The notes: generated by a model from the letters alone, not told the origin. A stretch of 64,000 bases of DNA from Candidatus Latescibacterota bacterium (GCA_965205485.1 OZ242180.1:4832001-4896000); one strand, 5' to 3'; shown: positions 1-64,000, counted from the stretch's first letter. A program made the numbers and translations.

Positions 1-128
1 GTTTCCTCCGGATACTGCATCGTGATCTTCTTGCCGAGCAGATGACGGAAGGTCAGCGACAGGCCCTTTGTGATTGCCGGAAGATACATTCTTTCGGTCA
101 GCGTCATTTCGTGACCGACTTTTTTCAT
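1..128 (-). CDS. nuoI: NADH-quinone oxidoreductase subunit I, 5' part (runs off window)
   Basis: Hand translation from ATG at 128: MKKVGHEMTLTERMYLPAITKGLSLTFRHLLGKKITMQYPEE, a typical NuoI N-terminus (TxQYPEE); GGAGAGGAG RBS upstream; not in the ORF track because truncated. Confidence 0.8.
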   Translation of the reverse strand, partial: MKKVGHEMTLTERMYLPAITKGLSLTFRHLLGKKITMQYPEE

Positions 129-1746
129 ATCGGCGCTCTCCTCTCCTGTTTCGGGATCGGCCCTTGCGTCTCTTGTTCGTACGTCCGGCCCACTGGGTGG
201 CGACGGTTTGCCGGATCAATGTAACCTGAATCTCGCCGGGATAGGTCATGCCCTCCCGGATGCGCTGAGCAATTTCGAAGGACAGGGCCTTGGCGTGTTC
301 GTCATCCACGCGGCCGGCATTCACCATCACCCGGATCTCCCGTCCGGCGTTGATCGCGTACGCGTCTCGAACGCCCTGGAAACCACGGGCGATATCCTCC
401 AGATCCCGCACCCTTCGAATATACCCTTCAGCGTCGTCGCGGCGGGCGCCCGGACGCGACGAGGAAATGGCGTCCGCAGCCTTGACGAGGAAAGAAATGG
501 GAGAACTGGCTTCGGCATCTCCGTGATGGTAGAGGATGGCATTTCCGACTTCCTGCCCTTCGCCGTGCTTGCGAACCAGCGCCACGCCGATGTCGGTATG
601 GGTTCCTTCCTGTTCCTGATCGACCGCTTTGCCGATGTCGTGCAACAGCCCGGCCCGCCGCGCAAGCATTTCGTCCATCCTCAGTTCCGCAGCCATCGCG
701 CCTGCCAGAAACGCCACTTCCTTGGAATGACCCAACACGCTCTGACCGTAACTCGTCCGGTATTTCAGACGTCCCAGCATCGATACGAGCTCGGAGTGCA
801 TGTTATCGATGCCCACTTCACTGACCGCTCGCCGGCCCTCCTCTTCGACAAGGGTCTCAATGCGGTCCTCGCATTCGGCCACGACCTCTTCCACGCGGCT
901 GGGGTTGATTCGCCCCTCCTTCACCAGCTGCTCCATTGCCAGCCTCGCCACGTCCCGCTTTACCGGATCGAAGCTGGAAAGCACAACGGCTTCCGGCGTG
1001 TCGTTCACAATGACCTTGACGCCGGTAGCAGCCTCGAAGGAGATGATGTTCCGCCCTTCCTTGCCGACAATCCTTCCCTTGATATCGTCGTCGGGCAGCG
1101 CCACGACCGAGATGGACGATTGCACGGTCTGGTCCGTGGAACATCGTTCAATTGCTTGCGCGATTATCTTCTTCGACTCACGTTCCGACCGCTCCCGGGC
1201 CTGATCCATGATTTCCATGCCCATCGCGGTGGCCGTATGGCGGAGATCGGTCTCGATGGTCTCCAGAAGCATTTCCCGGGCGCGGTCCACGTTCATGCCG
1301 GATATGCGTTCCAGCAGGGCGCGCTGTTCGCCCAGCACCTGTTCGAGTTCCTGTTGATTCTGATCCAGCCGTACCGCGCGCTGCCGTACGTCGCGCTCCC
1401 TGCGATTCAGATCCTTGTTTCGCTGTTTGAGGTTTTCGTACTGCTCGAGTATGCCGTTCTCTTTTTCGTTGAGGTCCTCATCCCGTCGCTCCAGTTCACG
1501 CCTCTTGCTGTCCAGTTCGCGCTCGAACGTCGTTTTAGCGTCGTACCACCTATTTTTCTCTTCGAGAAACGTGGCCCTGCGCTCCCGACCCGCCTTCTCG
1601 ACCATTTTTGAAATCCGACGCTCGGTGTGGTGTTCAATTTCCTGAATTTTGCGGGCTTTAAGCCTCGCGGACAGGAACCACCCGACAGCGAACAGGAGAA
1701 TCGCGCAAGCAATGGCAAGACCGACTGAGTATGCATCCAGTGCCAT
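1..1746 (-). CDS. rny: Ribonuclease Y (no stop codon inside the window)
   Basis: Hand translation from ATG 1746 (RBS GGGAGG): N-terminal TM helix, coiled coil, KH motif IKGRIVGKEGRNI, RTSYGQSVLGH, HD motif GLLHDIGKA, ADAISSSRPGAR, YPGEIQVTLIR. Confidence 0.95.
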   Translation of the reverse strand, partial: MALDAYSVGLAIACAILLFAVGWFLSARLKARKIQEIEHHTERRISKMVEKAGRERRATFLEEKNRWYDAKTTFERELDSKRRELERRDEDLNEKENGILEQYENLKQRNKDLNRRERDVRQRAVRLDQNQQELEQVLGEQRALLERISGMNVDRAREMLLETIETDLRHTATAMGMEIMDQARERSERESKKIIAQAIERCSTDQTVQSSISVVALPDDDIKGRIVGKEGRNIISFEAATGVKVIVNDTPEAVVLSSFDPVKRDVARLAMEQLVKEGRINPSRVEEVVAECEDRIETLVEEEGRRAVSEVGIDNMHSELVSMLGRLKYRTSYGQSVLGHSKEVAFLAGAMAAELRMDEMLARRAGLLHDIGKAVDQEQEGTHTDIGVALVRKHGEGQEVGNAILYHHGDAEASSPISFLVKAADAISSSRPGARRDDAEGYIRRVRDLEDIARGFQGVRDAYAINAGREIRVMVNAGRVDDEHAKALSFEIAQRIREGMTYPGEIQVTLIRQTVATQWAGRTNKRRKGRSRNRRGERRYEKSRSRNDADRKNVSSGNHKGPVADLPSSARQEDHDAVSGGN

Positions 1747-1768
1747 TGAAGCCTCCCGTTTTCGGTAA

Positions 1769-1930
1769 GAGGCTGTTTTAAAATTACCGGTGAGTTCCCG
1801 AGCGCGAGCGAAAAAGTGGCGGTCAAGGCGGGAAAATCCGCCCATATTTGTCTATACGGGTGGGTTTGACCAACGCTGAACGCCGCTTTTGCAGCCGCGC
1901 GAAGACCGCTGGGAATTTTAAGACAGCCTC
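1769..1930 (+). mobile_element. MITE copy 1 (IS5-like terminal inverted repeats), 162 bp
   Basis: TIRs GAGGCTGTTTTAAAATT / AATTTTAAGACAGCCTC; TAA direct repeat at 1766-1768 and 1931-1933; no transposase. Confidence 0.85.
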
Positions 1931-2038
1931 TAAGATTGAGATCCAGGTCAATCGATTGACGCACGTTTGGCTCCACAGTGAATTGTCGCTCCCGCTCCCT
2001 GAGGCGATGCGACGCCGGTTCTCCGGAATTCTCCGATA

Positions 2039-2227
2039 GAAGCTGTTTTAAAATTACCGGTGAGTTCCCGAGCGCGAGCGAAAAAGTGGCGGTCAAGGCG
2101 GGAAAATCCGCCCATATTTTAATGTATCGTGGCTGCGCGCCCCTCGCCACTCTTGGGTGGGTTTGACCAACGCCGACCGGCGCTTTTGCAGCCGCGCGAA
2201 GACCGCTGGGAATTTTAAGACAGCTTC
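2039..2227 (+). mobile_element. MITE copy 2, 189 bp
   Basis: Near-identical to copy 1 with TIRs GAAGCTG...CAGCTTC plus a central insert; no clean target duplication. Confidence 0.85.
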
Positions 2228-2408
2228 GTGAAGCCAATTGCCGCCTGTGCCCGATCAGGAACAGGCCCGCAAAGTGCAACAAAGAAAGCATAATACTCCG
2301 GTTCAACTGATCGTTCGGACAACAAAGGGAGGCATCCCACCCGGACCCCTCCCTCTCCCAATCCGGAAACGAACCGGCCGCTGCAGCAGAACGGTCCGGC
2401 TCATTTCA

Positions 2409-2732
2409 TCATACACCAAACGACTCCCCGCAGCCGCACTGATTCGTGGCATTGGGATTCGATACCTTGAAACCCGCTCCCATCAACCCGTCGTCATAAT
2501 CCAGCTCGGACCCCGCGAGATAAAGCGCGCTTTTCATGTCCACAAACACCCTGACGCCGTTGCTTTCGATGGTGTCGTCATCTTCGCCGGGACCGGTTTC
2601 AAAACCCAACTGGTACTGCAGCCCGGAACATCCGCCTCCGACCACTTTCATCCGGAGACCCGCGTCGGGAACGCCTTCCCGGTCCAGCAAATCCTTGATC
2701 TTTACCGCGGCAGCTTCGGAGACCGTAACCAT
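2409..2732 (-). CDS. A-type iron-sulfur cluster carrier (IscA/ErpA/HesB family)
   Basis: GGGCSGLQY and CGCGESF motifs; start trimmed to ATG 2732. Confidence 0.92.
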   Translation of the reverse strand: MVTVSEAAAVKIKDLLDREGVPDAGLRMKVVGGGCSGLQYQLGFETGPGEDDDTIESNGVRVFVDMKSALYLAGSELDYDDGLMGAGFKVSNPNATNQCGCGESFGV

Positions 2733-2935
2733 TGTGCCCTCGATATTTTCGGGATCCTTAACTGTCCGTTGAGAAAGGCGCTCTGCAGGCGAGGCCGAGC
2801 CATTGTGGTCGAAGACAAGGCGCGCGACCGAGTCCCATCCTGCGATTCGGCGAGGGAGCGCAACGCAGTATTTCGACCGCAAGGGCCGGCCGTAGCCCGG
2901 ATGGGCTTTTTCAACGGGCTGTTAAACGCCGCCGA

Positions 2936-3412
2936 TCAGCCGATAGAGGAGAGACAGCGCTTTACGGCGTCGAAATCGGGAAGTACCGTAGCGTCTTCAG
3001 ATACCTCCGCGTACCGCACGATCCCTTCCCGGTCTACGACGAACGCCGCGCGTTTCGCGACGCCCCTGAAACCCAGAAGATCCTGATATTGAGCTCCGTA
3101 GGCGGCGCTCACCTCTTTGTTGAAATCGCTCAGCAGCGGAAATGAAATATTGTTCTCGTCCGCCCAGGCTTCCTGGGCGAAGGGGCTGTCCACACTGACT
3201 CCCAGCACCTGCGCGTTCAGATCGTCGTATTCGGACAGGCCGCCACTCACCGAACACATTTCATCCGTACAGACCGACGTATACGCAAGTGGAAAAAACA
3301 GCAGCACGACGTTCTTTTCGCCTCTGAAACCGCTTAGTGCCACGTCCTCGAGGTCGCCGCGCTTGCTCTTCAGGGTGAAGTCGGGCGCCTGATCGCCTAC
3401 ATTGACACTCAT
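2936..3412 (-). CDS. Peroxiredoxin (AhpC/TSA, AhpE-like)
   Basis: VGDQAPDFTL, FFPLAYTSVC (PxxxTxxC), LLSDFN. Confidence 0.92.
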   Translation of the reverse strand: MSVNVGDQAPDFTLKSKRGDLEDVALSGFRGEKNVVLLFFPLAYTSVCTDEMCSVSGGLSEYDDLNAQVLGVSVDSPFAQEAWADENNISFPLLSDFNKEVSAAYGAQYQDLLGFRGVAKRAAFVVDREGIVRYAEVSEDATVLPDFDAVKRCLSSIG

Positions 3413-3511
3413 GGAATGATCCTTTCTTGTAATTCCAGCATGCCGGCCGGAAATCCGATCCGAAAAAACAACGGCGGACGCTGTATTGGCATGCGCTGAC
3501 GGCGCGCCCGG

Positions 3512-4126
3512 TCAGGAAGTTGCAGCGGCGAATCGGGCCGCCACCGCGTCCCAGTCGATCACGTTTCCCCACGCCTGGATATAATCGGGTCGCCGGTTCT
3601 GATAATTCAGGTAATAAGCGTGCTCCCAGACGTCCAGTCCGAGTATCGGCGTACCGTCGCCGGACATCAGCGGGCTGTCCTGGTTCGGGGTACTGAGAAT
3701 CGCCAGACCGCCGTCCTTCACGACAACCCATGCCCAACCGCTGCCGAAACGGGTCGTTGCCGCCTGGACGAACTCGTCGCGCGCCGCGTCGAGGCTGCCG
3801 AACGCATCGTCGATCGCATCGGCCAGGTCACCGGAGGGCTCGCCGCCCCCGTTCGGGGACATCACGGTCCAGAACAGGCTGTGATTGGCATGGCCGCCGC
3901 CATTGTTCCGGACCGCGGTACGGATTGCCTCCGGAACGCCATCGAGATTGCTGACGAGATCCTCGACACTCTGGTCGGCCAGGTCGGCGTGTCCGTCGAG
4001 TGCGTTGTTCAGGTTCGTGATATACGTATTGTGGTGCCTGCTATGGTGAATTTCCATAGTGCGGGCGTCTATATGGGGCTCGAGAGCATCGTAACCGTAC
4101 GGCAGATCGGGAAGTGAATAAGCCAT
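3512..4126 (-). CDS. sodA: Mn-type superoxide dismutase
   Basis: [32 protein letters not shown]. Confidence 0.95.
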
Positions 4127-4197
4127 TGAGTACACTCCTTACGTTAATTGAGGATGGGATACAGAACCGGACGCTTCGGTAATACGTCCAAGACAAA

Positions 4198-4226
4198 AAT
4201 ATAACGAAGTAGAGGCACGTCGTCAA
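4198..4226 (-). promoter_or_regulatory. Sigma-70 promoter for sodA cluster
   Basis: TTGACG-N17-TATATT on minus strand. Confidence 0.65.
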
Positions 4227-4266
4227 GCGATTTCAATCCCCCCTTACTTATAGCAAAAACTTACAC

Positions 4267-5148
4267 TTATCGTATTTCCTGAACCGCCCGGCGTTCGGTT
4301 TCCACGACAATATTGTCGATGAGCCGGGATTCGCCGAACCGGACCGCCGCTGCCAGCAGCACTCTGTCTCCAAGCGCTTCGACGGGCCGGAAATCCTCCG
4401 CATCGACCGCCGCAATGTAATCGACCTCCACACCCGGGCCCAGAGTCACGCGGCGGCGCATGGCGTCGATGACCGCCGACGCGCGTCTTTCACCCTCCTG
4501 TACGAGATCTCTACCTTCCTGCAGGGCGCTGTAAAGCACCGTGGCACAACGCCGATGGCGGGGCGTCATGTAACGGTTGCGGGAACTCTTGGCCAACCCG
4601 TCCGCCTCTCTCACCGTTGGCGCGATCATGACTTCCACGTCCAGATTCAGGTCGGCGACAATCCTGCGGACAACGCCCGTCTGCTGGGCGTCTTTCTGAC
4701 CGAATATGGCCACGTGCGGTTTGACGGCTGTGAGGAGTTTGGTCACCACCGTGGCCACGCCCCGGAAATGACCGGGTCGGGACGCTCCGCACAGATGGTC
4801 AGCCAGTCGTTCCACCTCCAGATACGTCGCGTAGCCGTCCGGGTACATTTCCGCTGTCGACGGCGCATAGACCAGGTCGCCTCCCTCCGAGTGGACCATT
4901 GCCAGGTCCCGTTCGAAATCGCGAGGATACGTCTCGAAATCCTCGCCGGGTCCGAACTGTGCGGGATTGACGAAGACGCTCACGACCGTCCGGTCGGTCA
5001 CCCGCCCGATCTGGCGCATCAGGCTGGCATGACCCTCGTGGAGATACCCCATGGTAGGTACCAGCCCGATCCGGAGTCCGTCCATTCTCATCCGGTCCGC
5101 AACCCGATGCATGTCCCGCACATGCCGAACGACCCTGACAGGTTCCAT
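4267..5148 (-). CDS. panC: Pantoate--beta-alanine ligase
   Basis: VPTMGYLHEGH, FVNPAQF, FGQKDAQQ, GLAKSSRN, RLIDN. Confidence 0.96.
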   Translation of the reverse strand: MEPVRVVRHVRDMHRVADRMRMDGLRIGLVPTMGYLHEGHASLMRQIGRVTDRTVVSVFVNPAQFGPGEDFETYPRDFERDLAMVHSEGGDLVYAPSTAEMYPDGYATYLEVERLADHLCGASRPGHFRGVATVVTKLLTAVKPHVAIFGQKDAQQTGVVRRIVADLNLDVEVMIAPTVREADGLAKSSRNRYMTPRHRRCATVLYSALQEGRDLVQEGERRASAVIDAMRRRVTLGPGVEVDYIAAVDAEDFRPVEALGDRVLLAAAVRFGESRLIDNIVVETERRAVQEIR

Positions 5149-5236
5149 TCTCTTCCCGGACGCCCTTTCTGAAACAAAAACGCAGGACGGGAGATCCCCG
5201 CCCCACGGTACTGTTCCTCAAAGGCGGACCTCGAGT

Positions 5237-6079
5237 CTACTCTTCCGCGAGCGCCTTGAACTTCCGCAACTCTTCGTTCCGGATACGATAGCGATGCTCC
5301 TCGGCCGGATACCGCTTTTCCTTCACATCGGTAACGTACCTCGCAAAGGCATTGCGGATGGTGCCTCCGAGTTCCGCGTACCGTTTGGAATACCTGAATG
5401 AAAAGTCATTGAGACCCAACAGGTCCGGCGCCACCAGCACCTGGCCGTCGCACCGTCGACCCGACCCGATGCCGATCGTAGGGATGCGCAACGCGCGAGA
5501 AACAACGCCGGCCACCTGTTCGGGAACGCATTCGAGCACCACGGCTGACGCCCCCGCGGCCTCCAGCGCGAGCGCTCCCGCGAGAACACGGGCAGCCTCG
5601 TCGGCGCGGTCGCCGTAGACATGCCTGTTTCCCTTCCAGGTCTGCGGCAAATGACCCACGTGGCCGACGACCGGGATGCCGTCCGCCGTGATCGCGCCGA
5701 TCCTTCCCGCCACTTCCCCGGCGCCTTCGAGCTTGACCATATCGGCCCCCGCGTCCGCGAGTTGCCGGGCGTTGACGACCGCCTGGGCGTCCGTCTCATA
5801 GGACCGGTAAGGCAGGTCCGCCAGCAGGATCGAATTCCGGACGCCCCGACTGACGGCGCGGGTGTGGTGCAGCATATCCTCCATCGTTACCTGCTGGGGG
5901 CTTTCGTATCCAAGTATGTTAATCCCCACCGAATCGCCGACCAGGATGACATCCACCTGCGACGCATCCTGCAGGACGGCGGTGGGAAAATCGTAACACG
6001 TCAGCATGGCGATCGGTTCGCCCCGCCGCTTCATCTCCGGAAGAACGCCGGTGGCGGTACGTGATTCCTCTTCGGACAC
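5237..6079 (-). CDS. panB: 3-methyl-2-oxobutanoate hydroxymethyltransferase
   Basis: MLTCYD, ILVGDS, VKLEG, IPTIGIGSG, DGQVLV. Confidence 0.95.
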   Translation of the reverse strand: MSEEESRTATGVLPEMKRRGEPIAMLTCYDFPTAVLQDASQVDVILVGDSVGINILGYESPQQVTMEDMLHHTRAVSRGVRNSILLADLPYRSYETDAQAVVNARQLADAGADMVKLEGAGEVAGRIGAITADGIPVVGHVGHLPQTWKGNRHVYGDRADEAARVLAGALALEAAGASAVVLECVPEQVAGVVSRALRIPTIGIGSGRRCDGQVLVAPDLLGLNDFSFRYSKRYAELGGTIRNAFARYVTDVKEKRYPAEEHRYRIRNEELRKFKALAEE

Positions 6080-6128
6080 CTCTTTAACTTCCTTTCCTGC
6101 GTATCCGTTTTCAACGCGCGTTCAGTGA

Positions 6129-6770
6129 TCAGGCCTCGATCTGTGAGGGACGATAGTAGCGGGTGCCGGCGGGCGGCGCCTTCACCTGCTGCAGCAGTTC
6201 CTCCAGGCCCTCCGGATGCCGTACGAAGTCGACCTGAGACACATTGATGATGAGCAAAGGCGACTCGGAATAGTGAAAGAAGAAATGAGTGTACGCCTCA
6301 ACGAGCCTGGCCATGTACGATTCAGTCATCAGCCGTTCGTACGAGGGCGGCTGTCTGCGAATCCGCTGCAGGAGACTTTCGGTTGAATTGTGGAGGTAGA
6401 TGACCAGATCGGGATTCGGCACTTTTTCATCGAGCGTCTCCGCCATACGCTCGTAAAGGGAAAGTTCGGCGTCGTTAAGGCACACATGGGCGTATATCCC
6501 GCTTCTGGCGAACAGATAGTTGCTGACCACCGTGGATTCGAACAGGTCCATCTGATGAAGGTCCTGTTGCTGCCGGTACCGGTGCAGCATGAAGAACACC
6601 TGCGTCTGGAATCCGTAATGCTCCGGATTTTCGTAGAACAGGGGCAGAAAGGGGTTCTCCTCCGCTTCCTCCAGGACCAGACGGGCCTTCATCGACCTTC
6701 CGAGGAGGCGCGCAAGCTCGGTCTTGCCCACGCAAGGGGGGCCTTCGATCGCGAGGTAACGTACGGCCAC
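6129..6770 (-). CDS. Deoxynucleoside kinase
   Basis: IEGPPCVGKT P-loop, ENPFLPLFY, PDLVIYL; probable GTG start at 6770. Confidence 0.88.
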   Translation of the reverse strand: MAVRYLAIEGPPCVGKTELARLLGRSMKARLVLEEAEENPFLPLFYENPEHYGFQTQVFFMLHRYRQQQDLHQMDLFESTVVSNYLFARSGIYAHVCLNDAELSLYERMAETLDEKVPNPDLVIYLHNSTESLLQRIRRQPPSYERLMTESYMARLVEAYTHFFFHYSESPLLIINVSQVDFVRHPEGLEELLQQVKAPPAGTRYYRPSQIEA

Positions 6771-6781
6771 GAAATACGCCC

Positions 6782-7294
6782 TTATGTGCGAACCGACAGC
6801 AGCGAAAGGCCGTCCAGCTTTCGTACTTCCTGGGTCGGAACGACCGATTCCGCCAATTCCGAAAAGGTCTTGTTGAACAACGGATGGTGTCCACGGGGCG
6901 CCAACTCGCACAGCGGAACCAGTACGAAAGCCCGCTCGTGCAACCTCGGATGTGGAATCTCCAGCCCTCGACCTCGAATGATCTCATTCTCGTAAAGGAG
7001 GATATCCAGGTCCAGCAGCCGAGGCCCCCACCTCTGTCTGCGGACCCTTCCAAACCTTCTTTCGACCGCGAGCAGGCATTCCAGCAGAGAACGCGGGCTT
7101 AGGTCTGTTTCCGCCGACAGCACCGCATTCAGGAACATCGGCTGCGCCGTCATCCCGACCGGCGCAGTCTCGTAGACCGGGGAGGCGGCCTTCACTTCGA
7201 GATTATCGTGCTCGTCGAGCGCGGCAGCGGCCCGGCGCAACACACCTGCGCGGTCGTCCAGGTTCGCCCCCATACCGATGTAGGAGAGCGCCAT
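6782..7294 (-). CDS. folK: 6-hydroxymethyl-dihydropterin pyrophosphokinase
   Basis: YIGMGANL, FLNAV, RWGPRLLDLDIL, IPHPRLHERAFVL. Confidence 0.96.
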   Translation of the reverse strand: MALSYIGMGANLDDRAGVLRRAAAALDEHDNLEVKAASPVYETAPVGMTAQPMFLNAVLSAETDLSPRSLLECLLAVERRFGRVRRQRWGPRLLDLDILLYENEIIRGRGLEIPHPRLHERAFVLVPLCELAPRGHHPLFNKTFSELAESVVPTQEVRKLDGLSLLSVRT

Positions 7295-7297
7295 TTG

Positions 7298-7654
7298 TCA
7301 TCCCCGCTCCACTTCGACTTCGACGCCGTCGAATACCGCCGGTATGGGCGGATCGGGCTTGCGCACCCGGACCCGCAGACGCTTCAGATGGAAGCTCGAC
7401 TGCAGGACCTCCGCGATACGGTCGGCAAGCGACTCCACGAGTCCGAAACGCTCGGCCGTAACGACCGCCTTCGTCGCTTCGTAGATCCGCGCGTAGTCCA
7501 GGGCGCCGGCGTCGTCTTTCCGGGCATAGCCGCGGAAGTCCGAGAAGACCTCGACGTCCACTTCAAACCACTGCCCCAGTTTCGCCTCTTCGGGAAACAG
7601 CCCATGGTAGGCGTAAAACCTCATGTTTCTAAGGCGCAACACGTCGTTTCCCAT
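7298..7654 (-). CDS. folB: Dihydroneopterin aldolase
   Basis: FYAYHG..EE..LGQxF, LDY, VRKP; start trimmed to ATG 7654. Confidence 0.93.
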   Translation of the reverse strand: MGNDVLRLRNMRFYAYHGLFPEEAKLGQWFEVDVEVFSDFRGYARKDDAGALDYARIYEATKAVVTAERFGLVESLADRIAEVLQSSFHLKRLRVRVRKPDPPIPAVFDGVEVEVERG

Positions 7655-7747
7655 GGCCGGTCTCTGACGAATCCCTGGCAGCCTTTCCTGCCTCGAATTG
7701 ATACCGCCGCCGTCGCGGACGCACGACACCCCTCCTTTGTGGATATC

Positions 7748-7776
7748 AATATAAATGAACAAATGTGCAGAGTCAA
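7748..7776 (-). promoter_or_regulatory. Sigma-70 promoter for folB-folK-dNK-panBC
   Basis: TTGACT-N17-TATATT on minus strand. Confidence 0.65.
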
Positions 7777-7893
7777 CAACGCTATGGATTCCGGCAGGAG
7801 AACACCGGCCGGGACGCAACGGTTTCTTGTGGCAGAAAGCCCTTGACATCGCCAATTCGCGCCCGTATTGTAACTGGCGTCGGAACGGGTCGG

Positions 7894-8955
7894 CTACCGT
7901 CTATAAAAGGGCAGCTCGACCACCTCGGCGCGGCCTCCGCCGTCTACGGACAGAGACAGGCCGGGCCGTTCATATCCCCTGCGGACGGACGCAAGCGATA
8001 CCACCCGTCCCAGGGCGGGCGAACGGACGCCGCTTGTCGTCCATCCGATCTGTTTTTCACCGTCTCGCAGCGGTGTTTCCGCGGGCGGAACCGTATCCGC
8101 CTCCAGGTGTAAACCAACCAGATACCGTCTGGGTTTGCCCAGGTTGTGCATCTTGGCGATCGTTTCCTGACCGATAAAACATCCCTTCGCAAAATCGACG
8201 GCGTGGTGAAGGCCGGCTTCGAGCGGCACGACCCTTTCGTCCAGGTCGACGCCGTAACGCGGAATGCCGGACTCGATTCGTAACGCCTCCATGGCCCGGG
8301 TACCCACGGGACGGGCCCCCGCGGAAGTCAGCACGTTCCAGAGGCGGAGCGCATGGTCCGCCCGGATCCGCAGGTCATAGCCCGCCTCTCCCAAATAGGA
8401 GCGCGCGGTAACGGACACGACCTCCCGTCCCAGGTTCCGGACGACGGTATGGCAATCCGCAAGATCGGTGGACACTGCGCCCAGCACCCGTTCGATCAGC
8501 GCGCGGGAGCCGGGGCCGTGTACTCCGAACGTCGACTCGACTCCGGTTACGTCCGTGATACGGACGTCATCCGCAATCAGGTATTTGTCCAGGGACGCCA
8601 TCAGTTTCACCTGCAGTCCCGGCTCCGTCTCCAGCAGGAACCCTTCCGCGCGGTGATAGACCCATACGTCCGACAACGTCTGGCCCCGTGGCGTGGTCAT
8701 CGTTGCGTAATTTCCCGCTCCGGTTTCCAGCCCTTCCACCGTATTGCTCAACATCCCGTGCAGGAAACGCGCGCGGTCCGGGCCCGTAACCAGCAGGTGA
8801 CCCCTTTCGCTCCGATCAACCAGACCCGCGGCTTCTCGAACCGTCGCATACTCGGAATCGGCGTCGCCGTAGTGTGCGGCCGCCTCCCGGCCGTCGTTCC
8901 GTTCGAATGCGGCGCCCGCGGCCAGCTTGGCTGCCCGCAGCGTTGAGACCGTCAT
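7894..8955 (-). CDS. Folate-binding GcvT/YgfZ-family protein
   Basis: GLVDRSERG, LRIESG, KGCFIGQE (YgfZ signature). Confidence 0.88.
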   Translation of the reverse strand: MTVSTLRAAKLAAGAAFERNDGREAAAHYGDADSEYATVREAAGLVDRSERGHLLVTGPDRARFLHGMLSNTVEGLETGAGNYATMTTPRGQTLSDVWVYHRAEGFLLETEPGLQVKLMASLDKYLIADDVRITDVTGVESTFGVHGPGSRALIERVLGAVSTDLADCHTVVRNLGREVVSVTARSYLGEAGYDLRIRADHALRLWNVLTSAGARPVGTRAMEALRIESGIPRYGVDLDERVVPLEAGLHHAVDFAKGCFIGQETIAKMHNLGKPRRYLVGLHLEADTVPPAETPLRDGEKQIGWTTSGVRSPALGRVVSLASVRRGYERPGLSLSVDGGGRAEVVELPFYRR

Positions 8956-9006
8956 TGTCCGACCTCCTCATTTAACTCATCAAATGACACGCACGCGTCA
9001 CGTTGA

Positions 9007-9035
9007 AACTTATTTTGTACCCCGCTTCGTGTCAA
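9007..9035 (-). promoter_or_regulatory. Sigma-70 promoter for YgfZ-family gene
   Basis: TTGACA-N17-TAAGTT on minus strand. Confidence 0.5.
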
Positions 9036-9077
9036 GAAAAACCGCTTTTCTGACAACGACCAGGCGCGGTACACTTA

Positions 9078-9266
9078 GAAGCTGTCTTAAAATTCCCAGC
9101 GGTCTTCGCGCGGCTGCAAACGCGCCGGTCGGCGTTGGTCAAACCCACCCAAGAGTGGCGAGGGGCGCGCAGCCACGATACATTGGTATATGGGCGGATT
9201 CTCCCGCCTTGACCGCCACTTTTTCGCTCGCGCTCGGGAACTCGCCGGTAATTTTAAAACAACTTC
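9078..9266 (-). mobile_element. MITE copy 3, 189 bp
   Basis: Reverse complement of copy 2 with few substitutions; TTA direct repeat at 9075-9077 and 9267-9269. Confidence 0.87.
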
Positions 9267-9294
9267 TTACACGCCGCCCCGCGGGAAATCCGAT

Positions 9295-9861
9295 ATGAGA
9301 CGCCTGATACCAACGGCCCTCCTGGTACTCGTTGCCTGCGGCGGCGGCCTCGGACCGGGGCCCCCCGACGGCACGGGAATCAAGGGAACCCTCATCTTCA
9401 ACGGCGATTGGCCGCCGGAGACGGATGACGTGGCTGTGGCGGTCTACCGGCGACGCCCGCAGGTCCTGGCGGATTTCTTCAATATTGCCGGATGGGACAC
9501 AACCGTGACCATCGGGGCGGTCCGTTTCGAGTACTTCGTCCCCCTTGAAGAGCCGGGCGTCTATGAGTGGGTCGTGGTGGCCTGGAGGCCTCGCGGCGGT
9601 TTCTGGAACTTTGACTCTCTGCTCGGATGTTACCACGTTGGCAGCGACACCCTGCCCACGCCGGTGCAGGTTCACCTGGGCGAAACCACGAAGAATGTCG
9701 ATATCCAGACCTATTTCGACCTCGTGCAGGGCGCCGATCGGCCGGATCGGGACATTTGCACAGGTTTTCTGCCTCCTCTGCCTTCTCTTTCCGGGCTCGG
9801 CGCTGCAGGCGGAAACCTCCGGCACGATCGTCGGACGGACAACCGACGAAACGACCGGTGA
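9295..9861 (+). CDS. Hypothetical lipoprotein
   Basis: MRRLIPTALLVLVA-C lipobox from ATG 9295; beta-rich body; upstream of TonB receptor. Confidence 0.7.
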   Translation: MRRLIPTALLVLVACGGGLGPGPPDGTGIKGTLIFNGDWPPETDDVAVAVYRRRPQVLADFFNIAGWDTTVTIGAVRFEYFVPLEEPGVYEWVVVAWRPRGGFWNFDSLLGCYHVGSDTLPTPVQVHLGETTKNVDIQTYFDLVQGADRPDRDICTGFLPPLPSLSGLGAAGGNLRHDRRTDNRRNDR

Positions 9862-11908
9862 ATCGTTGCCGGGCGCGAACGTCGTATTGCTTGGCACGGG
9901 CATCGGAACCGAAACCGGCATCGACGGCGGGTTCCGCCTGGCGGGTCTGCCGCCCGGCGCGTACACCCTGTCCGTTTCGATGCTGGGTTACTCGCCTCGC
10001 GTCATGAAGGACGTTCCGGTTGCGGCGGACGATACCCTGCGGCTTTCCGTCCGACTCGCGCCTTCGCCGATCCGGATGCCCGCCATCGTTGTCTCCGCAA
10101 CCAAACGCGCGCGAAACGCGGTCGACGCACCGACAAGCGTGTCACTCATCGGCGCGGAGGAAATCGAGTCCGACAATTCCGCCACGTTGAACGAATCCCT
10201 GGAATACGTGCCCGGCGTCAATATGGTGGGAGGCCAGGTCAACATCAGGGGGTCCAGCGGTTATTCCCGTGGTACCGGAAGCCGCGTACTCATGCTGATC
10301 GACGGCTTCCCCGCGCTGTCAGCCGATAACGCCGACGTCAAGTGGGACGCCATTCCGATGGACCAGATCGCGCGCGTGGAAATCATCAAGGGCGCCGGCT
10401 CCGCACTCTACGGCACGGGCGCGCTCGGGGGCATCATCAACGTCATAACCCGGAATCCGTCGCCGGAACCAGAGACGCTCTTTCGGTTCCTGGGCGGCCG
10501 ATACAGCGAACCCGGCCATCCGGAGTGGCGCTGGTCGTCGAGCGGGAGATTTTACGAAGGCACGGACGTCAGCCATTCCCGACAGTCCGGGAACACCGGG
10601 TTCATTCTGGGCGCCGGGCAGAAGTGGACCAACGGATTCAGGGAAAACGCGTGGCACAGGAGATACAAGCTCTTCGGCAAACTCAGACACCGGTTCAAGG
10701 CCGCGGCAACGTTGACCGCAACCTGTAACTGGGCGCTGGACGATCACGGAACCTTTGTGCTGTGGAAGGACAGAAACGAGCCCCTGGAGGTGCCGGAGAG
10801 CGCCAGAGGAGACAAGACCGTATCCCAGAAACTGAACCTGAACGTGGATTTCTATCATCTGCTCAATCCCCGAACGGGCTATCGACTCAAGTCTTTCGTG
10901 TATCGAACGGAATTCGACAACGAAATCGGCGGGAGAACGTCGTCGGAAGCGTACAAGATCGGGCAGGAACTCCAGCTGGATCTCCAGCCGGCCGGGAAGG
11001 TGGCGCTGACGGTCGGCGCGCAGTGGATTCACGACATCGTAAACTCGTCAGATCATCTCTTCGGCGACCACACCGGGCTCAACCTGGCGGCCTATGCCCA
11101 GGCCGAAATCGAACCCGCGGACCGGATGACGCTGTCGGCGGGCAGCCGCTACGACCGATATCGCACGGACGAACGGGACGCGGAGATCCGTCTGAGCCCC
11201 AAGCTGGGTTTCTCGTACCGAACATCCGGAAACACCACGTTACGCGGCACCCTGGGATGGGGTTTCAGAGGACCCTCAATCGCCGAAATCTACACCGACG
11301 CCACCTTCTCCGCGATTCCCATTGTTCCCAATACCGGCCTTGTGGCCGAAAGGAGCATCTCCTCCGAAGTCGCGCTGGATCACCGTCCGGCGCCCTGGTC
11401 GGTCATCAGCGCCGCGGCATTCTGGAGCCGCTACCAGGACCTCGTGGAGGCCAGGCCGGACGCCTCCGGCGTCGTGCAGTTCAGGAACGTGGCGAGGGGC
11501 CGTATTGCCGGCGTCGAGGCGAGCCTGGCCGCGGCGATCGATCCGGTTCGCCTGGAAGGAAACTATACGTTGATTCGCGCGATTGAAAACCTGCCGGAGG
11601 GGGACCTTCCGCTGCCCTATCGCCCCCGGCACATCGCCACCGCCGGTCTACAGACCACGTTCGGCCGGCTCAAGCTGGAAGGCCGATTCAGATTCAGAAG
11701 CCGGATCCTGCGCGCATCCGGACTGTTGCCGGAAGGAAACCGCGATCTCATACCGGTCTATCTGGTCGACCTCTCGGCCTCCTGCGCATTCGGCGAGGTC
11801 CAGGTGGTACTGAAGGCGCATAACGCTCTGGAGTACAACTACGCCGTTGTCGAACGCAATCTGGGTTCGCCCAGACGGATTTCGCTCGGCATTACGGCCA
11901 GGCACTGA
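9695..11908 (+). CDS. TonB-dependent receptor with N-terminal carboxypeptidase-regulatory-like domain
   Basis: Signal peptide ...SALQA, TGESLPGANV, VVSATKR, RVEIIKGAGSALYG.GA.GG.IN plug motif, SPKLG, FRGPS; start uncertain. Confidence 0.92.
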   Translation: MSISRPISTSCRAPIGRIGTFAQVFCLLCLLFPGSALQAETSGTIVGRTTDETTGESLPGANVVLLGTGIGTETGIDGGFRLAGLPPGAYTLSVSMLGYSPRVMKDVPVAADDTLRLSVRLAPSPIRMPAIVVSATKRARNAVDAPTSVSLIGAEEIESDNSATLNESLEYVPGVNMVGGQVNIRGSSGYSRGTGSRVLMLIDGFPALSADNADVKWDAIPMDQIARVEIIKGAGSALYGTGALGGIINVITRNPSPEPETLFRFLGGRYSEPGHPEWRWSSSGRFYEGTDVSHSRQSGNTGFILGAGQKWTNGFRENAWHRRYKLFGKLRHRFKAAATLTATCNWALDDHGTFVLWKDRNEPLEVPESARGDKTVSQKLNLNVDFYHLLNPRTGYRLKSFVYRTEFDNEIGGRTSSEAYKIGQELQLDLQPAGKVALTVGAQWIHDIVNSSDHLFGDHTGLNLAAYAQAEIEPADRMTLSAGSRYDRYRTDERDAEIRLSPKLGFSYRTSGNTTLRGTLGWGFRGPSIAEIYTDATFSAIPIVPNTGLVAERSISSEVALDHRPAPWSVISAAAFWSRYQDLVEARPDASGVVQFRNVARGRIAGVEASLAAAIDPVRLEGNYTLIRAIENLPEGDLPLPYRPRHIATAGLQTTFGRLKLEGRFRFRSRILRASGLLPEGNRDLIPVYLVDLSASCAFGEVQVVLKAHNALEYNYAVVERNLGSPRRISLGITARH

Positions 11909-11926
11909 ATCCCGAAGGAGAATTTC

Positions 11927-12895
11927 ATGAAAGCGATTCAAGTTGACCGCACCGGCGGACCCGAAGTCCTATGCTATAAGGACGTACCGAATCCCGAACC
12001 CGGCCCGAACGAGGTACTGGTCAGAATCGATGCCATCGGTCTGAACTATATAGACACCTACCACCGCACGGGCCTTTATCCGCTGGACCTGCCCTTCATT
12101 CCCGGCCTCGAGGCCGCGGGTACGGTGGCGGCCCTGGGTACCGGCGCCACGGACTTCCGGCCGGGAGAACTCGTCGCCTACGCGGGAGTGCCGGGCTCCT
12201 ACGCCGAACTCGTCGCAGCCCCGCAGGAGAGACTCGTCAGACTCCCGGATGGCGTGGATGCCGTTGCCGGCGCGGCCGCGATGCTCCAGGGAATGACCTC
12301 CCACTATCTCGTTCACAGCACCTGCAACGTCCTGGAAGGCGACACCGTTCTCATTCACGCGGCGGCGGGGGGCGTGGGGCTCATTCTGGTTCAGATGGCG
12401 AAGATGCGGGGCGCGCGCGTCATCGGTACGGTGTCAACGGAAGAAAAGGCGCAACTGGCCCGGGACGCCGGAGCGGATGAAGTCATAAGATACACCGAAC
12501 AGGATTTCGAAGCCGAAGTCAAACGGCTCACTGACGGCCGGGGCGTTCACGTCGCATACGACTCGGTGGGTAAAACCACCTGGGAGAAGAGCATGAATTG
12601 CCTGTGTCCAAGGGGCTACCTCGTGCTGTTCGGCAATGCCAGCGGTCCGGTGCCGCCGGTCGATCCGCTGCTGCTTTCCCGTCTCGGCTCGATCTTTCTG
12701 ACGCGACCCACCCTTGTCGACTACACTGCGAACCGGGAAGAGCTGGAGCTTCGGGCCGGGGACGTGCTTGGCTGGATTCAATCCGGGAAGCTCAATCTGC
12801 GGATCGACCGTACCCTGCCACTCTCGGATGCCCGGGAAGCCCACCGGCTGCTGGAAGGCAGACGGACGACGGGTAAAGTGCTCCTGATCCCGTAG
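11927..12895 (+). CDS. qor: NADPH:quinone oxidoreductase (MDR family)
   Basis: GGPEVL, GLNYIDTYHRTGLY, HAAAGGVG, RRTTGKVLL. Confidence 0.92.
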   Translation: MKAIQVDRTGGPEVLCYKDVPNPEPGPNEVLVRIDAIGLNYIDTYHRTGLYPLDLPFIPGLEAAGTVAALGTGATDFRPGELVAYAGVPGSYAELVAAPQERLVRLPDGVDAVAGAAAMLQGMTSHYLVHSTCNVLEGDTVLIHAAAGGVGLILVQMAKMRGARVIGTVSTEEKAQLARDAGADEVIRYTEQDFEAEVKRLTDGRGVHVAYDSVGKTTWEKSMNCLCPRGYLVLFGNASGPVPPVDPLLLSRLGSIFLTRPTLVDYTANREELELRAGDVLGWIQSGKLNLRIDRTLPLSDAREAHRLLEGRRTTGKVLLIP

Positions 12896-13001
12896 ATATA
12901 GAACAAATAGGCGGGCCGAACGAAACGTCCGGCCCGCCGCGCGAATGCGCCGAATCGCGCCCTGGCGAAGGCCGGACGAATTCGGTCCATGTCATGCGGA
13001 A

Positions 13002-13751
13002 TCAGATGCGAATTTCGTGCCTGACGCCACGGATGTCCATCTCGAATTCAATCCCGATCACCGGCGGGCGCGCCAGGTACAACCTGATGCCGTGACGCTG
13101 CGCCGCCCCCACGCCAGGCAACACGACCTCGTCCAGCAGGCGGTCCAGCCGGTGCGCCGTGTAAACGTCCACGGCCGTCACCTCACCCCAGGCCGCTCCC
13201 ACTCCCGCCAGCCTGTCCGTCATCACCTGCACCACGTATGCCGCCTTTTCCATCATCGCGACCGGGCCTGTCTCCCCCCGCCTGACGATGCCGTCGCGCA
13301 CGAGTTCGCCTTCACGCAGTTCACCCGCGCCCGCGATGACGAACGTCCGGCCGTTTTCTTCGCGGCAGGGTACCGTGTACGAAAAACCGTGCATCGTGGT
13401 ATCGTCCGGCGGCTGGTACAAGGGCGCGACATTGGTTCGAGCTACCGGATTCATTCCGTCCACGTGCAGGTCCCAGGATGCCAGGAGTTCGCAGTATTCC
13501 TCGTTGAACCTGATGAATCCGTCCATCGGATGCGGTTTCGGGCAGCGGAGTTCCACACCGCAAAGCGCGTGACGTCCCCGACCCGACCCGCGAAGATGCG
13601 CGTCCACCTTCTCAAACCCCTCGCGCCAGGGAAGCGGTTCCGTCAACGTCGCATGTACGACCTCGTATCCGTTGGCGGCGATGGCGCCGCACGAATAGGG
13701 TTCTATTCCCTTAAGGAATTGATATTGACCTCTTATATTCTCAAAAAGCAT
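13002..13751 (-). CDS. CnbZ-like (aminomuconate deaminase / RidA-fold) protein
   Basis: PYSCG, LCGVELR, NPVARTNVAP, TFVIAGAGE, RPPVIGIEFEMD. Confidence 0.7.
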   Translation of the reverse strand: MLFENIRGQYQFLKGIEPYSCGAIAANGYEVVHATLTEPLPWREGFEKVDAHLRGSGRGRHALCGVELRCPKPHPMDGFIRFNEEYCELLASWDLHVDGMNPVARTNVAPLYQPPDDTTMHGFSYTVPCREENGRTFVIAGAGELREGELVRDGIVRRGETGPVAMMEKAAYVVQVMTDRLAGVGAAWGEVTAVDVYTAHRLDRLLDEVVLPGVGAAQRHGIRLYLARPPVIGIEFEMDIRGVRHEIRI

Positions 13752-13800
13752 AAATATAGACCGCGGCTTTCCGCCACGCGCGAAGCGCGCGCGCCGACGC

Positions 13801-14859
13801 TCAATCCAGGGGATTTTTCAGGTATGCCATCAGCAGCCGGGCCGAGTTGACGATCCCTTTCATCGAACAGATCTCGTACCCGTGTGTATTCTCGCCGGGA
13901 TACGCGATGCAGGCCGACCGGCCGGCCGATCCGGCGCGTTTGGCGATACTGGCGTCGCTCCCGTAGGACGTGACCACCGCCGGCTGCGTATCAAACCCCA
14001 TGCGCGTTGCCAGGGCTTCCAGGTGGCGCAGCGTCCGTTCGTGGTAAACGCCGGTCGCGTCGGCCCAGAGCAGAACCGGACTTCCGCAGTTCCGGATCTG
14101 ATACTCTTCGGCCACGGGTGCTATATCCAGCGCAACGGCCGTCTGGGCCGGCAACTGTCCGATCGAATACGCGGCGCCCTGGGCGCCTATCTCCTCTTCT
14201 GAACTGGCGATGAGATACACGTCATGCGGCGGCGGCGTCTCTGCCAGATGCCTGGCCGCCTCGATCAGAACCGCGAGTCCCGCCCTGCAGTCCAGGTTGT
14301 AACCGCAGATGAAGTCCCCCAGAAACAACGGCGGTTTCCGGGAACGCGCCAGCACCGCCTTGCTGCCTCGATGCACGCCCAGATCCCGCAGTTCCGCGGC
14401 GGTGCGCTTGGTCTCGATCCAGAACTTCCCCCATTCGACCGCCTTGCCGGACTTTAAGGAACCCGCGGGACTCTCATCGGAAACATGCTTGGAGCCCACG
14501 GACAGAATGCCCGTCACCGGCTCACCTTCGGTCAGCACGTCAACCGGCCCTTCGCCGACCGCCCAGGCGTGGAGCCCGCCCAGCGGCCGCACCCGAAGGC
14601 GTCCATCGTCCTGGACGCGCCTGACCATGAGTGAGATTTCGTCCTTGTGCGCCGTGACGGCAACGGGCGGGCCGTCGCCCCGGCCCCTGAAGTGGACCAC
14701 GATGCTCTCGGCCGCATCCTGCCAGACCGACGCGGCGAGGGGACGCACCTCGTCCATCACTATTGCGTCCACTTCGCCTTCCGCCCCCGGCGGAGCATGC
14801 GCCGTAAGAAGCCTTTCCAGCAACTTCATCAGGCGATTTCGATCAACTGACACATCCAT
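13801..14859 (-). CDS. M42-family metallopeptidase
   Basis: TAHKDEI, LDCR, SEEEIG, HGYE metal-ligand motifs. Confidence 0.85.
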   Translation of the reverse strand: MDVSVDRNRLMKLLERLLTAHAPPGAEGEVDAIVMDEVRPLAASVWQDAAESIVVHFRGRGDGPPVAVTAHKDEISLMVRRVQDDGRLRVRPLGGLHAWAVGEGPVDVLTEGEPVTGILSVGSKHVSDESPAGSLKSGKAVEWGKFWIETKRTAAELRDLGVHRGSKAVLARSRKPPLFLGDFICGYNLDCRAGLAVLIEAARHLAETPPPHDVYLIASSEEEIGAQGAAYSIGQLPAQTAVALDIAPVAEEYQIRNCGSPVLLWADATGVYHERTLRHLEALATRMGFDTQPAVVTSYGSDASIAKRAGSAGRSACIAYPGENTHGYEICSMKGIVNSARLLMAYLKNPLD

Positions 14860-14937
14860 CGCAATGCCTCCAGACGATGCCAAAGGGTCACCGCCGTGCA
14901 TCCCGGAATTCGCTGCCGTCCGCGCGGGAGATTTCGC

Positions 14938-14966
14938 TTGACATCAAACGGGAAACACGGAATATT
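14938..14966 (+). promoter_or_regulatory. Possible sigma-70 promoter for sigma factor gene
   Basis: TTGACA-N17-AATATT. Confidence 0.4.
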
Positions 14967-15038
14967 CAATTTGGTTATATAACATATATCCTCCCGCAGG
15001 CTGCATGATCCCGTCCATCATTCGCTGAACCGCCTGAG

Positions 15039-15911
15039 GTGATCTTCGTGGCCAGAAAGAGCGGAATCTACCGCAATGAGGTGAAAGATTCATTGCACCG
15101 CTACCTGGAAGACGTCGCCACGTCTGAGCCGCTGACGTCCCAGGAGGAAGTCTTTCTTGCCCGTCGCATCAAAAAGGGAGACCTCGAAGCCCGCAGGAAG
15201 CTCGTCGAAGCCAACCTTCGATTCGTCATCACCGTGGCCAGGGAGTACCAGAACCAGGGAGTGCCGCTGGCGGACCTGATCAGCGCGGGAAACCTCGGAC
15301 TCATTACGGCGGCGGAAAGATTCGACGAAACCAAGGGCTTCAAGTTCATATCCTATGCGGTCTGGTGGATTCGCCAGTCCATCCTGCAGACGCTGGCCGA
15401 ACATTCCAGGGTCGTGCGTCTACCGCTCAACCGGGTGGACCTTCTGCGCCGCATATCCCGATACGTTAACAACCGGCAACAGGAAACGTCCGGGCGCCCC
15501 CCCGAAGAAGAGATCGCGGAGGAGTTGGGAATCACGGTCGAGCAGGTGGTCGATACCCTTGCCAGCGGACAGCGCATCCTGTCGTTGGACATGACCTTCG
15601 GCGAAGACGAAGAAAACAGCCTCCTGGAAGTCATGACAGACGAAAACCAGGAGTCGCCCGACCATCTCCTCCTGCAGAATTCACTGGAACATGAGATCTT
15701 CGCGGCGCTGGATACGCTTGAAGAAAGGGAACGTGAGGTTATTCGCCTCTATTTCGGCCTGGGCGGCGACGCCGAGATGACCCTGGAGGAAATCGGTATC
15801 CGGTTCAGGCTTACCCGTGAACGCGTGAGGCAGATCAAGGAAAAAGCGCTCCGGAAGCTCCGTCACCCCACTCGCGGCCGGAAACTCATGCCCTATTCAG
15901 ACGGCGCCTGA
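15039..15911 (+). CDS. RNA polymerase sigma-70 factor, RpoD/SigA family (lacks region 1.1)
   Basis: LVEANLRFV, GFKFISYAVWWIRQSI, TLEEIG..TRERVRQIKEKALRKLR. Confidence 0.95.
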   Translation: MIFVARKSGIYRNEVKDSLHRYLEDVATSEPLTSQEEVFLARRIKKGDLEARRKLVEANLRFVITVAREYQNQGVPLADLISAGNLGLITAAERFDETKGFKFISYAVWWIRQSILQTLAEHSRVVRLPLNRVDLLRRISRYVNNRQQETSGRPPEEEIAEELGITVEQVVDTLASGQRILSLDMTFGEDEENSLLEVMTDENQESPDHLLLQNSLEHEIFAALDTLEEREREVIRLYFGLGGDAEMTLEEIGIRFRLTRERVRQIKEKALRKLRHPTRGRKLMPYSDGA

Positions 15912-15934
15912 ACACGGACGTCAATACATGAGCG

Positions 15935-15966
15935 AGGCCGGACGGCAGGAACGTCCGGCCTTTTTT
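15935..15966 (+). terminator. Intrinsic terminator after sigma gene
   Basis: AGGCCGGACG-loop-CGTCCGGCCT followed by T-tract. Confidence 0.8.
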
Positions 15967-15971
15967 GCGTA

Positions 15972-16811
15972 CTATCTTCCCTTCGCGATATCAAGCAGTT
16001 CTTCAGCCGTGGCCCACAGCAGCGGAACGACAAGGTCTTCCTGAACCGAGCCGTCGTGCATACCGCGGTTTCCGCAATCGTCCGCGGCGCGCTCCGGAGA
16101 CTCATGCATGCCATGGTCCGCCACGACGACCACCCCGTATCCGGACGTCGCGAGACCGGCCAGCAGCCCCTTCAGATTCCTGTCCATCCCGGAGGCGGTC
16201 TGCCGGACCTCCGGCGTGTAGGGTCCGTACCGGTGACCCGCTTCGTCCACGTCAAGCAGATGAACAAACGCGAACTCCGGCGAATGTTCGAGGATCAGAC
16301 CGGGAACCCGGGCGTAGATCTCCAGGTCGTTTCGCTCCTTTGCCAGTACCGTCCGGTCGGCAAACCGCTCGACGTCCAGTCCCGCCACATCCCTCTCGTG
16401 GACGGCCATCAACGTCTGCCCGCCGGCGTCCCGCACCCGATTGAAAACGGAATCCATGCGGGGTGACCGGGTCGCCCGGATCATCGTCTGCAGGTCCGTG
16501 ACGCCGTGCGAGGACGGCGACACGCCGGTCAACATGGTTGAAATGCAAATGTAGGTCATCGAGGGCAGCACGGAGTGGATCTCTCGATGCCGAAGGTCCC
16601 CGAGCCGGTTGAGAAACGGCACTTCGCCACGAACATGGGCCCACAGCGACGAGCCGAAACCGTCCACCACCACCAATGCAAGCCGGTCGGCCGCTTGAAG
16701 GGTGTCCACGACTTCATCGATCGGCGCCGCCTCGGCGCCGCGGGGCGCGGTCACGTTGAGCACGCGGGCAATGGTGGAAGCGATCGCCCGCAGATCGACT
16801 GTTTCAGCCAT
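15972..16811 (-). CDS. Alkaline phosphatase / nucleotide pyrophosphatase superfamily protein
   Basis: VVVDGFG, PSMT, DVDEAGH, ADHG. Confidence 0.85.
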   Translation of the reverse strand: MAETVDLRAIASTIARVLNVTAPRGAEAAPIDEVVDTLQAADRLALVVVDGFGSSLWAHVRGEVPFLNRLGDLRHREIHSVLPSMTYICISTMLTGVSPSSHGVTDLQTMIRATRSPRMDSVFNRVRDAGGQTLMAVHERDVAGLDVERFADRTVLAKERNDLEIYARVPGLILEHSPEFAFVHLLDVDEAGHRYGPYTPEVRQTASGMDRNLKGLLAGLATSGYGVVVVADHGMHESPERAADDCGNRGMHDGSVQEDLVVPLLWATAEELLDIAKGR

Positions 16812-18180
16812 CGCACCTCCTCACGTTCAGTACCAGCTGCCTGAACCGATCGCCACGCTCCGTGAAATTGCGAAAGCGGTCGTAGCTTGCCGATGCCGGA
16901 GAAAACAACACCGTACTGCCCGGCCCCGCACGCCTCGCAGCCGCGGACACCGCGTCTTCCAGGGAGCTGACCCTCAGGATGCGTGTCAGGGACCCGGCCG
17001 GCACCGATGCCGCGATCGCGCCCGCCGTCTGGCCGGTCAGTATGAGATGGGACACCCTTCGCCCGATCTGACGTCCAAGCGCGTCAAATGCCAGACCCTT
17101 GTCGTACCCCCCGGCGATCAACACCACGCCCGGCGGAAGGGCCGAGAGCGCCACCTGTGTCCGATCCGGACTTGTCGCAATGGAGTCGTTATAGTACGTG
17201 ACTTCCCGGATTTCGGCAACCCGTTCCAGTCGATGGGGCACGCCCTTGAATGTACGCAGTACGGCCGCAATGTCCGATTCAGCCACGCCATTGGAAAGCG
17301 CCGCCGCGCTGGCGGCCAGCGCGTTTGACAGGTTGTGCCTGCCCGGAAGCGCCACCGCGCCGGCCGGACAGACGGTTCTTTCGGAACGGCCGATCCGGTG
17401 TCGTATCTCGCCATCGACCAGGTAGACGTCGGACCCCGATGCCGTCTGCGCGCTGAATACGATGCGGCGCCCGTCACCGGACCACCGCCGCACTTCAGGG
17501 TCGTCTCCATTCAATACCGCGACTTCCCGTACATCCTGATGCGCGACGATCTGCCGTTTCGCCCGCTTGTAGGCCTCCAGCGAGCCATGTATATCCAGGT
17601 GATTGGGGGCAAAATTCGTAATTACGGCGGTCTGCGGGCTCCATTTCATTTCAGTCAGCCGATCCAGCTGAAAGCTGGAGAGTTCGAGGACGACGCGAGT
17701 GTCTGCCGTGATTTCATCGAGTTCATCCAGTAACGAACCGCCGATATTTCCGCCCACCATCGTCCGTGGGTACCTGCGCCGCATCATCTCCCCGACCAGC
17801 GACGTGGTCGTCGTCTTTCCACTGCTGCCCGTGATTCCCACGACCGGCGCCTTGCAACGCTCCGCAAACAGGCATATCTCCGTTGTTACGGGGATTCCCC
17901 TTTTACCGGCGACATTCAGGAACGGGGAAGACCGGGGGACCCCCGGGTTCGCCACGATCAGGTCCACCGCCCGGAAATCCGCCGCCTCGTGTCCGCCCAG
18001 CCTGTAGACGACCGGCAGCGTATCGAGTGCCTTCAGCGACTCCCGGAGCGCCTCCGCGGGCCGCAGATCGGTAACGGTCACCCGTGCGCCCTCTTTGCAC
18101 AGAAACCGAACCGCACCCACGCCCCCGCCGAACAGGCCAAGGCCCATCACGAGTACCCGCCGCCCGTCCAGCGGCATCAT
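16804..18180 (-). CDS. murD: UDP-MurNAc-L-Ala--D-Glu ligase
   Basis: GITGSSGKTTT, LELSSFQL, NHLD.H, HRLE, NDSIAT, SPASASYD.F.NF.ERG. Confidence 0.95.
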   Translation of the reverse strand: MMPLDGRRVLVMGLGLFGGGVGAVRFLCKEGARVTVTDLRPAEALRESLKALDTLPVVYRLGGHEAADFRAVDLIVANPGVPRSSPFLNVAGKRGIPVTTEICLFAERCKAPVVGITGSSGKTTTTSLVGEMMRRRYPRTMVGGNIGGSLLDELDEITADTRVVLELSSFQLDRLTEMKWSPQTAVITNFAPNHLDIHGSLEAYKRAKRQIVAHQDVREVAVLNGDDPEVRRWSGDGRRIVFSAQTASGSDVYLVDGEIRHRIGRSERTVCPAGAVALPGRHNLSNALAASAAALSNGVAESDIAAVLRTFKGVPHRLERVAEIREVTYYNDSIATSPDRTQVALSALPPGVVLIAGGYDKGLAFDALGRQIGRRVSHLILTGQTAGAIAASVPAGSLTRILRVSSLEDAVSAAARRAGPGSTVLFSPASASYDRFRNFTERGDRFRQLVLNVRRCDG

Positions 18181-18803
18181 GGATCGCTTTCCTCATGCGT
18201 TGAAATCTTTCCACGGGACTCCAGCAACTCCAAGATCTGTTGCGCCGCGTCCCCGGGCGAACATTCGGCCGCCTTGATCACCAGTTCCGGATTCTCCGGC
18301 GGCTCGTAAGGATCCGAGATACCCGTAAAGCCGGGAATTTCTCCGGCCCGCGCCTTTTTGTAGAGCCCCTTGGGGTCCCGTTCCTCGCAGACCTCAAGGG
18401 GTGTGTCGACGAAGACCTCCAGAAATTCCCCTGGATCCAGCATCCCTCGAACGCCGTCCCGGTCGATCCTGTACGGACTCACAAAGCTGCTGATGGCAAG
18501 GATCCCCGCATCAACGAACAGCTTCCCCACCTCGCCGATACGGCGGATGTTTTCCGCCCTGTCTGCAGCCGAGAAACCCAGATTCCTGTTCAGACCATGC
18601 CTGATATTGTCTCCGTCCAGAACATAGGTCAGCCGGCCCCGCGCGGCCAGCGCGTGCTCTGCCGTAAACGCAATGGTACTCTTACCGGAGGACGGCAGGC
18701 CTGTCAGCCACACCAGGCACCCCGCCTGCGCCAACAGGCTCTCCCGTTCCGCTCGACTCACGTGTCCTTCGTGCCATACAATATTCGTCGCTTTCGCTTC
18801 CAC
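18177..18803 (-). CDS. cysC: Adenylyl-sulfate kinase
   Basis: WLTGLPSSGKST, LDGDNIRHGL, RDPKGLY, FTGISDPYE. Confidence 0.96.
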   Translation of the reverse strand: MEAKATNIVWHEGHVSRAERESLLAQAGCLVWLTGLPSSGKSTIAFTAEHALAARGRLTYVLDGDNIRHGLNRNLGFSAADRAENIRRIGEVGKLFVDAGILAISSFVSPYRIDRDGVRGMLDPGEFLEVFVDTPLEVCEERDPKGLYKKARAGEIPGFTGISDPYEPPENPELVIKAAECSPGDAAQQILELLESRGKISTHEESDP

Positions 18804-18912
18804 CGTGAACCGCCTCCCTGTCAGGTGATCTTCAACTCAATCCTGCCATCCGTGCCGCCACGCAATTCGACGGGTGAGCCCGGCCCCACGGGAAGCCGGG
18901 AAGACACGTCGT

Positions 18913-19824
18913 TCATCCATCCGACAACGACGCGCTGTAGACCGGAATCAGCTCGACAGGCCGGAATTTTCGCTTATGCTGGCGCAATCCCTGCAGCCCC
19001 AGGTCACCCGCGTCGTTGACGAGATCGAAATCCGCCAGCACCCGGTAGACCTCCGTTCGCAGATATTCCGACAGCCCCCGGACATCGGGGTCCGCTTTGG
19101 CGATAAAGAAATTGGCCATCCGGGCGTGCATTCGGCCGGCAATCGCAAAGGCCGCAACCCGGCCCTCGAGCTCCACGCACCAGCCCTGGAGCTCCTCGGA
19201 AGTCCATTGCCCGTACATCGACAGCGCCGACCGGGTATATCCCCAGTCGAGTAGAAAGTCCCGCTTGCGCCCCTGCCGCTTCCGCCAGTGCCGCAACAGC
19301 GCCTGGCAGCCTGTGATATCGGCGGGCGTCAGTTCCCGGAAGCGCGGATCCGCCTCTCTTCGGAATCGACTCAGTTTCTTTCGAAGGTCCCGATACGGCC
19401 GGCCCGCTGCCGAAGCGACCTTCGACGGATCGTACAGGTACTCCCGCGACTTGATCCGAACGTCCAGCCTGTCCGGCGGCAGACGCCGGCTGTCGGCCTC
19501 GTCCACCCACAAAATGCGCGGGTACCGGCCCGCATTGATTGCACGCATCCGGTTCAGAACGGCGACGAGCGGTTCTGCAGACAGCGGAATCGGAGGCACG
19601 ACCAGATCGAACCGGACGCGGCCGCTTCTGTCAACGCGGCGCACTGGAAGCCAGAGCGCGCCATCGTGTTCGGCAACGAACACTTCCCTCGCCGGAGCCA
19701 GGCTGAAACAACAGAGAAACGGGGCGTAGTAACACCACGCGCTCTTCCCGGTTGATGCGAATATTTCCTGCAGCCGGCGCGTATGACGGGGGAGAATGGG
19801 CTCTGCTTCGAACGGCAGATTCAT
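18913..19824 (-). CDS. DUF2156 / phosphatidylglycerol lysyltransferase C-terminal (GNAT-fold) domain protein
   Basis: EYLY, KAD...GL, NDAGDLGLQGLRQHK..FRP C-terminal motif; ATG 19824 overlaps the bpsA stop (ATGA). Confidence 0.75.
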   Translation of the reverse strand: MNLPFEAEPILPRHTRRLQEIFASTGKSAWCYYAPFLCCFSLAPAREVFVAEHDGALWLPVRRVDRSGRVRFDLVVPPIPLSAEPLVAVLNRMRAINAGRYPRILWVDEADSRRLPPDRLDVRIKSREYLYDPSKVASAAGRPYRDLRKKLSRFRREADPRFRELTPADITGCQALLRHWRKRQGRKRDFLLDWGYTRSALSMYGQWTSEELQGWCVELEGRVAAFAIAGRMHARMANFFIAKADPDVRGLSEYLRTEVYRVLADFDLVNDAGDLGLQGLRQHKRKFRPVELIPVYSASLSDG

Positions 19825-20870
19825 CCCTTCTTCCGTGACCTGTCGGCCGTATAGAGCGAACCCGCGTAGAAGCCATTGACACGGGGTGTCAACCGGTCCG
19901 TCGCAACCGTTCGAATGAGGTGGCTGACACCAGCCAGCATCTGGGCGCCGGCGTACCGATTGAAATCCGGGACAATCTCGACCGGCGCCAGCCCGGTGTC
20001 CGTGATCGTTCCCACGGCGGTCGCCGTCTCGTCTGGCCTGCGGCTTCCGAAACAGATTACGCCCTGTTTGCCCACCTCCGGCCGAAGCCCGGAGGCGCCG
20101 CGTGAAACGAATAGTGACAGGCCGGGAAGCGTGTACGGCGGATCGGTGAAGAACAGGTCGAAACCGCCGAGGAGGTTGCCGGGCAGGTCCGCCCTCAAGT
20201 CGTGTTCGACGGCCTCGACCGCCTGTCCTGTTTCTCGTGACGCGGCGTTCAGAAAGGCCACCAGGCGCGGGTCGCACTCCAGCACCACCACCCTGCGCAC
20301 TGAAATCCCGAGAAAGTCGGCCAGAAGGCCGATGGCCAGAGAGGTGAGGTCGTCGTCTCCCAGTATCAGGACATCCCGCCCCTCCAGCCCGTCGTGTTCG
20401 TACAGAAATATAGCGCGCCGCAACGCGGTTTCCGCCGTCGCATGGGACTGATCCAACCGCACGTCAACAGCCGGCCGCCGCTGCCCCAATGCCTCCATCC
20501 GGGCGTGCAACGGACGCATCTCGTCGTCCAGCACGGGGAAAACCGGTCTTTGAAACCGGCGGCGACAACGCAGACCCAGTTGTTCTTCGACCGAATCCCG
20601 GCCGGTCGAAGACAGGACCACACCCCCTCGCCGCTCCAGCCAGCCCCTGGTTTCCAACTCCCCCCGGACCGCCGCCACAATCGGAACCGGCAGACCCGTC
20701 TCCCGCGACAGGTCCCGTACCGGCATCGTGCCCGCGCGATAGATCGCCCGCAGGACACGACGGACCCCTTCCGGACCCTCGTCGAGCCGCGCATCGGCCG
20801 CAACATCCGCGAGTACGTTTCCCGATTGCCGGATGTTAATTCTGTTCGGTTTCCGTCTCCGGCGACTCAC
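19821..20870 (-). CDS. bpsA: N4-bis(aminopropyl)spermidine synthase (branched-chain polyamine synthase) family
   Basis: LDQSHAT.ET...RA, LGDDDLTSLA (GDDD motif), FTDPPYT..GL.LF.SRG, FNRY; N-terminal winged-helix-like region. Confidence 0.82.
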   Translation of the reverse strand: MSRRRRKPNRINIRQSGNVLADVAADARLDEGPEGVRRVLRAIYRAGTMPVRDLSRETGLPVPIVAAVRGELETRGWLERRGGVVLSSTGRDSVEEQLGLRCRRRFQRPVFPVLDDEMRPLHARMEALGQRRPAVDVRLDQSHATAETALRRAIFLYEHDGLEGRDVLILGDDDLTSLAIGLLADFLGISVRRVVVLECDPRLVAFLNAASRETGQAVEAVEHDLRADLPGNLLGGFDLFFTDPPYTLPGLSLFVSRGASGLRPEVGKQGVICFGSRRPDETATAVGTITDTGLAPVEIVPDFNRYAGAQMLAGVSHLIRTVATDRLTPRVNGFYAGSLYTADRSRKKG

Positions 20871-22029
20871 CGTCTCCGCTCTCCGATTCCGCGGACGCGT
20901 CGTTATCCGTCTCGTCGACGCTGTCTTCCGTCGCTTCCGCTTCCTCAGGCTGCTCCTCGTCGTCCTCCGCCTCGTCGTCTTCCCATTCCAACAGATTCTC
21001 GTCGTCCTTCCGCTTCCGGAGAATCACGTAAATCAGGCTGAGGCCGGAAGCATAGGCGGACAACACGTATGAACTGAAGATAACCGCGAGCAGGATCAGC
21101 ATAACGGCGAGAATTCCCCCGGCCAGCAGTTCGGAGCCGGAGGGGATGCCGGCGGCCGGCAGAAACGCCGTAATGTCCAGGGACAGCCATTCGGAACGGG
21201 TAAAGTCAAACGGGACATACTGTCCCGCCACATAGACCATGTTGGCCAGCTTCTCTTTCATGAACAGGCCGCAGGCCCAGCTCACCAAGCCGAGCGAGGA
21301 GGCCATGAAGATTCCCAGAAGGACCGATCCGACAGACACTGAGATCTTCATCCAGACCATATACAACACCAGCCGCCAGGGTTGGCTCCAGGCCAACGAA
21401 AAGGACTGGATGGCCACCTCGAGCGCGTCTTCGCCGACCGTACCCACGACCGCGGGCGACATCGTCAGGGACACGATGAACGCGATCGATATGAAGATGG
21501 CAACCAGCGCGGCAAAGAAGATTGGTATGAAAAACACCCCGAATGCCAATTCGCCGGCCCATGGAATCAGACCCGCCAGCCATCCGATCACGATGCCAGC
21601 GACGACAAAAAAGACCAGCAGCGCCAGTGTGGCCACCGGGCCCCAGACAACGCCGCCCCAGTTCTGTCTGATGAATCCCAATGCGTCGCCCGAAGAATAA
21701 AAGTCGTCTCCTTTCAATTGCTGGTACGTAATCTTGCAGATCATGCACGTTGTCAAAAGGACCACTACCCAGACGTAAAGCATGGCAAGCACGTCTATCG
21801 CCGTGCCCGCCAGTGTGACCGGAGATGGCGCCGGACCGGGAAAGGGCCCATACCTGTGCCAGATCTCACCCATCGTGGCACCGGCCAGAAGGTGGTCCGC
21901 GATGGCCAGGATGGAATATCCAGCCCAGGCGATCAGCGTGCCGCACAACCCGACCCATATCTTTTTGCCGGACCATCCGAGCCGAACCACCTGAAAGATG
22001 TCCCGTATATCAAAATGCAGCTTGGACAT
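20836..22029 (-). CDS. Hypothetical multi-pass membrane protein with acidic C-terminal tail
   Basis: Several hydrophobic segments; AGGAGG RBS; E/D-rich tail. Confidence 0.75.
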   Translation of the reverse strand: MSKLHFDIRDIFQVVRLGWSGKKIWVGLCGTLIAWAGYSILAIADHLLAGATMGEIWHRYGPFPGPAPSPVTLAGTAIDVLAMLYVWVVVLLTTCMICKITYQQLKGDDFYSSGDALGFIRQNWGGVVWGPVATLALLVFFVVAGIVIGWLAGLIPWAGELAFGVFFIPIFFAALVAIFISIAFIVSLTMSPAVVGTVGEDALEVAIQSFSLAWSQPWRLVLYMVWMKISVSVGSVLLGIFMASSLGLVSWACGLFMKEKLANMVYVAGQYVPFDFTRSEWLSLDITAFLPAAGIPSGSELLAGGILAVMLILLAVIFSSYVLSAYASGLSLIYVILRKRKDDENLLEWEDDEAEDDEEQPEEAEATEDSVDETDNDASAESESGDGESPETETEQN

Positions 22030-22059
22030 TACACGCCCTCCTTACCGTTCGAGGCCAAT

Positions 22060-22084
22060 AAAAAGAGGGCATAACGCCGCCCTC
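22060..22084 (-). terminator. Terminator-like hairpin in leader of membrane-protein gene
   Basis: GAGGGC-N8-GCCCTC-TTTTT on minus strand about 30 nt upstream of ATG 22029. Confidence 0.45.
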
Positions 22085-22347
22085 GAAGCATGCCGAATGT
22101 GCCAAAGTCACTTAAATTCATAACCTTACACGCGCAATAGCGGGCCCATAAACCGCGCCGATATGATGCAAAAATGCAGGACCAAAGTCAAGGGAAATAA
22201 AAAAGGACCCAATGGTGAAACAAAGGACTCTTCCACTGGATCCCGTGTGGGCCGCTGCCGCGTAAACCGCTGCCTGATCATCCGGTTTTCGCTCTCATGA
22301 ACCGGGTTGGCGGCCCGTGAACCCGCTGCGGCGTGCAGGCGGACAAA

Positions 22348-22533
22348 GAAGCTGTCTTAAAATTCCCAGCGGTCTTCGCGCGGCTGCAAAAGCGCCGGTC
22401 GGCGTTGGTCAAACCCGCCCGTCGTACGAGATCGAGGCTGCGCTTGCTCGCCTCTCATAGCCGGATTTTCCTGCCTTGACCGCCACTTTTTCGCTCGCGC
22501 TCGGGAACTCACCGGTAAATTTAAAACAGCTTC
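22348..22533 (-). mobile_element. MITE copy 4, 186 bp, with inverted central module
   Basis: Same TIRs and arms as copies 1-3; its terminal base completes the TAG stop of the adjacent gene. Confidence 0.85.
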
Positions 22534-23108
22534 TAACGTTCGTCGGATGCTTCGGGAATCGTCAGACGGATTTGATGAAGAAACAGCTGGAGTGGCACGT
22601 TGAAAGGCCGGGTGGGCCGGTTCAGTGCCGGCTTGAAGAGCGCACCGGCAGGCAGAGGCGTGGTACCCTGCTGCAGCCTGACCTGTGCGTGGCCATCCTG
22701 CGCTTCGAGTATGCGGTAGCAGCCCTGTCCGAGCCCCAGCGGCCACGGTGATCCATGACGGTCCGGGCCAGTAAGGAACAGGACGACCTCTTCATCGACG
22801 CCGAACTCGGGAATACCGGGGATATGCAGCCTCCGGCCGTCGGCGGTTCCCCCGGGCAGCGTGAGGACGACCTCGTCGCCCGGATCGCCCTTTACCGGCG
22901 AGATTACCCTGAACCGGTGCCGCGTGACGATTTCCCGTCGTCCGTCATCCATATAACTGCTTCGAGACACACACCGGACGTGTGCGATCGTCTCCGCCCT
23001 TTCACAGAGCGAATCGAACACGAACCGTTCTACGGTTGTCGCCTCAGTCCGCGGTACCAGGGCGGTTAGAAGGGTAACCGCAATAACGAATCGAATCGGA
23101 CCTGACAT
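22533..23108 (-). CDS. Hypothetical exported protein
   Basis: Signal peptide MSGPIRFVIAVTLLTALVPRTEA; LPGG...G.P.F..EE.VLFL, GLGQG pattern. Confidence 0.7.
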   Translation of the reverse strand: MSGPIRFVIAVTLLTALVPRTEATTVERFVFDSLCERAETIAHVRCVSRSSYMDDGRREIVTRHRFRVISPVKGDPGDEVVLTLPGGTADGRRLHIPGIPEFGVDEEVVLFLTGPDRHGSPWPLGLGQGCYRILEAQDGHAQVRLQQGTTPLPAGALFKPALNRPTRPFNVPLQLFLHQIRLTIPEASDER

Positions 23109-23222
23109 CGGAAACCCTTTGGGAAACATGGTTGAATCGGGTATGGCGGGGGTTCTCTCTATCTGGAAACGCCCCTGCCCGGTCAAGGTTCCGGACGCGT
23201 CGTCCGGCGCCGGGACGGAACC

Positions 23223-24575
23223 CTACGCGGCGCCGTTTTCGGCCAGAACGTTACGACCCGGCTCCGCGCCCCGTTCAAACACCCCTCGAGCGACGAGCAG
23301 CGCACTTTCCCTGTCCCTGACGCTGCCGTCGAGCTGGCCGTCTTCCACCGCCCTCAGGACGGCCGTGAACGCCGGCCCCGGCGTATACCCGAGCTCGATA
23401 AGGTCCCTGCCGGTAATCAACGGTTCCGGGCGTATCTCCTCGGGCTCCAGTGTTTCCAGAGCCTGGCGGCAGAAATGGTAATTTTCAAGATTCCGGTGGC
23501 TGGACAGACAATCCAACCTGTGCAGTTCCAGGTGTTCGTCGAATCGATCCAGGCGCAGGAACCGCTTCAACCTGCTCGCGCGCATCTGCCGAACGTGCAT
23601 GAATCGGTGATGGTCCGCCACCAGCCGTAGGATGTGACGGGTCGCCTCGCCGGAAAACCGCAGCCTGCGGCAGATCTCGTCCGTTATCCGTGCCCCCACG
23701 GCGACGTGATTGTCGAACCGGATTCGGTCGGCCGGCCTGAACGTCCTCGGTTTCCCCACGTCGTGCAACAGCACGGCCACGGCCAGCTCCGGCGTCGGGT
23801 TGCGCATCAGCCCCAGCATGATCAACGTGTGGGTCAACACGTCGCCTTCGGGATGATACTCAGGCGGCTGCGCCACGCCATCGAGTTCCAGTACCTCCGG
23901 CGCCACCTGATTCATCAGCCCCGAATCAATGAGCCATCGTACCCCGAGCGGCGCGCCTCCTTCAGTCAGAATTCTTACGAATTCGTCCCGGATCCGCTCG
24001 CCGCTGACCTCCGCGAGATTTTCGCTCGAACGCCTTATCGCGTCAAACGTGGTTGCATCGATCCGCCAGTGCAAACGGCAGCCGAGCCGGACCGCTCTCA
24101 TCATCCGCAGACGATCTTCCGCAAACCGGTCCCCGGCGGGACCGATGGTCCGGATCGTCTTCCGCTTGAGGTCCTCCTGTCCTCCCACGTAGTCCAGCAA
24201 ACGGTCCGCCAGGGGGTCCCAGAACATCCCGTTCACCGTGAAGTCCCGACGCCGGGCATCCTCGGTCTCGCCGGCGAATTCGACCGCGTCCGGACGCCGG
24301 CCGTCGCTGTAACCCAGGTCACGCCGAAAACGGGCAACCTCGAAGGAATGCCCAGACAGGCGCACTTCAACCACGCCAAAGTGCGCGCCGACCGGCCGGG
24401 CGTTCTGAAAAATGCCGGTCACCTGCTGGGGATCGGCATCGGTGGCGATGTCGTAGTCCCGCGGCTCCAGCCCCAGTTGGAGATCACGCACGCATCCTCC
24501 GGCAAGCAACGCCCGGAATCCTCGCGCATCGAGCCGACGTACCACCTCAATCGCCGTATCGAGAGCAGAAGCCAT
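23223..24575 (-). CDS. cca: CCA tRNA nucleotidyltransferase with HD domain
   Basis: GGCVRD, DYDIAT, RRDFTVN, EDRLR, ERI.DE, LLHDVGK. Confidence 0.9.
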   Translation of the reverse strand: MASALDTAIEVVRRLDARGFRALLAGGCVRDLQLGLEPRDYDIATDADPQQVTGIFQNARPVGAHFGVVEVRLSGHSFEVARFRRDLGYSDGRRPDAVEFAGETEDARRRDFTVNGMFWDPLADRLLDYVGGQEDLKRKTIRTIGPAGDRFAEDRLRMMRAVRLGCRLHWRIDATTFDAIRRSSENLAEVSGERIRDEFVRILTEGGAPLGVRWLIDSGLMNQVAPEVLELDGVAQPPEYHPEGDVLTHTLIMLGLMRNPTPELAVAVLLHDVGKPRTFRPADRIRFDNHVAVGARITDEICRRLRFSGEATRHILRLVADHHRFMHVRQMRASRLKRFLRLDRFDEHLELHRLDCLSSHRNLENYHFCRQALETLEPEEIRPEPLITGRDLIELGYTPGPAFTAVLRAVEDGQLDGSVRDRESALLVARGVFERGAEPGRNVLAENGAA

Positions 24576-24580
24576 TGCGT

Positions 24581-25873
24581 TCAGCCCAGACGAACGGGTA
24601 CCCGTTCGATCCGGGCGCCCAGCGTGCGAAGTCGTTCGTCGATGCGATCATAACCGCGATCGATCTGTTCGATGTTCCGGATCTCGCTCCGGCCTTCCGC
24701 GCACAGGCTGGCGATCAACAGCGCCATCCCCGCCCTGATGTCGGGGCTTGTAATCCGCTCCCCGTACAGCTTCGACGGACCCACGACAACGGCCCTGTGC
24801 GGGTCGCAGATGATGATTTCGGCCCCCATTTCGATCAATCGGTCCAGCCAGAAAAGCCGGCTCTCGTACATTTTCTCGAAGAACAGGACGGTTCCCCGCG
24901 CCTGTGTGGCCACAACAATCGCAATGCTCATCAGGTCCGCGGGAAACCCCGGCCACGGATCGTCGAAGATCTTCGGAATCGCGTCTCCGGCGTCCCGGAC
25001 GATCTCCAGCTTCTGATCGTCGGGAACCAGAATGTCATCTCCGTCGACCGTCACCTCCACACCAAGCCGTTCAAAAACCATCAGACTCCTTCGCATATGA
25101 TGCGGCGCCGCGTCTCTGATCCGCATCTCGCCATGGGTAACCGCCGCGAGACCGATGAAGCTTCCCACCTCCATATAGTCAGGACCGATCGCGTGTTCGC
25201 CGCCGTGAAGCGCATTTACGCCTTCCACGGTCAGCTCATTCGTGCCTGCGCCCGAAATCCGCGCGCCCATGGCATTGAGCAGCCGGCACAACTCCTGCAC
25301 GTGCGGTTCAGAGGCCGCATTGCGGATGATGGTTGTGCCTTCCGCCAGGGTGGATGCCATGATGACGTTCTCCGTTCCGGTCACGCTCCGCTCATCCAGG
25401 AAGATGTCCGCGCCGGTCAATCCGTCCGGCGCCCACATTTCATAGCCGTGGCCGGTCTCGATGCGCGCACCCAATGCCTCCAGAGCACGAAGGTGGGTGT
25501 CGAGGCGCCGGCGGCCGATTCTGTCACCGCCCGGCCTGGGCATCGTGGCGCGGCCATGGCGCGCCAGAAGCGGACCCGCGAGCAGGATGCTGCCGCGTAC
25601 CCTCTTGCAGAAATCAGGATTCAGGGCGGTCTTGCTCAGGGACGCCGCGCAGGCGGTCAGTTCATCCCGTCCGGGATGCTGGACCGAAACACCCAGGTCG
25701 CGAAGGATCGCAATCTGGGTGAGCACGTCTCCTATCGGCGGGGCATTTTTCAACACCACCGTTTCGTCCGTCATGAGGGTGGCGGCGAGGAGTGTAAGCG
25801 CCGCGTTCTTGTTACCGAGCGGCTTGATGGTACCGGAGAGCGGATACCCGCCTTCGATCACGAACTGTTCCAT
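24581..25873 (-). CDS. murA: UDP-N-acetylglucosamine 1-carboxyvinyltransferase
   Basis: [42 protein letters not shown]. Confidence 0.96.
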
Positions 25874-25940
25874 AGAGACCCACGTCCCGATGCGCCTCGG
25901 TCCGGTGAAACCAGATTCTGCGTCTTTCGCGGTAAGTTAC

Positions 25941-25969
25941 AATATATCATATCTTTATATAACAATCAA
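25941..25969 (-). promoter_or_regulatory. Sigma-70 promoter for murA-cca
   Basis: TTGATT-N17-TATATT on minus strand. Confidence 0.55.
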
Positions 25970-26029
25970 GGGAATTTTCCGCCGCGTCGCCCCGGCCATG
26001 CGCAGCCGGAGATGCAGGTCGCCGGCCAT

Positions 26030-27112
26030 TCAGCCGCCGGAAGCGGTTTCGGCCGCATCGGGTCTGATATACAGCTGCCCGCATCCCGCCGCGATATCCA
26101 CGCCCCGGCTGTAACGCACCGTCGTTGTCAACCGCGCATTCCTGAGGATGCGCACAAACCGGTCTACGGCTTCCCGGGGCGGCCGTACAAATGCCGTGTC
26201 CTCGACCGGATTCCAGGGAATGACGTTGACCTTGCACGGTATGTCGCGCACCAGCGCGGCCAGACGCCCGGCGTCCTCCACCGAGTCGTTTACCCCGTGC
26301 AGCAGCACGTATTCGAACGTCACCCGCCTGTCGATGCGCTTCCGGTACGCCCTGACGGCCGCAAGAAGCTCGGCAATCGGCCACCGCCGGTTGATCGACA
26401 TGATTCGCGATCTCAGCGCATCGTCAGCCGCATTGAGCGAAACCGCCAGGCCGACTTTCAACCCCTCTCGCGCCAGCCTCAAGATACCGGGCACATAGCC
26501 GACCGTCGACAGGGTTATCCTGCGTATCCCTATTGCCAGCCCGTAATCCAGGTTCATCAGCCGGATTGCGCGAACGACGTTCGCGTAATTCAACAGCGGC
26601 TCTCCCATGCCCATCAGAACCACATTGGTCAGATCGTCTCCGCGTGCTCTCAGTTCGCGCCGGACATAGACCAGCTGGTCGAGGATTTCACCTGCGGACA
26701 GATTTCGGATCAGCCCCATCCGACCCGTGGCGCAGAACGTACAATCCAGCGGGCATCCCACCTGTGACGAAACGCACAGCGTCCGCCGCCTGCCGTCGCG
26801 CATCAGAACGCTTTCGACCCGCCTGCCGTCCGGCAGTTCGAACAGATACTTCACGGTTTCGCCGTCTTCCGCGCCAATTCGTGCCGCAACTTCAAGATTC
26901 AAAATCGACGCGCGCTGGGATAGCTTCTCGCGGACCCCCCTGGCGAGGTCGGTCATCCCGGCGAAGTCGGTTGAACCGCGATTGTAGATCCATGCGGCGA
27001 TCTGTCTGGCGCGATAGGGCTCCAACCCGAGGGAAGTTACGAACTCCTCGAGCTCACCGGGATAGAATCCCTTCAGCTCGACACGGTCGCCGGACTGCGA
27101 TACGTCAGCCAT
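26030..27112 (-). CDS. rlmN: 23S rRNA (A2503-C2) / tRNA methyltransferase
   Basis: CVSSQVGCPLDCTFC, MGMGEPL, TFEY, DIAAGCGQL. Confidence 0.96.
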   Translation of the reverse strand: MADVSQSGDRVELKGFYPGELEEFVTSLGLEPYRARQIAAWIYNRGSTDFAGMTDLARGVREKLSQRASILNLEVAARIGAEDGETVKYLFELPDGRRVESVLMRDGRRRTLCVSSQVGCPLDCTFCATGRMGLIRNLSAGEILDQLVYVRRELRARGDDLTNVVLMGMGEPLLNYANVVRAIRLMNLDYGLAIGIRRITLSTVGYVPGILRLAREGLKVGLAVSLNAADDALRSRIMSINRRWPIAELLAAVRAYRKRIDRRVTFEYVLLHGVNDSVEDAGRLAALVRDIPCKVNVIPWNPVEDTAFVRPPREAVDRFVRILRNARLTTTVRYSRGVDIAAGCGQLYIRPDAAETASGG

Positions 27113-27186
27113 TTGCGCATCTCCACGTTTTGACTACAGGCATGAGTTTATGGGTGCGGCGTTCAGGACGCAAGAGAAAATACAGG

Positions 27187-27215
27187 TTGACAGAAATTAC
27201 GTTTTGACCTATTTT
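27187..27215 (+). promoter_or_regulatory. Sigma-70 promoter for M23 peptidase
   Basis: TTGACA-N17-TATTTT. Confidence 0.55.
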
Positions 27216-27317
27216 GAGAAGCCGTTCTTCACTAAGAACAGTAAGTTATCCCGCGTTGTTGTCGTGGGGTCATCTCAATTCCCCGTACCCCTGACGGCAT
27301 TCCAGGCAATAGACTGT

Positions 27318-28679
27318 ATGCGTAACTTGAAAAGCGATCGCACGGGCCGGCCTGCACGATCCGGTCGCCGGTTCAGGCTGCCGGAGTTTGCTTTCATTAT
27401 CCTGCCGGCAGCAGTATTGGCCTGGCTCCCGACCATCTGGCTGCCCGGGACTCAAACCGCGCAGAAATCCGAAGTCGCCCGGGAGGTTTCCCCGGTTCCG
27501 GATCCGCTTCCGGCCACACCCGAGCAGTGGTTCGCTGAAATCGACGGCCGCATCCGACACAGAGAGACGTTCTGGGACGCATTGAATCGGGAAGCGGTTG
27601 CGCGGTCTCAGATCCACGAATTACTGAATGCATTAAAGGAGGGGATCCCGCGGTCGGAATTCAATCCCCGCATCGTCCGAAGCGGTGACCATTACGCCTT
27701 GGGCATAGACAGCCTGGGAACCATTCAGTCCTTTGAATTTATCAGGAAAAATGCCCTCGAGACGCGGTTTGTGGTAACGCGGACGAACGGCGGACTGGTC
27801 GCGCGTAAAGAGCAGATACCCCTGAACCGCAGGATTGAGATTGTGACAGGTGAAATCCGCAGTTCTCTCTGGAACGCCCTTTCTGAAACCGGCGAGAATC
27901 AGCACGTACTGAACGTCAAAATGGCCCGCATTTTTGAATACGACATTGATTTTATGGTCGATTGCCGCGTCGGCGACCGGTTTGCACTGGCACTCGAAAA
28001 GTTCTACAAAGACGGCCGGTTCCTGCGATACGGAGAAATCCTTTCCGCCGAATACCAGTCTGCCCGGAAGAAACATCAGGCCTTTTTGTTCGAGTCCGCG
28101 GACGGCCATACGTCCCATTACGATTCGAACGGAAGGTCCCTGCGCGGCCTGTTTCTCAAATCTCCTCTCAATTACCGTCGAATCAGTTCCGGTTATTCCA
28201 ACCGACGTTTCCACCCCATCCTGAAGAAGTACCTCCCTCACCACGGCATCGACTATGCCGCGGCGTACGGCACGCGCGTCTGGGCGACCGCCCCGGGCGT
28301 CGTCGTCTTCAGGGGTTGGAGAGGCGCTCTCGGCAACTACGTCGAAATCCGGCATCGAAACGGCTACAAGACGGGTTATGGCCACCTGAGCAGGTTCCCG
28401 CGCGGGTTGAAGGTGGGCACAAACGTCAAACAGAAGCAAACCGTCGGTTTCGTCGGATCGACCGGCCGCTCCACAGGGCCGCACCTCCATTACAACTTCT
28501 TCGTCAGAAACGGCAAGCGCTATCGCCTCGTCAACCCGGCCGGATTCGCGAATCGCTCCAGGGCCAGACAGCTTACCCCGGATCAGCTGGCGGACTTCCG
28601 CCAGCAACGCGACCGGTTGCTGGCGCTGTTCGACGATCCGGCGACGTTGCTCGCGACCAACCTGCAGGCCCCGCCCTGA
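27318..28679 (+). CDS. M23 family peptidoglycan DD-endopeptidase (MepM-like)
   Basis: N-terminal TM; RFHPIL, HHGIDY, YGHLS, STGPHLHY. Confidence 0.93.
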   Translation: MRNLKSDRTGRPARSGRRFRLPEFAFIILPAAVLAWLPTIWLPGTQTAQKSEVAREVSPVPDPLPATPEQWFAEIDGRIRHRETFWDALNREAVARSQIHELLNALKEGIPRSEFNPRIVRSGDHYALGIDSLGTIQSFEFIRKNALETRFVVTRTNGGLVARKEQIPLNRRIEIVTGEIRSSLWNALSETGENQHVLNVKMARIFEYDIDFMVDCRVGDRFALALEKFYKDGRFLRYGEILSAEYQSARKKHQAFLFESADGHTSHYDSNGRSLRGLFLKSPLNYRRISSGYSNRRFHPILKKYLPHHGIDYAAAYGTRVWATAPGVVVFRGWRGALGNYVEIRHRNGYKTGYGHLSRFPRGLKVGTNVKQKQTVGFVGSTGRSTGPHLHYNFFVRNGKRYRLVNPAGFANRSRARQLTPDQLADFRQQRDRLLALFDDPATLLATNLQAPP

Positions 28680-28699
28680 GAAGCTGCCTTAAAACAGCC
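28680..28699. repeat. Collapsed MITE end remnant
   Basis: GAAGCTGCCTTAAAACAGCC resembles the two TIR ends fused, directly after a TGA stop. Confidence 0.45.
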
Positions 28700-28757
28700 G
28701 TGACAACGACAAGACCCTGTTTCCTCATCGATTGCAGATGAGGATAGAGGTGAACCC

Positions 28758-29927
28758 TTGAGACTGGCGTACTTCGACTGCACTGCCGGAGTGAGCGGCG
28801 ACATGATCCTGGGCGCGCTGGTGGATGCCGGGCTGCGCATCGAGGTGTTGCAGAGAGAGCTCGACAAACTCCGCCTGGAGGGAATCCGCCTCAAGGCCGG
28901 GAAGGTTCAGCGCCACGGCATTGCTGCGACTAAAGTCGATGTCGTCGCTGCAGAAGGACAGCGCCACCGACGATTGAAGGACGTGCTGGGCATCATCGAC
29001 GCCGCAACCATCTCGGGCAGAGCCAAACGGCAGGCCGGCGCCATCTTCCGCCGCCTTGCCGAGGCGGAAGCTGAAGTACACGACATTTCAGTCGAACGCG
29101 TCCATTTTCACGAAGTCGGCGCGGCTGACGCCATCGCGGACATCGCCGGTGCCGTCATCGGACTGGAACAACTCGGCGTGGAACGGGTCTACGCCACGCC
29201 GCTTCGATTCGGCAGGGGAACGACGCGAAGCGCCCACGGCGTACTTCCCGTTCCGGTCCCCGCGGTTGTCGCGCTCTGCAGGGACGTTCCCGGCGAACGC
29301 ACCGACATACCGTTTGAACTGGTCACCCCGACCGGCGCCGCTGTCCTGACCACGCTGGCACAGCAGATCGGCGCAGGCACGCCGACGTTTCGCACGCGCC
29401 GGATCGGTTACGGAGCGGGCGCCCGGGATCTGGATCAGGTACCGAACATGCTCCGCCTGGAAATCGGTGACTCCGAGTCGGCCCCGCAGACGGACGCGCT
29501 CCAACTTATAGAAACCAATATCGACGACATGACGCCTGAAATCTACGGCTACCTGATCGACCGCCTGCTCGGAGAAGGCGCCAGAGACGTGTATCTCACG
29601 CCGGTCATCATGAAAAAGGGACGACCCGGGGTGGTCCTCAGCGTACTCGCCGATCCGGACCGTACGCAGTCCGCCACGGACCTGATTCTCCGTGAAACCA
29701 CGACGCTTGGCGTACGGATCCGCCGCGTTGAACGTCAGACCGTTTCCAGGCGAACGGAAGTCGTTGAAACCGCCTTCGGAGCCGTGACCGTAAAGGTTGC
29801 CAGCTACGGCGGAAGGACGCGTTCTGCGCCCGAATTCGAAGACTGCGCCAGAATTGCAAAGGAGCAGGGGGTCCCCATTCTCGACGTGTACCGCGCCGCG
29901 GCGAGCGCTGACGTTGACAGATCCTGA
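28758..29927 (+). CDS. larC: Nickel pincer cofactor biosynthesis protein LarC
   Basis: YFDC..GVSGDM.LGAL, HFHEVGA.D, ELVTPTGAA, ETNIDD, MKKGRPG, ETTTLGVR, PEFED. Confidence 0.95.
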   Translation: MRLAYFDCTAGVSGDMILGALVDAGLRIEVLQRELDKLRLEGIRLKAGKVQRHGIAATKVDVVAAEGQRHRRLKDVLGIIDAATISGRAKRQAGAIFRRLAEAEAEVHDISVERVHFHEVGAADAIADIAGAVIGLEQLGVERVYATPLRFGRGTTRSAHGVLPVPVPAVVALCRDVPGERTDIPFELVTPTGAAVLTTLAQQIGAGTPTFRTRRIGYGAGARDLDQVPNMLRLEIGDSESAPQTDALQLIETNIDDMTPEIYGYLIDRLLGEGARDVYLTPVIMKKGRPGVVLSVLADPDRTQSATDLILRETTTLGVRIRRVERQTVSRRTEVVETAFGAVTVKVASYGGRTRSAPEFEDCARIAKEQGVPILDVYRAAASADVDRS

Positions 29928-29937
29928 CGTGACTTAT

Positions 29938-32604
29938 CTATTGTGATACGAAGGCCGAGCCGCGGATGCGGCAGCTTACCGGCCCCGGAATCGAACGCAG
30001 TGGAAAGTAATGGTGGCGCATACCTCCGCTCTCAATTGAGAACCCCGGGTCCTGCGCTGTCGCCAGCGTGAGTCCGCGCGCATCGTGGATGACGCGTTCA
30101 ACCTCACATCCCATCGTCGAACCATCGCCGAATCTTACGATTGCCGTTGTTCCCTCAACGCCCGTGGTGTCGACGATGCCCCCAATCGCCACCAGGCCGT
30201 CAAGCGGGTCTCCGTCGGCCTTCCTGAGTACACCCGCCACCTCAAGATCATAGCTACAACCGCACGCAACCACCGTGTCTCCCCATCTCAACTCGTCCCC
30301 TCCCCAGAGGCCCGCGAAAAAGAGGGCGCCGTCCCGTTCCCGAACGAAACCGAACTCGCCCTTCATGCTGAGATTCCCCACCTCCAGCAGTTCATGATTC
30401 CATACCGTACGATGTACGATGTGGTCCGTGTAACCTCCATGTCTGACCTGGATTGCGATTGTCCGTTCGTCCGCGTACACCTGCCGGACCGACTCAATGA
30501 ACGGGTGCCCGTCGAAGGGCTCGTGAACCGCGGCGAACACGCTTGAATGAGGCGCCCGTCCCTGGCGCCGGGCCAGAAAAACGGGCATCCTGAACCGGTC
30601 CAGTTCGTCTTCGTTCTCGTCCGTTCGCCGAACCGACGGCGCGTCGCCCACGTACACGTCAGCTTTTGACAGCCCCGGGAGATGGCACCGCAATCCGATT
30701 TGCGAACCCGCCAGACCGAGTCCCAGCGTCAAACCGGCGTCAACCCGTCCGCGGAATACATTCTGCACGAATCCGTAGGCAATGTTGTGGCCTCCGGCGT
30801 CCCCCCGGTCCCCTTCGAATTCGGGCAGCCGTACGGCGACTCCTTCCAGCAGGTGTCGGCCGGCGGGTTCCAGCGGCACGTCATGGCGGATCCATCCGTC
30901 ACGGTCCGCGCTCCCGTGCAGCGTCCAGTCGTGCCGCGTCCCTCCCCGTACTCGAAATATATCCAGAGAATACGCATTCCCGTCGCCGGCATCGGCCAGC
31001 ATGACCATTCTCCGGTATTCCCGTGCCAGCCCCGGGTAAGCGCGCTCGCCGTTTGCTTCCATCCACTGAACCGTATCGTTCCTGGTCTCATGCGCCAGGA
31101 GTCCGCCTCGAGACGGCCCTCGGTTCCCTCTCGTGTATTGTTCCTGCCCGTCGACGACCACCGTATTGTGCGCCAGCGTGCTCACGGTCCACGGTCTGTA
31201 CCGGGTATGGGTATAACCCAGGTCGGACAGCAACTCCTCTCCAAACGCGTACAGCATCACGTTAAGCATGTCCGCGTGATCGTGCCCGTGGCCGCCTTCC
31301 GAGAAATGAAGGTGCACCTGCGTCTGACGCGTCTTCTCACCCAACCCGAGCCATGCATGCCCCATACCGGCGTACAGGGCCGGGCGCGAGTCGTCCGTGG
31401 GCTTCAGATCCTCAAACCTCGCCCAGGAATCGTGCACGGGTATCGTCCTCCCGTCGGGGTACCTGAAGCGGTCGAGAATCGCCATGCATCGTTCCGCATC
31501 GGGGAATTCGCGAACCGGATCCAAATCATCGAAGCGTCTGCCGTCGTCCGGATCCAGATAGCCCGGCGGATCGGAATATCCGGCAAGGGCTTCCATGACG
31601 CGCAGCAGGCCCGACAGTGTATACCGATGGTACGACGGGCTGCCCTGGCACCAGAATCCGTCCGCCGAGAATCGCCGGAAGAGGCCGTGTGCGCACCGAA
31701 CCGCGCGGTGAACCAGAGCGGGGTCTTCCATGACGCGGCCTGCAACCGCGTATCCTTCGTAGGTCTCCGGGCTGGCATTGGTGTACAGAATTCCATGGAC
31801 GGCGTCCTGCCGGATTCCTCCCCGGAAAAACCCGTTTTCGATGCGGCGGCGGACATCCTCGCCTCGTTCTTTCGAGAGCCGCCTCAGTTCGCCGCTTTCC
31901 CGAATTGAATCGTACGCGTAGATCATCTGCGTGGGAATCTCGGCGTAGCGCCACTCTCCCCACTTTCCTCCGCGTCGTGGAAAGGGCGGGACCATACACA
32001 CCCGCTTTGCTGCATTCGCCACGTCCGTCCAGACGAGAAACCCCGGATAATACCGCGCAAATGCGTCCAGAATCAACGCCGCCCGGCGGGCATATCGTTG
32101 CCGGCCGGTGACCTGATACAGTTGACCGAGATCACGCGCGCGGTCCGCAAGGTAGAACCTCGCGCACCACCATGCCCTGGCGCGGAAGAAAAATCGTCTT
32201 CCGGACCCATCCTCGTAAAACGGGTATTCGACTTCGATTCCAAATGGATTCAACAGGCGAAGGGTCCTGTTCTCCGCAAACCTGCACCCGGGATAAATCG
32301 CTGCGCAATGGCGGCACCGGACGCGGAACGGGTCCTTGATCGTCCAGTCGAGTTGCCGTTCTCTGACGCCCGTACTGCAACCGGCGCACGCCACGTACCG
32401 AAAACCCGTACGATCCGGAACCACGGCAACCAGTTCGTCCTCTGACATCGCCATCAGCGGCGCAACGGCCCGCTGCAGTCTTTCGAGGGATTCGGCCGAT
32501 TGCGACACGCTGAAGACGGGCGGCGGGACACCGGAGGCCATACACCCGCGGGGCCGGAGCCAGCAAAGGACGAGAATGCCGACCAGAACACCGAATCCAT
32601 CCAT
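29938..32604 (-). CDS. Heparinase II/III family polysaccharide lyase-like protein
   Basis: DGFWCQGSPSYH, HGHDHADMLN, LSDLGY, STLAHNTVVVDG, DIFRVRGG; hydrophobic N-terminus. Confidence 0.8.
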   Translation of the reverse strand: MDGFGVLVGILVLCWLRPRGCMASGVPPPVFSVSQSAESLERLQRAVAPLMAMSEDELVAVVPDRTGFRYVACAGCSTGVRERQLDWTIKDPFRVRCRHCAAIYPGCRFAENRTLRLLNPFGIEVEYPFYEDGSGRRFFFRARAWWCARFYLADRARDLGQLYQVTGRQRYARRAALILDAFARYYPGFLVWTDVANAAKRVCMVPPFPRRGGKWGEWRYAEIPTQMIYAYDSIRESGELRRLSKERGEDVRRRIENGFFRGGIRQDAVHGILYTNASPETYEGYAVAGRVMEDPALVHRAVRCAHGLFRRFSADGFWCQGSPSYHRYTLSGLLRVMEALAGYSDPPGYLDPDDGRRFDDLDPVREFPDAERCMAILDRFRYPDGRTIPVHDSWARFEDLKPTDDSRPALYAGMGHAWLGLGEKTRQTQVHLHFSEGGHGHDHADMLNVMLYAFGEELLSDLGYTHTRYRPWTVSTLAHNTVVVDGQEQYTRGNRGPSRGGLLAHETRNDTVQWMEANGERAYPGLAREYRRMVMLADAGDGNAYSLDIFRVRGGTRHDWTLHGSADRDGWIRHDVPLEPAGRHLLEGVAVRLPEFEGDRGDAGGHNIAYGFVQNVFRGRVDAGLTLGLGLAGSQIGLRCHLPGLSKADVYVGDAPSVRRTDENEDELDRFRMPVFLARRQGRAPHSSVFAAVHEPFDGHPFIESVRQVYADERTIAIQVRHGGYTDHIVHRTVWNHELLEVGNLSMKGEFGFVRERDGALFFAGLWGGDELRWGDTVVACGCSYDLEVAGVLRKADGDPLDGLVAIGGIVDTTGVEGTTAIVRFGDGSTMGCEVERVIHDARGLTLATAQDPGFSIESGGMRHHYFPLRSIPGPVSCRIRGSAFVSQ

Positions 32605-32796
32605 TGCCCAATCCAATCGCTATGGTTATCTTTGAGAGACGAATGCGGAAAGAGACCGTTCGCCAGGGTCGGGATGCCGAAACCCGAACGCTTCACCCGG
32701 GCACCGGTCTCCGTTGAAATGATCCTGATCCGGAAGTGGTGACTCCCTGTACGGGTTTCCGCGGCCACGGCGGCGGCCGCAGAAAGGAGAACCACC

Positions 32797-33669
32797 ATGC
32801 AAGCCGACGTACGAATCGACCCGAACGAAGAGATCGGTTTCATGAACCTGGACGAAACCGACTACGGCAGCCTTTCGACGGGAGAACGGATCCGGCGCCT
32901 GGAGGTGGAGGGGTACGTCGTTCTACCGGACATCCTCGACGCGGAACACATGGACCGGATCAAACGCGAAATGGCCGATGCGCCGATGCAGACGAAGGAT
33001 TACAGCGACGCGCAGACCTTCTGTCTGGAGCCGCAGTGGCGCAGCCGGGCCCTGGCCGAACTGATCGCGCATCCACCCATGATCGCGTTCCTGGAAACGC
33101 TGCTCGGCGACGACATCGTGTTCACCCGGGGACTCTTCACAAGGACGCTCTCGGGTTCGCCGCCCATTTCGCTGCACACCGACGGCCAGCCGTTCGGATC
33201 TTCCATCTTCGGTTACGAGGGCAGCTGTCCGCGCCTGCTGCGTGTTCTGTACTACCTTGACGATCTGACGCCGGAGCGGGCGCCATTCCGCCTGGTTCCG
33301 CGATCCCACCTCTCGTTTCACGCCGAAGCGAACCCCTACGTGCGTTACAAGTACCATCCGGGCGAGGTCACACTGTGTGTAAAGGCGGGCACGGCGCTGG
33401 TTATCCCCATCAACCTGTTTCACGGCACCCATCCGAACAGATCGCGTTCCCAACGCACGCTGGTTCAACTGGGGTACCGGCCGGCGTGGGCGGGCCCCAT
33501 ACAACCGATGCCGGAATGGGACCCGGAACGCGTGTCCGCCGCGCCGGCGGCAACCAGGCGCTTTCTGCAGAGTCCCAACACAACCGGACTGGACTGGAAC
33601 CAGCCCCACAAACCCAGGGGCATGAAAACCGACGCAACCGCAATCGACCCGGGGCGATGGGACGGCTGA
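32797..33669 (+). CDS. Phytanoyl-CoA dioxygenase (PhyH) family Fe/2OG oxygenase
   Basis: EGYVVLP, LHTD, VPRSH, FHG..N..R. Confidence 0.87.
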   Translation: MQADVRIDPNEEIGFMNLDETDYGSLSTGERIRRLEVEGYVVLPDILDAEHMDRIKREMADAPMQTKDYSDAQTFCLEPQWRSRALAELIAHPPMIAFLETLLGDDIVFTRGLFTRTLSGSPPISLHTDGQPFGSSIFGYEGSCPRLLRVLYYLDDLTPERAPFRLVPRSHLSFHAEANPYVRYKYHPGEVTLCVKAGTALVIPINLFHGTHPNRSRSQRTLVQLGYRPAWAGPIQPMPEWDPERVSAAPAATRRFLQSPNTTGLDWNQPHKPRGMKTDATAIDPGRWDG

Positions 33670-33703
33670 TCCGGACCGAAATCAGAATTGAAGCTTCAGT
33701 AAT

Positions 33704-33743
33704 CGAAAAAGCCCGAAGCCATTGGTCTGGCCGGGCTTTTTCG
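33704..33743. terminator. Bidirectional intrinsic terminator
   Basis: CGAAAAAGCCCG...CGGGCTTTTTCG between convergent genes. Confidence 0.8.
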
Positions 33744-33769
33744 GTTTCGAGCCATGGACGGCCTGCCGG

Positions 33770-34585
33770 CTATCTCTTGTTAGGAAGGATCCAGACGTCC
33801 CTGAAGAACCTCTGACGCGCTTCTGCCATTCCGCCGATGACCACCGGATTCATGCAGGGTTTGGGTTCGTGGAACCGGACGGTGACGTAGTTGTAAGCAA
33901 TCAGCACAGCACAGCGGGGATTGTCCGGGTTCGTCCAGGCCGACCCCGTATGTCGCACCCCCTCCGAGAATACGACAAGACTCCCCCGCGGACACCCGTA
34001 GGTCTCCCAGAGTCCCGATTCAGGGTCGTCGGCCTCTTCCGGCCAGTTCCCGTCCTGAGCCGAAACCAGATTGGCCTTGTGCGACCCGGGCACCAGGCAC
34101 GTGCCGCCCTGGCCTTTCCTGACTTCGTTCAGTTCCCATACGATGCGCGTCATCCCGCTGTAGATCCGCCCGTTGTGAAAGCGGTAGGAAACGGACGGAT
34201 CGAGATTCGTGCCGCCCACGTGGGGACGCCACTGATTCGCGGTCGTCTCGGCCGATCGGGCCGAAACAAAGACGCTCTCCAGACGGATGCGATCGCGCTC
34301 GGGATGAATCACCTCCTGCAGAATCCCCATGACTCTGGGATGATCGATCAGGAATTCCGCGGGACCCGCAATGGGCGCCCTCAGGTGAGCCGCCAGGCTA
34401 TCCGGCTCTTTCATATAGACGTCGACGTGCTCGCGAACGCGCTGCACTTCATCCCCTGTTAGCACCCCGGGGATGACGAGAAAGCCCTTGAGGTCGAAGA
34501 GGAATTTTTCGTATTCCGTCATGGGATGAATGGGTGCGGATTCGACGGTTTCGCTTACGTCCGTTCGTCCGTTCGTGGTTTTCAT
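33770..34585 (-). CDS. PhyH-family Fe/2OG enzyme with HxG instead of HxD
   Basis: FDLKGFLV, PHVGG, GGT.LVPGSHK, EGVRH...R. Confidence 0.83.
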   Translation of the reverse strand: MKTTNGRTDVSETVESAPIHPMTEYEKFLFDLKGFLVIPGVLTGDEVQRVREHVDVYMKEPDSLAAHLRAPIAGPAEFLIDHPRVMGILQEVIHPERDRIRLESVFVSARSAETTANQWRPHVGGTNLDPSVSYRFHNGRIYSGMTRIVWELNEVRKGQGGTCLVPGSHKANLVSAQDGNWPEEADDPESGLWETYGCPRGSLVVFSEGVRHTGSAWTNPDNPRCAVLIAYNYVTVRFHEPKPCMNPVVIGGMAEARQRFFRDVWILPNKR

Positions 34586-34692
34586 TGCAAGCGCTCCTCA
34601 CGGGGACGGGCGGGTTGCGGCCGGTTTATCATACAGGCCCGGCGCGAGCCGGATTCCGGAACCGAACGGAACCGGAATATCACGCGAAGGGA

Positions 34693-34890
34693 TCAGGCGT
34701 CCCCCGTTTTCCTGAACAGAAAGATGTATTCATGTCTGAAGACATAGAAGCCGCCGGCGAGGGCGCGGTAACGCCAGAGTTCCGCCTGGTTGCGCTTGGA
34801 CCGGGTCTCCTCGAAGTTCTTGACGACGATACTCTTCAATGCGAATGGTCTGCTGAGCACTTCGTTCATACAATAGAAACCCAGCGGTAT
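34693..34890 (-). pseudogene. C-terminal fragment of a site-specific DNA methyltransferase
   Basis: IPLGFYCMNEVL..F.LKSIVVKN...LWRYRAL.GGFYVF.HEYIFLF matches the C-terminus of a conserved N4/N6 methylase family; no SPPY/DPPY or SAM-binding part upstream. Confidence 0.65.
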
Positions 34891-34977
34891 GGTACTGAAT
34901 TGTGACGGCTGATGCAAGAACAACAACGAAAACACCCGGACCCGGATGTAGCGTCGTCACCGATGAACATGCAAAAG

Positions 34978-35005
34978 GGGCCCGTGATGGATTCATCACA
35001 GGCCC
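34978..35005 (-). terminator. Terminator downstream of tRNA-Val
   Basis: GGGCCTGTGATG-AATC-CATCACGGGCCC then CTTTT on minus strand. Confidence 0.7.
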
Positions 35006-35026
35006 ATTAATATCAGCAATTTAAAA

Positions 35027-35103
35027 TGGTGGGCGATACTGGACTCGAACCAGTGACCTCTTGCATGTCAAGCAAGCACTCTAACCACCTGAGCTAATCG
35101 CCC
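35027..35103 (-). tRNA. tRNA-Val (GAC)
   Basis: GGGCGATTAGCTCAGGTGG...CTTGC-TTGACAT-GCAAG...GGTTCGAGTCC...CGCCCACCA; encoded CCA; TTGACT-N17-TAGATT promoter at 35135-35163. Confidence 0.97.
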
Positions 35104-35262
35104 ATCCGCTTTCAACCCTCAATTCCGATTCGCAAATCTATACGAAACCATGGGCGAAGTCAAGCGGAATGTGGGATCGCGACGCCCAATCGGACCACCC
35201 CGGTTTAACCAGATGTCGCGCTCGCGAGCCTTGATGGTCGAATGGGGGCATCACGTCGTTTT

Positions 35263-36342
35263 TCAGGCGCTCCGCAACGCATCCTCCGCAAGCCGGGTTC
35301 CCTCCACCCGTGCGCGGATTTTCGCAAATGCCAGGTCGCGGGAGGTGGACAGGTCATCCGCAAAGGGCGAAAAACCGCAGTCGTCCGTCGTTCCCAGCTG
35401 CGCTGCCGGAATATGTCCAGCGGCCTCCAGGACGCGGTCTCTGACTTCCTCGGGCGACTCCACGCGGGGATCGATGGCATCAATAACGCCGATAAAGACG
35501 CGGTGACCCGGACGGATGAGCGTTCCAATGCGTTGCAGGGCCCCGCCCGGTTCTTTTTCGGAAGCCATGGCAATATAGAAATTACCCACCTCGATCTCGA
35601 ACAGGGTAGGCAGCAGGTCCATGTAGTCGACGTCCGCACTGTGCGTGGCATCCCAGTCGCCTCCCGGGCAGGTGTGAACCCCAAGCCTGTTACGCTCTTC
35701 GTCCGTAAAGGGTTCGAGGCTGGTATTCAGCAACGCCACAAAACTCCTGAGAAGCTCGCCCGAGGGATCCAGCTTAACAGCGAGACGCCCTTCCGTGAAG
35801 TCGATCTGTACCTTGTGCGCACCCGCGTCCAGGCACCGGCGCACCTCACCGACGTGCTCGCGGACGAGGTCCGCCATGAATCGCTCACGGGGATAATCTC
35901 CGATACCGTCTCCCGGATAGATCAGGCTGAGGAGTGAAGGCGAAATAACCGCCTGTTTAACTGGCGTCCGGGCCTGCTTCAATGCGGTTTCGAGATAACC
36001 GTCGGCACTTTCAGTATAGCGAAACGGCCCCTCTGTCAGTCGAGGCAATTGTCTGGAATGTCCATCGGAAAATCCGACTTCCACGCCGTCCGGAGCCAGA
36101 TTATCGGCGCCGTGCAGGCAATAGAAGGCGAAACCGCCGTACTTGCGCTGCTCGCCGTCGCTGATGACGGGGGAACCCGTCTCCTCGAATTCGCGTATGG
36201 TCTCTGTGGTCGCCCGTTTCGCGACAGCATGAAGCTCCTCATCACTGACCCTGCCTTCGCGGAACGCCTTGTCGGCGCGGACCAGCTCCTCGGTACGTGG
36301 AATGGAACCGATGGGTTCGGTGGGTATGGTAAAGTCGGACAT
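35263..36342 (-). CDS. Cobalamin-independent methionine synthase II family (MetE C-terminal domain only)
   Basis: IGSIPR, ISDGEQRK, VQIDFTE, VHTC, DDCGFS zinc ligands. Confidence 0.88.
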   Translation of the reverse strand: MSDFTIPTEPIGSIPRTEELVRADKAFREGRVSDEELHAVAKRATTETIREFEETGSPVISDGEQRKYGGFAFYCLHGADNLAPDGVEVGFSDGHSRQLPRLTEGPFRYTESADGYLETALKQARTPVKQAVISPSLLSLIYPGDGIGDYPRERFMADLVREHVGEVRRCLDAGAHKVQIDFTEGRLAVKLDPSGELLRSFVALLNTSLEPFTDEERNRLGVHTCPGGDWDATHSADVDYMDLLPTLFEIEVGNFYIAMASEKEPGGALQRIGTLIRPGHRVFIGVIDAIDPRVESPEEVRDRVLEAAGHIPAAQLGTTDDCGFSPFADDLSTSRDLAFAKIRARVEGTRLAEDALRSA

Positions 36343-36632
36343 AGCGTTCCTCCGGATCTGCCTGGCTGGGATTATGGCTGCGCGGCGAAGAGATTCCCGT
36401 GAGAAATATAGCGCATTTTCGAACGGCTGACTCCGGGCGGCATTGGCGGTCCCTTTCTGTCGTTTGCCCTTGACATCACTGTTCGCAGGTCGAATATTAG
36501 CGACCCCGCACCACGATTGCGGCGGCCCGGACGGCAGGACGATCCTGTGCGGTGCGGAGTTGAGACGGGGTCCGCTGCGAATTTCAGTCACGGCTTACAG
36601 GAAACCCGTGGAAAAACAAGGACAGGTGGATC

Positions 36633-37709
36633 GTGAAAACCTATAGAGCAGCGCTGGTCGGATGCAGCAGAATGGGCGCCTTCATTGACAACGAAGTGCC
36701 GCATTCATTCGGCGCCTATTCGCATGCCGCGGGATACGAGGCGTGCGAGCGAACGGAACTGATCGCCTGTTCGGATTTGCGCACGGAAGCGATGAGACAG
36801 GTCGGTATCCGGTACGGGGTCCCTGAACACAGGCAGTACCTCGACTATAGAGAGATGATCGAACGCGAGCACCCGGATATCGTCAGCGTCGCCACCCAGC
36901 CCGAACATCGCGCCGAGATCGTCGTCTTTGCCGCTGAACGGGGGGTCCGCGCGATCTATGGCGAAAAGGCCATGGCCGCATCGCTCGACGAAGCCGACGC
37001 GATGGTGGAGGCGGTCGAGTCGGCGGGCGCGGTTTTCAATATGGGCACGAACCGGCGATGGCATCCGGGATACGACGCGATGGCGGACGTGATCGACAGC
37101 GGACGCATAGGCCGGTTGAGATCGCTGATCGTGCATCAGACGGGCCCGCTGTTCAATGGCGCCAGCCACAGCTTCGATCTGCTGATGAGGCTCAACGGCG
37201 ACAATCCCGTGGCGTGGGTCCAGGCCCACCTGCCGAACGGAGACCGGGTGATCGACGGCGAACGCCTGAACGAGGACCCGGTTGGACACGGGATCCTGCA
37301 GTTCGAAAACGGCGTCACCGCATACGCGCTCAATTCAGGGCGGGGCATGGAAGTGGAAGCGGTGGGCGACGCGGGCGTGGTCACGGGCCTGCTCAACGAC
37401 AAAGAGTGGCACCTGCGCGAACACGGCGCCCGGGACCACCGCGGACGGTCCGTGCTTGTGCCGGGGAAATTTCCGCCATTCGAGCGGGCCAGTTCAACCG
37501 TTCGGCTGATCGAAGACCTCGTGCGCTCGCTGGACACCGGAGAACCGCCGCGCGGGGGCGTCAGAACGGCGCGCGCCAATACCGAACTCATCTTCGCGTT
37601 TGTCGAGTCGCACGTCCGGGGCGGGGCAAGGGTGGCGTTACCGATAAGCGGCAGCCGGTACCGTCTCCAAAGAGACAGGCCGCCGCGAGAGCCGAAGTAC
37701 AAGCGGTAA
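36633..37709 (+). CDS. Gfo/Idh/MocA family oxidoreductase
   Basis: LVGCSRMG, PDIVSVAT...H, GEKAMA, SHSFD. Confidence 0.88.
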   Translation: MKTYRAALVGCSRMGAFIDNEVPHSFGAYSHAAGYEACERTELIACSDLRTEAMRQVGIRYGVPEHRQYLDYREMIEREHPDIVSVATQPEHRAEIVVFAAERGVRAIYGEKAMAASLDEADAMVEAVESAGAVFNMGTNRRWHPGYDAMADVIDSGRIGRLRSLIVHQTGPLFNGASHSFDLLMRLNGDNPVAWVQAHLPNGDRVIDGERLNEDPVGHGILQFENGVTAYALNSGRGMEVEAVGDAGVVTGLLNDKEWHLREHGARDHRGRSVLVPGKFPPFERASSTVRLIEDLVRSLDTGEPPRGGVRTARANTELIFAFVESHVRGGARVALPISGSRYRLQRDRPPREPKYKR

Positions 37710-37766
37710 GGTTGAATTGGCTCTGCGCTGGTTTATTCACATGCCCGGACACGGAGAGACGCCCGG

Positions 37767-38150
37767 TCACAGTGGTTCAGGCCTGTAGACAATCTGCAAC
37801 AGATTGCCGTCCGGATCCGCCACGAAGTTGAAACGGGTCCCCGCGGACGTCTCCCGGTACGGCCCGACAAATGCGGCGCCGCGGTCCTCCAGCATCCTGC
37901 ACGCCGAATCGAAATCATCCACTTTCAGCGCAATGTGCCGGATGCCCGCGTCGTCGGCGGCGCAGACCGCGGGCGCCCTGTCGTTCGACGGCAGGAACTC
38001 CAGAATCCCTCCGCCCGGCAGGCGCACGAAATAGGTCTGACTCTCTTCGCTCTCGAGGATCATCTCAAAACCGAGGACGTCGCAGTACCACCGCGCGAGC
38101 GCTCCGGAGTCGGCCGAAACAATCGCGATATGCTCAATCGACTGGATCAT
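37767..38150 (-). CDS. VOC / glyoxalase family protein
   Basis: IEHIAI, WY.DVLGF, RHIAL.V, DPDGN. Confidence 0.88.
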   Translation of the reverse strand: MIQSIEHIAIVSADSGALARWYCDVLGFEMILESEESQTYFVRLPGGGILEFLPSNDRAPAVCAADDAGIRHIALKVDDFDSACRMLEDRGAAFVGPYRETSAGTRFNFVADPDGNLLQIVYRPEPL

Positions 38151-39175
38151 ACGTCCCCCATCGTTGACATGCTGATTTCGCGGCCCGCTTCAAGCGAAGC
38201 ATCGACCGCGGATGCCACCCGGACGACCGCCAGCCCGTCCCGCGGCGTGATCAGCGGCTTCCACAGGTCCCGTACCACACCCGCGAAGTGGCGTATCAGC
38301 GAGCGCGACATCCCCTCGGTCTGCCCGTGGACGTCCGGCGCGACGGATGTGTCCGGATACGCGACGTCGCCGCCGCGGTAGACCGCAATACCGGTTTCGT
38401 ACGGAAGCACCTCCACCGCGCCGGCCGTGCCGCGTATGGTAAACAACTGGTTCTGCGGCCGTCCCGCCCCCGTCGGCGAACCCCATACGTTTTCGAGGAC
38501 GGCAACGGCGCCGCAGTCGAAGGTCATCACGACGACGATGAGGTCCTGCCGGCCGCGCCCGCCGGACCGGGCGTAGGCCCTCACCCGGTCGACCGCGCTG
38601 CCGTTCGTCCACAGCGCCAGATCGATGTCGTGGGGTAGCAGCCAGTACGCAAGGGGAAAACGGCCGAGTACCCGATCTACCGCTCCCGGCTGCGAGGACC
38701 TGCGGCTGTAGATATGGAGGACCTCGCCGACGTCGCCGCGGGCGACGGCCTGCCGCATTTCGGCGAAACGGGGGTCGAAACGCAGGCTGTGGCATACCAT
38801 GAGATGAACGCCGGCACGGCCCGCATCGTGAACCATCCGGACGGCATCTGAAGGAGACGTCGCCAGCGGCTTTTCCACCAGGACATGCTTCCCGGACGCC
38901 AGGCAGGCGCCAACCGGGTCGGCGTGCGCCCATTCGGACGTGGCAACGACGACCGCTTCGATCTGCGGATGGTCGGCGAGCATGTCGCGGTAACGCGCGC
39001 CGGTATAGAACGGCACCCGCAATTCCGTCGCGACGGCTCGGGCGGTGACCTCGCCATGACCGCATACGGCCACCAGCTTCGTCAGCGCGCACTGATCGAG
39101 GATCCGGGCATAAAGCCCGCCCATCCTGCCGGGGCCGATTACGGCGACGCCCAATGGTTCTGCCGGTTTTGCCAT
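38147..39175 (-). CDS. Gfo/Idh/MocA family oxidoreductase
   Basis: VIGPGRMG, GKHVLVEKPLA, RFDP, HDID. Confidence 0.88.
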   Translation of the reverse strand: MAKPAEPLGVAVIGPGRMGGLYARILDQCALTKLVAVCGHGEVTARAVATELRVPFYTGARYRDMLADHPQIEAVVVATSEWAHADPVGACLASGKHVLVEKPLATSPSDAVRMVHDAGRAGVHLMVCHSLRFDPRFAEMRQAVARGDVGEVLHIYSRRSSQPGAVDRVLGRFPLAYWLLPHDIDLALWTNGSAVDRVRAYARSGGRGRQDLIVVVMTFDCGAVAVLENVWGSPTGAGRPQNQLFTIRGTAGAVEVLPYETGIAVYRGGDVAYPDTSVAPDVHGQTEGMSRSLIRHFAGVVRDLWKPLITPRDGLAVVRVASAVDASLEAGREISMSTMGDV

Positions 39176-39254
39176 AGGATTCCCGAGAATGCGTTGGAGT
39201 CACGTCGCGAGGGATGCTGAACGCGGTCTCTTCGACAACCCGTCAGGAGGGTTT

Positions 39255-40691
39255 ATGCTGCGCACGGCGATCGGCTTTCTGCTTTTCACCCTGTATGCAA
39301 ATGGCATAATCCCGGTTGCGGCCGACGAACCGTCGACCGACGGCCGGGCACTCTATGTCCAGTACTGCGCGACCTGTCACGGACAGAACCTGGAGGGCGT
39401 CACGGCGCCCAGTCTGATCGACGGTGTCTGGATCTACGGCGGACGGGGGAACATCGCCCGCAACATCATGTTCGGCATCGTCCAGCAGGGGATGCCCGCG
39501 TTCGGAGAAGCGCTCACGCGAAAGCAGATCAACGCCATCTCGGCATTCATCCGGGAGGCCGAAAAATCGGCGGGCGCCACAAAACCGCCCATTCCCGACA
39601 CACTCGACACCTACGACTACCGCATCCGCGTGGAACGCTGGGTTGAGGGCCTTCGGCTCCCATGGTCGATCGCGTTCCCGGACGCCGCCACCGCGCTCAT
39701 CACCGAGCGGCCCGGAAGGCTTCGCGTGGTGAGAAACGGCGTACTGCACCCCGATCCCGTCACAGATACGCCACCGGTTCTGCACCAGGGCCAGGGCGGC
39801 CTTATGGATGCGGCCGTCGATCCCGCCTATCCGGAAAACGGCTGGATCTACCTGTCTTACAGCCACGCGCTCGGGGATACCGCAGAAGGCGGCCGACCAC
39901 CGGCGATGACGCGCCTCGTACGGGGGCGAATGAAGGACAATGCCTGGATTGATCAGCAGGTCGTCTACGAAGCGCCGCACGAGACCTACGACAGGACCCG
40001 CCACCATTACGGCTGCCGCATCGTCTTCGATCCTGAGGGGTATCTCTATTTCCCCGTCGGAGACCGGGGAATTCCCCGGTACGCACAGGACCTGGGACAC
40101 CCCGGCGGCAAAATCCACCGTATCCACCGGGACGGTCGAATTCCCGATGACAACCCCTTTCTGAAACGGGAAGGCGCCCTTCCCAGCATTTACAGCTTCG
40201 GCCAGCGAAACCCGCAGGGCCTGGCCGTACATCCGGTTACAGGCGCGTTATGGGAGAGCGAGCACGGGCCGATGGGCGGCGATGAGATCAACCTGATAAG
40301 GGCCGGGATCAACTATGGCTGGCCGACGATCACCTACGGGCGAAACTACAACGGGACGCCTGTATCGGAATTCGAGAGCAAGCCCGGCCTGGAGCAACCC
40401 GTTCTGTTCTGGCGGCCCTCCATCGCGGTGTGCGGCATCGACTTCTATCGCGGCGACCTTTTTCCGAAGTGGAAGAACCGCCTGCTCGTGGGCGCTCTTG
40501 CTTTTGAGGAAGTTCGCCTCCTCACGATCGAGAACGACCGTGTGATCTACCAGGAAACCATCCTCAAGAATGCCGGCCGCGTGCGCGACGTGGCAAGCGG
40601 ACCCGACGGGGCCATCTACGTCGTTTTGAACAACCCCGGAACCGTACTACGCCTGACACCCGTCCAGCATGAAGACCCGAACGAATTCTGA
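39255..40691 (+). CDS. PQQ-dependent (Sdh/GSDH-type) sugar dehydrogenase with N-terminal cytochrome c
   Basis: Signal peptide, CATCH heme motif with GMPAF, ITERPGRL, GQGGLMD, RNPQG, HGPMGGDE, GRVRDV. Confidence 0.9.
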   Translation: MLRTAIGFLLFTLYANGIIPVAADEPSTDGRALYVQYCATCHGQNLEGVTAPSLIDGVWIYGGRGNIARNIMFGIVQQGMPAFGEALTRKQINAISAFIREAEKSAGATKPPIPDTLDTYDYRIRVERWVEGLRLPWSIAFPDAATALITERPGRLRVVRNGVLHPDPVTDTPPVLHQGQGGLMDAAVDPAYPENGWIYLSYSHALGDTAEGGRPPAMTRLVRGRMKDNAWIDQQVVYEAPHETYDRTRHHYGCRIVFDPEGYLYFPVGDRGIPRYAQDLGHPGGKIHRIHRDGRIPDDNPFLKREGALPSIYSFGQRNPQGLAVHPVTGALWESEHGPMGGDEINLIRAGINYGWPTITYGRNYNGTPVSEFESKPGLEQPVLFWRPSIAVCGIDFYRGDLFPKWKNRLLVGALAFEEVRLLTIENDRVIYQETILKNAGRVRDVASGPDGAIYVVLNNPGTVLRLTPVQHEDPNEF

Positions 40692-40724
40692 ACCGGACGC
40701 CGATCCCGCGGAAGCCCTCGCGTT

Positions 40725-41552
40725 TCAACCCTCGGCCAGGCCTTCGAGAATACCCTTCAGGTAGCCGATGCTTCTTGCCGCAATCGTCTCCGGGTCCGGT
40801 TCGAAATCGAACACTTCAACCGACACATAGCCGCTGTAGTGCATTTCCCTGAGCTTCTTCAATATGGGGGCGAACTGAAGCTCGCCGAATCCCGGTCCGC
40901 GCAAATTGGGGTCGTTCACGTGCACGTGCCGCATCGCACTTCCCGCCCGGTCGATGACCTCGGGATGGGACATGGCCTCCGTAGAAGCCGCGCGGCAGTC
41001 CACCATGGTCTGAAAATTCGGATGCCCGACGGCCTCGACCAGCTTCAGAGCTTCGGCCACACCGGTCACGAAATTGGTCTCCTGGTCCGTCAGCGGCTCT
41101 ATACAATAGGTAACGCCCCTTTGTGCCATCAGATCAGCGCACCCGGCGAACAGCTCCGCGGCGCGGGCAAAGCAGTCGTCGGCGTTCCATCCCTCCTGAA
41201 TATTCCGCTGCTGCGGAGAGCCGTGAATCATCACGCGTCCTCCGAGGTCGCCGCAGAAATCGATCAGCGCTTTCACGTAATCCTGCGTGCGCTGCCACAC
41301 CCGGCGGTCCGGATGGTTGATGTACAGCCCGGCGGGTTTTACGAGCAGCCAGTGCAGCCCCACGATCTCCACGCCCGCCGCTTCCGCCGCCTGTCTGATG
41401 TCCCGCCGCCGGACCGATGAAATGTCGTGTGCGGACTCCGCCAGGGTGAATGGCGCGATCTCCACCCCGTCGCATCCGATCCGGGCGGCATAGTCGAACA
41501 CGCGCTCGATCTCCCAGCCCTCGAAAAACTCGTTGCAGACCGCAAGTTTCAT
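40725..41552 (-). CDS. Sugar phosphate isomerase/epimerase (xylose isomerase-like TIM barrel)
   Basis: GVEIAPF, IEPL...ETN, HVHVND, YVSVEVF. Confidence 0.88.
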   Translation of the reverse strand: MKLAVCNEFFEGWEIERVFDYAARIGCDGVEIAPFTLAESAHDISSVRRRDIRQAAEAAGVEIVGLHWLLVKPAGLYINHPDRRVWQRTQDYVKALIDFCGDLGGRVMIHGSPQQRNIQEGWNADDCFARAAELFAGCADLMAQRGVTYCIEPLTDQETNFVTGVAEALKLVEAVGHPNFQTMVDCRAASTEAMSHPEVIDRAGSAMRHVHVNDPNLRGPGFGELQFAPILKKLREMHYSGYVSVEVFDFEPDPETIAARSIGYLKGILEGLAEG

Positions 41553-41636
41553 AGCCGGTACCTCCAGGGTTCGGGAACACAAACGGGGCGCGACGGCCGG
41601 GCCGGATTCCGCAACAGTTCGGCGCCGACAAAATCC

Positions 41637-41665
41637 TTGACAGAATACCCGGATTTCTCTAACAT
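41637..41665 (+). promoter_or_regulatory. Sigma-70 promoter for ABC ATPase
   Basis: TTGACA-N17-TAACAT. Confidence 0.6.
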
Positions 41666-41713
41666 AAACGGGCTATCATCAAAATTCAAGAAAAACGTTC
41701 AGGAGAAGCCGTT

Positions 41714-42502
41714 ATGGCGCAGGCGCCGGACCCCCGATCCGCAGATCAGGAAAACGAAGACCACATCATCGAGGTGCATGACGTCTGGAAAACCTACTCG
41801 ATGGGAGACCAGGAAGTCCACGCGCTTCGCGGCGTCTCGTTGAACGTCATCCGGGGCGAGTACCTCTCCATCATGGGTCCCTCCGGTTCCGGCAAGACAA
41901 CGCTTTTCAACATGGTTGGCGCCCTGGATCGCCCCTCCAGGGGTAATGTCGTCGTCAATGCAATCGAAATGGGATCGCTCAGCCAGGCGCAGATCGCCTA
42001 TCTGCGCTGCCACAATATCGGTTACATTTTCCAGAGCTTCAACCTGATCCCCGTAATGACCGCCCTGGAGAACGTCGCGCTCCCCATGGTTTTTTCAGGT
42101 ATGAAAAAGTCGGAATACGAAGAAAAGGCCGCTCACAAACTCACTCAGGTGGGTCTGGGTGAACGCCTGAAGCACAACCCTTACGAACTCTCGGGAGGGC
42201 AACAGCAGCGCGTGGCCATCGCCCGCGCCATTGCCAATGACCCGGACCTGGTACTGGCGGATGAACCCACGGGCAACCTGGACCTCAAGACCGGTCAGGA
42301 GATCATCGAGTTGCTGCAGAGACTCCAGTCCGACAGCGGTGTCACCATCGTCACGAACACGCACGACCACAAGATGCTGGTGGCGTCCGACCGGGTTGTG
42401 GACCTGCGGGACGGACAGGTGGAACTGGTGCGGAGGCGGGATGAGATCGACATTCAGGAAGGACGGATCGAAGGGCTGGATATCGAAGAATTGAGCAACT
42501 GA
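41714..42502 (+). CDS. ABC transporter ATP-binding protein (LolD/MacB type)
   Basis: [35 protein letters not shown]-loop. Confidence 0.95.
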
Positions 42503-42528
42503 GACACAGCGGAGCCCAACAAGAAACG

Positions 42529-42557
42529 AGGCGTTCGTCTGAACGACGAACGCCTTT
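42529..42557. terminator. Terminator between convergent genes
   Basis: AGGCGTTCGTC-TGAAC-GACGAACGCCT-TT. Confidence 0.6.
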
Positions 42558-42602
42558 CCTGTATACCGTTTTCCGCAGCGACTCGCAAAGCCGATCCGGG
42601 AG

Positions 42603-42794
42603 TCACTCCTCGGCCCGATCGCCGGCCGGGCCGTAAAGCAGGTCGTAGTAACCGTTCTGCTCGAGACGGCGGATCATTTCGCGAATAATGGCGGCGTCCA
42701 CGCGGAACATATCGGCAATCTCAGGCGGCGTCCGGCCTTCTCTGACCAGTTCGATCAGGCGGTCGCGGCTCACAATGAGTTCGGGAACGGCCAT
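42603..42794 (-). CDS. Small hypothetical helix-turn-helix protein (63 aa)
   Basis: LIELVREGRTPPEIADMFRVDAAIIREMIRRL, HTH-like pattern. Confidence 0.6.
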   Translation of the reverse strand: MAVPELIVSRDRLIELVREGRTPPEIADMFRVDAAIIREMIRRLEQNGYYDLLYGPAGDRAEE

Positions 42795-42844
42795 CGACGT
42801 GCTCCGGATCCGTGGAACTATCAGGGTGTTATTGTGGAAACAAA

Positions 42845-42920
<76 letters not shown>

Positions 42921-43144
42921 TCCATTTCTCGGGAAAATGCATTGTTCCCGTTGTACGACAAAGGCGGGAATCTAACAAAACAAGGCACGGATGTCAAGAC
43001 AGTTGCGATTGTTTAAGGCGGTATGGCCGTATGGTCAGGTCTGCGAATACGGACCACGCGCAACCGGTCCGCCCGACAGTTTGACGCGCATATCCGATCA
43101 CGTCATCAGGCCGGAACGAAGCCTGCTCGAGAGAGTGCCGATCG

Positions 43145-45151
43145 ATGGCCGGCGCTGAACGAACAGCCGAAGCAATTGAACCGAACGCGGCTCCCGCCGG
43201 GTCAGCGGGCGGGGTCACGGTCCGGTCCGTGGTTTCCGGCCTGTTGCTCGTCCTGGGGCTGGACGCCCTGGCGGTCCACCTCCGGTACGTCGTGCACGGC
43301 TCGCTGATGACGTACAGCCATGTGCCGATGGCCATGCTCATCGTGTTTGTACTGATGATCATGGCCGGCGCGCTCCTGGCGCGGATTTCCGGATGGAAGC
43401 CTGCACCGGCGGAATGGCACGTCATTCTGGCGATGGGCGTCGTCGGCGCGGCCGTTCCCGGCTTCGGTCTGAGCGGCTATCTGCTTGGGTACATCGCATC
43501 CCCGTACTATTTCGCGACCGAAGTCAACGAATGGCATATCTACCTGCATCCGTACATCAACACCTGGCTGATCCCTTCAGACGAAAACAAGGCCGTCACC
43601 TGGTTCTTCGAAGGCGCACCCAAAGGCGCGCAGGTCCCCTGGGATGCCTGGGTGCTTCCGCTGTTGTGGTGGACCACGTTCATCGTCGCGGCGTTCGTGG
43701 TTCTCGGATGCGTCGCCGTCGTCTTTCGCAGACAGTGGGTACAGAACGAACGACTGGCGTTTCCGGCGATGGCGCCCCTGATCCACATGGCGGAAGAACC
43801 CGGCAGCGGAAGATTCGCACTCCCTGATTTCACGAAGAACTACCTGTTCTGGATCGGCTTCGGGCTGGCCTTCGGAATGATCGCCTGGAACTGCATCAAC
43901 TATTTCCTGCCCGGCTTTCCACGGTTTCCGGTCTATCGGGGCCGTTGGCTCTGGATCGACCGCCAGCATCCGCCCGCCTATTTCTTCATCGGTCTGTTTA
44001 CCATCTTCTTCTCCTATTTCGCCAGCCTGGACGTTCTGTTCAGCATCTGGTTCTTCGACCTGCTGTTCATTTCCGAAGGCGGCTGGCTGCACCGCCGGGG
44101 GTTTACGGCCATATCGCCGTACTATTACCGCGGCGTTTATTACTGGCAGACCAAGGGCGCATTCGCCATGCTGGCCGCCTCGGTCTTCTGGGTTGCCAGA
44201 CGCCACATCATGGATGTGTTCCGCAAGGCCTGGAACCGGGATCATCCGATGGACGACCGGGACGAACCGCTCTCCTGCCGTACGGCCGTCGTCGCCCTGC
44301 TCGTTGGGCTCGCGTTCATGTGGCTCTGGCTCTGGCGCATCGGCTTCGACCCGCTTCTGGCGGCCCTGCTCCTTCCGGCGGTCATCTTCACGTATGTCGG
44401 CCTGGCCAAGATTCTCGCGGAGACCGGCATGCCGTACACCAACGTGCCGGCGGGTCCGTGGGGTCTCGTGTCGCCATTCATCGGGTCATCGACCGTCAAC
44501 GAAAGCACACGGGTCGCCCTCCGGTTCGCGTCCAGGATCACCTCCCACTTCAAGGGGCTCTTCCTTCCCGCCCTCGCACACGCCGGGCGCGTTGCGGAAG
44601 GCGTCCGGGGCGGCCGGCGGCGTCTTGCGTATGCCGTCGTCCTGGCCTTTCTGGTCAGTTGGATCGCGAGCGTGCTGCTCACGATCCAGCTGGGATACCG
44701 GGACGGCGCCTACAATTTCAACTCCTGGGAAATCGTGCGCGCGGGGCCCAAGCATTTCGAAGGCACCGCGACGTCCGTCAAGAACTTCCTTACTAAACCG
44801 CCCGATCCGCCCGTCTACCGCGAACATCCCGACTATATGGTGTTTTTCGGCCTGGGCGGCCTGGCCACGCTCCTGCTCATTTTTCTGCGTCACCGTTTCG
44901 TCTGGTGGCCGTTGCATCCCGTCGGACTGGCCATATCCGGTTCGTACCTGGCCCGGCGAACCAGCCTGACGATATTGCTGGCCTGGCTGGTCAAACTGGT
45001 CATGCTGAAGATGGGCGGTCCTTCCGTATACAGGAAATCACGTCCCCTGTTCATTGGCCTGCTCGCCGGCTATATACTCGGAGTCGCCCTCTCGGCCTTC
45101 ATCGACGTCCTGTGGTTCCCGGAACGGGGCCACAGCGTTCATCGCTTCTGA
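43145..45151 (+). CDS. DUF6785/DUF6784-type polytopic membrane protein (OPT-like)
   Basis: Many TM segments; RRQW...ERLAFP, AETG, WWPLHPVG, PLFIGL motifs. Confidence 0.72.
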   Translation: MAGAERTAEAIEPNAAPAGSAGGVTVRSVVSGLLLVLGLDALAVHLRYVVHGSLMTYSHVPMAMLIVFVLMIMAGALLARISGWKPAPAEWHVILAMGVVGAAVPGFGLSGYLLGYIASPYYFATEVNEWHIYLHPYINTWLIPSDENKAVTWFFEGAPKGAQVPWDAWVLPLLWWTTFIVAAFVVLGCVAVVFRRQWVQNERLAFPAMAPLIHMAEEPGSGRFALPDFTKNYLFWIGFGLAFGMIAWNCINYFLPGFPRFPVYRGRWLWIDRQHPPAYFFIGLFTIFFSYFASLDVLFSIWFFDLLFISEGGWLHRRGFTAISPYYYRGVYYWQTKGAFAMLAASVFWVARRHIMDVFRKAWNRDHPMDDRDEPLSCRTAVVALLVGLAFMWLWLWRIGFDPLLAALLLPAVIFTYVGLAKILAETGMPYTNVPAGPWGLVSPFIGSSTVNESTRVALRFASRITSHFKGLFLPALAHAGRVAEGVRGGRRRLAYAVVLAFLVSWIASVLLTIQLGYRDGAYNFNSWEIVRAGPKHFEGTATSVKNFLTKPPDPPVYREHPDYMVFFGLGGLATLLLIFLRHRFVWWPLHPVGLAISGSYLARRTSLTILLAWLVKLVMLKMGGPSVYRKSRPLFIGLLAGYILGVALSAFIDVLWFPERGHSVHRF

Positions 45152-45238
45152 TCGGCGTCCGCCGGCGTATGTCCGGGATCGGAACCCGGGCACCCGCAAC
45201 GGTAGTGGTACTGCAGAAACCTTGATCAGGATGACTCA

Positions 45239-48200
45239 ATGAAAACCCGTACACGCATCGGTCTTGCACTGGCGCTTCTCTTCGCCGTCGGGGCCTTCGC
45301 CGGCCTTGCGGTGGGACCGGAACGCGTCAACCCCTACCTTGCCGCAATCCTTGGACTCCATGCGCCCGTTGCCCCACCGGCCCCTTCCGTTCCGGAAGCG
45401 AACGCCACTTCGGTTCGCGTACTCGATACCGTATCGGACGCCGGCGTGAGGTCGCACGTTGCCCGCTTTACGGAACACCGGTCGCGAGTTCCCGGATACC
45501 CCGGACACGCCGCTGCCGCGGAATACATCCGGCGCAGTTTCGAGAGCGCCGGTCTCCGGGACGTTCGCACCGAGCCGTTCGACGTCACCTCGCCCGTTGA
45601 CAAGGGCGGCAGCGTGTCGCTGTTGCGGGACAATGTCACGTTTCCCATCCACGCGATCTGGCCGAACCTCGTCAAAACCTCCACACTGCCGCGCGAAGGG
45701 GTCCGCACGCGGTTGATCTACGGCGCGACCGGGGAATTCGCCGACTTCAACGGTCATGCGCTCGAGGGCGCGGCCGTTCTCATGGAATTCAATACGCGGA
45801 ACAACTGGCTGAACGCGGCCACGCTGGGTGCGGGGCAGATCATCTTCATCGAACCGGATTCAACCTTCTATACCGAAGCCGAGCAGAAATTCCTGCAGGT
45901 GCCCAACAGCGTGGAACGATTCTGGATCGATAAAGCGTCGGGACAGGCTCTCAAGTCAATGCTCGAACAACGCGGCGAGATTGAAATCGAACTGCATGCG
46001 AGAATGGAGTGGGAGAAACAAACCGCCCACAATATTATGGGCTTCCTTCCGGGTTCCGATCCGATCCTGAAGGAACAGATCGTCGTGATCAACGCGTACT
46101 ACGACGCCATGTCCGTCGTCCCGGCACTGGCGCCCGGCGCCGAGATGGCCAGCGGCGCCGTCGCCCTGCTGGAGCTGGTCAACTATTTCAAACGATATCC
46201 CCCGAGGCGCACCGTGCTCTTTCTGGCCACTTCGGCCCACCACCTGGGCTTTCGCGGCATCTGCGATTTCCTGGGCCGCCACGCCAGAAAGGAGAGGCAT
46301 TTCGCGGCCCTGATGACCGACCCCATCGACATCCGGCTCTTCATCGGCCTGGACCTGTCGAGCCAGACCGCTCAAATCGGCGTCTGGAACAGTACGCGCA
46401 ACTTCTACTACAACCGGTTCTTCACACCCTTCGGAAAGAAATTCGTCCGCATCTCTCAGGCGATCGCACCCGCCTTCGGCCTCGACCCCGATCAGGCGCT
46501 GCTGGACGGCATCAATCCCACGGGCGGAATGACCTGGGACATGTTCATCCCCGGCGCGAACCTGAAGACCGACGGCGAAGTCGTCCTCGAAGCCGGCACG
46601 CTCGCCCTGTCCCTGGTCACGCTGAACGATGCCCGTTTCCGGGTCGATACGCCCCTGGACCGGCCGGAAGGGGTCAACTTCGGAAATCTCGCAAAACAGG
46701 TCCGCCTGATCACGGGCGTGCTGGATATCGCCCTGAACGACCCGACGCTGATCCCTGATTACCGGCTCAATCCCGACGACCGGATGCGCGGCCTGAAGGG
46801 GTTCGTGCGTACCTTTCCCAGGCGCAGCATCGTACCGGACCGGCCCAAGGCGGGCGCCATTGCCGCGCTCAGGATGGGCATCGACAAATCGGTCAAGGGC
46901 GTCCGGCGCATCTATTACGATCTTGCCGACGAAAACGGTGAATTCTACATGCCGGGAATCGCCGAACGCCGCGTCTCCGTCAGCGCCTACTTTCAGGATC
47001 CGGAGACCGGTGAGATCACGTACGCGCCGAACTACGGGCAGCAGGCGCGGATCTACCGCGGCGACTTCGACATGGACTGGTGGATCTCCAAGAGAAATAT
47101 CATCCTCTTTCCCTGTATCGCCACCGACTTCTACGATACGGTCGATCCGCGTTTCCTCACCAAACTCTCCCAGATCAGCGTCTACGGTAGCGGCAACGTC
47201 ACGCCGCAGGAATACGGGTACGCGATCGGCTTCGGCCCGACGGAACCCGTGGGTACCCTGTTCACGCGTCCGGGAGAGAGAATCAAGGTCGCGATGAGGG
47301 CCGGCGGCGTCGCGGCGGGCTCCGGCGACATCGGCATCCGCTTCCTGCTGCTCAATGCGACGAGCGCCGAGAGTGAAGAAATCGCCAGGGGCACGGGTTA
47401 TCCCACGCTCACCCACGGGTCGTTTGCGCGCACCTCCTTTCTGGCCGCGCGTGACATGTGGACCCTTAACGAAGCCCGGAAGCAGGAGATGCAGAAATAC
47501 GCCATTGAAAACCAGCGTCTGAACATGCTGCACGGCCAGGCCCGCCTCCACCTGGACATGGCCGAAGCCGCGATGTCCCAAAGTCGCTGGGACGTTTTCA
47601 TGAAACATACCCGCGCGGCCCTCGGCATCGAATCGCGCGCCTATCCGGACGTCAAGGACACGCAGAACGACGTGGTGCGCGGCGTCGTCTTTTTCATGGC
47701 CCTGGTCATCCCGTGCGCGTTCTTCGCCGAACGACTCATCTTCACCGCCGTGGACATCCGGCGACAGATCGCGGGATTTATCGGTATTTTCGTTCTCATC
47801 TGGGTCTTTCTTTCAAACGTGCATCCGGCGTTCGAGATCTCCAATCCCCTGGTCGTGCTGCTCGCCTTCGTCATTCTGGCGCTGGCGGTGTTCGTGATTT
47901 CCCTCGTTTTCAATCGTTTCAACGAAACCATGCGCCGGTTACGGGTCCCGGAAGTGCGTTTGCATGAAACCGACGTGGGTCGAATCTCCGCCTCCCTGGC
48001 GGCCTTTCAGCTCGGCATCGCAAACATGAAACGCCGCAAATTGCGCACGGCGCTTACGTTCACCACGCTCCTGCTCCTCACATTTACGGTTCTCTCGTTT
48101 ACGTCCATCACAACGGCTCTCGAATTTCGCCGGATTCCCCTGGGCACCGAGGGTCCGTACCCCGGAATGCTCATCCGCAGCAAGTTCTGGGGCCCGCTGG

Positions 48201-49774
48201 AAGACGTCGTCTACGATTATGCCGTTACCCACTTCCGGGAATCCGCGATAACGGCCCCTCGAAGCTGGTACTATACGCGGGAGAAGAAGATTATCCCGGT
48301 CGAGTCCGAAGACAGCTCAACTCACGTACTCGGCGTTCTGGGAATGACGCCTGAGGAGGCGGACGTGACCGGCATCCACAAGACACTGAAAGTCGGCAGG
48401 TGGTTCCGTCCGGGAGAATCCGCGTGCATACTGCCGGAAAAGATAGCGGATCTACTCGGCGTGGACCCGGGCCGCCTTGAAGCGTCACGCGTCCGGGTGT
48501 TCGGCGAGTCGCTGCCGGTGATCGGCCTGATCGACGCCGGGGCGTTCAGCGAACTCAAGGACCTCGATGAGGAACCCCTCAGTCCCGCCGACTTCAAGCT
48601 TACCGATGAGGAAGCCATCGAACAGATGACCACCCAGGAAACGCGGGAGAAACAGGGCCTGGAACAACCTGAAGTCGAAATCATGCCCTTCGAGCACATC
48701 AACCCCGACGACGTCCTGATCGTCCCGTACGCGTTCCTGCGCCAGGTGGGCAGCCCGCTCCAGTCGGTCGCCCTCCGGTTCGACGCCGGATCAGACGTGG
48801 AGAGCAATGTCAAGGAGCTTCTGTCCAGGCTCTCGGTTGTACTGTTCGCGGGTCTTCCGGACGCGGACGGTCGCGTCAACGTCTCGATTTTCAGTTCGCT
48901 GGGCGACACGTCGAGACGCGGGATGAGCGATCTCTTTATTCCCATCCTCATCGCCTCGCTCATCGTGCTGAATACCATGATGGGTTCCGTGTACGAACGG
49001 TTTCGGGAAATCGGCGTCTATTCCGCGGTGGGCCTGGCGCCGGTCCACGTCGCTTTCCTGTTTATCGCGGAAGCCTGCGTCTACGCCGTCCTCGGCACGG
49101 TGAGCGGCTACATGCTGGGCCAGGCCGCTGCCAAGCTGCTTCTCTGGCAGGGCTGGCTCTCGGGCGTCACGGTCAACTATTCCGCCCAGTCGGCCGTTGT
49201 TTCGTCCGCCCTGGTCATGGCCGTCGTCATCCTGTCAACCCTCTATCCTGCCAGGCAGGCATCCCGGATGGCCGTCCCGGACGTGTCCCGCCGCTGGAAG
49301 ATCCCCGAGCCGGAAGGCGACGACTGGCGTTTCGAATTCCCGTTTACGGTTGGCGGAAACGATGTATTCGGGCTCTGCGTGTTCCTGACGGACTACTTTG
49401 ACTCCCACAGCGGCGAAGCGATGGGGGCGTTCTACACGGACGGCGCCCATCTGTACGCGAAGGGCGGCGCCGGTGAGAGCGGATACGCAATCCGCACGAC
49501 CCTGTGGCTGGCGCCCTTCGATCTGGGCGTAAGCGAGGAGCTTCGCTTCGAGGCGGAACCCACCGGCCAATTCGATATCTATACCCTCACGCTCACCCTC
49601 AGGCGACGCTCGGGCGAAGTCGCGTCATGGCGGCGTGTCAACCAGGGTTTCATGAATACCCTCCGCAAGCAGTTTCTCATCTGGAGAACCGTGGACCCCG
49701 CCGAAAAAGCCGCATACCGGGAAAAAGGCATGCGGATGCTCGTCTCGGACGAACCGGAGGCGAAACCGGCCTGA
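45239..49774 (+). CDS. FtsX/MacB-type ABC permease fused to a degenerate M28-peptidase-like ectodomain (1511 aa)
   Basis: SRVPGYPG, NAYYD...PGAE.ASG..ALLEL M28-like region; LGIANMKRRKLRTALT and SVYERFREIGVYSAVG MacB/FtsX motifs. Confidence 0.8.
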   Translation: MKTRTRIGLALALLFAVGAFAGLAVGPERVNPYLAAILGLHAPVAPPAPSVPEANATSVRVLDTVSDAGVRSHVARFTEHRSRVPGYPGHAAAAEYIRRSFESAGLRDVRTEPFDVTSPVDKGGSVSLLRDNVTFPIHAIWPNLVKTSTLPREGVRTRLIYGATGEFADFNGHALEGAAVLMEFNTRNNWLNAATLGAGQIIFIEPDSTFYTEAEQKFLQVPNSVERFWIDKASGQALKSMLEQRGEIEIELHARMEWEKQTAHNIMGFLPGSDPILKEQIVVINAYYDAMSVVPALAPGAEMASGAVALLELVNYFKRYPPRRTVLFLATSAHHLGFRGICDFLGRHARKERHFAALMTDPIDIRLFIGLDLSSQTAQIGVWNSTRNFYYNRFFTPFGKKFVRISQAIAPAFGLDPDQALLDGINPTGGMTWDMFIPGANLKTDGEVVLEAGTLALSLVTLNDARFRVDTPLDRPEGVNFGNLAKQVRLITGVLDIALNDPTLIPDYRLNPDDRMRGLKGFVRTFPRRSIVPDRPKAGAIAALRMGIDKSVKGVRRIYYDLADENGEFYMPGIAERRVSVSAYFQDPETGEITYAPNYGQQARIYRGDFDMDWWISKRNIILFPCIATDFYDTVDPRFLTKLSQISVYGSGNVTPQEYGYAIGFGPTEPVGTLFTRPGERIKVAMRAGGVAAGSGDIGIRFLLLNATSAESEEIARGTGYPTLTHGSFARTSFLAARDMWTLNEARKQEMQKYAIENQRLNMLHGQARLHLDMAEAAMSQSRWDVFMKHTRAALGIESRAYPDVKDTQNDVVRGVVFFMALVIPCAFFAERLIFTAVDIRRQIAGFIGIFVLIWVFLSNVHPAFEISNPLVVLLAFVILALAVFVISLVFNRFNETMRRLRVPEVRLHETDVGRISASLAAFQLGIANMKRRKLRTALTFTTLLLLTFTVLSFTSITTALEFRRIPLGTEGPYPGMLIRSKFWGPLEDVVYDYAVTHFRESAITAPRSWYYTREKKIIPVESEDSSTHVLGVLGMTPEEADVTGIHKTLKVGRWFRPGESACILPEKIADLLGVDPGRLEASRVRVFGESLPVIGLIDAGAFSELKDLDEEPLSPADFKLTDEEAIEQMTTQETREKQGLEQPEVEIMPFEHINPDDVLIVPYAFLRQVGSPLQSVALRFDAGSDVESNVKELLSRLSVVLFAGLPDADGRVNVSIFSSLGDTSRRGMSDLFIPILIASLIVLNTMMGSVYERFREIGVYSAVGLAPVHVAFLFIAEACVYAVLGTVSGYMLGQAAAKLLLWQGWLSGVTVNYSAQSAVVSSALVMAVVILSTLYPARQASRMAVPDVSRRWKIPEPEGDDWRFEFPFTVGGNDVFGLCVFLTDYFDSHSGEAMGAFYTDGAHLYAKGGAGESGYAIRTTLWLAPFDLGVSEELRFEAEPTGQFDIYTLTLTLRRRSGEVASWRRVNQGFMNTLRKQFLIWRTVDPAEKAAYREKGMRMLVSDEPEAKPA

Positions 49775-49898
49775 GAAACGTCGCGATGCCGATGAACAGT
49801 CACGTTCTCCCGTTATTGCAGTCCGGAAATAGGCTTTGCAAAACGCTGCTTTGTTTGTATTTTTCAGGCCCTTAACCCCTACCACGCGTTGACGCTCT

Positions 49899-52319
49899 AT
49901 GGCCTTTCTCGATCGCATTCGCAGGCGGAAATCCAATCCGTACCAGGAAATCGAAGAGTACCGGGATCTGCTTGATGTCCCCAAGGAGTTCGAAGAGGGC
50001 TTCAACTCCAAGACGATCCTCGGCGCACTCTTCGTTTCCGTCATCATGGTTCCGGGCAACATCTACCTGGAACTCATGGTGGGACATTCCGTCGGCGCCG
50101 CCGCCCAGTGGGTGACCATCATCCTGTTTCTGGAACTGGCCAAGCGCTCGTTCACCGTGTTGAAGAAGCAGGAACTCTACCTGCTCTACTATGTCACCAG
50201 CGCCCTGGTCGCCCGCGAAACCGGAATGTTCGAAGGCCTGCTCTGGCAGCAATACTACGTTCAGTCTCCCGCAGCAAAGCAGTTCGGCATCTCCCACCTC
50301 ATCCCCCGATGGTGGGCGCCCCCGCCCGATTCTCCCGCGCTGATCGACCGGACTTTTCTGCATCAGGACTGGCTTCTGCCCATCTCCCTGCTTGTCCTTG
50401 GGATGATCATGGGGCGCATCCAGTGGTTTACCGCGAGCTACGTGCTCTTCCGGATCACCTCCGACTACGAGCGCCTGCCGTTTCCGTTCGCGCCGATCAA
50501 CGCCCAGGGCGCCATGGCGCTCGCGGAAGAAAGCAGCGGCCAGTACAGCTGGCGATGGCGGGTCTTCAGCATCGGCGCCGTGATCGGCGTGGTATTCGGC
50601 TCCGTCTACGTGGCGGTGCCCGCCATTACCGGCGCGTTTATGGAGAGCCCGCTTCAGCTCATCCCCATCCCATGGGTGGATTTCACCCAATACACGGGAT
50701 ATTTCCTGCCGGCCACGCCGCTGGGTTTCACGCTGCACCTGGCCCCCATCTTTGCCGGGCTGCTGGCGCCCTTCTGGGCCGTCATGGGCGCATTCATCGG
50801 CGTCGCCATCCACACCGCGGCGGGCCCCATCCTGTATTCCTACGGGTACATGCCCAACTGGTATATGGGCATGGATACGATCATGACCCACTTCGTCACG
50901 GGCATCGATTTCTGGATGAGCTTCGGGATCGGCATCACCTTCGCCATCGCGATTATTGGATTCTACCAGGTCTGGACCGGCGTCCGAACCGCGCGTGTCG
51001 AGAAAAAGGAAAAGGGCAGCTGGACGCCGCCGCCCGGCCGGGGAGACTTCCGGATCTGGATCTGCATCGTGCTCTTCTGTCTTGCGAGCCTCTATACCAT
51101 AATCCTCGCCAAGGTCCTCTTCCCTGACCTCGTGAGCACCGTGCTGCTCATGTTCTTCTTCGTCTTCGCGTTCGTCTATACGCCGCTGATCTCCTTCGTC
51201 AACGCCCGGCTGGACGGGCTGGTCGGACAGAACGTCAATATCCCCTATATCAGGGAAGCCACGATCTTTCTGAGCGGGTTCAGGGGTATCGAAATCTGGT
51301 TTGTGCCCTTCCCCCTGGCCAACTGGGGCGCACAGGCCGAAACGTTCCGTCAGATCGAACTCACGGGCTCGAAATTCACCGGTATCCTGAAGGCTGAGGT
51401 CTTCATGATCCCGCTGATCCTTCTGACCAGTTTCATGTACTGGTCCTATATCTGGAAGCTGGCGCCCATTCCCTCGTCCTCCTACCCCTACGTCCAGATG
51501 ATGTGGCCGCTGCGGGCGCTCCAGAGCAGCGTCTGGTACACCGGCACCATGCAGGGCGAGGTGGAGCACGACCCGTCCTCCGGAGCGGTATCCTTCCAGC
51601 CGAGCAATCTGCCCGACGGCAACTGGTGGTACTGGCGTGCCCGCGCCTCGGCCGACGCGCACATCGATGACCACGAACAACGCACTTACGGACCGTGGTC
51701 CCGCGTTGGGTATTTCTATACGAACTTCAAGAGTACCGAAAAGCCGCTCGTACCGTCGCTTCCGGTGGACCGGTCGGCGCCGGACATTTCCGAAGCGTTG
51801 CGGCTGGGCCTGCCTTCGGCGCCGGCGTTGCGGAGTCCCGATGACGGAAGCCACGCGGACAACCCAAACCCCAACCTGGTCGTGCTCGCCGCGCGGGACC
51901 CGGAAGGCCGGGAGCTCGTGTATCAGTTCGAAGTGGACCAGGTGCCCTCCTTCGACGGTTCCTTTCTGCAGAGTTCGGACGACGAGCCGATCCTGTTCGA
52001 AGCCATCAAGCCGGTTGTGATCGCCATCGGACTCGCCGTCGGCCTGGTCTCGTTCGTGGTTCTGTCCGTCCTGGGCCTGCCGGTCCTGCTCATCTTCGGA
52101 TACATACGGAGTCTGACGAGCATTCCCCACGTGATGATCACCGAGATCATCGGTGCGCTCCTCGCGCGGTACTATTTCTGGAAGCGCTTCGGCAGACAGC
52201 AATGGCGCCTCTACGCGGCGGTGTTGTACGTCGGATTCTCGGTGGGCATGTCCCTGGTGGGCATGGCCTCCGTCTCCATTGCAATGATACAAAAGGCCGT
52301 CTCGGTACTGTTGTTCTGA
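49899..52319 (+). CDS. OPT-like peptide transporter with inserted soluble beta-domain
   Basis: Many TM segments; FEEGF, SDYERLPFPFAP, PIPS..YPY; about 140-aa polar insert near the C-terminus. Confidence 0.7.
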   Translation: MAFLDRIRRRKSNPYQEIEEYRDLLDVPKEFEEGFNSKTILGALFVSVIMVPGNIYLELMVGHSVGAAAQWVTIILFLELAKRSFTVLKKQELYLLYYVTSALVARETGMFEGLLWQQYYVQSPAAKQFGISHLIPRWWAPPPDSPALIDRTFLHQDWLLPISLLVLGMIMGRIQWFTASYVLFRITSDYERLPFPFAPINAQGAMALAEESSGQYSWRWRVFSIGAVIGVVFGSVYVAVPAITGAFMESPLQLIPIPWVDFTQYTGYFLPATPLGFTLHLAPIFAGLLAPFWAVMGAFIGVAIHTAAGPILYSYGYMPNWYMGMDTIMTHFVTGIDFWMSFGIGITFAIAIIGFYQVWTGVRTARVEKKEKGSWTPPPGRGDFRIWICIVLFCLASLYTIILAKVLFPDLVSTVLLMFFFVFAFVYTPLISFVNARLDGLVGQNVNIPYIREATIFLSGFRGIEIWFVPFPLANWGAQAETFRQIELTGSKFTGILKAEVFMIPLILLTSFMYWSYIWKLAPIPSSSYPYVQMMWPLRALQSSVWYTGTMQGEVEHDPSSGAVSFQPSNLPDGNWWYWRARASADAHIDDHEQRTYGPWSRVGYFYTNFKSTEKPLVPSLPVDRSAPDISEALRLGLPSAPALRSPDDGSHADNPNPNLVVLAARDPEGRELVYQFEVDQVPSFDGSFLQSSDDEPILFEAIKPVVIAIGLAVGLVSFVVLSVLGLPVLLIFGYIRSLTSIPHVMITEIIGALLARYYFWKRFGRQQWRLYAAVLYVGFSVGMSLVGMASVSIAMIQKAVSVLLF

Positions 52320-52406
52320 GCATTGGCTTTGGTTCCGCCCGCATCTATTATGTCGGGTTGAATTGTCGCATCCGGACCGTTCGATCAAACACACCAGGAC
52401 GGCAGC

Positions 52407-52964
52407 ATGTCAGGCGCGATCGGCATGATCGAAGTCGAAGGCGTTGCCGGGATTATTCTCGCGTCGGACGCTGCTTGCAAGGCCGCCGGAGTGGACCTCC
52501 TGGGCTGGGAGTCCATCGGCGGATTCACCACAGTCTTTCTCGGCGGATCCATCAGCAGGGTGGCAACCGCGCTCAAGAGCGGCGAACAAGCAGCCAGAGA
52601 GGTGGCGGGGCACGTGGTGGCGGCGCCGATGACACACCCGGAACCCGCCTGCCGGGATTACGTTTCGAATGAAATCGCCACGGAGCGGCGCACGCCGACC
52701 GGCGCGCTGGGTCTGATCGAGACGAGAGGATACGGCGCGCACGTCACCGCCAACGACAATATGGTGAAGGCGGCCGACGTCCGGGTCTTCAACGTGCTCA
52801 CCGTACACAACCGGGTGGTCTGCTCCCTTATACTTGGGGACGTGGCTTCCTTGACCGAGGCCCTGCCCGCGGGTCGCGCGAGCGTCGAGACAGGAGAGAA
52901 TTTCCTCGGCGCCGCCCTCATCCCCAAGCCCCTGCCCGACGTCCTGCGGGCATTCGGCCCCTGA
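52407..52964 (+). CDS. Bacterial microcompartment shell protein, two tandem BMC domains
   Basis: AIGMIE...DAACKAAGV and ALGLIETRG...DNMVKAADV, GDVAS, IPKP. Confidence 0.9.
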   Translation: MSGAIGMIEVEGVAGIILASDAACKAAGVDLLGWESIGGFTTVFLGGSISRVATALKSGEQAAREVAGHVVAAPMTHPEPACRDYVSNEIATERRTPTGALGLIETRGYGAHVTANDNMVKAADVRVFNVLTVHNRVVCSLILGDVASLTEALPAGRASVETGENFLGAALIPKPLPDVLRAFGP

Positions 52965-52972
52965 GCGCCGTC

Positions 52973-54133
52973 GTGTCCGCACGAAATCATGCCCTGGGGA
53001 TTCTGGAGACCCGCGGCATGACCGCGCTTGTCGCGGCCCTGGACGCCATGCTGAAAACCGTGGACGTCAGGGTCCTGGGGCGTCACGGCGTTGGATCCGG
53101 CTGGCTGACCGTCGTGATCGAAGGCGTCGTTTCGGACGTGGAGGCCGCCATTCGGATCGGGCGATCCGAGGCCGAGAACCACGGCGAGTTGATCAGCGCC
53201 GACGTGATCGCCGGCCCGGCCCCGGGCGCCCTCGCGTCGATGCCGCACATGGCGGGCGCGGGCACGTCGAAACCGGTCGGCTCGCAGGCGATGGGCATCC
53301 TCGAAACACGCGGAATGGTACCCCTCATCCGCGGCGCCGACGCCATGATCAAGAGCGCGCCCGTCCACGTCGCCGGCTGGACTTCCATTGGCGGCGCGCT
53401 GGTTCATCTCGTGGTCCGGGGCGATATATCCTCGGTCCAGACTGCCCTTCAGACCGGTAAAGCGTGTGCGGATGAAGTCGGGGAAGTCTACGCGACCCTG
53501 GCGATTCCCAGCCCTGAAGCGGGTATCGCCCCATTGCTTCCGGATCCGCCGATTTCAAACGGGCGCAAGGAAGACGCCGGGGCGCTCGGTATTCTTGAAA
53601 CAACGGGTTACGTGTCCGCGGTCGGCGGATCGGACGCGATGGTCAAAGCGGCCGACGTCGACCTTGTGCGCCTCGTCATCGCCAGCGGAGGCCGGGTGGA
53701 CGCGCTGGTGAAAGGCGAACTCGACGCGGTCCAGGCGGCCGTGGAAGCCGGTATCGATGGCGCGCGGGAGGCCGGGGAACTGAATGCCTCCTGTGTCGTT
53801 TCCCGCCCGTCTTCCGACATCATGGCCTGCTTCGGCGGGAACACCGTCAGGAATACGTCAGGCTTGCATCAGGCGATGGGACTGATCGAAACGCGCAGCA
53901 CCGTGGCCCTGGTCAAAGCCGTGGATCAGATGTTGAAGTCCGCGGACGTGGAATACGAGGGCCGGTACAAAGTGGGGTACTTTCTCACGGCAAGCGTCGT
54001 CCGGGGAGACGTCGGCGCGGTACGTGCCGCCCTGAATGTCGGCGCCGGGGAAGCGGAGAGGTACGGCGAACTGGTGTCTGCACACCTTATACCCCATCCC
54101 TATCCGGCGCTGGAAGAACGGCTGATCCACTGA
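52973..54133 (+). CDS. Bacterial microcompartment shell protein with four tandem BMC domains
   Basis: Four A(L/M)G(I/L)(L/I)ET...D.M.K repeats starting at aa 7, 106, 204 and 301. Confidence 0.93.
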   Translation: MSARNHALGILETRGMTALVAALDAMLKTVDVRVLGRHGVGSGWLTVVIEGVVSDVEAAIRIGRSEAENHGELISADVIAGPAPGALASMPHMAGAGTSKPVGSQAMGILETRGMVPLIRGADAMIKSAPVHVAGWTSIGGALVHLVVRGDISSVQTALQTGKACADEVGEVYATLAIPSPEAGIAPLLPDPPISNGRKEDAGALGILETTGYVSAVGGSDAMVKAADVDLVRLVIASGGRVDALVKGELDAVQAAVEAGIDGAREAGELNASCVVSRPSSDIMACFGGNTVRNTSGLHQAMGLIETRSTVALVKAVDQMLKSADVEYEGRYKVGYFLTASVVRGDVGAVRAALNVGAGEAERYGELVSAHLIPHPYPALEERLIH

Positions 54134-54161
54134 TCGATCGCTGAATACCCGGGAATGATCG

Positions 54162-55331
54162 ATGATCCGTATTGACGATGCGGTTGTTACCGAACAATTG
54201 CTCAAGGACAGACTGGGCGCTGAGCGGGAAGTCGAAATCTGCCCGCGGGCGAAGCTGACGCCGCTGGCGCTGGACTATCTGGCGGCCAACCGGGTCCAGG
54301 TATCCAGAAGAGAGGCGGCGGCCGCCGGTCCGCGGACTTCAGCGCCGGCCGCCCGTCGGAAATCCGGCGAACGGAAAGAATTCAAGGGCATCTTCTGCCC
54401 CAATATCGTCATTTTCGACAGCAATGACCGGATCAACTACGCGGAAATGGAGCGATATGTCAACTGGCTCATCGAAGCCGGCATCCACGGGTTGTATCCC
54501 AATGGCAGCACGGGCGAATTCGTGCGTCTTTCCAGCGACGAGCGCAAGGAGGTCGTGCGCCTGGTCACGAACGTCAACCGTGGGCGCGTGCCCGTTCTGG
54601 CCGGCGCGAGCGAAGCCAACCTCCGCGACGTGCTCAGAATGAGCGAATACTACGCCGGCATCGACGTCGACGCCATTTCTCTCGTACCCCCGTACTATTA
54701 CGAGATCTCGGACACCAGCCTCTTCGAGTACTTCGCTGAGATCGCGAGACAGACGCCTCTCGACGTCCTGTTATACAATATCCCCCAGTTCACGCAGGAA
54801 CTCACGCTGGACATCATGGAACAGTTGCTTCCCTTCGAGCGAATCATGGGTACCAAAGATTCCAGCCGGGATATGCCGCGGCTGATCAACACCATGCATC
54901 GGCTGCGGGCGCAGCGCCCAGACTACGTGGTCCTGGTCGGCTGCGAGGAAATCCTGTGTCCATCCATTATGATGGGCGCCAGCGGGGGCACGATCGCGAC
55001 CTCCGGCATCATTCCCGAGGTCATTGTGGATATCTATGAAAAGACGCTTGCCGGCGACCTCGAGCGTGCACGCGGCATGCAATGCCGCATCCTGGACCTC
55101 ATCAACCTGATGCTGCTGGGTGTGAACTTTCCGGAGGGATTCAAAACCGGTGTGGCCGTGCGCGGATTCGACGTCGGACCTCCGCGGCAGGCCATGAGCG
55201 ACGAGGAAAAGGAATATCTCCTCAAGCTTGAGTCCCAGATCAGCTGCATCCTCAAGGATATGGGTTACGACGTGAATGGTGCGCGGGCGTGTCCCGTAAC
55301 CGACCTGCCGCCAATTGTCGACCGTACCTGA
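54162..55331 (+). CDS. DapA/NanA-family class I aldolase with N-terminal extension
   Basis: NGSTGEF, LYNIP, GTKDSS; about 70-aa extra N-terminus containing LTPLALDYL. Confidence 0.88.
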   Translation: MIRIDDAVVTEQLLKDRLGAEREVEICPRAKLTPLALDYLAANRVQVSRREAAAAGPRTSAPAARRKSGERKEFKGIFCPNIVIFDSNDRINYAEMERYVNWLIEAGIHGLYPNGSTGEFVRLSSDERKEVVRLVTNVNRGRVPVLAGASEANLRDVLRMSEYYAGIDVDAISLVPPYYYEISDTSLFEYFAEIARQTPLDVLLYNIPQFTQELTLDIMEQLLPFERIMGTKDSSRDMPRLINTMHRLRAQRPDYVVLVGCEEILCPSIMMGASGGTIATSGIIPEVIVDIYEKTLAGDLERARGMQCRILDLINLMLLGVNFPEGFKTGVAVRGFDVGPPRQAMSDEEKEYLLKLESQISCILKDMGYDVNGARACPVTDLPPIVDRT

Positions 55332-55410
55332 CGCGACGGGTTGTTCCGCGGGGGCAATACCCGGAACCCGCCATGATTACATCAACTGAAGTCCTTAACG
55401 GAGAACCTCC

Positions 55411-56355
55411 ATGGCTGAAAACGCGCAGCGGCACAACCTCGTGGACCCGTTCAACCTGGATGCCGGCGACGGCTACGTCTGGCTGAAAGGCAACCTCCAC
55501 TCCCACACGACGAACTCCGACGGCAAGGCGTCGCCCCAGGAACGTCTGGACGGCTACGTGAGCCAGGGGTACGACTTCCTTTGTCTCTCGGACCACTACC
55601 GGATCACCCGGATCGATTCCGTGGATTGTCCGGACGACTTCGTGCTCATTCAGGGCGCCGAACTGCATCCGGACAATCCGTTCGGCGGACAGAAACACCA
55701 TTTTCTCTGCCTGAACATCCACGAGGACCTGGACTCGGAGAACATGCCGCCCCAGCACGTGATCGACGCGGTTCAGGAACAGGGGGGCAGCACGTGGCTT
55801 GCCCACCCGTACTGGAGTTCGGTCAACATCCTGAGGGACACCGTTCCGCTCACGGGATTTGCCGGCGTGGAGGTATTCAACACAACGTGCCGACGCGCGG
55901 GCAGAGGGGAATCCGGCGTTCATTGGGACGACTGGATGGACGTGGAGAACAGGCTGTATCCCGCCCTGGCCAACGACGACTCCCACGCCCTCGAATCGGA
56001 TCATCACGATACCTATGGGGGCTGGACGATGGTACGCGTGAAGGACCGGTCTCCAGGGGCCATTCTCGACGCGCTCGAACGGGGCGCGAGCTATTCGAGC
56101 ACCGGCGCCCAGATTCGGAACATCACCCTGCGAAGAAGCGACGAGGAGAAACGGCCGGTCGAGGCCGCCGTCGAATGCTCCGAGGCCAGGTGTATCCTGG
56201 CCGTTTGCGATACGTTCGGAACCGAATACAGGAATTCCGGCAAATCCTTTACGAGCGCCACGTTCAACCTGCGGCCGGGCGCACGCTGGGTACGTTTCGA
56301 AGTGATCGGAACGGACGGCTCGAAAGCCTGGTCCAACCCGTTCGACCTCACCTGA
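55411..56355 (+). CDS. PHP-domain (CehA/McbA-like) metallohydrolase
   Basis: KGNLHSHT..SDG, SDH, AHPYW, EVFN, NDDSH, AWSNP. Confidence 0.85.
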   Translation: MAENAQRHNLVDPFNLDAGDGYVWLKGNLHSHTTNSDGKASPQERLDGYVSQGYDFLCLSDHYRITRIDSVDCPDDFVLIQGAELHPDNPFGGQKHHFLCLNIHEDLDSENMPPQHVIDAVQEQGGSTWLAHPYWSSVNILRDTVPLTGFAGVEVFNTTCRRAGRGESGVHWDDWMDVENRLYPALANDDSHALESDHHDTYGGWTMVRVKDRSPGAILDALERGASYSSTGAQIRNITLRRSDEEKRPVEAAVECSEARCILAVCDTFGTEYRNSGKSFTSATFNLRPGARWVRFEVIGTDGSKAWSNPFDLT

Positions 56356-56368
56356 GGCTGGCGTCGCG

Positions 56369-57106
56369 ATGGGACTCATCCTGACACCCGAACAGGTGGC
56401 AGCGTACCGCAAGGACGGTTACTTACTGGTACCGGATCTGCTGACGCCGCCTGAAATCGACGCCTTCCTGGAAGCGCAGGCGGAAACGGTGGCGCCGGAA
56501 ATCCTGGAACTCGGCCTGCGCAGGCACACCGCGGATCCGCAATGGCGTTACCTGGCGTCGCATCCCCGTGTCTCCGGAATCGCGTCTCTGCTGCTGCAGG
56601 GTCCGGCGATGATCGTCCAGACCATGTACATGGAAAAGGCGCCGCGCGGGGGCACGGGTATCGCGCTCCATCAGGACGCACACTATATCAGGAACGAACC
56701 CGGCACGCTCATGGCGTGCTGGCTTGCGTTGAGCGATACCGACAGCAGCAACGGCGGGCTCTGCGTCGCCGCCGGCAGCCACCTGGCCCCCCTCCGGAAT
56801 ACCCGTCCCCCTCGAGACAGCAGCGAACACGCCTCCTGGGTGAAAGATTACGCCATGCGAGGACCCGACGGCACGGAGTGGGCCGAAACCATGCACTCGC
56901 ACGAGGTCGCCGGCGTAAGCCGCGATGAACTCACCTTCCTTACGGTTCCGCGAGGATCGGGCGTCTTCTTTACCGGCAGAACCATCCACGGCTCTTTCGC
57001 GAACCGGTCCATGGGCAGGCCCCGGCTTGCATTCGCCATCCACTATGTGAGAGAGGGTACGTGGGTGTTTCGCCGGGACATCCAGGACCTCGCGCCGGCA
57101 AACTGA
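56369..57106 (+). CDS. PhyH-family dioxygenase
   Basis: YRKDGYL, LHQD, NGGL...GSH, IHGS..N. Confidence 0.88.
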   Translation: MGLILTPEQVAAYRKDGYLLVPDLLTPPEIDAFLEAQAETVAPEILELGLRRHTADPQWRYLASHPRVSGIASLLLQGPAMIVQTMYMEKAPRGGTGIALHQDAHYIRNEPGTLMACWLALSDTDSSNGGLCVAAGSHLAPLRNTRPPRDSSEHASWVKDYAMRGPDGTEWAETMHSHEVAGVSRDELTFLTVPRGSGVFFTGRTIHGSFANRSMGRPRLAFAIHYVREGTWVFRRDIQDLAPAN

Positions 57107-57119
57107 AGGGACCTCCACC

Positions 57120-58088
57120 ATGAAACGCGTTGCAAAGCCGGAAGGCGAGTACAATATCGTCATCGAAGACGTCCCCGTACCTGAAGTCTCGCCCACGGAA
57201 GTGCTCATCCGGGCGGAGTGCAGTCTGATCAGCCGCGGTTCCGAGATCTGGCGGCGTTATATCCGTCCCGAAGCCATCGACCATCAAGCCATGGGCTACT
57301 CGTTCGTGGGAGACGTTGTCGAGGTCGGCGCCCGCGTGGACGGCTTCTCCATCGGCGACCGTGTGGCGGCTCTTGCGCCGCACGCGGAGTACGTGGCCGT
57401 CGAAGTCGTGGACTCACCCCACCGGGCCCCGGTTGTGCATCTTCCGGACGCGGTCTCCTCGGAAGCCGCGACGTTCTGGCCGCTGAGCACCAGTTCCGTT
57501 CTCTGGATGCGCGAAATCGAGGCCCGCAAGGAAGACACGGTGGCTATACTGGGTCAGGGTCTCGTCGGCTCGATCTGCATGCAGGCGCTGAACGCGGAAG
57601 TGAACCCCCGGGTGATCGCTGTCGACGCGCTTCCCCTCCGGTGCGAACTGGCCGCAAGCCTGGGGGCGGACCACGTGGTGGACGCATCGCGCGAGGATCC
57701 CGTAAGGGCCGTCAAAGATCTGACGGGCGGCGCAGGCGTGGAGATCGCGGTGGAGGCGGTGGGCGGCCGCGCCGGGGCGGCCGCGTTCGCGCAGGCGCAG
57801 GATATGGTGAAACGAAAAGGCCTGATCCAGGTGATCGGCCTGTATGAGGACGAGCCACTACCGCTCGACTCCGGAAAGATCCAGGGCCGGCGGATTGTCG
57901 GCGGGTACTCGGACGGCGGCAGACGTCCTTCGGGCTCCGACCGCGCCCTGCAGCTTCTCGCCCAGAATAAGATCCGCGCCGAAGCAATGATTTCCCACCG
58001 ATTCCCCTACCAGGAAGCGGCAGAGGCCTTCGACCTGCTGTATACGCGCCTGGGCGAAACGATGGGCGTCGTACTTGTATGGAAGTGA
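57120..58088 (+). CDS. MDR-family (zinc-binding type) dehydrogenase
   Basis: SLISRGSE, MGYS.VG, GDRV, GQGLVG. Confidence 0.85.
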   Translation: MKRVAKPEGEYNIVIEDVPVPEVSPTEVLIRAECSLISRGSEIWRRYIRPEAIDHQAMGYSFVGDVVEVGARVDGFSIGDRVAALAPHAEYVAVEVVDSPHRAPVVHLPDAVSSEAATFWPLSTSSVLWMREIEARKEDTVAILGQGLVGSICMQALNAEVNPRVIAVDALPLRCELAASLGADHVVDASREDPVRAVKDLTGGAGVEIAVEAVGGRAGAAAFAQAQDMVKRKGLIQVIGLYEDEPLPLDSGKIQGRRIVGGYSDGGRRPSGSDRALQLLAQNKIRAEAMISHRFPYQEAAEAFDLLYTRLGETMGVVLVWK

Positions 58089-58169
58089 CTGCAGGTGACG
58101 CTGGGCCGGGAAAATGCCGGCTTCCGACCCCGATCGGCCAGCCCATGCATGTCGTAATCCGGAGGTTTT

Positions 58170-59066
58170 GTGAAAAACGGCTTCTATAAGGGCCACGGTC
58201 TGGGCAACGACTACATCGTCATGGACCCGGCGGAACTGGAATTTGAACTCACGCCCGGCAATATCCGCAACATCTGCGATCGCAACCGCGGTATCGGCGG
58301 CGATGGCATCCTCACCCTGGAACCCGGGAATGGCGCCGACTTCGGCCTGCGCATCCTGAATCCCGACGGCAGCGAGGCCGAAAAGTCGGGCAACGGCCTG
58401 CGCATCTTCGCCAGGTTCCTCCACGCCACCGGTCGGACGCGAAAACGCGACTTCACGGTGGACACGATCGGCGGCCGCGTGGAGATCCGGGTGCACCTGG
58501 ACCATCACGGCGATGCCAGCCTCGCGACCGTCGAGATGGGACAGGCCGACTTCGATCCCGTCGCGCTGCCGTGTACGTTGACGGGGGGCGAGCTCATCGA
58601 ACGGCCGATCACCGCCGCCGGCCGCGAACTGAGATTCACGGGCGTCAGCGTGGGGAATCCCCACTGCGTTATCTTCAAAGCCGCGCACGAGTCCTGGACC
58701 CGCGACGACCTGCTCGAACTCGGCCCCGCCCTGGAGAATCACGAACTCTTTCCCAATCGCATCAACGTGCAACTGGCCGTACCCACGGGTCCGAAGGAAA
58801 TCTTCATCCTCATCTGGGAACGCGGCGCCGGCGAGACGCAGGCATCCGGTTCCTCGTCCTGCGCGGCGGCGAGCGCGGCTGTCCGGCTGGGTCTGGCGGC
58901 ATCTCCTGTAACCGTAAACGCGCCGGGCGGCGCCCTCCACGTCGCCGTCGACCCCCGGTTCCACCTGACCATGAAGGGGCCGGTCGCGGAGGTCGCCCTG
59001 GGGGCCCTGAGTCCGGCGTTCGTCAGGGAACTTCAGGACGACAACCGGGTTGACGCCTCCGGGTAA
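58170..59066 (+). CDS. dapF: Diaminopimelate epimerase
   Basis: KGHGLGNDY, GIGGDG, NPDGSEAEKSGNG, GNPH, WERGAGETQASGSS; Ser in place of both usual catalytic Cys. Confidence 0.85.
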   Translation: MKNGFYKGHGLGNDYIVMDPAELEFELTPGNIRNICDRNRGIGGDGILTLEPGNGADFGLRILNPDGSEAEKSGNGLRIFARFLHATGRTRKRDFTVDTIGGRVEIRVHLDHHGDASLATVEMGQADFDPVALPCTLTGGELIERPITAAGRELRFTGVSVGNPHCVIFKAAHESWTRDDLLELGPALENHELFPNRINVQLAVPTGPKEIFILIWERGAGETQASGSSSCAAASAAVRLGLAASPVTVNAPGGALHVAVDPRFHLTMKGPVAEVALGALSPAFVRELQDDNRVDASG

Positions 59067-59077
59067 GGCGAAATTTC

Positions 59078-60190
59078 CTATGCCACCCGGTATTTCTCCA
59101 GGGTCTTCTCGTTGATGGTCACACCAAGACCGGGGCCCTCCGGCACAGCCACGTGTCCGTCGACGACTTCGAAGCGTTCGCGCGTCAGTTCGTGGCGCAG
59201 CGGCGATTCCGACATGCAATACTCGAACATCTCCCCGCCGGGCGCCGCGGCGAGCGCGTGAAGCGACGCGGCGATCGTAATCCCGCTCTTGAAACTGTGG
59301 TTCACGACCCTTGCATGGCAGCGGTGCGCCATCCTTCCCACCTCCACCATGGTCGAAATCCCGCACCGCCCAGGGTCGGGCTGTACCCAGTCCAGTCCGC
59401 CTTCCGCCACTAGACGCTCGAATGCGTCGAGCCGCGCTTCCGCTTCACCCGCCGCGATGGGAACGGGACTTTCCTCAGACAACCTCGCGTATCCGCGCAG
59501 GTCGGACGGGTGCAGCGGCTCTTCGAGCCAGAACGGACGGAACTCCGCGAACCGGCGCGCCCGCTTCAGGCCCGTCTTCCAGTCCCATACCTGCCCCGCG
59601 TCGATCAGCACGTCCACCCCGTCTCCGACGCCCCGGCGGGCCTCCCTGACCAGGGCGATATCGGTCTCCTCGTCCTCCCCCATCGGCCCCCAGCCGAACT
59701 TGACCGCGGTAAAGCCCTCCCCCGCAAACCTCCGACCGAGTTCTGCAGTCTGCGCGGGCGAATCGCCGAACAGAATCGAACAATACGCCCGGAAGCGCTT
59801 TTTGTAGGGCCCGCCCAGAAGCCGGTAGACCGGCACATCGCATGCCTTGCCTGCAATATCCCAGAGCGCCTGATTGACACCCGCCATGGCGTGCCGCCCC
59901 ACGCCATCGCCGCCGTAGTAGTTCGTCGCGTCCGTCATTCGTTGCATACACGCTTCCACCGCCAGCGGGTCCTCAAGGTAAAGCGCATTTGCCAGGCCGT
60001 TGCAGATCTGGTGCGACAGGGGCGCATCCACGACGGCCTTGACCGCGGTCGGACAGGAATCCACCTCTCCCCAGCCCGTGAGTCCGGCGTCTGTTTCGAC
60101 CTTGATCAAACAGGTATCCTGCGTACCGTCGCAGGTTTCCGTGACGTGAGGGAGCCGCAACACCATCGCGGTAACGCGAGTGATCTTCAT
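59078..60190 (-). CDS. Mandelate racemase / muconate lactonizing enzyme family (enolase superfamily)
   Basis: GWGE, ALWDIAGK, AVKFG, IDAG, WLEEP, AAGE, PGLGV. Confidence 0.9.
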   Translation of the reverse strand: MKITRVTAMVLRLPHVTETCDGTQDTCLIKVETDAGLTGWGEVDSCPTAVKAVVDAPLSHQICNGLANALYLEDPLAVEACMQRMTDATNYYGGDGVGRHAMAGVNQALWDIAGKACDVPVYRLLGGPYKKRFRAYCSILFGDSPAQTAELGRRFAGEGFTAVKFGWGPMGEDEETDIALVREARRGVGDGVDVLIDAGQVWDWKTGLKRARRFAEFRPFWLEEPLHPSDLRGYARLSEESPVPIAAGEAEARLDAFERLVAEGGLDWVQPDPGRCGISTMVEVGRMAHRCHARVVNHSFKSGITIAASLHALAAAPGGEMFEYCMSESPLRHELTRERFEVVDGHVAVPEGPGLGVTINEKTLEKYRVA

Positions 60191-60276
60191 TTCAAGCCTC
60201 CGGATTTCGAAATCGGTCCGCGCCACGGCGCCAATGCCGAGCGCAATCCCGGGTGTACAGCAGGTTCCGACTGCGC

Positions 60277-60305
60277 ATGATACCCACCCCGCTTCGGCCT
60301 GTCAA
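60277..60305 (-). promoter_or_regulatory. Sigma-70 promoter for MR/MLE gene
   Basis: TTGACA-N17-TATCAT on minus strand. Confidence 0.6.
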
Positions 60306-60408
60306 TCCCCATGCCGGGATTGTGCGCGGGCACCAGAAACGGGTTGCACGGGCGCGCCGTTCACCGTAGATTATCCGCGTCCTGCACTGCACCCTAGGGG
60401 ATGCCGCT

Positions 60409-61170
60409 ATGCCAGCCGTCCAGAACCTGAGCGAAACCTACGAAGCCAATGGCGTGCTGCCTCGAATCGACGTCTTCTCCGAATCCGAGATCGGCGCATT
60501 CAGGGCGCAGTTCGACGAACTCGAAGCCAGAGAAGGCAGAGACGTCTGCCAGGTGGGCCTGCAGTCCCGGCACTTCGACGAGGAATTCATCTGGCGACTG
60601 GCCGCGGACGCGCGCATTCTGGACGTCATGGAACAGGCCATGGGTGAAGACATCCTGCTGCTGGCCACGCACTTTTTCTGCAAGTACCCCGCCCGGGCCG
60701 AAAAGCACTTTGTCGCGTGGCACCAGGACGTCACGTACTGGGGCCTGAAGCCGCCGCTGGCGCATACGGCCTGGATCGCCATCGACGACAGCGACGCGGA
60801 AAACGGGTGCATGCGCGTCATCCCCGGGTCCCACAAGAGCGGGATCGTCACCCACGGCACATCGGAACGCGCGGGAAACCTGCTGAGCATCAACCAGGAA
60901 ATCCCGGACGAACTCGTCGACACCAGCCGCGCGATCGACCTGGAACTCAGCGCCGGCCAGATGTCGGTCCACAGCGGCCAGCTCTTCCACGCGAGCATGC
61001 CCAATACCTCGAACCGGCGGCGTTGCGGCCTTACCGTCCGCTTTATCCCGCCCGAAGCCAGGCAGGTCGAATCCAACTCGATCGGCCAGGACTGGCGGCC
61101 CATCCTGCTGCGCGGCGTGAACCGATACACGCACCATCCCCTCTTTCCCGTGCCGTTTCCAGTACCATAG
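60409..61170 (+). CDS. PhyH-family dioxygenase
   Basis: VAWHQD, ENGCM.VIPGSH, FHAS.PN...RR. Confidence 0.9.
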   Translation: MPAVQNLSETYEANGVLPRIDVFSESEIGAFRAQFDELEAREGRDVCQVGLQSRHFDEEFIWRLAADARILDVMEQAMGEDILLLATHFFCKYPARAEKHFVAWHQDVTYWGLKPPLAHTAWIAIDDSDAENGCMRVIPGSHKSGIVTHGTSERAGNLLSINQEIPDELVDTSRAIDLELSAGQMSVHSGQLFHASMPNTSNRRRCGLTVRFIPPEARQVESNSIGQDWRPILLRGVNRYTHHPLFPVPFPVP

Positions 61171-61181
61171 AGAGAATCACG

Positions 61182-62051
61182 ATGGCGAAACGCAGGGTTG
61201 TCGTCACCGGCGCGGCCGGGTATATCGCCGGACGGAGTCTGCCGGTCCTCAGAGAGCGCTATGATCTCTGCCTGCTGGACGTGCGAGAGACGGACAGAAA
61301 CGGCAATGAGGTGGAGGACATCGTCCGGACCGACCTTCTCGACCGGGACCGGAATGCGTATCGGGAGCATTTTTCGGACACGGACGCGGTGATACACTGC
61401 GGTTTCACCCGTGCCAACGCGCCCGAGGACCAGTTCCGGGCGGAATCCGACAACATCGCCATGGCCTATAACGTCTACCAGACCTGTCTGGAAGCAAACG
61501 TCCGCAGGGTGGTCGTCATCAGCTCCAATCACGCCACCGACTTCTACGAGACGCTCATCTGGTCCGGCCGCATGGAATTCGTGACACCGGACATGCGCCC
61601 GCTTTCCGACAACTTCTACGGCTGGGCGAAGGCCTCGTACGAACTGCTGGGGTTCGCGTTTGCGGCGGGCAAGGTCGGAAACGGCAGGAAGCTTCAGAAC
61701 ATCCAGCTGCGGATCGGCGGTCCCCGAGACACCGTGGCCGATAATCTCAGGACGGACAACCTGAAAGGCATGCACCGCAGCCTCGGGGCGTATCTGAGCG
61801 CACGCGACCAGACCCAGCTTCTCATCAAGAGCATCGAGACCGAAAACATCGAAGACGAGAACGGCATCCCCTTTCAGATCTTCTACGGCATCAGCGGAAA
61901 CAGCCACAATTTCTGGAGTATCGCCAACGCCCGCAAGCTCATCGGCTACGAACCGGAAGACAACAGCCTGATCCGGTTTGCCGACAGGATCGCACCCGTT
62001 CTTGCTGCCGCGAAGCGGGACAAGGAAAGGGGCGTAAACGCCGACCAGTAA
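61182..62051 (+). CDS. NAD-dependent epimerase/dehydratase family, uronate dehydrogenase-like
   Basis: VTGAAGYIA, SSNHA, YGWAK, LRIG, LS.RD, GYEPED; start trimmed to ATG 61182. Confidence 0.82.
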   Translation: MAKRRVVVTGAAGYIAGRSLPVLRERYDLCLLDVRETDRNGNEVEDIVRTDLLDRDRNAYREHFSDTDAVIHCGFTRANAPEDQFRAESDNIAMAYNVYQTCLEANVRRVVVISSNHATDFYETLIWSGRMEFVTPDMRPLSDNFYGWAKASYELLGFAFAAGKVGNGRKLQNIQLRIGGPRDTVADNLRTDNLKGMHRSLGAYLSARDQTQLLIKSIETENIEDENGIPFQIFYGISGNSHNFWSIANARKLIGYEPEDNSLIRFADRIAPVLAAAKRDKERGVNADQ

Positions 62052-62175
62052 GCCGCTCGGGTCTCCGTGTCGATCCGCGTGACAGGGAAGACCCCCGCGC
62101 ATGGCCCGGAAACCGATCCGGACATCCGGAAACCCGGATACGCGGGGTCGACGGGTTCCTTGAAAGGTCAATCGC

Positions 62176-63300
62176 ATGAAGATCACCCGCCTTGAAACCA
62201 TCCCTGTTGCACAACGGTTCCTTGTGCTGAAGATGCACACCGACGAGGGCGTCGTCGGCTATGGCGAACCCCTGGACTATACGCACTGGCGAATTGTCGC
62301 GCGGGCTGTCGACGACCTGGCCGAATACCTCATCGGCAAGAACCCGCTCCAGATCGAAGACCACTGGCAGACCTTCTTTCGTTCCACTTACAGCCGCAGC
62401 ATGCCGATCATCATTGGCGCGCTCAGTGGCGTGGACATGGCCATGTGGGACATCATGGGCAAGGTCCTGGATGTTCCCGTCTGGAGACTTCTCGGGGGCT
62501 CGGTCCGGGACCGGGTCCGGGTCTACGCCCACGCCGGGGGGAACACGCCGGAGTCCTGCGCGGAACAAGCACGCAAGCGGGTCGCAGACGGGTTCACGGC
62601 CATCAAGATGGGCGGCGCCGTCACGCCCGTCCGTTTCGTGGATACGGCACGAGCGGTCGACGAGATGGTCGCCCGGGTGGCCGCCGTCCGGGAGGCCGTT
62701 GGCGACGACGTGGACATTGCGGTCGATCTACACCGCCGCCTGAGCCCGCAGATGGCCGTTATCACCGTCAAGGCGCTCGAACCCTATCATCTGCTCTTTG
62801 CGGAAGAACCCTGCCATCCCGAAAACAACGACGCCCTGCTGACCCTCTCCCGATCCACGCCCACACCCATCGCAACCGGCGAACGCCACCTCACCCGATG
62901 GAGTTTCTGGGACATCGTGGAAAAGCAGGCCTGCGCGGTTCTGCAGCCGGATATCCGGCACGTCGGCGGCATCTCCGAAATGAAGAAAATCGCCATACTG
63001 GCGGAAATCAGGGACATTGCCATTGCGCCGCACAACGCCGCCGGACCCATCGGCGTTTCCGCGTCCATCCATACCATGGCCACGGTCCCCAATTTTCTCA
63101 TCTGCGAGGGCGGCACGACCCGGGGTGAAGGTCTTCTGACGCCGCCGCTCACGTTCAACAATGGCCATATCGAGCTTCCCGCGGGGCCGGGTCTCGGATT
63201 CGAGATTGACGACGACGCCCTCGATGCCATGCGGGACGAACGCTTTCGCTTCCGCGGCATGTGGCGCTCGGAAGAAGACGGGTCCTTCGCGGACTATTAG
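62176..63300 (+). CDS. dgoD: Galactonate dehydratase-like enolase-superfamily enzyme
   Basis: TDEGVVGYGE, WDIMGK, LLGG..RDRV.VY, EEP, IATGER, QPD..H.GGI, APHN. Confidence 0.78.
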   Translation: MKITRLETIPVAQRFLVLKMHTDEGVVGYGEPLDYTHWRIVARAVDDLAEYLIGKNPLQIEDHWQTFFRSTYSRSMPIIIGALSGVDMAMWDIMGKVLDVPVWRLLGGSVRDRVRVYAHAGGNTPESCAEQARKRVADGFTAIKMGGAVTPVRFVDTARAVDEMVARVAAVREAVGDDVDIAVDLHRRLSPQMAVITVKALEPYHLLFAEEPCHPENNDALLTLSRSTPTPIATGERHLTRWSFWDIVEKQACAVLQPDIRHVGGISEMKKIAILAEIRDIAIAPHNAAGPIGVSASIHTMATVPNFLICEGGTTRGEGLLTPPLTFNNGHIELPAGPGLGFEIDDDALDAMRDERFRFRGMWRSEEDGSFADY

Positions 63301-63340
63301 CAAATAACGCAACCGAAAACGCACGCCAACGGACTCCGAC

Positions 63341-64000
63341 GTGTCAAAGACAGCCGACCCATACCGCTCGCGAAATCGATGGCTTGCCGTGCTCGCACTG
63401 TCCATTTCGTCTTTGCATGCGGCTGACGTTTCGGGCAATACGGATGACCGGACCGCGCGGGCCGACCGGAGCCCGCTATCCATTCGCCAGGAGTTCAACG
63501 CGGTCTCGGCGCAGATCGACAGTCTGATTCGCGTGATGAGCGCCGAAGACCCGGGAGCCATCGACAGGAAACGCCTGCCCGGAAACGCAGACGTCCTGCG
63601 TCTCCCGAAAGGGACCTCGGTTGTCTGCATCTTCTGGGCCGATGACGAGGCACGCGTGTGGCTCAATGACTTTCCCGTGGGCGAAACCCGCCTCACGCCC
63701 GTGGAAGTCGAGGTCCCGCACCTCTACCTGAGGAGCAGGAATCGGATCCGCGCCCGGTGCTGGGACACCGACCACGTGGAAAGCGGATTCCTCTTCGGTC
63801 TCTATCTGAAGCAGTCAAACGGCGCGCTGCACCCGATTCTGGTTTCCGACGAAAGCTGGCAGACCGAAAAAGGCCCAGCCGTTGAAATCACCTATGCGCA
63901 TCCCGTTCCCGACATCCCGTCTGCCCGTGTTATCTGGCATTCCATGATCTTCGGCCGGGCGGAATTCTCGAAGGGATTCACCCGGAGGGAAATCGAAAAC
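63341..64000 (+). CDS. Hypothetical exported protein with galactose-binding-like domain (partial)
   Basis: Open frame from GTG 63341 to window end: signal-like WLAVLALSISSLHA, then WADDEARVWLN...LRSRNRI...LVSDESW jelly-roll pattern. Confidence 0.6.
   Translation, partial: MSKTADPYRSRNRWLAVLALSISSLHAADVSGNTDDRTARADRSPLSIRQEFNAVSAQIDSLIRVMSAEDPGAIDRKRLPGNADVLRLPKGTSVVCIFWADDEARVWLNDFPVGETRLTPVEVEVPHLYLRSRNRIRARCWDTDHVESGFLFGLYLKQSNGALHPILVSDESWQTEKGPAVEITYAHPVPDIPSARVIWHSMIFGRAEFSKGFTRREIEN

Follow-up and report, generated by a model that had tools for sequence, protein, structure and literature searches.

Shell tiles of microcompartments (BMC) are hexamers of one-domain BMC-H or trimers of two-domain BMC-T proteins, each tile holding six domains, and shell permeability is usually argued from symmetric pores in which one residue is repeated six or three times. 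In a 64,000-nt stretch of DNA from Candidatus Latescibacterota bacterium (GCA_965205485.1, OZ242180.1:4832001-4896000; hereafter the window), two adjacent genes encode two and four BMC domains, respectively, which raises the question of what kind of tile such chains build. The original prediction, made from the sequence alone, was that they close one ring together as a heterodimeric 4+2 tile. We consider it probable that proteins A and B form a 1:1 asymmetric pseudo-hexamer and that in this genome the pair represents a satellite cassette, serving a distant core metabolosome together with an aldolase of 2-keto-3-deoxy-sugar-acid type. The features of the locus, in window coordinates, are as follows:

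52407..52964, + strand: gene A, encoding protein A (185 aa, ATG start) with BMC domains A1 and A2
52416..52622, + strand: domain A1, pore loop W-E/D-S-I-G-G, shorter by one residue than the other five
52704..52931, + strand: domain A2, pore loop V-H-N-R, G108-Y109 invariant, predicted contact with B1
52965..52972, + strand: spacer of 8 nt between the stop of A and the start of B
52973..54133, + strand: gene B, encoding protein B (386 aa, GTG start) with BMC domains B1-B4
52991..53218, + strand: domain B1, G-R-H-G-I/V-G-S-G-W, predicted contact with A2
53288..53515, + strand: domain B2, G-W-x-x-I-G-G-A-L-x-H
53582..53809, + strand: domain B3, S-G-G-R, R241 invariant, edge arginine R278 in 83%
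53873..54100, + strand: domain B4, Y-K-V-G-Y, predicted contact with A1
54162..55331, + strand: DHDPS-family class I aldolase directly after B, 389 aa, with an extra N-terminal domain of about 50 aa

The Pfam PF00936 profile finds two stretches in A (E 6.8e-32) and four in B (E 4.7e-77), all six matches of the genome search scoring 55.7-73.2 bits against a cut-off of 24.5, and bears out what had been proposed, namely two- and four-domain genes 8 nt apart with non-permuted domains at about 96-99 aa spacing (domain starts within A and B are 96, 99, 98, and 97 aa apart). All six domains align from profile position 1 in canonical order and are thus non-permuted; the circular permutation by which BMC-Tsp, BMC-Tdp, and BMC-Hp are recognized is found in none of them. 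The chains carry two and four domains and not the single one of the hexamer-forming BMC-H, protein A has the two non-permuted PF00936 domains per chain of BMC-Ts, and both A and B qualify as PF00936 hexagonal shell proteins by domain score and predicted canonical fold. Pairwise identity among the six domains of this genome is only 24-47%, indicating no recent repeat expansion. The edge motifs (DAACK, DNMVK, DAMLK, DAMIK, DAMVK, and DQMLK) and the pore loops (SIGG, VHNR, VGSG, SIGG, ASGG, and VGYF) are all present as originally read, and the heterodimer mass, expected at about 58 kDa, is calculated as 58.4 kDa (18.96 kDa for A plus 39.45 kDa for B). The homotrimer of A would have 56.9 kDa, a value so close to that of A+B that SEC-MALS alone cannot tell them apart. 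No further BMC or vertex gene was found in the window, in line with the absence of pentamer and single-domain BMC-H genes noticed there before; a promoter scan gave 2 sites versus 0.8 expected and was given no weight.

Pairing of A and B and conservation of their six positions

Among 168 genomes of the phylum, searched with thresholds of E <= 1e-60 for B and E <= 1e-28 for A, B was found in 83 and A in 84, A being present in 83 of 83 genomes with B. In 80 of these 83 A lies directly upstream of B on the same contig, and in the remaining three (G044, G123, and G160) the contig ends within B, its start still being located behind A; the sole genome with A only (G095) has a contig end cutting inside A, and G096 harbors a second A copy followed by the start of a B. 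Metagenome loci chosen by B have A upstream in 44 cases out of 55, the other 11 starting inside B; 68 further loci having only ordinary one- and two-domain genes according to our own profile were left out of the counts. Contig ends aside, four-domain homologs devoid of the two-domain partner, which would speak against the 4+2 proposal, occur neither in the 168 genomes nor in the 55 metagenome loci, and the pair is adjacent wherever the contig is intact, a point that had been put up for checking in related genomes. The intergenic gap varies from -13 to +17 nt in all 63 non-redundant loci, which as a sequence feature is compatible with translational coupling. The flanks are less uniform: upstream of A, the 48 wide loci have a gene for a Cys-rich protein (36), a membrane protein (7), or another product (5), and downstream of B one for the aldolase (42), FAD oxidoreductase (4), or something else (2), so that the change of flanking genes around a constant A-B serves as an internal control on the linkage of the pair. 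In the bacterium’s own family, 21 other genomes have PF00936 counts of either 8 (15 genomes) or 2 (6 genomes) with no intermediate, one of the latter six (G049) having a contig break at the A-B locus. The A-B pair is real and widespread within one bacterial class. The genomes bearing it come from three families of that class and so are not independent samples, and operon linkage alone also keeps genes together, which limits co-occurrence as evidence.

Conservation was analyzed in 91 loci with both genes whole, reduced to 63 by a filter below 95% identity. Across these 63 A-B pairs, identity is 57-70% within one position versus 32-39% between positions of one locus. In the domain tree (98 domain rows comprising 8 sampled per class, the domains of this genome, and six three-domain proteins; 76 columns, many forks open), A1, A2, B1, B2, B3, and B4 each make up one side of a starred branch, and the longest stems belong to A1 and A2. 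The D-x-x-x-K motif and the PRPH arginine are known from the PduA literature as edge residues for tile-to-tile contact. The Asp and Lys of the former are 98-100% conserved at each of the six positions in 63 loci. The arginine, stated originally to be replaced in five domains out of six, is indeed kept by B3 alone in the given copy, while the family consensus (63 loci) lacks it at four positions only, PRPH-type arginine being retained at B3 (83%) and B1 (68%); its loss at these four consensus positions may limit shell insertion. The pore loops differ by position and yet are conserved, reading W-E/D-S-I-G-G in A1, V-H-N-R in A2, R-H-G-I/V-G-S-G-W in B1, I-G-G-A in B2, S-G-G-R in B3, and Y-K-V-G-Y in B4, with no cysteine in the pore loops of A. 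Conservation of R136, R241, and K333 at 97-100% suggests that the ligand of the putative pore is anionic. Conservation extends to residues located directly after the domains (P91/H92, P190, and F287), a pattern suited to within-ring packing, and the inter-domain linkers in B are about 20-25 residues long and variable in sequence. APC-corrected mutual information, calculated over 63 paired rows (38 effective) to trace covariation of A with B, gave no signal, even within-chain interfaces being missed, and the A-B distance correlation of r = 0.92 is expected from shared ancestry and hence was given no weight.

A fused six-domain protein gave only 3 matches among 4200 longer candidates with none accepted as genuine, which is weak evidence of absence, and more than four BMC domains in one protein were not encountered among the best 150 of 8026 representative matches. 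P0121 was rejected as a six-domain fusion: it reads A1-A2-B1, whereupon the frame drifts, apparently through faulty assembly. A 3+1 split of B is seen in one assembly met three times (L030, L196, and L208, the same 13,769-nt contig), and a 2+2 split, due to a single stop, in one 2-kb contig (L158); both splits are probably errors, or else rare re-splits still totalling six.

Other multi-domain forms came to light as well. Three canonical BMC domains within about 283-330 aa are carried by P0129, P0130, P0134-P0136, P0138-P0140, P0141, P0147, P0167, P0169, P0171, and P0175. P0129 and P0130 may be an adjacent 3+3 pair, as hinted by their identity of 39% and equal contig statistics (5 contigs, the longest 520,993; a 5,151-nt contig is represented in each cluster). 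One query, run without positive control, found no three-domain BMC protein in 168 genomes of the phylum, and a literature search for “Three BMC domains” found no paper. In the loci of family f4, a two-domain gene (about 186 aa) nearly always stands directly before a one-domain gene (about 87 aa), as exemplified by L149:4615-5450, L135:11342-12210 and 14676-15536, and many other f4 loci. This 2+1 unit, absent from the genome studied here, is sometimes duplicated or moved as a block and could be a (2+1)x2 tile.

Core metabolosome and aldolase

The genome is a single contig of 5.1 Mb with 8 BMC domains in total. Only two of them are located outside A-B, and these, as well as three PF03319 genes, all lie near C1:2.64 Mb, so that the search for PF03319 and for a core BMC locus, suggested along with the original prediction, found both in one place:

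G000:C1:2628000-2647999, positions 9649-19974: core metabolosome locus L012

The locus contains a phosphotransacylase-like gene, BMC-H, three BMC-P, acylating aldehyde dehydrogenase, class II aldolase, and acetate kinase, with a BMC-H bearing a C-terminal extension about 2 kb past the latter. Besides, a gene for a 470-aa membrane protein sits between the transacylase and BMC-H, a 556-aa gene and a short gap lie between the kinase and the extended BMC-H, and a near-identical stretch of about 100 nt precedes both inserts (overlapping ORF translations). The core dehydrogenase is 55-63% identical to those of pair-containing operons, and the transacylase 38-59%. With a complete core metabolosome elsewhere, at a distance of 2.2 Mb, the pair in the window is a satellite, and since two relatives lacking it (G040 and G071) keep the same core locus, it is an add-on. 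Thus, of the two possibilities considered initially—a satellite locus or non-shell use of the fold—the first one gains support both from the core locus and from the position of the pair within the main shell operon in relatives.

The aldolase encoded after B has E. coli YagE, a probable 2-keto-3-deoxy-galactonate aldolase, as its closest solved protein (E 2.4e-37), and stays below every cut-off of NCBIfam. Its Y205 and K232 are invariant in 44 of 44 homologs and belong to motifs that we take to be catalytic in the DHDPS family. Matches to the aldolase occur in 84 of 168 genomes, six of them being distant forms without the N-terminal match; among the 83 B genomes it is present at threshold in 76, cut by contig ends in two, and missing from the locus in five (G096, G099, G101, G106, and G107), where FAD oxidoreductase follows B directly. 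Occurrence of the pair without aldolase in these five genomes means that the tile is not bound to that single enzyme. The N-terminal domain of about 50 residues is found also in the Cys-rich protein of larger operons, presumably resembles the EutQ N-terminus, and is a candidate for shell targeting; as a separate observation, the atlas neighbors of this domain (54162-54310), none of which reaches 0.9, include a “putative ethanolamine utilization protein” and, at 12%, PF15953 PDU_like. The aldolase is likely the cargo enzyme of the cassette, and its substrate may be assigned, quite tentatively, to the class of 2-keto-3-deoxy sugar acids. Acylating aldehyde dehydrogenase, transacylase, and kinase constitute established metabolosome chemistry, and an aldolase giving pyruvate and a small aldehyde fits the core equipped with these three enzymes.

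Several neighboring genes deserve mention in their own right. The Cys-rich protein of 150-175 aa encoded upstream of A in the main operons (L022:5502-5987 and its homologs) has no Pfam or NCBIfam match and is described as uncharacterised in the accessible part of the text on MUF2 (PMC8217296). Positions 41714-52319 of the window encode an ABC ATPase, a DUF6785/DUF6784 membrane protein, a 1511-aa peptidase M28/FtsX fusion, and an 806-aa membrane protein without Pfam or NCBIfam match. These genes show synteny with the pair in close relatives only and were rejected as members of the system, the 806-aa gene being located directly before A in just 7 of 48 wide loci. Downstream, at 55411-63300, there are catabolic genes for a CehA/McbA-family metallohydrolase, two PhyH dioxygenases, and a zinc dehydrogenase, as well as DapF and two mandelate racemase-family enzymes; the metallohydrolase and PhyH follow the aldolase also in G061 from another family.

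Ring closure and competing arrangements

AlphaFold2 models were obtained for A (pLDDT 93.9, pTM 0.91) and B (pLDDT 91.2, pTM 0.89), the lowest confidence in the latter falling on the linkers (pLDDT 63-70 in those blocks). According to Foldseek, both models superpose on the synthetic head-to-tail BMC-H fusion 6NER with rmsd of 2.0-5.1 Å and do not match PduT or HO BMC-T1 (rmsd 14-17 Å); for A the TM values are 0.83-0.87 to 6NER versus about 0.42-0.45 to PduT/HO-5812 (rmsd 15-17 Å), the predicted model thus lacking the domain arrangement of these BMC-Ts proteins. Matching 6NER rather than PduT/BMC-T1 implies, as a prediction, one and the same direction round the ring for the chains of A and B, unlike in solved natural tandem proteins. 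PDB sequences with more than two matched stretches were absent among the 60 listed of 63 matches. The complex model of A+B has a score of 0.82 versus 0.00 for the best of 3 controls, which were unrelated, non-BMC proteins; the mark for this score was reached by 116 of 157 solved complexes versus 2 of 215 mismatched pairs, counts that are rough here, our own alignments being used. Contacts are reproduced between runs to at least 98%, with partner pLDDT of at least 89 and 135-139 confident contacts, in which B1 meets A2 and B4 meets A1, so that the ring would be closed in gene order. A is further contacted by G140 from the pore loop of B2, which would agree with loops converging on a narrow center. 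The six-domain ring foreseen for the 1:1 heterodimer does therefore close in the prediction, with a score that is non-specific. Given that BMC rings have been solved, the controls were non-BMC, and paralogs mix widely, the pass is weak on specificity and may reflect memory of solved BMC hexamers and 6NER. Wide cross-compatibility of BMC-H paralogs is reported from experiments and from AlphaFold/ESMFold predictions in the accessible part of PMC12058022.

The main support for the 4+2 tile, which is also the best explanation of these findings, comes from the strict pairing, the separate conservation of all six positions, and a complex model that is consistent though non-specific; the tile as originally proposed is thus favored by pairing and the predicted ring, the heterodimer itself still being a prediction. 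It is rather improbable that A is an ordinary homotrimeric BMC-T, the ring of B being completed by two free BMC-H or by the other two-domain protein of MUF2 and the linkage meaning an operon only. Such an arrangement would agree with the BMC-Ts domain content of A, classed so under the name Ts_hazel in the accessible part of PMC8217296, with the canonical BMC-H available in the genome, with the ready mixing of BMC-H paralogs (PMC12058022, as far as its text is accessible), and with the fairly canonical sheet face of B1, but neither A without B nor B without A is found in 168 genomes, contig ends aside, while other neighbors vary; the other two-domain protein is missing from this genome, which has no BMC domains beyond the 8 mentioned; A1 and A2 carry the longest stems in the tree; and the A-B model closes with its 135-139 confident contacts.

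The linkers of B, with their length of about 20-25 residues, variable sequence, and lowest model confidence (pLDDT 63-70), leave some room for cooperation without a closed 1:1 ring, in which they would allow the domains of B to span neighboring tiles or stacked rings (for example, as A3B3 or in strand-like polymers), so that the shell would be stapled or curved. Strict A-B linkage suits any obligate complex, this one included, yet the single-chain model of B fixes its four domains mutually (pTM 0.89), the 1:1 model closes without extra chains, and P91/H92, P190, and F287 are conserved as for within-ring packing, which makes such stapling even less probable than a homotrimer of A. The lowest credence is given to non-shell use of the fold, with the A-B ring acting as a soluble partner of the aldolase, either ligand-binding or scaffolding: we regard it as very improbable, since against the distance of 2.2 Mb to the core locus and the loss of edge arginine at most positions stand the 98-100% conservation of the edge Asp/Lys at all six positions, the 36 wide loci, out of 48, where the pair comes after the Cys-rich gene belonging to the main shell operon, and the five genomes holding the pair without aldolase at the locus.

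In the preferred arrangement, a single 4+2 tile, coupled genes would yield equal amounts of A and B, which would combine 1:1 in the cell to give a single hexagonal shell tile; its ring would follow the order A1-A2-B1-B2-B3-B4, where B4 would close on A1. Such a tile would be devoid of rotational symmetry, its six differing pore loops forming one fixed lopsided pore, while all six edges would keep the Asp/Lys pair for tile-to-tile contact. A-B would then be a minor, specialized tile inserted in the metabolosome encoded at C1:2.64 Mb, the core locus supplying bulk shell, vertices, acylating aldehyde dehydrogenase, phosphotransacylase, and acetate kinase. In this genome, the class I aldolase would accompany it in an accessory cassette and provide the core enzymes with a small aldehyde, released along with pyruvate on cleavage of a 2-keto-3-deoxy sugar acid.

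With slightly more confidence than doubt, this may be generalized to the statement that any split of six fused domains can build a tile. A-B would then be the first natural tile without symmetry, a fixed 4+2 heterodimer whose six loops, selected separately, make a channel that is shaped to its substrate, an anionic sugar acid, and possibly directional, and the three-domain proteins (possibly 3+3) and the 2+1 pair would belong to the same unrecognized class of hetero-tiles with fixed composition. Known mixed hexamers vary in composition and are hard to study for this reason, while the 4+2 tile, if real, would be a natural homogeneous asymmetric pore, purifiable as one species and mutable position by position, so that experiments could address directly how broken pore symmetry affects selectivity. 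The standard catalog with its five hexagonal types would gain a further tile class, and a protein called very unusual would be explained. The tile would also hint at the missing signature chemistry of MUF2-type organelles (class I aldolase feeding aldehyde dehydrogenase) and be of use to engineers, its six edges and pore positions each being addressable separately.

Relation to known systems

The closest known match to the A-B pair is Ts_hazel with “large H_blurple” of MUF2 (PMC8217296, supplementary file 4, p. 13, within the accessible part). The accessible supplement of Sutter 2021 mentions “double (Ts_hazel)” and “very unusual quadruple linear fusions” in MUF2 loci, MUF2 comprising 13 loci (PMC8217296). 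The B homolog P0099 (56% identical) is CME28_01110, and Ts_hazel CME28_01115 (193 aa) has the next locus tag, these adjacent tags tying the A and B families to those of Sutter 2021; the A family matches Ts_hazel by length and gene position. A and B are thus already catalogued, yet unexplained, and the original impression of an undescribed shell class does not hold for the four-domain protein, while the idea of a 4+2 tile is absent from the portion of PMC8217296 available, where the two proteins are treated separately, without such a tile, co-occurrence test, or structure; here, the pair is followed in 83 genomes. The main operon of family f4, composed of BMC-P genes, aldehyde dehydrogenase, transacylase, two-domain and one-domain BMC, Cys-rich protein, A, B, aldolase, and oxidoreductase, is of the MUF2 type. 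The genome studied here shares with MUF2 the aldehyde dehydrogenase with phosphotransacylase, class II aldolase, and three BMC-P of its core locus, as well as double and quadruple BMC-H fusions and the pfam00701 aldolase with an extra N-terminal domain. It departs from MUF2 in having one normal and one C-terminally extended BMC-H, with the shared N-terminal domain present once, on the aldolase, and its core locus contains acetate kinase, which is not in the MUF2 description; the core may be of a MUF2-like or PVM-like type, and the pair, unlike that of MUF2 operons, is a satellite without the Cys-rich gene. A literature search for a 4+2 or asymmetric fused tile, with most subscription papers and preprint supplements outside reach, found no paper, the accessible part of PMC11585597 has nothing on the A-B pair, and the term “MUF2” led only to the 2021 catalog and its preprint.

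Regarding tile architecture, B fits none of the five hexagonal classes in the catalog, and A is BMC-Ts by its domains, not by its predicted geometry. With BMC-Ts proteins (PduT and Haliangium BMC-T1/HO-5812) A has in common two non-permuted PF00936 domains per chain and six domains per tile, but those are threefold-symmetric homotrimers, whereas the predicted arrangement of A is off by rmsd of 15-17 Å and tied to a four-domain partner. The fusion 6NER, with its head-to-tail domain order, is the best structural and sequence match of both chains; it is an engineered two-domain fusion, while the natural pair distributes six domains, all different, over two chains as 2+4. Sixfold pore symmetry is broken also in the hetero-hexamers CcmK3/CcmK4, which are satellite-encoded, and PduA/PduJ (PMC8217296 and PMC12058022, accessible parts), which are mixed from single-domain chains of two kinds, whereas composition and order in A-B would be fixed by fusion. 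Finally, satellite loci of the “EUT module”, as described in the accessible part of PMC8217296, likewise combine a portable upstream enzyme with a dedicated tile extending the core metabolosome, the difference being a symmetric EutL-type trimer with ethanolamine ammonia-lyase there and the 2+4 pair with a DHDPS-family aldolase here.
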